Below, one piece after another: positions 1-64,000 of a DNA stretch of 64,000 bases (positions within the stretch are counted from its first letter, which is position 1; every line of letters begins with the position of its first letter). The notes under the pieces were generated by a model, which saw nothing but the letters and a program-made list of their open reading frames with translations, was not told the DNA's origin and made no database searches. Both the position numbers and the translations under genes were made by a program. Origin of the DNA: Octopus bimaculoides. Taxonomy: Eukaryota. The DNA lies in contig NC_069000.1 in NCBI RefSeq assembly GCF_001194135.2, forward strand, positions 7,331,559 through 7,395,558, given 5' to 3'.

Positions 1-39
1 ATGGCTTTTCTATATTCTACAATTTCTATATTATTACAG

Positions 40-237
40 GATTGTGTGAAACAGCAAGCTGTAAAATCCATTGTTATTGTTCGGAATATATCAAATGAAG
101 CAGCTTTAGAAATTGTGAATGAAGTCTTTGATAAATGCTACAATGATTTGGAACCTGTTGGCAGAATACCAAGGAAAGCTTCAAGGGATAATTATCGGGC
201 ACTTTTGGAAGGACAGTTATATGGCTATTCGGAATAA
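40..237 (+). CDS. ATP23: Mitochondrial inner membrane protease ATP23 homolog, last coding exon (gene begins upstream of window)
   Basis: Acceptor ttattacag at 38-39, phase-0 exon DCVKQQAVKSIVIVRNISNEAALEIVNEVFDKCYNDLEPVGRIPR...* resembles the recalled ATP23/XRCC6BP1 C-terminus ([43 protein letters not shown]); TAA at 235-237. Confidence 0.88.
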   Translation, partial: DCVKQQAVKSIVIVRNISNEAALEIVNEVFDKCYNDLEPVGRIPRKASRDNYRALLEGQLYGYSE

Positions 238-1425
238 CAATCAGAAAGAATTATTATTATTATTATTATTATTATTAAAATGAACATTGTGTTGAAATAT
301 TTTTATTATTATTTAATATCATTTATCACAAATATAGTTATTGATTTCTAATAAAATTCATGAACTAAGTTCAAGTTGCTTATCAAAAACTCAGGAAGTG
401 TGTGTGTGTGCGCATGTGTGCTCTTAACAAGAAGACTGACACTGCTGACTTTTTCATTTTGTTGAAGATTATAATTCAAACTGTTTAAAAACTGTAAGTT
501 TGTGTCATAGAGCCTGGAGTGGTATCAAAAGGGTTAAAATGTTTATCATAAACATGTTTGAGTGTAATGCTTTCAACAAGCATTACACTTGAAAGGATGT
601 TGGAAGCACATTTCTCAGTCTGTTACATTCTGTTGGGCCAGCTGTACATTGTCTTGACTTCCTGTTATAACTGACTGAAGAGACAATTAAAACTAATAAT
701 GTTTTAGTTATGTACAAAAATGTTCATTGTGTACAAATCATGTATCAGCTGTTAAAAAGTAGGACACTATCCAGTTTTTTGATATGTAAACCTGAAAATT
801 GTAATATTGGCATATATGCTATGGGTTTTTAATTCTGTTTTAATGTTAGAGTTAGGGAGTTGAATGCTGATTAGTTAATAGATGTGACACTCTTTAAAAA
901 CTACATATCTCTTTGCTTTGGGTTAAATGTATTTCATTTTTTTTTATACCTAGTTGAAATCACCTATATGTACTGATCACACATGTGACCTATACACCAA
1001 AAAAAAAACAACTTAAAATAGAATATTCTATATAAGTTCTCAGCTGGTAGCATTTTGGATATATGTACATTTGGATATATGTGCATGTATAGGGATGATC
1101 ACTAAGTGGACATCCCTTTTGCTAGAAGAAGACCACCTACAGTCTGACCACTAAGAAAAGATTGTTTTCAAGAAAATTCAGCAAACACCAGAACATAAGC
1201 AAGCAAGACAAATGAAAAGATACAAAATATAAAAAATTAATCATAGACTGGTTTCTTTATTAACTACTTGCATAATTACTTACGGAATTGTCTGCAACTC
1301 TTCAGTATGATCGTCCTTTGCAATATAATTTGCAGAACTATACACAAGACGTCCACATGAGATTGAACATGTATTTAGTTCTAAAAGTCTTTGTTTTTGC
1401 ACGCCAAATAGCTGGAATAATTTAA

Positions 1426-1474
<49 letters not shown>

Positions 1475-2029
1475 CATATAGATATTTACTCACACATATG
1501 TATGCATATATAAATGTGTGTGTGGTTTAGAAGTTTGCTTCATAGCCACATGCTTTAGTTCAGATAATCACTTCTGCATTTTTCTCACTTAGTAGAACAT
1601 ATTCCACTGAGGAGGTCCAATAAAACTGGAACATGACTGTTACATTCTGTTGGTCTTAAAGGCCAGATCCTCCACTCTGACGTCACTGTCTACATTCTAT
1701 AAAATTTCGAATTGGCTGATCTTTTGTATATTGCTTTTACATTTGAACACCTATACAGGGTATCATCATCTCGGAGCTTCCAAAATGAAGCTCTGACGAA
1801 GCTATAGGGTGATACACAAGCACTCAACTGAGGTGCAATCCGATGGTCAGTCATGACCGAAGAGGGGGTCAGCTCAGCATACAAACACACACACACACAC
1901 ACATGAAAAGGAGAGTGGAGATTTATTCACATCCAAAACATTTTATTAAAACAGTTTTGTACAGTATATATAACAATGACCAACATATGTTTCAACTGCA
2001 GCAATTACACTTTGCTTTGTATGCAATTA

Positions 2030-2170
2030 TACATCCAGTCACAAGGGGAGGGGGTCCAGTCGATTACATCGACCACAGTACGCAGCTTTACTTAATTTAT
2101 CGACCCCGAAAGGATGAAAGGCAAAGTCGACCTCGGCGGAATTTGAACTCAGAACGTAAAGACAGACGTC
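2030..2170 (-). mobile_element. tRNA-derived SINE fragment (abundant family A)
   Basis: tcgaccccgaaaggatgaaaggcaaagtcgacctcggcggaatttgaactcagaacgtaaagacagacg recurs near 5469-5580, 56870-57030 and 63083-63302; B-box GTTCAAATTCC on minus strand. Confidence 0.75.
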
Positions 2171-2469
2171 ATCATATATATATATCGGCACACACACGCT
2201 CAGCCTACCAAGCAGTGGTATTTAACCTCCGATACACAGAACTTGGTAAATTAAAGGAAGTTACGTGCGCAAATTCGTAGGAATGCAATTATGTTATAAT
2301 AGAAGACAGTTATTAAATCCTATTTTATGTCGATGTTGAACACCAGTATCCCCATTCCTATTACTTTAGTAAAATTCTTTTATATCAGGAATTATCAAGC
2401 CAGCCAAAATAGATTTCAATCTCTCTTATTTACAACTGACTTCTCTTTCACTTACTAAAGTACATCTTT

Positions 2470-2920
2470 TTTCAGTCACGTGCTCAGTATTGACCAATGA
2501 AAAAGCTTTACGTTGCTGAAGCTACAAGCTGGAGTGTAGTTTATTCCACACCATCCTTCTTCATTGTCCTCCCTCTCTCTTTATCTATCTATCTATCTAT
2601 TTATTTATAAACACACATACACATATGTACCACACTTCCTTCTCCATCTCACTCAATGTGTTCACTCACGCTGTCACCCTCTCACACTGCTCTTTACCTC
2701 ACTCATTCTGCTACTCTCTCTCTCACACTACCTCTTTCTCTCCCTCCCTCTCTCACTCAATCATTCACCACTCCCCTCTCACTTTGTCTTCATAAATTAT
2801 TAGTCACGGTTTCATTTCTTCGCTGTTACACCTTTATCTCTCCGCTCCGAAATTGTCAACTCAGGTAAGAAATGACACGATAATGTATAGCTGTCATTTT
2901 ATCCACGTCACTACAATTCC
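2470..2920 (+). promoter_or_regulatory. Putative DNAJB9 promoter / non-coding first exon with ER-stress elements
   Basis: GTCACGTG 2475-2482; CCAAT-N9-TTACG 2494-2512 (ERSE-like); donor CAG/GTAAGA at 2864/2865; CCACGTCA 2903-2910 (reverse UPRE); ACTACAATTCC 2910-2920 (ZNF143/SBS-type). Link to DNAJB9 is inferred from the unused acceptor at 7773-7774 just upstream of its ATG. Confidence 0.55.
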
Positions 2921-5900
2921 TACAGATTCTCCATTGCAGATCAAAAATCTTGCTAATTTCTTTGTTCTCTCCTTTTGTTTTTTTCTTCTTTACTCCCCGT
3001 TGAATTATTTTCCTGCTTTGTTTATAATTTCGTTTTGGTTCACCTACATATACATTTACCCTTATCGTCATCGACATTCCTTGCTGATCCACAACATATA
3101 TCCATACATCAAATATAGATACACACATACACATATGTGTGTGTTTTTGTGTGTATATAAATGCATGTCTGTATATATATATGTATGTGTATGCGGAAAC
3201 TAAACCTTTCTCCAGCCAACAAATAAAACATCAATGGACAAGGAACCTACTAATATATATTCAGTAGCTGATTAACACTACACACACACATGTATATGGG
3301 TGTATGTTTACGTGTATATATAAATGTAATGAGGCACAGCTATACGATTACCATTGAATGGCAGAAACGGGCATAAAGGACTGTCATTGAGAAACGTGTA
3401 TGTGTGTGTGTGTATGTACACATACGTAAATACCTACATTGATATACGAGCTCTGATACCGATTCATAGCTAATATCAAGTTCCTTTTTATTACATCATT
3501 ATTTTACATTCGACATCTTGATAGATACATTGGAGATATTTCAAACTAACAGATTCATTTTTAGTTTAAATTTCTGTGTGATTATTAAACATTTATTAAT
3601 CTTCCAATACTGTACGCACATACATACACATTTTAGTGTGTATAATATACTACGGAACTACTTGAAAAATATAACGGTATATTTATAATATATATGGTGT
3701 ATATGTATGTATAATATGTGTGTATTTAAATGTCTATAACGACTTTTTTGTAATGTAAATTTGTATGCAATTCTCCAACGAAATATAAGTCAGAAATATA
3801 ATTATTTTCGATTTTATTGGTTATGGAGACCAAACGATTAAAAGTCCTGAATTCTGAAAATAAACAAAGATTTGTGTTATCATCCATCGTTAAAGATTTC
3901 AACGCTGCCAAACAAGGAACAAGTATGTCCAAGAAATCACATTAGAATTATAGAATCACTTTAAAAATGGAAGGATGTGAAACCAATCGCATGAAAACAC
4001 GATATACATACATCATACACACTTAAAAATTTCACACACACACACAGAGGCAAGAGCTTCTTTATCAAAGAAGACACAACTGTTTCCAGTTTTATCTTTT
4101 CTGTAGACGATTTTTCTCATTTCCTCCTTTTAATCGTTTATTATTTACAATTTTAATCTCATAGTCACTGCGTCAATGATGTAATAGGGGAGGGTGTCTC
4201 ACAGCAGCCGGCATCAAACATGCTCCTCCACTTCAAACAGACACCGATGAGACGGAGAGGGATTTCTGTGTCCCCTCACACCTGCACCCAGCTGTGGCTA
4301 TCGCTGTTTCTCTCGATCCATCTCTTCCATATGTGTGTGTGTAAACATCTTTGATCAGACATTATATCAATAACTCTCCACTCTTTGTCAGTTTTGACAG
4401 TTTTATTATACTAGACTATATATCACAATATGTTGTTTGAGTGCTGCGGGGTGTCTTTTGAGGGAGATTTGGTGGTTGTTTCTACTATTTTGAATTATCA
4501 TGTTGATGTTCCTTAATTGATCTGAGTCTACGTACTCTAACACATGCAGGTATTCCGGCCCTTAGCTCCTTACATTCTGGTGATGTTGGTGTTGGGAGCT
4601 GGCTGCATCCAGGTCATGGACTCCTGAATACTCCTCCTCCTGCCATAGTCTGTACTGTTGTCTGCATTGCAGCCCTCCTGGATGGTTAAGGTGCCCCTCG
4701 TCCAAGGTGTCTTTAGTGTCGTAAACTGTTCAGTCGAAGACGCTTGTTGACTAGGCTAAATTATTCCTAAATTCACTTCCATTCCTCCTCTACCATATCC
4801 AGATGGAACTCTGGCCTAGAGTCGTCATATAGACGTTCCTTAATCGACCCAAGCGTACCAGCTCAAAGTTGACTCGCATTCAACTCGTGCAGGAACAATA
4901 CCAAAATGAATGAAACTACAGATGATGATCACCGTTGAAATGTTATTGGTCAAACGGTTCTACTGATTCAGAATAACTTGAGACTAACCACCAAGATGGA
5001 GCACTCATCGTTGTGTACTCTGAATATCTGGCTATTTTTATTGTGACATCCATGCCAATTGTTGTTGAAGCTTAGGTCAGCCCTGACCGAGCAGAACTTA
5101 TGATTAAATCTATTCCAACTGTGATCGTAGTAAAGGTATCAAGGTTATTCTATGCCTGAAGGAAAAGTACCCGAAGGTAGCGTTCTGCAATACTAAATAT
5201 ACGTTAAAGTGTCACATACATAATATAGAGAGTTGGAAAAAGAAACTTCAGTTAACTGACATTATCTTTGTAGTTTATTGACAAAGATTCCCTTTGAAGA
5301 TGTTTGAAAATCTGAAGTCAATAGGGAAGAGGGAGGACTCCAATATAGTGAATTCAAAATCTTTGTGTATGGTTGGGGGAAAAGTGAGGCAGATGAATTT
5401 GGTTTTTGAATTTATTTCAAAGGAGCTCAAACAATTCTTTCTACTATAGGCACAAAGTCTGAAATTTTGGTTAAAAGGGTGAAAGGCAAAGTTAACCTCG
5501 GTGGAATTTGAACTCGGAAAGTAAAGCTAGAAGAAATACTGCTAAACCTTTTGTCCGATTCTGCCATCACGCCGCTTTAAGGAACTCTGATAATAACTGA
5601 AACGTGTCCATAGTGTTCACCAGTTGTTTTTAAACACTGAACATCTGCATCAATTTTATATTACAAAAATCCCAGCTAATATTAACAGGTTTATTTCCCT
5701 TCTTTCTAAGATTTCAATACCTCTGAGGGAGTTTTTATCTCCTAAGCGCGTGGATAATTTCCGTTGATCGAATGTTTTCTCTAATTTAAAGGAGACTTGA
5801 CTGCTACTTCTAGCAAGGGGGAGAGGCAGCAGAAAAGTTTCTCCGTTGGATCGTCCCTTCCCAAGGTGTTAGTGTCTTTTATCAGTAAAATGTTTTGTTT

Positions 5901-7788
5901 TCATACGATGACTGACAACTGACTAGGTGGACAGTGTGTCACCTCCTTCGATGTCATCTGTCAAATCTTATGTCAGAAAAGACTTCAATTATGTCACCAC
6001 ATTTCTCAAGTACAATTCACTTTCTGATATCATTAAAATTTCTTCGTATTTTTTTTCATCCCCCCCCCCTAAAAATCACAAAGTGTTATTAAACCTTTCG
6101 ACGAGTTTTCGCATTATGTACATATAATGGTGGCCAACAAATTAGTTGACAAAGCGCTATATAATAAACCATACTCTTCATTATGTAAATCCCAACGATG
6201 CAACTACGTTCATACAGTAACATACAAACAAACAAAAAAAGGGCACGAAGTTTCATGGAAAATAAACATTGTGCCATACATGCAACTTCTCACAATCTCT
6301 TCTCTACTTCCCTGTCGTCATTTCCACAAATATAAGCCATGGGTGATCTTTATATGAAATGAAATTATAGTTTACCAGTTTTTTATGGTTCAGCACCTGT
6401 CTTCCTTTCAGTCTGCTTCTGTGTCCATTAACGAAAGACTGCCTACCTTTTATTAACCTCCTAATTCTTTTTCTCTTCTTGTCACTGAGATTCCGCTGTT
6501 TATCATTATTGTTTTAATCTCTCGGTGTAAATTACAAGTTTATGTCCCAGATATTACGTCACCACCAGAAGACGAAGCACAATATGGTACAGACTATATC
6601 GCTATCTAGTTTTATTCGATTCCTGGTCCCACTAGGATAAAAAAGCATTCCATCCATTACCAACTATCCAATTTTCTTAAAAACTTTTTAACGAATTTCT
6701 CTCAGACATTGTATTTTTTTTACAATAGGCATTGTATTTTTTTAACTCGTAAAGTACAATACGGTGGGATTTGGTTGCTATTTCTAGCAGATTTGACCAC
6801 ATAGAGACCTACTTTTTAGTTTGCTGTAAAGTATTAGCAGCATCCTGTCTGTGATCACCTAGCCATATGTCAAGAGCATGATATTACGTAGATTACACGA
6901 TCCAATTTATAATTCTTTTTTAGACAGTTGGGTGTGACATGAAATTTGACCTGTAGGTCAAGTGTCTCTGTCGAGTCACTGTAATTTGTGTTAGTATGAT
7001 GATTACTATGGTGATTCTTGCTTATCCTGAATCCATGACCATCTTCACTTTATTTTTGACAGTATATCAAGGATTAGGGTGTCCTTCCTTCTTATATGAA
7101 TAAGGTGTGATTGACAGAAACTTTGGCTGTTATTTTTAGCAGGCTGGTTGACTATTTAGAAGCTTCCTTGACTTCTAACAGAGACCGAAGACAATAGTTG
7201 ATAAGTTTGGCTCCATGGGTTGGCAGAATCGTTACAGTGTTAGTCTTATGGTTTTTATCCAATTTCATAGATTTTGAGTTCAAATCCTGTCAAAGCCAAT
7301 TTTGCCTTTTGTACCTCCTGGGTCAATGAGAATAAAGTACCAGTCATGTACTGAGGTTGACGTCAATTAACTCTCTCCTTCACGACTTTTCCTTGTGCCT
7401 CCATTAGAAAGACTTGTATTAGTGGTATTTATCTTGTCAATCCTGGTGGCACCAAAATTATATTGTTTCATTTAGGACTCACCTGTCATTGAAAGATTCA
7501 GAACAGTTTTATCTTTTTCTTGTTTCAATTACTGGACTGCATCCATGCTGGAGCATTGCCTTGAAGGATTTTCCTTAAACAAATCAACCTCAGTACTTAT
7601 TCTTTGAAGTCTGGTACTTATGCTTTAGGTCTCTTTTGCCAAACCACCAAGTTACAAGGACATAAACAAACCAACACTGTTGTCAAGCAATTTACTTCTC
7701 TGTACTGTTTAAGGAAGAACCATTAAAATCTGATTTAGCTTTTAATACCTGTTCCTTTTTTATTTTATTTTCAGATCAAAGTGTAAAA

Positions 7789-9661
7789 ATGTATTTTAAC
7801 AAAATGCTACTCTTCACTGCTCTGTCAAGCGTTCTTGTACAGGAGGTCATATCATTTGAGGCAAACAGAGATCTGTATGAAATACTTGGCACAAAACGAG
7901 GAGCTTCTCAAAAGACAATTAGGAGTGCCTTTAGAAAATTAGCCCTAAAATATCACCCAGATAAAAATAAAGATAACCCTGAGGCTGAAAAAAAATTTGT
8001 AGAAATTAGTAAAGGTAAGGATTATTCATTTATTTATTTATTTATTTTTTTTTTTTGGTTATTTACCATAACCCTCTTGCATTCAGATTACTCTGTCATA
8101 TGTTATGCTTATTTAATCTCATTGTTTCGGATTAATCATGCATTATCTCACAGCTTTGAGATGTGAACAATATGATTGTGTATTTTTAGAATGACAGTGT
8201 GAGATAGGTGTAAGAGGCTGGATCTGGCCAGTTCGAACATAAAACAGGTAGAATATTTGGGCTGGGTATGGCTGGTTTAAATGTTAAGGAGTTAAATTAA
8301 TCCTAATAACTCTGTAAGTAATCTCTCTCTCTCCTCCTCCTCCTCGCCCACTCTCTCTCTCTTCTTTCCTCTTTTATTGGATTGTAGGGGCCTTATTGAA
8401 AGCAGTCATTATGGAACGTATCCAAGACAGATTAATCTAATGGGAATTTTTTTTAAATGGTTCTTGATAAGTAGAAAGACAGAGTCCAAGTGTTATGTTG
8501 GTGAATGAGACTTTACCAATTGGTCAGGTGGCTTTTTTTCTGGTGGTGGTCAAGCTTTGTCCATGAAAGAAATTAACTCAGCTCATGATAATATCACACA
8601 GTCAGATTTATTGTGCTGAGTTGCTGCTACCTTGTGGCATCTGTTTACAGCTACAGGAGGGTCAGCAACAGGAAGGGCATCCAGCCATAGAAAATCTGGA
8701 TCAACAAATTCTGTCTAACCCATGTCAGCATAGAAAAGTGGCATTAAAATGATGACAACAATGAATAACATTATATAGTGATGTGGAAGAAGACAATATT
8801 AACTTCAATAAGAATCGATTAAAAATTGTTGTTTAAAGAAATATATACATTTTTTGTTTTGTTTTTTTTTTAAATTTGAAAATGTTTTTTTTTAATTATT
8901 TCTTCCAATTTTTCTTTTAAAGCTTATGAAATCTTGTCAAACAACGAGAAGAAGGAACGTTACGACAAATTCGGCGACACAGGTGATAGCCAGGATGACT
9001 TCTCTCATGGAACACATTCTTTTAATTTTGAAGACTTGTTTGGATCCAGCTTTGATAATTTCTTCTCATCCAGTCATCGCAGCAGTCAGAATTCCCAGGG
9101 AAGAGGTGGAGGGGGACAGTACATAAAAATTAACGACGACGATTCTTTCTTCAGATTTGATGATTTTTTTGGTGATAGTGATGACAACGATGATTTTTTC
9201 AGTTTTGATCATTTTGAAGATTTTTTTGAACAACCTCATGCTAAATATAGTGGACATATGAACAGCTTTTTTAGTTCATCGCATTCATCAGGTAAGTAAA
9301 ACAAATTTTCTTGTAAATAACAAATAACTTTTAGAAAATGTTTTAATTTAGCAGACCTGAATATAGTAAAAAAACAAAATTGTAGATAAAATTATTGGTT
9401 TAGGAGTTCAGTTATTACATAGATGGTGGAAAGGGGAAGAAAAACTGTACAAATATAATAGTAATAGATTTATCATTGTTGCTTTAACATCCATTAAAAC
9501 TGTCAGTGAAACTATTGGCATTATTTCATGCCATGTGTGCTAATTATTCAATATCTTAATCCATGTAATTTCATATTAAATTTGCTTCAGGTGGTCAGAA
9601 ATGTCGGACAGTTACCCAGAGAATCGGAAATATGATGACAACTCGGACAGAATGTTCATAA
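7789..9661 (+). CDS. DNAJB9: DnaJ homolog subfamily B member 9 (ERdj4/MDG1), 221 aa; exons 7789-8014, 8923-9291, 9591-9661
   Basis: Hydrophobic N-terminal signal, J-domain with HPD (RDLYEILG...[43 protein letters not shown]), G/F-rich region, C-terminal [20 protein letters not shown] typical of DNAJB9. Both introns GT-AG, phase 1; CDS 226+369+71=666 nt. Confidence 0.93.
8068..8295. mobile_element. TTAA-flanked MITE (piggyBac-like), degenerate copy in DNAJB9 intron
   Basis: Same body as copies at 26588, 29993, 47652, 47938 and 62529 (tagcattcagatt...tttagaatgacattg...gaacataaaacaggtagaatatttgggc...tttaaatgctaaagggttaa). Confidence 0.65.
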
Positions 9662-9699
9662 CTATAAAACACTTTTTCTATTTGGGATGAAGTATACTT

Positions 9700-10130
9700 T
9701 TAAATTTATTGACATTTGATATATATATATATAACGATTTTATATATATAAACAAACATACATACATTCAACTGAATATTTTATATATGTGTGTATTTGT
9801 ACTTTATATATATATATGATATATATATATATATATATGAATGATATGATATATATCATATATATATGATATATATCATATATATATATATATATATAAT
9901 ATATATTATATATATCATATATATATATATGATAATATTATATATATCATATGATATATATATATGATATATATATATATGATACATATGTGATATATAT
10001 GTATATATATATAAACATTTATGGGCACACACATGTATGCATGTATATGAAATATATGTGCATATATATATATGCATATATATATGCACATGTATATATG
10101 CATACACGCACACACATATATATTTGTATT
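9700..10130. repeat. Long (AT)n/(ATATG)n low-complexity tract
   Basis: Near-continuous alternating AT with CA/TG interruptions directly after the DNAJB9 stop. Confidence 0.9.
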
Positions 10131-11188
10131 TTCTTTTATTGTTTTACTGGTTTCAGTCATTGGACTGTGACTATGCTGAAATATTTTCTGAAGTGTTTAG
10201 TCAACCATAAAGATCCCCAGGACTTAGGTTTTGCTCTAAACTTCAACGATTGGCAAAACTGCTGTTTTAATTCAACACTGGTCTTGTTTCAAGCACTGGA
10301 GTTGTGTCAAGTGTAGAAATGAAGGAGGACACACACACACATAGATACATATATACACACGTGTGTATGTGTATACATATATATATATATGTATAAATTC
10401 CTTTCAACTTATCACTGAGTGTATGGTTGACTGAAGAGCTACATCTAAATGAAACTATTTCAGCTTTGTTGATCTTTCTATATCTTTTATAAATTAATGC
10501 ATTATTATATATATATATATATATATATGTGTGTATGTGTGTATTTATATACATACATATATGCACATATTAAATGTGTGCATGTGTGTATCGATCAGTG
10601 TGTTTTCTAATTTTCTTTTGAGAAATTATTTTATCTCAGTTTCAAAAAAATATGAAGTAACATTGCAAAGTTGTTTAATGGGTCAACTACTTTTTCATTC
10701 ACTGCTTTCTACAATTTATATTAAAATAAATGATGAGATGGGAGGAGGGGACAGGGCATATCGTGGTGTATAGGGACAGACAAACAGGCATTGATAAACA
10801 AACGAACCAATCTTTAAACACCATTCCCTTTTATTGGACTATAAACTTTATCTGTTGTAACGTGTGTCTTTCTATTAACCCTTTTATTAATCCCTACAGT
10901 TGTTTGCTGTCTTCAGGTGCCACAGTTATATAATGGCAGTCAACATAGAAGAGAGAGTGAGAGAACTCTGTGGAAACCAGTTCCTGTTGCTGGTTACTCC
11001 ACTTTTGTGTTACCTCATTTGGGAACGCCATGAATGCTACAACCTCACATTTCCTTTTTATTTAAATCTTCATACTTGTGTAAATAGATTTCACCAGTTA
11101 TTGAACTGGTCCTGTGTACATTATCACAATCTGCAGAGTTTGGTACTAGACTGCACAATGCTGTTTTTATAAAAACAACTACCCTGGC

Positions 11189-11230
<42 letters not shown>

Positions 11231-11451
11231 CATACATGAATGCATACATTGTATTTGTGTTGGCTGAAACTTTGTTTTGCCTCATGGCTAATTCAACCGA
11301 TCAAATCCCAATCAACACAAACTTTACAACAGGTTTGACTCTGAGTCCCCCCCCACGCCCTTCCTCCATCAGTAAATTATTTCTGTTATTCTTAAACTAA
11401 CTTTAAAATAATAACCTCAACTTCACACACACACACATATATATATATTTA

Positions 11452-11716
11452 GAAGGTTGTTTGTTATGGCCAGTCAAAGAGTGACCGTTAGTTTCACACC
11501 TATAAAGGTGCTTAGCTGTATAGGTGACTCATCAAACTCAAATGGCCCGCAGCATATAACTTCTCTACAACTGACCATGAGATTTTCCTCCCTCCAATTG
11601 AAAGGGGGTTATGTGCCTTTGGCCATTTAAGTGTGAACAAGTTGCCTATACAGCTAAGCACCTTACAGGTGTGAAACCAGTGGTCACTCTCTGACCAGCC
11701 ATAACAAACAACCTTC
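11452..11716. mobile_element. Fold-back MITE with about 85-bp inverted arms
   Basis: Left gaaggttgtttgttatggccagtcaaagagtgacc...gtttcacacctataaaggtgcttagctgtatagg pairs with right cctatacagctaagcaccttacaggtgtgaaacc...ggtcactctctgaccagccataacaaacaaccttc. Confidence 0.8.
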
Positions 11717-11787
11717 AAACTATTACTACTCTAATGTTTTAGAGTGTACTTCTTTTTTGGATATATGTACTGACACACACATACGTG

Positions 11788-11826
<39 letters not shown>

Positions 11827-12298
11827 CATATATATATATATATATACATACACACACATGTATACACACATATGTGTAAACTTGTGATGCTTGAAGATTA
11901 TTGAAAAACACAATTAGCAAAATACTGTGGAGCTAAATGAGGTAATATTGGTGTGATGAAGTTTTGTATTAAACTAGAACCACTAATTAATCTCTGGCAT
12001 AGACCATGTGCGATGATACCACAGTTTATTAGTATTGTTTCAAGGATAGAACTGCTGTGTGTTACCTGTATTTTTGGCCATCGAATTAGTGAAATTGAGA
12101 TTAAAAGAGACTGTGTGATGTTGGGGGTTTGTTACTGAATATTCTAAGATTACTAACCAATTCCTTTGCCTCACCTTGGAAATCTAAACATACAATAATT
12201 GATTCATAAATTCTTCAGTTCAGTTCTAGATTTTTTATTATGGTATCACAAATTTGATTTTTTTTTATCTTTTTTTTTTTAAACTATCAAATGTCTTT

Positions 12299-12329
<31 letters not shown>

Positions 12330-12711
12330 TCATGAGATTTTTACAAAGTTAATTACATGCTTTAACTCTGTGTAAGAAATTAACTAGAAAAATATTTGAT
12401 TTTTTTCCCCCTTATTATAATACACAAGCTTTAAATTATATTTAAAAGAACCTTCACCCAACAAAAACCAACCAGGTACTTTAGTATCTTGTTGTCTCTC
12501 CTGATGTTAATATTAAACAAATGAAAACTGAATTGAGCAGAACCATTGCTGATCAATTGATTTGTATACTGTGATAAAAGAATGTATATTTGTAAATAAA
12601 TTTTTCCAAAATCTTTATTGACTTTGCTTAATACTAATTAATATAAGATTTCAACTACTTCCTCCTTTATTGTCTCTAGCTGCAGTAGAAAGAAGTGTTG
12701 GAACCAGATGA

Positions 12712-13060
<349 letters not shown>

Positions 13061-13080
13061 ATATTTCACCAACAATAAAC

Positions 13081-13250
13081 AGGCACAGGAGTGGCTGTGT
13101 GGTAAGTAGCTTGCTTACCAACCACATGGCCTTGGGTTCAGTCCTACTGTGTGGCACCTTGGGCAAGTGTCTTCTACTATAGCTTCAGGCCGACCAAAGC
13201 CTTGTGAGTGAATTTGGTAGATGGAAACTGAAAGAAGCCTGTCATATATA
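13081..13250 (+). mobile_element. tRNA-derived SINE family B (CORE-like body)
   Basis: tRNA-like head, then caccttgggcaagtgtcttctactatagc...gccgaccaaagccttgtgagtg...gtagatggaaactgaaagaagcc; related copies near 32590-32760 (-), 45620-45700, 55820-55920 and 58620-58652. Confidence 0.7.
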
Positions 13251-14606
13251 TATTACAAGTGCTAGATGAGAAAGTAGAGACTCTGTAGTAAAGCCACCTC
13301 CCTCTTTAACCCAATCCTGTTGAAGAGGATATTAGTCTTGCAAGATGCATGGTAACCTCACTGTTAGTGCCATGAATAAAAGCATTCAGCACATTACTTT
13401 ATAAAGTGGTTGCTATTAGAGAGTATCCAGCCACACAAATCATGTCAAAGCAAACATTGGAGCACAATACAATTTTCACATCCACTGGATCCTATTAAAC
13501 CACTCAGAATATGCCATCATGAAACGTGAACACTAAAAGATGACGATGTATGGACTTCTTTCAGTATCTATCAAACCCTACTCAGAACTATAGAAGAAAT
13601 TTGGCCAAGGTATTGTACAGTGAGACTGAACATGAAATCATATGGTTGGGAAGTGAACTTCTTAACCATAAAACCACAAATATAAAATAAAACATGATTC
13701 ATGAAAACAAAAACATTACATAAAAGGAAGTAAATTAATCAAAGTAAGAAATACTACAGGAATTGAAGTGAAAAAAAATGATGCCATCTCTTTTTACAAT
13801 TTATTCATAGAAATTTTGTTTTTTGTAACCTCAGAGAACAGTGAGATTACTAGGCAGTTTGTTTTTATAATTATATTAATAATAATAATAGTAACACTAA
13901 AAATAACTCCCTTACTGGGACTTTGAAGAGGACCAAATAAATACTGAAGGATGCTGGGAAGAGTAGGAAACATGGGTAGACACAGCTCTCAGTTATTCCA
14001 GGAATTCTGGACCATATAAATCAGTCTGTAGAAAGGAGTCAACATCTATATTCAACATATTTCCAAATTTCTATCTCCACTGACTGTCAGAGAAGATTTC
14101 ACAAATGGATTTAGTTCTTAACTTCTTCCATAACATGTTCTTTCTTACAAAGTTCATATATGTATACATACACCCGCATTATGTATATATATATTTTATC
14201 CATTACATATACATATATGTATATATATCATACAATAAATAAGGATATATTTTAAATATACATATATATTATATATACATATATATATACTAAATGTAGA
14301 TATAAATTTTTATACACTATATTCATTCTTACATTTGATATTCTACATATATACATTTATATACTACAAAAACGTGTATATATAATTATATATATACATA
14401 TATGTTATATATTTTTGTATATTCATATGGATAACTTGAATATAAATATATCTATACACACACATATATATATATATGCATATGCAAATATATATATATA
14501 TATATACACACATGTATGCATACACACACATATATATACATATGCTTTTATGTGTGTGTATGAGTTTATACATTGTGTATGTGTGTGTGTATATATATAT
14601 ATATAC

Positions 14607-14641
<35 letters not shown>

Positions 14642-15525
14642 AACATGCACACACACATGTACATTTAGAATAAAAGCTGAACTTTCATATGTAGCTCATA
14701 CTAATTATTCAAGAGCTGTTTCATTAACATAAACACTAAATGTATAATTATCTAATTGTTAGACATAATTTAAATCAAAATAATGTAATAACCTATGTTA
14801 ACTCAAATCATGAATATTATGTGTTATGTTAATCAGAAAATATAATGCATAATATTCCTGATGATTTAGTTAATTACAACTTTTAAACTAATTCAATTTT
14901 TTTCATTATGTAACAAGATTATGTAATTATACATTTAATGATGTTTATCTTAAGAAAACAGCTGTTGAGCACAAGGTATGAACTGCATGTGAAATTTATG
15001 CTTTTCAGCATTTTATTCTAAATATGTTGCTCTTAAAGATTGTTTTTAGCTGATTATGAATATACATGCAAGTCGGTCCCACTTGGATTTACTGCAATGC
15101 AGTAATGTGTTGAAGTTTAACATCCTTTCATTTATTGAGTTCTTAATGACTCTGGATTATTTTTTTTACATTTATACAGCAAGTCTCTCTCTTGCTCTCT
15201 CTACATATGTGTTTATATACATATATAAATACATACATNNNNNNNNNNNNNNNNNNNNNNNNNNNNNNNNNNNNNNNNNNNNNNNNNNNNNNNNNNNNNN
15301 NNNNNNNNNNNNNNNNNNNNNNNNNNNNNNNNNNNNNNNNNNNNNNNNNNNNNNNNNNNNNNNNNNNNNNNNNNNNNNNNNNNNNNNNNNNNNNNNNNNN
15401 NNNNNNNNNNNNNNNNNNNNNNNNNNNNNNNNNNNNNNNNNNNNNNNNNNNNNNNNNNNNNNNNNNNNNNNNNNNNNNNNNNNNNNNNNNNNNNNNNNNN
15501 NNNNNNNNNNNNNNNNNNNNNNNNN

Positions 15526-15609
<84 letters not shown>

Positions 15610-16300
15610 TTGTACATACAGACATGTATGTGTGTGTGTGTATTTTTATTATTCTTTAACAAGAATAGTATTGACAGTGACTTCGAAGTATCAGCCAGCT
15701 AAGACATCATCACACTTTAATACATATAAACAGATATACATGTATATATATGTGTGTTTGCACATGTGTGTGTGCATAATGATACATATATACACACGCA
15801 TACTCTTAATTACTGAATTTTTTTATTCTCTTGTTTATTCTACCAGACCCACATATATATGTATATATACACACACACACACCCATATATACAAAATTTG
15901 ACACACACACACACACACACATACAAAGTATGTGAACAAATGAAAGAAAGTAGAACTCTCAACACATTCACTTAGAGTTTTTAAGTATTTAATGCCAGTT
16001 TGACTTAGCTCCACATTAGAAGTTTCACAGGCACAGCAGGTATGCTATCTACATATTCTGAGGATATAGGAACATATCTGCGCCTACGAAATGCTAAGTG
16101 ACATGGAGTTGAATCAACCTGTCATTAAAATCATATATTTTTATCATATATTAAATTTATATATTATGTATTACACACACACACACACATATATAATCAT
16201 GTTTGTATACATGTGTGTGTATGTATGTGTATGTGTGTATGTGTGTGTGTGTGTTTACATGAGTAAAGAATGTGAAGGAATTCAGCCTCTGTGTTTTGGC

Positions 16301-40529
<24,229 letters not shown>

Positions 40530-40538
<9 letters not shown>

Positions 40539-40560
40539 CTTGCTCATGACGTGTAACAGT
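40530..40560 (-). promoter_or_regulatory. TBC1D23 start region: AAGATGGCG (YY1/Kozak-type) and TGACGTG core
   Basis: Minus strand reads acacgtcATGagcaagATGGCG; TGACGTGT on plus strand at 40547-40554. Confidence 0.5.
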
Positions 40561-40696
40561 TGAACGGTTTGAGGCATTCGTTAAATATTCCGTCCAACTT
40601 TTAAACTAACGCGAACATAAACAAACTAGTCACACATACACCAACAACAACAACAGTGGCAACTGATGGCTGTGTTGTAATCATTATTTTTATTAA

Positions 40697-41544
40697 GGGG
40701 AGTGGATGGTAGAATTGGTAGAGGGTCGGACAATAAGGATTTGCAGTATTTAGTCGCGTTCCTTTACGTTCTGAGTTCAAATCACGATGAGGGTGCCTTT
40801 TTTCTGTCATCCATCCTGGGTCGATAAAATTATTAACCAGTCATATAACAGAATCGATATAATCGATTATACATTTTCTTCCCAAATTTTCCTGGCCTTG
40901 AGCCCATATTGGAAATGAGGATTAGCTGAATCGTTTGAGCGTCGGACAAAAATGTCTTGCGGAATATAGTTACGGTTCTGGGTTCAAATCTTGCTAAGGT
41001 CGATTTTGCCTTTCATCCTTTTGGGGTCGATAAAATATGTACCAGTCAAACGCTAGGGTCAATATAATCGACTTACCCGCTCCCCAAAAATTGCGGGGGC
41101 CTTCTGCCAAAATTTGAAATTATTATTATTGTTAAGGCAGTGAGTTGGCAGAATTGTTAACACGCTGGACAAAATGCTAAGCGGCATTTCATCCGTTCTG
41201 AGTTCAAATTCCACTGAGATCGGCTTTGCCTTTCGTAATTTTGGGGTCCATAAAATAAGTACCAGCTGAGTACTGGAGTCAATGTAATTGACTAACGCCC
41301 TTCCTCCAAATTTCAGGCCTTATGCCTATAGTGGAAAGGATTATTATTATTATCATTATTATTATTATCATTAAAGCTGTGAGCTGGCAGAATCGTTAGT
41401 GCGCTGGGCAAAATGCCTGGCAGCATTTAGTCTGTCCTTATATACTGAGTTCAAGTTACACCCAGGTCGACTTTGCCTTTCAGCCAATGTAATCGACTTA
41501 ACTCCTCCCATCAAATTTCAGGACTTGTGTCTATAGTAGAAAAG

Positions 41545-41589
<45 letters not shown>

Positions 41590-41635
41590 GTAATCGACTT
41601 ACCTCCTCCACCAAACTTTGTGCCAAAATTGGAAT
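40697..41635 (+). mobile_element. Head-to-tail array of about 5 SINE family A copies
   Basis: Copies at about 40697, 40916, 41135, 41372 and a fragment at 41585; the four larger copies have a gttcaa B-box and body, and the later ones are separated by (ATT)n tails. Confidence 0.8.
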
Positions 41636-41999
41636 GTAATACATATGACCTTTACTTGTTAAGATTCTTTGTCCCAAACTCTGTTTTTGGGTCATCCAAG
41701 TTCAGCTGATATGTCTATACCATGAATTCATGACCTTGGGCATTGCTGCCTTGAGTTCTGACTCATAAGGCCAGTTATTTGGCTTCCATGGTGTGTCCAT
41801 CACAGGGTTACTTATTTACAGTTTGGTGAACTGGAACAACATGAAATGAAGTGTTTTGCTCAAGAACACAATACACCACCTAGTCGAAGAATCAAAACCA
41901 TGATTGCAAGATTATGAGCACCATATCCTAACCACTAGGCTATGTGCCTTCAAAATCATAAAGGCAGAAAAAAAATGGTGATTTTTGGAATTCAGATGG

Positions 42000-42785
42000 G
42001 AAAAGCTCTTCATGATATTACAACAGCATCAGAACTCTGATAAAATCCAGTCTGAAACAGCAATTAAAATCTCACATTAAAAATCAAGTGGAAGGATTGC
42101 CAGTACTTGTTGGCTGGTGTCCAAGAACCCCAGAAACCTTCAATTCTTGAGATGTTGTTGCACAGTACCACACCATTTTGGCTGCTTCTCCTGAACCAAC
42201 TGGATGACCCTTATTATTATAAGTTCAATATTGCTTTCTTCATATGCCAAATACATTCATTGTCCAGTTTGTTTCATTCAGCAACAATATCCTCACTGCA
42301 GCTAGTTATTGATTCACTTGCTTCATAACTCAATGAAGAAGATTACAACATCTTTGCCAGTCTTAAATCACAGCAGAATTTATCCCCAGACAGCAAAGAA
42401 GACATGAACGTTTGCAGACAATAGTGATAGAAACGATTTTGTGTCATTCATACTTTAATGTAAAAGACCCTGTCTTATGCTTTGCTTGAGTTATTTCTCC
42501 TTTTGTTATTGATGCCATGACAAAAAGAAACTTGTTCTGAATATCATTTGAATGGAAAAAAATATGAATTCTGTAGATGAGGTCAGAACAGTACTGGTGG
42601 AGTATTTTTCATTACAGACAAGTGAATTTTGGAAGAGGGGCCTTGCAAGTCTACCAGATAGATGGAAGAGCATTGTAGAAAATGAAGGAGAGTATATTTT
42701 AGATTAAAAAAGAACTGTATTTATCTTAATTTTGAAAAATAAAAGAGGTATTAAAAATGCATTATTTATGAGATGACCCAACATA
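42000..42785 (+). mobile_element. Decayed mariner transposon (C-terminal transposase and right end)
   Basis: 42564-42707 reads MNSVDEVRTVLVEYFSLQTSEFWKRGLASLPDRWKSIVENEGEYILD*, the typical mariner C-terminus (GI..LP.RW..V...G.Y), followed by a TIR-like attatttatgagatgacccaa. Left boundary uncertain. Confidence 0.75.
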
Positions 42786-42929
42786 TTTTTAATCTTAGCA
42801 GCACCTTCACACAGAACTGCATTTATGTACAGCCATTTCATATTAATCAAGGCTAAATTATTTAGATGATCTTGTTCCATAGTTGCAGGAACTGCAACAA
42901 GGTTGAGGTTACAGACTTCATCAATTTAT

Positions 42930-43560
42930 TAATTCTGGATATCCTGCAAAGAGGATATAGCACACAGTTTAATACTGTACAGAAATAAAGGATTGGCAAT
43001 CTCAAGTGATATGAATGGACACATCGTAGATAAGCTCAGGAAGAATTGTATAATCATTTTCAAAGAATGCCACTTGGATATAACTGTTATCAGTGAGGTC
43101 AACTTCCTGATTTCACCTGAAACTTCAAGACCGACAAATACTATCCCCACAGTAGACCTAATGAAAAAAAACTGTTTGTACCCATAGGAACCCCAACCAC
43201 TTCCAGTTGTAAGTAGAAATGTAGACATATCCATCAGCAGAAGAATTTTCAATTCATTGTCAGACAGAAAGATCTCTAAGAGGGTCACATCCCTATTAAA
43301 ATGAGGCATCAGCAAGGAGTGGCTTTATTATAATTGAATGGATATGAAAGATTTCCCACCTCATCTAATCCCAAAGAGAGTTAGAAAGAGAAAGGTAACT
43401 TGGTTCAATCCTCTATGCAATCTAGATGTATCCACTTATGTAGATAGAAGTTTCCTGTCTCATCTCTAATAAGGCAACATTTCCAGAGTACACATAAGTA
43501 TCATAAACTTTTTAATGCACATAACATTAATGATAGCTACTTATGCTTAGATGATATTGC
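42930..43560 (+). mobile_element. Decayed Penelope-like retroelement fragment
   Basis: DKLRKNCIIIFKECHLDITVISEVNFL and, with frameshifts, KVTWFNPL...HKYHKLFNAHNINDSY, resembling Penelope RT and linker (IIWFNPP...HKIFNRNTVKVSYSC). Confidence 0.7.
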
Positions 43561-44769
43561 TTCCATTATTATGTACTACTAAAACACAAACATGTAACCA
43601 AGCAGACACCATCCCATATACTAAGCTGAAAGTTTACCAACAACCCACTGGGAGAATCCACCAACAGGTAAACTGATCTACAGCAATGTTGCACAAAAGA
43701 TATGCCCTATTAATGAACTTCAAACCATTGGCCACTGACACCCTAGAAAGACCATCTGATTCCTGAATAGTCATGTTCTGCATAAACAGTCTCAGCTTGC
43801 TGACAATGAGATTATTTCCCTTTTGCATTCCACCATTGCAACCATGCAGTGCCCAGTTACAATTATACGACGTACAGTTATGCATAACACACAAACTGGT
43901 ATGACACCACTAGATTAGATACCCATGTTGGCATGGAACATGGATTTTAAATAAAGATGGTATAGATGATAATGTATGTATGAATGTATCATCATCATCA
44001 TCATTTAACATCTGTTTTCCATGCTGGCATGTGTTGGACAGTCTGATTGAAAACTGGTAAGCTGGGGAGCTGCACCAGGTTTCAATCTGATTTGGCATGG
44101 TTTCTACAGCTGGATGCCCTTTCTAATGCCAACCACTCCAAGAGTGTAATGGGTGCTTTTTACATGCCACTGGCACGGGTGCCAGTTACGAAACACCAGC
44201 ATCAGCCACAACTACGATCGCACTTGGCTTCACAGGTCTTCTCAAGCACGGCATATTACCAACTGTCTCGGTCATTTGTCACTGCCTCAATGAGGCCCGC
44301 GCCTGCTTTAAAATTTGAAAGTATGATCCCTAAGTTTCATTCGATTTAACTAACACAATTTCTCATTCCATTAAATCGGTTTAATGTATTTTAATGGAAT
44401 AAAATGGGTTATTTTTTTTACTTGCTTTTGCATATAGTGTACAACTAATGTATTACCAGTTAGTGACTAAAAGTATGATTCGTTTAATTACTGTAGTTTT
44501 TATTAATGGTATTATTATTATTTTTCTTAACTAAAAACTGACTCAGAAATGACAGCAATTTTGTCGACGTTGACAGTACTCCCGATTTACCTCCCTTGGA
44601 GTAAAAATAACAAAAACAGAAAAAAGAAATGAAATGCTAACTCAGTTGTAGTTTTCGTAACAAAAAGGAAATTGCAATTCATCTCTTCGACGAAAAACAA
44701 ACATACAGTTAATGTTAAAATATTATAAACAAAACATCAGTTTAATAAAAATTTCAACATATAACGTAA

Positions 44770-44931
44770 ATATTGAAAGAGCTCACTTTCGTCGCCGACC
44801 CTTCGTATTCAATTCATTGACGTGGCTTCCGCCATAATAGCACTATATGTCTTGAGATCTGAGCCAAGACACAGAATACTGGAATTGTCTGGCTCTTTGT
44901 TGTCATTGTTTTCTCCTTATAAACAACAATG
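44770..44931 (+). promoter_or_regulatory. ARCN1 core promoter / first exon region
   Basis: CpG-containing stretch with TGACGTGG at 44818-44825 followed by CTTCCG (ETS-like) and CGCCAT (YY1-like), about 105 bp upstream of ATG/GTAAGT. Confidence 0.6.
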
Positions 44932-46563
44932 GTAAGTACAGCAACTGAATAAATGTCTTGTTTTTCTACAGTTGTCATTTAAAGCTAAACTTCCTAAGTT
45001 CCTCTAAACAAAAGCCTATCATTATATTTCACCTCTTGTCACTCGATGTGCTAACGTTGATAACTTATTCATAGATTTCTCTATCAAATTTCACCAAATA
45101 TCTTCAAAAATTCTACAGGTATTTTATAAAAAAATTTCACTTTGAATCATTTAAAAGACATATATATTTCTTTAAAAATATTCAAAATTTCGTATCATTT
45201 GATAAATGTAGTCTATCCGAAATATGTTTTTCCTGTCCACACCTCTCGCAACCACTCACAAAGTTGCCTACATCAGCTTTATTTCAATGTCCTTTTTTTT
45301 TTTTTTTTTTAAATGTCTATCTCTATGTCTCAATATTATTTATCTTTGCATTTTATTATATGCATGTGATTACGTGTTTAACAACGTTGGTTTGTCCCCA
45401 TCTATATATATCGATATTTATACTATACAAGCACATTACTCATTTATATATATACACGCACACACCCAGATATTTATATAAGAATACATGTATTCATACA
45501 AATGTGTGTATACTTATGTATTCATATGATATAAATAATATTGTATTATGAGTTTGTTGTCTTTTTCTGGAGTTCCATTACCTAGATCAGAGTAATAATT
45601 GTCTAGTAAAGATTTCGCAATCCTGGTTTTGGGTTCATTCACACTGCTCGGCAACCGCGTCGAGCAAGTGTTTTCTACTATAGCCTTGAGCGGAAATCAA
45701 ACGAATGTTGTTATATGTGTGTGTGTGTGTGTCCTCATCTTAACATCACACTTTAATTGTAAACAAAAGTTACTGTCATACAAGTGGTATCATTCGTTTG
45801 AAATCCTTCACGAAAACATAACCGGCCATTGTGCCGTTTGTGTCCAAAAAGCTTTGGGAAATATCCTCTTGCTTGGAAACAGATCAACAAACTAGAAAAT
45901 CTGCCTCAATATATCTCGTCTGACCCGACGTTCAAACGACAATGATGATGGTATACACACATACATACACACACGTTTATATGAATATATCATCATCGCG
46001 TTTGACGGAATTTGTCAAAGCAGATTTTCTATGACCGGATGCTCTTGCTGTTGCCAATCCTCGTCAGTTTACAAGCAAGATAATACTCACCCCAGTCTTT
46101 TTAAACAGTACGATGGCTGGATGACTTATTTATGTGGAAGATTGCAAATGAAGGCCACTACTTTTGTGATAGCAAAGATTGTTTTGCAGTTGGTGTGTAA
46201 TGGGGAAAACAAGGAGACATAGCCACATGATAATATTTTCCGCTTCGCCTATGTTTTCATGCAAAACTGCAAACAAACATCATTGTGTGTATGATAGCGA
46301 AGTCGTTGATTACAATTAGTGAGGAGTGTTAAGACACTAGTTTCTGTTTCTCTCTACCAAATTTGCCCACACAACTTTGTTCAACCTGGGGCTATAACAA
46401 GACACTTGCCCAAATTGCCATACAGTGAGACTGAACCTAAAATCGCATGGTTGAGAAGCAAACTTCTAAACCACACATCCATGCATGCACTTATTCATAC
46501 ACCTATATATATGTGTGTGTATATATATATGTATGTATGTGTATATGTATGTGTGTGTGTGTT

Positions 46564-46614
<51 letters not shown>

Positions 46615-49600
46615 ATGATTTAAAAGCAGCTCGAGAGATGTAAACAATATTGAACACACATACACAAGGTATGTGTTTTGCTAGTTTGTGGGTAGGCTGT
46701 GCTTCTAGGTGTAAGAGAATATATTCTCATGTGCTTGGTATTAAAACTCCTGAAAGTCATGCACAAGTGAAATAACTTGCATTAAATCCCATTCAGAAGT
46801 GATAAACATCGATATTTTGTCATTTTTGTAAACTATATATAAGGATATTATTATTGTTAATAATTTACAATAATATCAGTGGCTAGCATGTGTAAAAGAA
46901 CCATAAAGGCAAAATTATTAATTAATAATGAAGGATACCACTTGTAGCACCAGTATGCTAAAAATAGCAGTCAAAACGACTCAAAACTACAGTTTTCACT
47001 TGTACACAAGGGTGAAATCGAGGAAACAAGCAGTAAAATTTCAAGACTCCATACCATAGACGCAAAGAATTGAAAATCAAGCATGCCCAAATCACAATGA
47101 TTTTGAACTTTGTGAATGATCACTTTGTTCTTGTCAGTGAGTAATACTGACCCAGGGCCAGTTCCCTTGGTTTTGCTCTTGTGTACAAGTGAAAGCTGTG
47201 GTTTTGAGTTGCTTTGACTGCTATTTCTAGCAAGCTGGTGCTACAAGTAGTACCCTCAATATTAATTAATAATTTTGCCTTTATGGTTCTTTTATGCATG
47301 CTAGCCACTGATATTATTGTAAATTATTAATAATATCCTTATATATTTTTATGATTTTTATTCACTTCGATCATCTTTTTAAATTTGCTGCGTCTCCTCT
47401 CTCACAACTATAGATCTGATTCTCTCATCTTACTTTAACTTCCTTCTTCCATCCATCTAGAATATCATGCACCTTCCCTCTTCTGTTCTTCTTTACTTAT
47501 AGATCCACTGTAAGTCCTTAATCTTGGAAGTTACAAGATGATCTCACTAGTGCTAGTGCCATGAAAAAATGTACCCATTAGACTCTGTTGAGTGGTTGAT
47601 GTTAGGAAAGGCATTAAGCTGTAGAAACCCTACCAAAGCAGATGGTGGAGTTTAATCCTTTAGCATTCAGATTATTCTGTCTAATCTAATGCTTATTTAT
47701 TCACATTGTTTTGAATTAATTATGCATTATGTTGTAGCATTGAGATTTCGAAGCTGTAATTATTTATTTTTAGAATGACATTGTTGAGTATGTGTGAGAA
47801 GCTGAATCTGACTGGTTTGAACATAAAACAGGTAAAATAGTTGGGCCCGATATGTCTGGTTTAAATGCTAAAGGGTTAATGTAGTCCTCTTTAGGAATCT
47901 TTATATTTGCATGCAACCAACTTCAGATACACCCACCTTAACCCTATAACATTTAAACTGGCCGTATCTGGCCCAAATATTCTACATGTTTTACTTTCAG
48001 ACTGGCCATATCAAGCCTCTCACACCTACCCTACACTGACATTCTAAAAATCAACTATCACATCATCAAACCATCAAAGCTGTAAGATAATGCATGATTA
48101 ATTCGAGTCGATTCGAATAAAGAAGCTATACATTTGACAGAGTAGTCTGAATGCTAAAGTGTTTGGAATATGTGACAGTAAGTGGAGTTCTTTACAAGGC
48201 AACACAATGATATAATAATAATGATTTCTAACTTAGACACAGGGTCTCTGTATTTCATGGTAAGTGGGGTTGACAGTACTTACCTTTTATTTTATTGACA
48301 AAAGATACAAAGTTCAAGGCAAGAAACAAAAGTTGAATCCCACCAAGGTTACCTTTGCCTTTCCTCCTTCTTTAGTCAATAAAATGAAATACCAGTTATA
48401 CAGTGAGGGTCGATGCAGTTGACTAATCTCTCCTGTTTCCAAAATGTTTGGCCACTCCCTGTGTTAGAAACTATTACTATGACTACCACCACTACCATTT
48501 CTTAGTAGTTGTGTGTGCTTTCACTGCATTACTGACTACCTCTGTGTTTCTTGTGTCTGTGTAATGTGTTGGTTTTGTTAGTTTTACTGTAGTGATTGTA
48601 TTCTATGTTATGTCTTTGCAATGCTTAGTAATGCTATTTTCTAATTATGCATATTTGAAAATCCCTGGGTTCTGGCTATGCATTTGTCCATGTAAAATTT
48701 CATCATCCCCCAAAACATCTATTATTATAGGGGTTGTTTCTGTTTTCAGGTCCCACATTCAGGTTATCTCTATTTCCAGATCTTTATATTTGTATAATTT
48801 TTCCATTTCTTTGAGAAGTACATTATCATCTGTGGGGATTGATACAATGAATTAGGAGGCATTTCTTTTCTTAGTGGCCCTTGATAACAATGTCTGGTTA
48901 ATTGTCTTCAATCTCTCTCTATATGTTTATTAGCTTATTCCAGAATTTGGTTGCATTACTATTTTGAAGACCTTTTCTGACGTATGTCTATACCATTTCT
49001 TTCTGTCAGCATAATAACTTCCAGTGTATGCAAATAAATCATAAGACAAACTATCATGAATCAGCTGAGACTGAACTCACTTCTTGATGATCCAGAAAGA
49101 AGTCACTTATTTTTAAAAAATGGATTTTAATAGGGAAGAAATTATCAGAAAGCATTCACAAATATCCAGTCTTTGACTTTAATTTGAATATTGATTTCTT
49201 CTGTTGGCAGCAAGCCAATCAAATGAATGGATACCAGTATATGACTGGTATGAAAAGTGAAGCCAACCTTGGTGAGATCTGAACTCTGAACATAATGGTC
49301 TACTGTTTCTGCCACTTCACCACCTTTGATTTTGATCTTAATGTTAAAAACTTTATACTTAAACTACTATGCTAGCTTTGAGACAGACAATAACTTGTTG
49401 ATCCAAGCTTCATGACAATAACCTGTTGATCCAAGCTTTTAGGCAATAACCTGTTGATCCAAGCTTTTAGGCAATAACCTGTTGATCCAAGCTTTTGAGC
49501 AATTGGCTTGTTGATCCAAGCTTTTAAGCATTAGCTTATTGATCCAAACTTTTAGGCAATAGGTTGTTGAGCCAAGCTTTTAAACAATAACCTGTTGACC

Positions 49601-50804
49601 TAAGCTTTTAGGCAATAGCTTGTTGATTCAGTCTTTTAGGCAATAGCTTGTTGAGCCAAGCTTTTAGGCAATAATGTGTTGATCCAAGTAATCAGGTAAT
49701 AGCTTGTTGGCTCAGCCTTTGATGTACAAGCTTATCAATAAAAATTTTCAGTTACTAATTTGTCACTCCAAGTATTCAGCCAATACATTGCTTATCCAAG
49801 CTTTGAGGTAACAGCTTGTTTATATAAGCTTTAAACTGGCAACTTTTTGGCGCATGATTTGAGTAGCTGAGCCAATGTTTAAAAAATAATAGTTTATTGA
49901 TTTGAGCTTGAAGACATTATTTGAATTTGCTGAAGTGGTTTCTGTTTGTTACATAAAACAAAGGTCCATCCTTGATGATCTAAAGTTTATTTCAATTTCT
50001 CTATAATATAAAAATTTCATGTAGGAGGTTTTAGTGTGTATTTTTATTACAGGGTTTGAGAGATGAGTGAGACAATAGCTGTGAGGCCATAGTACAAATC
50101 AGATCATTGTGTTTTGCCTCTGAACAAGACACCTAACTCTGTTTGCTCCAGTTTATTTGACTGAACATAAAACAGGTTCTCCTCGAACTTCAGAAGTTGA
50201 GGGCTCAGTGCCGAAAAGATATCTCCTGGATTTTAAAACTATTGCTCTTAAAGTGCATTTGTTTCGCTTTTATAAATCTATGACAAGTTTTTCTATTCAT
50301 GTGTGCTATTATTTCTTATAATACTGCTCATGTACACTAGGTGCAGATGTAGATTGCAAATTGAATCTGATAACTTTGACCAGGATACAGAAAGTGTCTG
50401 GATGAGTGGAGATTACTTAGACTTGTACTGTCCAGCCCCCACCATCACTAGTACCACTATCACTATTGCAGTAGATGTCCTTCTTTATCATGTAAATACA
50501 TTCAATGTAGCTGCCTTACTAACATCACTTTCAATTTAGATCCCTTATTAAACACTCCTATCCAGCCCTTATTTTCTGAAGCTACAACCCTTTGGAACTC
50601 ATTCATTACCTATATTTTCACTCCTGTCAATGATTTGACATGTAACATTACGAACTAAATGACAACCTACATAATTCTGTCTAACCCTTTCTCTCCTACC
50701 TTAGGTTTTATGTCCCCTTTATGTTGTCTCCTTTAGGTTGTCTCCTGTTCTCTTTTTCAGCTCCTGTCTTCTTTCTTCTTTGGCTTTGTTTGCTATTCCC
50801 CCAC

Positions 50805-50841
<37 letters not shown>

Positions 50842-53800
50842 TACACACACACACAAGTGAATACTCAGATGGATGTCCTGACTTTATTTCATGCATTTTG
50901 TTGTTTCTGAGCAAAACACATTATCCAAGTTTGTCTTGACTTCACCTTCTATTAGCAATGGATGCCAACTTATATGGGTGCATCCTCTACAGAAAACTAA
51001 TTGCCTATTCAGGAGGAGATATAATGCTCATTTGCTAAAGTCCATACATATGCTTATATGGGGACTCTTTCATGGTATCAGTGATATTTGAATTTCCAAT
51101 TACCCTATTTTCTGTCCTCTGTCCCTGGTTCTGTGCTTCTTCCTTGTTTGTTAGTTCAAATCACAATATGGCCAACTACACCTCTCTTAAATGTTAGGCT
51201 TCCATTTTCTCATTTATTGTGACATACAACAGCTTGATGTTTGGATGTCCTTGTACCTGCTATTATCACAGGCATCTGCTAGAGTTGTTGTTATTGTTTA
51301 ATCCCTGGCTATCCGTCTGCTCAAAAGACATTCCAACCGTGGCTGTCTCTTTTTCCAGAATAAGTGTAATCAGAGTTACATTATTCAAAGTGTCCAATTT
51401 AAATTTTGTTTTTTAATGTTATCTTAAGTAAGGGAGATTTGGCTGTTGTTTCCAGCAGATGGAGCAACCATATAGAGAGACTACATTGTTAGCTGAACAG
51501 TTCTTAGTGGATGATCACAGTGACCTAGTTGGAAGCACTCTCTAATGACCTTCAATAACTTAATTTCCATTTGTTTTAACATGTCTAAGACTTTGTTCCT
51601 GTGTCACAAGATTATTCTCTCCATCCTGTCTCCTTCGCTTGTTTAGGTTTCTCTAAATCCTTCTCAAATCAACTCTTGTTTTTCTTCTTCCAGGCAACAC
51701 CAACACACTACAACCACCGGCACACACACGATTGTTTTCATTTCTTTCTTCATCTATCACAACTACTTCTCTGAATCTGTCACGTACAAAGTCTTATCTT
51801 TTCTATTAGTCTATCCACCAAACCACCACACTCTTGTATGTCCATAGTTTACCCTTGGGTACACTCTATGCAATCTCTGCCTCCCCTTTTTCTGCATATC
51901 AAGCACAGCTATTTCCTTGATGTCAGCACAGTCCTGTCTTCTTTCTTACTTATTAATAGTTATAATACCTAAAGTGAACCCTACACAAATAATTACAGTA
52001 TATAAAGTAGATCTTCTGATAGTATTTCTGTAGTAAAGTGAACCCTATAATACTACTAGGAAAGTCTCTAAGGTGGACCCTATAATTGTATTTATAGTAT
52101 CTACAGTGGCCCCTATTATAATACAGTTATAGTATCTGAACTGACCTTTGTTATACTTTATAAACTGACCCCTATTTCATACTGAAAGAGCCATGTCTGT
52201 TGGTAGGTATTTCAGTGAGATCAATATTTTAAAACTGGGTTAGATACATATGCTTACCTGATACAATGGAGCAATGAATAACATTTAGTCTCTTTCTCTT
52301 TTACTCCCACCTCATACACAGCAACAGCTGTGCCATAAATAGACTAAAGCTGTATGACTGGTTGTGTAGGAGGCAGAGGAGGAGAATAGCATATGTCAGA
52401 ACTTGTAGTGACAACATGTTTATGTTACAACCTGGATAGAAATTACATGTTATTAGAAGCAGGACAGTCATCCACAGCACTAGTAACTTTAAGACAGGGT
52501 TGATTGGTCCCTTACCTCTGCCTCTAGTTCATCTGATGACCTGACCTGAAGGCTGGTGGATGTACTTTAGAGCTCTGTTTAAGAACTCAATGATGTTTAG
52601 CTCTGAGTCAACCCTAATCAGCTGACCTATAATCAAAAATATTCCAGTCGTGACCACCCCATCTTTTTGGGGTTATGTCTATGACTACATTATCCAATAT
52701 TTATATATAAAATAAGATATAATTTGAAGGTTTGGCTGTTATTTCTAGCAGGCTTAATGATCCTGTTGCGGCTACCTAATTGGTATGACTTGAATAGGTG
52801 TGTTGGTATTGAGTAGTATCCACCCACCACCATCACCTTTCCCTAAACACAAGCTTAATAATGACAGTTATTTTACTAAATTCTACATTATTTCAAAAAT
52901 TAATTGGAACAAAGGTAGTTTTTCAATTGAAATATAACAAAAGGACTAAACCAACATAGCAGGTAACTGCAGTAGAACTGGTGGTGAGCTGTGGTAATTA
53001 ACAGGGTGGCCTAACAATTCTTGTATGGGGTGCAGTGGTTTTCGACCATTTTATACCTACTGGACCTGCATAGCCATTCAACGTATATAAAATAAAACCC
53101 CATTATATTTTTATAATTAAATATTACTAGGAATTGTATATAAAAAAAAATTAAAATATTTTGTGTGTTGTAGAGGTATAACCAATTTATTGCACATATG
53201 TTTTAACAACAAAATCTCATTTGGACCCCCAAAGGTTATGTACACACCGGTTGAGAACCACTGGTTTAGTGGAACCTTAATGGTATGCATGGCTCAGTCG
53301 TTAGAACGTCGGGCTCACAATGACGAGATAGTGAGTGCAGTTCCCAGATTGGGCTGTGTATTGTGTTGTTGAGCAAGATACTTTATTTCATGTTGCTCCA
53401 GTTCACTCAGCTGTAGAAATGAGTTGCGACATCACTGGTGCCAAGCTGTATCAGCATTTGCCTTTCTTTGGATAACATCGGTGGCATGGAGAAGGGAGGT
53501 TGGTATGCATGAGTGACTGCTGGTCTTCCATAAGCAACCTTGAGCTGACTTGTGCCTTGGAGGGGAACTTTCTAAGTGCAATCCCATGGCCATTAGTGAC
53601 CAAACGGGGGTGGTCTTTACAAATTTACCCTTTAATGGCATGAAACTGACAGTGAATATAACTAGAGGGGAGAGGTAAAGAAAAAACCCAGCTGTACAGT
53701 GGACCTGTTGTTTAGCCCCAGCTGAGCCTTTCTTGAGCAGAGCTTTGTATAATCATAGACATTCTAACCATGACCATCTCTTCTTTTTAAGGCGTCTTGT

Positions 53801-56198
53801 ATTTAATACTGTTTTACTGAGTGTAACTTTAGACATAATCTTTAGGACAGTATAGATTATTTGAAGATAAATATGGCTGTTATTCTTGAGTTTTAGTGAC
53901 CATATTGCTTCATGGGATGATGATGATGATGATGATGCTGTGGCATTCATTTTTCTGTCCGAGAATGAAGAGGAGGAGCAAAAAGAAAACATCTGACAGA
54001 GTAATGGGGAGAGTAGATGAATAAAGAAAGATTAAGTGGATTAGATCATTCCTCCCACTTCCTCTTTGCTAATAACCCACAGTTGCTGGGTTACATGGGA
54101 AAAACACAGATTGTAATGGTGAGGGGAGCAGGAGAAAATCAATACCAAAGGATAAAAGCTTAGGTTTATCTGTGTAGGGGTGGAGAGACTGTTATGTTGT
54201 GGTCAGCTGAGGAGAGGGTGCTGTGTCCTCTCATATCTTCATTTTCTACCACTACTACAACAGTCTCTGGTGTTGTTAAACCAACAGACTGTGTTACAAT
54301 AAAGCCAGACCTACCTAGTACACTCACTATGTGGTCTCTTGCCATGCTAGAAATAACAACCAAATTTCTCTCAAATCACACACTACTGTCTTTTTAAAAA
54401 AGGAAGGATATTAGATAATGTAATCTGAGTTAAATGATGTCTATAATGACAGGAATGTCTTTGATCATAGGTTTGTATGCTCAGGGCAAACCTGGAGCTA
54501 AACAAAACTCTATTGTCTGTCTGTCTCTCATACTCACTTGTTCACATGCACACACACACACCATAATAAATCATCCTCATCCTCATCATTTAACATCTTC
54601 CATGCTGGTATGGGTTTTCACCCAATCCTTTTTCCTCTCAACCATAACCCTCAGCACCCCTATATATAATTGTTTGCAAACACTGACCTACACCAGTTTG
54701 AATTGAACCTCAATACCTTTGATGTGACTGATAACTCTGTCCAGTGAATCTTTTTCCCTCACCTCACCAAGGACTTTTGACACTGGACTTTCTTCACTGA
54801 CTTCACCAAAGGAGTAGATTCAAATGTTAGGAAGACTTGCTGTGTAGTAATGCTAGTGTACTTGGCATTTGTGTGTAGTAGAAAGGTCAGCTATGTAGTG
54901 TTACTGAGTACTAGTCATGTATAGTAATGCAGGGCATTGGATGGTCAGTTGTGTATAGTAGTGTTGGGTACTATAGGTAGTCGGCTTTGTATAGTAGTGC
55001 TGGTTACAGTAGCTAGTGAGCTGTGTAGTATCACTCAATACTAATTGACCATGCATAGATGTGCTGGGTACCAGGTGCATGTTGAATCCTATTGAAATCA
55101 CCCAGATGAATCTAAAACTACTGTCAACTTTGTTCTTTGTTCCAGCAAAACTTTAACACAGACTTTCTTTTTTCTCTGCAGGTTCTCTTAGCAGCAGCAG
55201 TTTGTAACAAGAGTGGCAAAGGTAAGTTACTTCAGCTTTACTCATCATCATCATCATATCAGGTACATTCTAGAATAATTTGAACTGACGTTTTATCACA
55301 AACATGATGATGATGGTAATGGTATACTTTACCAAAATAATTATGTGAGTAAATTAAAACTTTAATGAGGAAATATAGAGTGTATTGGTATATCATGAGG
55401 CACATCAACACTTCTCTACTCTTGCATAGATGCCAAAAACTAAACTGGGCAATTCTTCTTCCTCTTGTCTAACATCTATGAACTTTGATCCGGCCTACCA
55501 CATATCACTTCTCATATACAAACTTCACATTGTTCTCCAAGGCACAAATCTCTCGATCTTTATTCATAGTGCATCTCTGTTAACCAGGTTCAAATATTCA
55601 GAAGGTGGTATCCATGCATGCATATAGTCTTCCTACCACTCACCTCTCTTGGGTATAGGTTAACAGAGACCTCCAGTTTTGCCCCCTCCACTCCTCCAAG
55701 CACAACTCTTCTAGTCTCCAAATTCTTCCAATCTCCACCACAAACAACAACAACAACTCTGGCTGTATCTCTTCCTGCGTTAATGACTTCTCCCTTCATG
55801 CTTGTCTGACCACATGTTTCTAGGTTCAGTCCCACTGCACGGTACCTTGAGGAAATGTATTCTATACGCCTAAGCTGACCAAAGCCTTGTTAGTGGATAT
55901 GATAGAGGGAAATGAAAAGATTCCTGTTGAGTGGAATTTTGCCTCCCTCCCCCATCACCACTTGACACCAGCGTTGGTTTGTTTACATCCTCATAACTTA
56001 GCATTTTGGCAAAGAGACTGACAGAATAAGTAGTAGGAATTTTTAAAAATAAGTACTGGGATCGATTCTTTTGACTGAAATCCTTCAAGACAGGGCCCCT
56101 AGCATAGCCATAGTCTAATGACTGAAGCAAATAGAAGATGTATATATGACTATAGTAACAAATCAATAACTGACATTTAATACTGCTCTTTCTATGTA

Positions 56199-56237
<39 letters not shown>

Positions 56238-56651
56238 GGTGTTGTTTGTGTAGTATCTAATTGATAGATAAGAAAATCTATATTAAATGTGTGTGTGTGA
56301 GGTCAAAGGTTAAGAACACTTCTCTCGCTTTCCATATTGTAGCCGTAGCCGTTACACAATGCACCATCAGATATATGAATTGTATCTAAGAAATTAGTTT
56401 TAGTTTTGTTCTAAAACGATGGTTGGTAGGTCTTATCTGTTTGTGTGTGTGTATGTGTATGTATACATAAATATATATTGAATGTGTTATATATACACCC
56501 AAAGTGGTTGGCATAAAGAAGAGCATCCAGCTGAGAAATTATGCCAAGGCAGACACTGGAACATGAGGTAGTCCTTGGGCCCATCAAATCCTGTCAAACC
56601 ATCCAAGTTACACCAGCATGGAGCATGGACATTAAACAGTGACAATGATGA

Positions 56652-56699
<48 letters not shown>

Positions 56700-59600
56700 T
56701 GCAAGAGAGGTGACTGTGCTGGTATAGTCATGTTATGTATGAAGACAGCTGTGTGAGGAAGTGCCACCTTCTAAGTGTAGAAGAAACCTGAGGAAGAGGT
56801 AGACCCAGGAAGTCATGGGATGAGGTGGTGAAGCATGACCTTCGAACATTGGGCCTCACAGAGGCAGTTGATTAGATTGACTTCAGTATGCAACTGGTAC
56901 TTAATCTATCGACCCTGAAAGGATGAAAGGCAAAGTCGACCTTGGCAGAATTTGAATTCAGAATGTAAAGACAGACGAAATACCACTAAGCATTTCACCC
57001 GGTGTGCTAACATTTCTGCCAGCTCACCACTTTGTTTTGTAGAATGATATATTAAGGAGCAGTTTTTTTTTAATGAGTACTATTGAATTACTTGAGAATG
57101 TGTTTATATGGAACAAATGTTAAATGATGATGATGTATATACAAATATATGTAAGTAAATACATGCATAAATATATATTGAATGTCTACTTTCAGCCATA
57201 ATTTCTCGACAGTTTGTCGAGATGACAAGGGCCCGAATTGAAGGTCTTCTGGCTGCCTTCCCCAAACTAATGAGCAGCGGCAAACAACACACATTTGTGG
57301 AGACAGAGAGTGTAAGATATGTGTATCAACCTCTGGAGAAACTTTACATGTTACTTATCACTACAAAAGCCAGTAATATTCTTGAAGACTTGGAGACCCT
57401 TCGCCTCTTTGCTAAATTGGTAAGTTCCTTTGGCAGAATTCTGCTTTATGCATGGCATATAATGCCTCAATACTTATTTGTTTTTGGAATTTTCTGAAAA
57501 AAGTTTTGCAAATTTGTGTTCAACACATGGGAATTCATACGGCTATGCAAAAACCTCAAGAAATTTTTTTTGCGTGATTTAAAGAATGTTTAGCTGTAAT
57601 TTTCAGTACATTTCACAACCACCTGATACCTTCCTTGTTTGTTTGTCACTCTGATGTTTTGATGTTTTGCAATATCTTACTCCACATAAACACATTTAAT
57701 AGTCTAATGCTAAGATTTAAGCCAAAAATTCAGTGTGTCCATATTTTAAACTGTGATTTAAAAACGAATTCGAAAAATTAATAGAAAAGTTTTTTTAATT
57801 TTGAAAAGTTTTTTAAAAATTGTTTTTTTTTTTGTATAGTCATATGAATTCTCATGTGTAGAACACAAATTCACAAAAATTTTCTGAAAATTCCAAAAGA
57901 ATGAAGAAGCTGTGAGGTGTTATATGCCATGCATAAAACAGAATTCCACTGTTCTTTTCATTTAACTGACATGTTAAGTGTTCTTTGTAAGGAAGTGCAA
58001 TTCTGTGATGATGGGCCATATTGGCAGTTAGCCATGATGTCTGTGAGTTTAGATAAATCATGGGGAGAAAAGAAACCACTGAGGGCTCAAGAATTATTTT
58101 GTTTTTTTATGTCATTACCTCAAGCTGGGAAGTGGGCAACTTCTATAACTTCTGACCAAACTTCCAAGTATTTTAAAATGGCAGAAAATGTATTTTAATG
58201 AATAAATTATCAGATATGAGTTTCTATACAGACAGTATTTCAGCATTGATTCAATACAGTGATGAATTAGTTCGTTCCTTTTGTTACTTCTATAGAAATA
58301 ACAATAATATACACATGTGTATGTATATGTATGTGAGGAGGGTTGCTAGAAACCCAGCAGGATTAAAAACAAGACCTGTTGAAAGCTCGGATGGACTTAG
58401 TGCAGGCCCAATGGCTATCTAGCAATAGCACGGGTACGCAGAAATTCCGGGATGGTGTCCGGCATGCTGAAAAATCACTGGGGGTGAGGTGCCCCTCAGC
58501 TTTTGTTGAAGCATGTCTCTAGGAGAAGGTCACTCTGATATAAAACCAGATATGCAGGGAATGGCATTGGACATTTTGGGGATCTTTGGTTTGTGCTAGA
58601 GATCATGGCGCTCCCACATCTACTATTGCCTCGGGTCGACCAAAGCCTTGTGNNNNNNNNNNNNNNNNNNNNNNNNNNNNNNNNNNNNNNNNNNNNNNNN
58701 NNNNNNNNNNNNNNNNNNNNNNNNNNNNNNNNNNNNNNNNNNNNNNNNNNNNNNNNNNNNNNNNNNNNNNNNNNNNNNNNNNNNNNNNNNNNNNNNNNNN
58801 NNNNNNNNNNNNNNNNNNNNNNNNNNNNNNNNNNNNNNNNNNNNNNNNNNNNNNNNNNNNNNNNNNNNNNNNNNNNNNNNNNNNNNNNNNNNNNNNNNNN
58901 NNNNNNNNNNNNNNNNNNNNNNNNNNNNNNNNNNNNNNNNNNNNNNNNNNNNNNNNNNNNNNNNNNNNNNNNNNNNNNNNNNNNNNNNNNNNNNNNNNNN
59001 NNNNNNNNNNNNNNNNNNNNNNNNNNNNNNNNNNNNNNNNNNNNNNNNNNNNNNNNNNNNNNNNNNNNNNNNNNNNNNNNNNNNNNNNNNNNNNNNNNNN
59101 NNNNNNNNNNNNNNNNNNNNNNNNNNNNNNNNNNNNNNNNNNNNNNNNNNNNNNNNNNNNNNNNNNNNNNNNNNNNNNNNNNNNNNNNNNNNNNNNNNNN
59201 NNNNNNNNNNNNNNNNNNNNNNNNNNNNNNNNNNNNNNNNNNNNNNNNNNNNNNNNNNNNNNNNNNNNNNNNNNNNNNNNNNNNNNNNNNNNNNNNNNNN
59301 NNNNNNNNNNNNNNNNNNNNNNNNNNNNNNNNNNNNNNNNNNNNNNNNNNNNNNNNNNNNNNNNNNNNNNNNNNNNNNNNNNNNNCTCTCTCCTTTCTCC
59401 TCCTTTCTCTCTCCTTTCTCCTCTCCTTTGACCCCCCTTCCTTCCAGTTTTTATTGTCCAGCCATGCCAAACCCTCCTAAGTTGTTCGACGGAGGTTATT
59501 TACTACAGTCCTGAAACTGCTGTGCATTACCCTCGTCCTCCATTCTGTTACAGACTCAAGAGAAAGAGGCTCGTGACACAATGATGAAGAAGGCTGAAGA

Positions 59601-61746
59601 ATTACGCCGCATGAAGACAAAAAGTGGTGGCAGCAACATGCGGTCACCTGGATTTGGTGGAGGCTTTGGTAGTAACAGCACTGGGGGTCGTATGGAATCT
59701 CCCATTATTGATACCACTATTAATGACACTGTTAAATCATCATACACTGCTCCTAGGTAAGCATTTCTAATTAACCCTTTTGTTATTATATTTCGCTGGT
59801 AAAATAAAAATCCTTTGTTTCAGTTAGGTTTTGAAGATTACAAAGAATTTAGGAAAACAATTTTGTCATTATTAAACTGGTGTTTGCAATATAATTTTAA
59901 TATGAAGTTTTGAGGGAAGGTTTCAACCTTTAGCATGCTTAGGTACATCATGTCCATACGAGTTTTCCCCCTTGTAGCTGCAGGTACATTGTATCGCATT
60001 GAAAGGGGAGAAAACTTGTATGGTGACATGATGTGCCTATAGCATGCTAAAGGTTAGTTTACACATGCGACAGTCTCTGGATGACTTATTAGAAAAGGAG
60101 ATTATTATTTCCTCACAGGATGAGGTAGGATTGGAAATTTGAATTTGAAATCAAGCAATATAGAGTGTATACACACACACATATTGGATTTGTTCTTTTT
60201 TTATTATCTATGAAGTTCTTACAATTTATAGCACTATTTTGACTGTTTTAAAAATCTTCAGCATGATTTGACCTCTAAATTTGTTTATTTGATATACTAA
60301 GAAGAGAGACATTACAGTAATATCAAAGATGAAATTAATTATAGACAGAAGGAAGTTGAGGGAATTGAGAAGTTGAAGGGAAAACAGGCTGTTGTAGTAG
60401 CAATAGAATAGGATAGACGGAGGATGTATATCAATAATTGGGGAGTATATGTAATTGTCAGTTAGTGGATGAGTCTATTGTACATTGTGAGGGGATTATT
60501 ATTACCTATGTCTATCTTGGCTTCAATTCTGTCTCTCTTCTCTCCACAGCAAACCATTGGGTCCAAGTAAAGCGATGAAACTTGGTAGCAAGACTAAAGA
60601 TGTTGATTCTTTTGTGGATCAACTCAAATCAGAAGGCGAGAGTAAGTTGTTTTCTCTCTTTCACTCTCTCTCTCTCTCTCTCCCTCCCTCCCTCATACAC
60701 ATACTCAATTTTTATCTTCTGTCAGCCTCACTTTCTTCTTTTAATACAGATATCTATTGAACAGATTGAGATACAGTAACCCTCCACATATAAACTTGGG
60801 GCTATCAGTGACAAAATTGGTAGAGCATCAGGCAAAATGCTTTTTGTTATTTGATCACATGTCTTTAAATCCTATCCTTGTGTCTTGGTCTTCACCATGG
60901 ACACTGCACAATGCCAACTGTTGGACATTAACCCCTAACCTAATGTTACACCCAGCTGTAATAATGTCATCAGAATGGCCTCTACATGGTTACTTGACGG
61001 TCTAGAAATAGCAGCAAAATCTCCCTATTATCACACTCTACTATCTTAAAAACAAAAAGACACATTGGTTAATGTTGACCTAGATATTCTTTGTTTGAAA
61101 ATAATCCTGGATGGTCATATCTGGAACATCTTTTACCAAGGTGGTGGTGGAGAGCTACTCTAGTGGCTGAACTGGGTTATACAACAACACATTGAACTGG
61201 TTGACTGTAGATGTTGATATTGTTTGTATTGTTTATTTCCAGCTGTCACCTCAAGCAACCATTCCTCATCTACTATAAACAAGGTCTCTACACCAGCTGT
61301 TAACCAAGAAAGGTAAGTACCCACAACTACTACACCTACTACTGTTACTTGCTAACATTGAGGACAGAGTGTATGTAAGTATTCTCTTTACTGCCTGTCT
61401 ACTGAGACAGCAGTGTATGTATGCATACGGTTGTGTGTATCACCCAGACTTTCAGATGTTGTACACCACTGGTCATAATGCATACCCAATTCTCTCTTGA
61501 TTGTGCCATTCTTTTCCACCTCGTTTTATGGAATCCATTTCTCATCATTGTGGTGGTCTTCAGACTGGCCTTTTCTGATCCCTTGGATACTGCTCAACAA
61601 CTGCAAAGATCCACCTGTTGTCTGTGAACTTTGCAACATGCCTGACTCAGTGGGAATTGTTATTTCAGTGTTCTCAGTAGACTCCATCCAACCCATGCAA
61701 GCATGGAAAAGTGGTCATTATAATGATTTTATACATGCATACATAC

Positions 61747-61820
<74 letters not shown>

Positions 61821-63754
61821 CCTTCACTGCAAAATGATATTATTCGTAACTAAGCCATATGTTTGTCAACAAATTATATTTTCTCTTGTTGAGCTCTAGA
61901 TATTTCTTTAATTGTTAATGTAATCACAACAGTGCAAATTTCTGTGATTTAGTTTTGACTCTTTAGATGGACAAGCAAAATAAAAAAAAACATTAATATC
62001 TGTAAAATTTTTCAAGTAATTGAAGCTAAGTTTTACTCTGTTACTGCTCATGTTCTTTGAAGTAAAAGACTGATAGACCATTTTCGTTTTCAACAGAATG
62101 ACTTCCTGAATGTCATTGGTCAGTCGTAGCTTTGCAGATATCATAGTGATTACTAGTTTAAATACCAAAGCATGGTTGGGAAGCAATTATCTAAATTAAT
62201 CAGTAGAATGTGTGTCGTGGCTGGATCAGGTCTGACCAGAGTTTTAGGTTCAAACGGAGACTACTACATCAAACCATAAATATATTTTTGTTTTTGTTTA
62301 TTTTTTTAGTGTCCATTTGCGAATAGAAGAGAAAATAGTTGTACAAGCTGGGCGTGATGGTGGCTTACAGAATTTGGAAGTGTTTGGTTTAGTGAAGTTA
62401 AAGGTTACAGATGAGAAGTTTGGAAAAATCAAAGTTGCCGTTTTGAATAATGATACCAAAGGAATTCAACTTCAGGTAAATAGATTTACATTCAACATTA
62501 TTGTTATAAATTATTATTATTATTATTATTAACCCTTTAGCATTCAGATTATTCTGTCAAATGTAATATTTATTGATTCTTATTGCTTTGAATTATGTAT
62601 TATCTTTTAGTTTTGAGCTTTTGATGATGTGATTGTTTATTTTTAGAATAACATTGTAGGGTAGGTGTGATAGGCTAGATCTGGTCAGTTTGAACAAAAT
62701 AGGGAGAATATTTTGACTAAATATGGTCGGTTTAAATGGTAAAGGGTTAAACCCATTTATGCTTTACACATCCACACTTTACAGAAACTGAAATAAATTG
62801 GTCAAATCTTTGGGCCAGGTATGGCCAGTTTAAATGCTAAAGGGTTTTTAGTAAGCTGGCAGACTCATTAGAACATCAAGAAAATTACTTACTGGCATTT
62901 CCCCTGGCTCTTCTAAGCTCTGAGTTCAACTAGCCCCCCTCCACCAAAATGTCAGGCCTATTATTATTATTGTTATTATTATTATTTTTTTTTTCTGAGG
63001 CAGTAAGCTGGCAGAAACATTTGCCTGCTGGGCAAAATATTTAGTGGTATTTTGTCTGTCTTTATGTTCTGAGATGTGATTCTTATTTTTTATTGCCCAC
63101 AAGGGGCTAAACATAGAAGGGACAAACAAAGGGTTTAAGTCGATTACGTCGACCCCAGTGTGTAACTGGTACTTATTTAATCGACCGCGAAAGGATGAAA
63201 GGCAAAGTCGACCTCGGCGGAATTTGAACTCAGAACGTAACAGCACACGAAATACTGCTAAGCATTTCGCCCGGCGTGTTAACGATTCTGCCAGCTCGCC
63301 GCCTGAGATGTGATTCCACCAAGATCAGCTTTGCTTTTCATCCGTTTAGGAGTCCCTGTAATTAATTATTTCCCTCTCTCAAATAGGGTCAACTTTGGCA
63401 ATGTTTCTACTGCTGGATGCCCTTCCTAACACCAAAATTAATAAAAAACATTGTTATTTTTATCTTTTTGACGTCCTTTATCTAAGACAGTACAGTACTA
63501 GCTGGTCCAGTGATAATGTTTACTCCTGTATCATTGTTGTTGTGAAGGGTATCCTTTTCCACTTCCTTTAAATGTCTTTTTTTCTCTCTCTCTCTCTTTC
63601 TTAAAGACCCATCCCAACATTGACAAGAAGTTATTCAGTACTGCATCCTACATTGGTTTAAAAAATGCTGAGAAACCATTTCCTTTACACCAAGATATTG
63701 GAGTCTTAAAATGGCGTTTCCAGACACAAGATGAGGCTCTCATTCCTTTGTCAA
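44929..63754 (+). CDS. ARCN1: Coatomer subunit delta (archain), 3'-partial; exons 44929-44931 (ATG only), 55182-55221, 57196-57419, [expected exon not visible], 59554-59756, 60550-60641, 61243-61312, 62310-62475, 63607-63754, continues beyond window
   Basis: Spliced protein [89 protein letters not shown] ... [19 protein letters not shown] ... [24 protein letters not shown] ... [26 protein letters not shown] ... [10 protein letters not shown]...[20 protein letters not shown] closely matches recalled delta-COP; GT-AG junctions with consistent phases. Confidence 0.96.
46835..47346. mobile_element. Fold-back element with about 185-bp inverted arms
   Basis: aaggatattatt...taatttacaataatatcagtggctagcatg...aaagaaccataaaggcaaaattattaattaat...cacttgtacacaag is mirrored at about 47160-47346. 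Confidence 0.88.
47652..48164. mobile_element. Two TTAA-flanked MITE copies in inverted orientation (47652-47879, 47938-48164)
   Basis: First ttaatcctttagcattcag...aatgctaaaagggttaa; second ttaaccctataacatttaaa...tctgaatgctaaag is the reverse-oriented family body. Confidence 0.8.
48690..49150 (-). mobile_element. Decayed RLE-type (restriction-like endonuclease) non-LTR retrotransposon fragment
   Basis: Minus strand yields PDIVIK...KKCLLI...[33 protein letters not shown], resembling the PD..D...EK..KY.DL..E..RMW RLE domain. Confidence 0.65.
49388..49830. repeat. 28-bp minisatellite, roughly 13-15 copies with polar decay
   Basis: Unit caataacctgttgatccaagcttttagg; most conserved at left, degrading rightwards. 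Confidence 0.9.
53033..53263. mobile_element. hAT-like MITE
   Basis: Ends cagtggttttcgacc and ggttgagaaccactg are imperfect 15-bp TIRs of CAGTGGTT type; no clear 8-bp TSD. Confidence 0.6.
53283..53640 (+). mobile_element. tRNA-derived SINE with CORE-like central domain
   Basis: A-box-like ggctcagtcgttag head, then ttgagcaagatactttatttcatgttgctccagttcactcagctgtagaaatgagt. Confidence 0.6.
56750..56870 (+). mobile_element. RTE-like LINE 3' fragment
   Basis: Translates [25 protein letters not shown], typical of an RTE 3' terminus. Confidence 0.6.
57436..57946. mobile_element. Fold-back element (about 120-bp inverted arms) adjoining an ARCN1 splice donor
   Basis: gaattctgctttatgcatggcatataa (57436) versus ttatatgccatgcataaaacagaattc (ending 57946), 26/27 complementary; pairing continues inward through ggaattttc...tttgtgttc..cacatg.gaattcata. 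Confidence 0.85.
58653..59385. other. Assembly gap (733 N) inside ARCN1
   Basis: N-run. Other gaps near 15239-15525, 18591-18983, 27667-27676, 28398-28502, 32333-32342, 37100-37109, 38368-38670 and 39407-39668, most flanked by (AT)n. Confidence 0.98.
62529..62750. mobile_element. TTAA-flanked MITE (piggyBac-like), best-preserved copy
   Basis: TTAA-ccctttagcatt ... aatggtaaaggg-TTAA: TTAA target plus CCC/GGG terminal inverted repeats. Confidence 0.8.
63083..63302 (-). mobile_element. Young SINE family A copy nested in an older SINE, 14-bp TSD
   Basis: CTGAGATGTGATTC at 63069-63082 and 63303-63316 flanks the insertion. Confidence 0.88.

Positions 63755-64000: not shown

Follow-up and report, generated by a model that had tools for sequence, protein, structure and literature searches.

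TGACGTG motifs at the neighbouring DNAJB9, TBC1D23 and ARCN1 genes of Octopus bimaculoides: probably mostly ordinary promoter content within octopod synteny

Introduction

In Octopus bimaculoides, the neighbouring genes DNAJB9, TBC1D23 and ARCN1 each have the heptamer TGACGTG close to the 5′ end. Does this common motif make the three genes a co-regulated cluster? A first-pass annotation, made from the letters alone, proposed a compact secretory regulon and named TGACGTG(G) as a UPRE/CREB3-family site. The naming agrees with the literature, in which TGACGTGG, or the same octamer ending in A, counts both as the UPRE and as a site of the CREB3 family (PMC8301375, PMC3116243). The definitions of ERSE and UPRE were taken from PMC8301375 and the site types of the CREB3 family from PMC3116243. 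According to the literature, orthologues of all three genes are members of the XBP1 or CrebA/CREB3L programme: Dnajb9 is an XBP1s target (PMC8301375), the COPI machinery genes are CrebA targets (PMC3003312) and Drosophila TBC1D23 is listed among the CrebA-bound secretory-pathway genes (bioRxiv 10.1101/2025.06.12.659381, section 22).

The locus and its gene models

The window, that is, the whole stretch of 64,000 nucleotides analysed, is O. bimaculoides chromosome DNA, 100% identical to GCA_001194135.2. It carries, in this order, the 3′ end of ATP23, DNAJB9 (+), TBC1D23 (−) and ARCN1 (+).

1–237, + strand: last coding exon of ATP23 (Peptidase_M76), from the gene call and a 79% alignment with Argonauta 3444–3642
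7789–9661, + strand: DNAJB9 coding region (exons 7789–8014, 8923–9291 and 9591–9661), its translation equal to XP_014770334.1
16301–40577, − strand: TBC1D23 coding region of 16 exons (first coding exon 40507–40577, last 16301–16577), from tblastn anchors and splice sites
44930–44932, + strand: ARCN1 start codon at the end of putative exon 1 (ATG|GTAAGT), placed by donor, CpG profile and phase
55182–55221 and from near 57196, + strand: ARCN1 exons 2 and 3, by their match to coatomer delta

The gene names proposed from the letters alone proved right. The spliced coding sequence of DNAJB9 translates exactly into XP_014770334.1, the product rebuilt from the 16 coding exons of TBC1D23 is identical to XP_014770335.1 and the exon translations of ARCN1 match coatomer delta. 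Because ARCN1 exon 2 is devoid of an in-frame ATG, the Met must come from exon 1, in phase 0. Orthologues of TBC1D23 are on record in O. sinensis, O. vulgaris, Argonauta and Sepia (protein cluster); no cephalopod protein stood among the best 120 matches of the TBC1D23 search.

Throughout the window, assembly gaps are confined to introns and intergenic DNA, and the lengths of gap-spanning introns are estimates only. The gap-free segment 1–15238 contains DNAJB9 and its promoter, and the gap-free segment 39669–58652 contains the first exons of TBC1D23 and ARCN1. Gaps that break TBC1D23 or hide its coding exons were considered and ruled out, since the 687 aa protein aligns collinearly over its full length with its orthologues from Argonauta (92%) and Sepia (89%). 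An Rfam scan of the window gave no matches.

ATP23 is the upstream neighbour bounding the 5′ region of DNAJB9. DNAJB9 and TBC1D23 lie tail to tail, with the DNAJB9 promoter 38 kb from the other two promoters.

Gene order in other molluscs

Conservation of synteny, which the first-pass annotation had named as a check on its proposal, was found in part. The ATP23-DNAJB9-TBC1D23 order is common to Octopus and Argonauta, but is not kept in two bivalves (Pinctada and Solemya) and one gastropod (Batillaria), where the neighbours of DNAJB9 differ. Among the listed rows of the microsynteny tables of Schmidbaur et al. 2022 (PMC9023564), there is none for DNAJB9, TBC1D23 or ARCN1. The adjacency of the three genes appears as octopod-lineage synteny and, because each gene has its own promoter, carries no demonstrated regulatory role.

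Occurrence of TGACGTG and chance expectation

The positions reported for the three motifs (2903–2910, 40547–40554 and 44818–44825) are exact. The offsets are right as well: 2903 is 39 nt past the CAG|GTAAGA donor (2864/2865), and 44825 is 105 nt before the ATG|GTAAGT at 44930. The claim that the motif stands at all three first exons would hold for ARCN1 and TBC1D23, whose copies are in putative promoter DNA, but less so for DNAJB9, whose copy is intronic. The UPRE consensus TGACGTG[G/A], taken from PMC8301375, is fitted by two of the three copies, 2903–2910 (−) and 44818–44825 (+), and not by 40547–40554 (TGACGTGT).

In the whole window TGACGTG occurs 5 times against 2.81 expected, and 12 of 100 shuffles reach 5; the annotation had itself conceded a count not above chance. 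The background match it had seen at 63810 is present but is not the sole one, a copy at 31376 in TBC1D23 intron 2 having been overlooked. Both are plainly background.

Under a first-order Markov model of each promoter window, TGACGTG is expected in 3–8% of composition-matched windows for each of the three, and the product for all three under this locally matched null is 7e-5 to 2e-4; these figures are biased, as the windows were drawn after the motif positions had been seen. Subject to the same bias, at least one CpG-containing 7-mer is common to all three windows in 3% of the simulations with narrow windows and 24% of those with wide windows. TGACGTG is the only CpG 7-mer common to all three real windows, and after full look-elsewhere correction (3–24%) such a common 7-mer is only marginal.

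The 5′ region of DNAJB9

The following features lie between ATP23 and the coding region of DNAJB9.

2474–2516, + strand: conserved promoter block, from the Argonauta alignment, made up of GTCACGTG (2475–2482), TTGACCAAT (CCAAT at 2494–2498), N9 and TTACGTTGC
2520–2864, + strand: putative non-coding exon 1, rich in C/T and bounded 3′ by the donor CAG|GTAAGA; its start is a guess
2903–2910, − strand: TGACGTGG (read on the + strand as CCACGTCA), which matches the canonical UPRE type and lies in intron 1, 39 nt 3′ of the putative donor

In both octopods a splice acceptor immediately precedes the ATG exon (7774|7775 in Octopus), so an upstream non-coding DNAJB9 exon must exist; a C/T-rich tract lies 3′ of the conserved block in Octopus and Argonauta. 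The TGACGTG copy sits ~390 bp 3′ of this block. A location within a transposon was ruled out, the region having no repeat copy elsewhere in the window. TGACGTG is absent from the orthologous DNAJB9 locus of Argonauta hians, the whole 22.5 kb of which was checked. The first-pass annotation had named lack of conservation in related species as grounds for giving up its proposal, and for DNAJB9 this is what was found. The intronic copy would be either a lineage-specific site derived by turnover or a chance match; binding-site turnover could leave it functional despite its absence from Argonauta.

The block at 2474–2516 is the only conserved non-coding element at the DNAJB9 locus in the comparison of Octopus with Argonauta. 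It is identical to Argonauta 5454–5496 at 33 of 43 positions, the best ungapped match anywhere between ATP23 and DNAJB9, and the maximum in 40 null simulations is 29. The E-box-like GTCACGTG is followed by CCAAT-N9-NNACGTTGC, with the ACGT-core element 9 nt past the CCAAT box. Upstream of Batillaria DNAJB9, GTCACGTGGC and a nearby ATTGG are also present, and DNAJB9 is preceded by ACGT-core bZIP-type sites in Argonauta, Pinctada, Solemya and Batillaria.

Between ATP23 and DNAJB9, neither octopod has an exact ERSE or ERSE-II. Like the ERSE of NF-Y and ATF6/XBP1 (CCAAT-N9-CCACG), the block has a CCAAT box, a spacing of exactly 9 nt and an ACG(T) core in both Octopus and Argonauta; unlike it, the block is without the CCACG half-site, which is replaced by TTACG in Octopus (2494–2512) and CGACG in Argonauta, and ACGTTGC is conserved instead. 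It is ERSE-like in layout only. From its sequence we infer a stress role, and the block would be a likelier stress-responsive promoter element than the intronic TGACGTG copy.

The starts of TBC1D23 and ARCN1

The features at and between the two starts are as follows.

40533–40541, − strand: core-promoter motif of YY1/Kozak type (AAGATGGCG), present in exact form nowhere else in the window
40547–40553, + strand: TGACGTG followed by T (TGACGTGT), reading CACGTCA|TG on the gene strand, in the annotated N-terminal extension of TBC1D23
40712–44276, no strand: spacer separating the TBC1D23 promoter from that of ARCN1, derived in large part from repeats according to self-BLAST against the rest of the window
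44818–44826, + strand: TGACGTGGC, canonical as a UPRE/CREB3-type site, with the ARCN1 ATG 105 nt downstream

The TBC1D23 motif lies inside the annotated CDS (codons L-H-V-M), with the A of an ATG at 40547, and the conserved start codon (Argonauta, Sepia), ATG 40538–40536, follows 9 nt after the motif on the gene strand; this start codon is contained in AAGATGGCG, which is 5 nt from the motif. Sepia TBC1D23 begins at the Met of this ATG and Argonauta TBC1D23 three codons earlier. The transcribed, off-consensus TGACGTGT copy in the 5′ UTR is probably a CRE-like half-site of a weaker, generic kind. Two GCACGTGGC motifs are located upstream of TBC1D23 in the ant Lasius niger, and a Bugula contig with a partial TBC1D23 gene model contains no TGACGTG.

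At ARCN1, the TGACGTGG at 44818–44825 extends to the 9-mer TGACGTGGC and directly adjoins CTTCCG (ETS-like) and GCCAT (YY1 core). The heptamer ACGTGGC is unique in the window, at this gene. The CpG observed/expected ratio is ~1.2–1.9 around the site; it is ~1 at 40.4–41.0 kb and 44.2–44.9 kb versus 0.1–0.3 in gene bodies. A search with a very conserved ARCN1 exon as the query yielded nothing beyond exon fragments of numerous animals, none clearly from a cephalopod; one long ENA contig did not extend to exons 1–2.

The divergent orientation of TBC1D23 (−) and ARCN1 (+) is confirmed, the two genes standing head to head. The pair resembles bidirectional housekeeping promoters (CRE, ETS, YY1, NF-Y) in its divergent, CpG-normal 5′ ends with CRE-, YY1- and ETS-like motifs. 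It differs from them in that the start codons are 4.35 kb apart (40577 to 44930) instead of less than ~1 kb, and in that the spacer consists largely of repeats, with tandem SINE-like copies at 40712–41578 and dispersed repeats at 41817–41952 and 43988–44276; at least 1.3 kb of it is repeated elsewhere in the window (self-BLAST). This largely repetitive spacer now keeps the two promoters separate.

Interpretation of the motifs

It is probable, in our assessment, that the ARCN1 and TBC1D23 copies are ordinary promoter sites, that the DNAJB9 copy is an intronic and unshared one and that the adjacency of the genes is octopod synteny. The first two copies would belong to core promoters with normal CpG content in a housekeeping pair arranged head to head, among standard metazoan promoter motifs (YY1-like AAGATGGCG, ETS-like CTTCCG and GCCAT), and would most likely be ordinary binding sites of CRE/ATF/CREB3-class bZIP proteins. 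The ARCN1 TGACGTGGC may plausibly link delta-COP transcription to secretory load via an XBP1/CREB3-like factor, as in flies and mammals; both the binding factor and the response to stress we infer from the motifs. The three motifs would then be mostly ordinary promoter content.

Two known systems offer a measure. The likeness to the UPRE of XBP1s, ATF6 and the CREB3-family bZIP factors consists in exact 8-mers at 2903–2910 (−) and 44818–44825 (+) and in DNAJB9 and ARCN1 belonging to gene classes that these factors regulate in mammals and flies; the difference lies in the TGACGTGT of TBC1D23 and in the intronic DNAJB9 copy, not conserved in Argonauta. The Drosophila CrebA and vertebrate CREB3L programme covers unlinked secretory genes (COPI, COPII, SRP, fly TBC1D23) with promoter-proximal ACGTG-core bZIP sites, to which the ACGTGGC of ARCN1 and the two GCACGTGGC at ant TBC1D23 are comparable. 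However, the genes of that programme are dispersed, and clustering is no part of it.

In the form considered here, the original proposal takes all three motifs as functional UPRE/CREB3-type elements of a co-regulated secretory unit that arose by cephalopod rearrangement and in which TBC1D23 and ARCN1 have a divergent promoter region in common. All three orthologues are indeed XBP1 or CrebA/CREB3L targets elsewhere (PMC8301375, PMC3003312, 10.1101/2025.06.12.659381), TGACGTG is the sole CpG 7-mer common to the three 5′ regions, with P ~1e-4 if the motif is taken as pre-specified, the DNAJB9-TBC1D23 order is kept in Argonauta and not in the other molluscs compared, and less than 1 kb of unique DNA separates the starts of TBC1D23 and ARCN1 when repeats are discounted. 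We nevertheless hold this model to be quite unlikely. The DNAJB9 site is intronic and absent from Argonauta, the TBC1D23 site is off-consensus and transcribed, and the unit is not compact, with promoters 38 kb and 4.35 kb apart, tail-to-tail genes and transposon-derived DNA between TBC1D23 and ARCN1. Genes with a transcription factor motif in common need not be adjacent, and if, as we estimate, ~2–5% of genes are secretory, chance alone would produce about one such triple in each genome. The co-regulated "regulon cluster" is unsupported. Very unlikely, too, is the variant in which reshuffling put ancestral XBP1/CREB3-like targets side by side in a common chromatin domain, where UPRE-type sites raise the expression of all three genes together in secretory tissues or during ER stress. 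If true, such a joint domain would amount to functional microsynteny for secretory capacity specific to the lineage, and the clustering would bear on models of regulatory microsynteny peculiar to cephalopods.

The opposite reading, by which the motifs are three non-functional chance heptamers that stand near gene starts since CpG survives there in a CpG-depleted genome, is also unlikely. It accords with the window-wide count, with the unconserved DNAJB9 site, with the two background copies at 31376 and 63810, with the 3–24% of simulations in which any CpG 7-mer is common to three windows and with the fact that four of the five matches fall in 1-kb bins much richer in CpG than the gene bodies. 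Yet the expectation is only 3–8% per window even with local composition, and no copy occurs in ~7 kb of other DNA with above-background CpG (first introns of DNAJB9, TBC1D23 and ARCN1). The ARCN1 site, moreover, is part of the 9-mer TGACGTGGC among densely clustered motifs, and related sites recur at orthologous promoters of other invertebrates. The sites might also be real and serve another factor class, cAMP/ATF1/CREB or ACGTG-core bHLH/bHLH-PAS proteins (USF/Max/TFE, HIF-type), with a spurious ER-stress link. TGACGTG includes the CRE half-site TGACG and an RCGTG core, and the conserved DNAJB9 element is the E-box-like GTCACGTG and not a UPRE. CRE-like motifs are standard in housekeeping promoters. 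The CrebA-associated motif is itself reported to resemble the Max E-box motif (10.1101/2025.06.12.659381). We give this reading little credence, as two of the three sites are exact 8-mer UPREs and the functions of the three genes fit an XBP1/CREB3 programme.

Within the preferred reading of ordinary promoter sites, a functional site at ARCN1, and perhaps at TBC1D23, would extend the CREB3/XBP1-secretory link of flies and vertebrates to cephalopods, an expected rather than surprising result. The more useful by-product is the DNAJB9 block at 2474–2516, a concrete candidate for a molluscan ER-stress element with an ERSE-like layout and a different half-site.

Gene Models and Assembly Continuity

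The window has a GC content of 36.1% and contains nine runs of N. The following genes were placed in it:

ends at 237, + strand: last exon of ATP23 (Peptidase_M76)
7789–8014, 8923–9291 and 9591–9661, + strand: coding exons of DNAJB9, whose translation is exactly that of XP_014770334.1
40577 down to 16301, − strand: 16 coding exons of TBC1D23, with a 687-aa product identical to XP_014770335.1
44930–44932 (ATG followed directly by GTAAGT), 55182–55221 (exon 2) and from ~57196 (exon 3), + strand: ARCN1, running past the window end

The TBC1D23 model was built from tblastn anchors and GT-AG sites. All assembly gaps fall within introns or intergenic DNA. The TBC1D23 protein is collinear end to end with its Argonauta (92%) and Sepia (89%) orthologues with no block missing, hence no coding exon has been lost to gaps, and gap-spanning uncertainty is limited to intron lengths. 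The stretch 1–15238, which holds DNAJB9 and the sequence upstream of it, is free of gaps. The first exons of TBC1D23 and ARCN1 share a single gap-free stretch (39669–58652), so their head-to-head layout is real. Five gaps (15239–15525, 28398–28502, 37119–37128, 38368–38670 and 39406–39668) have TA-type dinucleotide repeats on both sides, visible as YIYIYI runs in ORF translations, and look like unresolved microsatellites rather than absent unique sequence. The TBC1D23 RefSeq isoform X2 (P0369, 587 aa) departs after ...INYSCL in the penultimate coding exon (window 19650–19770) and is devoid of the C-terminal TBC1D23_C region.

Distribution of TGACGTG in the Window

The UPRE is defined as TGACGTGG/A and the ERSE as CCAAT-N9-CCACG, and Dnajb9 is a target of XBP1s (PMC8301375). 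The first-pass annotation had reported TGACGTG cores at the first exons of DNAJB9, TBC1D23 and ARCN1. A re-scan returned these three sites, with every offset correct, among five copies:

2904, − strand: DNAJB9 site
31376, + strand: CpG-poor intron 2 of TBC1D23
40547, + strand: TBC1D23 site
44818, + strand: ARCN1 site
63810, − strand: ARCN1 intron, adjoining a (CA)n tract

The background copy at 63810 had been recorded previously, while that at 31376 had been overlooked; both look like background. Five copies compare with 2.81 expected, and at least five were obtained in 12 of 100 shuffles. The UPRE consensus TGACGTG[G/A] is fitted only by the DNAJB9 and ARCN1 copies; the TBC1D23 copy and the two background copies read TGACGTGT instead.

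The CpG observed/expected ratio is 0.03–0.3 in gene bodies and near 1 at 2.0–3.5 kb, 38–41 kb and 44.2–46 kb. Since CpG is kept at gene starts and depleted in gene bodies, any CpG-containing word concentrates near gene starts. A first-order Markov model was used as the null for each 5′ window, the windows having been chosen after the sites were seen. Under these models, TGACGTG is expected in 3–8% of 5′ windows, and the chance of its presence in all three is 7 × 10−5 to 2 × 10−4. CACGTCA is the sole CpG 7-mer common to all three narrow windows. At least one shared CpG 7-mer arose in 3% (narrow windows) to 24% (wide windows) of simulations, so the positional signal is notable only if the motif is counted as pre-chosen.

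Sites at ARCN1 and TBC1D23

The ARCN1 site, TGACGTGGC at 44818–44826, is located 105 nt upstream of the ATG, and ACGTGGC occurs in the window only here. Immediately next to it are an ETS-like CTTCCG and the YY1 core GCCAT, and the surrounding CpG observed/expected ratio is 1.2–1.9. CRE, box-B, ERSE-II and UPRE sites are all recognised by factors of the CREB3 family (PMC3116243); judged by motif and placement, the ARCN1 site is the best UPRE/CREB3-class match of the three and the best positioned.

The gene-strand 5′ end of TBC1D23 reads ...TTA CAC GTC ATG AGC AAG ATG GCG CAG... The Argonauta protein starts with MSKMAQ, 10 codons downstream of the RefSeq start, and the Sepia protein with MAEAVEY, at Met14 of the RefSeq model. 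The RefSeq start (MPQTVQLLHVMSK, 40536–40577) thus lies 13 codons, and the Argonauta start three codons, upstream of the Met common to Sepia. This comparison indicates ATG 40538–40536 as the conserved start codon, and the extra N-terminal codons of the annotation are probably 5′ UTR. The conserved ATG sits inside AAGATGGCG, the sole exact copy of this YY1/Kozak-type motif within the window. The heptamer is 9 nt upstream of it, by annotation inside transcribed sequence, and a SINE-like repeat block begins ~130 bp further upstream. Taken together, these features suggest a compact core promoter of the housekeeping type at the TBC1D23 5′ end, with a CRE-like half-site and no UPRE 8-mer match. An anecdotal parallel is found at the TBC1D23 locus of the ant Lasius niger (L008, 7533–7585), where two GCACGTGGC motifs 35 bp apart lie ~430–460 bp upstream of the ATG, with a AAAGATGGCGAC motif further downstream of the pair.

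Upstream Region of DNAJB9

A splice acceptor is present directly 5′ of the DNAJB9 ATG exon in both Octopus and Argonauta, which means that a non-coding exon exists upstream, as had been suggested. The region from the ATP23 stop to DNAJB9 exon 2 (7.5 kb in Octopus) was compared with its 6.3 kb equivalent in Argonauta hians (locus L002). The best ungapped match, window 2474–2516 against L002 5454–5496, has 33 of 43 identities, the maximum over 40 null simulations being 29. In both octopods, the block lies ~2 kb beyond ATP23, just 5′ of a long C/T-rich tract. Its structure is AGTCACGTG-N8-TTGACCAAT-N9-(TT/CG)ACGTTGC, i.e., an E-box-like GTCACGTG, a CCAAT box and, exactly 9 nt on, an ACGT-core element. 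This layout is that of the ERSE, but the defining CCACG (PMC8301375) is absent from the block.

The flagged site, CCACGTCA, is in intron 1, ~390 bp downstream of the block and not within a repeat. TGACGTG was not found anywhere in the 22.5 kb of L002, so the site has no counterpart there and is not conserved between the two octopods. Argonauta carries GGACGTCA (other strand TGACGTCC) a few nt upstream of the conserved block. By sequence comparison, the 2474–2516 block is a better candidate for the conserved DNAJB9 control element than the 2903 site.

In other molluscs, the DNAJB9 upstream region contains ACGTCA-N6-CACGTCACGT (Solemya), ACGTCA...TGACGTCAC and then CCAAT (Pinctada), or TGACGTCA, TGACGTCC, AGTCACGTGGC and ATTGG within ~110 bp, at most 320 bp from the ATG (Batillaria, L007 7688–7800). 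Because ACGT-core sites recur upstream of DNAJB9 across molluscs, bZIP-type control of this gene looks ancient, with turnover of sites. The AGTCACGTG core in Batillaria is that of the octopod block.

Gene Order and Regulatory Interpretation

TBC1D23 and ARCN1 are divergent, with start codons 4.35 kb apart. The spacer is partly repeat-derived (at least 40712–41578, 41817–41952 and 43988–44276 have further copies in the window), so the two promoters are separate today. DNAJB9 and TBC1D23 are arranged tail to tail with promoters 38 kb apart. With promoters separated by such distances, the compact regulon proposed in the first-pass annotation finds no support. Its three-gene motif pattern survives in part, as two promoter sites, one of them canonical; the third is intronic and non-conserved.

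Drosophila CrebA directly activates secretory machinery, including COPI genes, via promoter-proximal consensus sites (PMC3003312), and CrebA-bound secretory-pathway genes include TBC1D23 (bioRxiv 10.1101/2025.06.12.659381, section 22). Given this literature on XBP1s and CrebA targets, it would be biologically reasonable for DNAJB9, TBC1D23 and ARCN1 to answer to one bZIP programme. The XBP1/CrebA programme, however, works on genes scattered through the genome and does not require them to be clustered. The pattern is best read as CRE/UPRE-class motifs of an ordinary promoter kind, next to orthologues of genes already known as XBP1/CrebA targets.

In Argonauta, the order ATP23-DNAJB9-TBC1D23(−) is unchanged. 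DNAJB9 is not beside TBC1D23 in Pinctada and Solemya, and has different neighbours in Batillaria too. In both bivalves, DNAJB9 forms a divergent, head-to-head pair with cereblon (LON_substr_bdg and Yippee domains; Pinctada imbricata L003 5673–10001, Solemya velum L004 7950–10001), a conserved pair that is absent from the two octopods.

SINE-like dispersed repeats are located at 2045–2168, ~35756–35913, 40712–41578, 43988–44276, ~47596–47651 and ~63394–63437, with tandem copies lying just 5′ of the TBC1D23 promoter. The Argonauta locus shares one family, with ~70–94% identity over short stretches. Between the SINE blocks, the spacer at 41950–43980 contains ORF fragments full of stops, which may represent a decayed transposable element.
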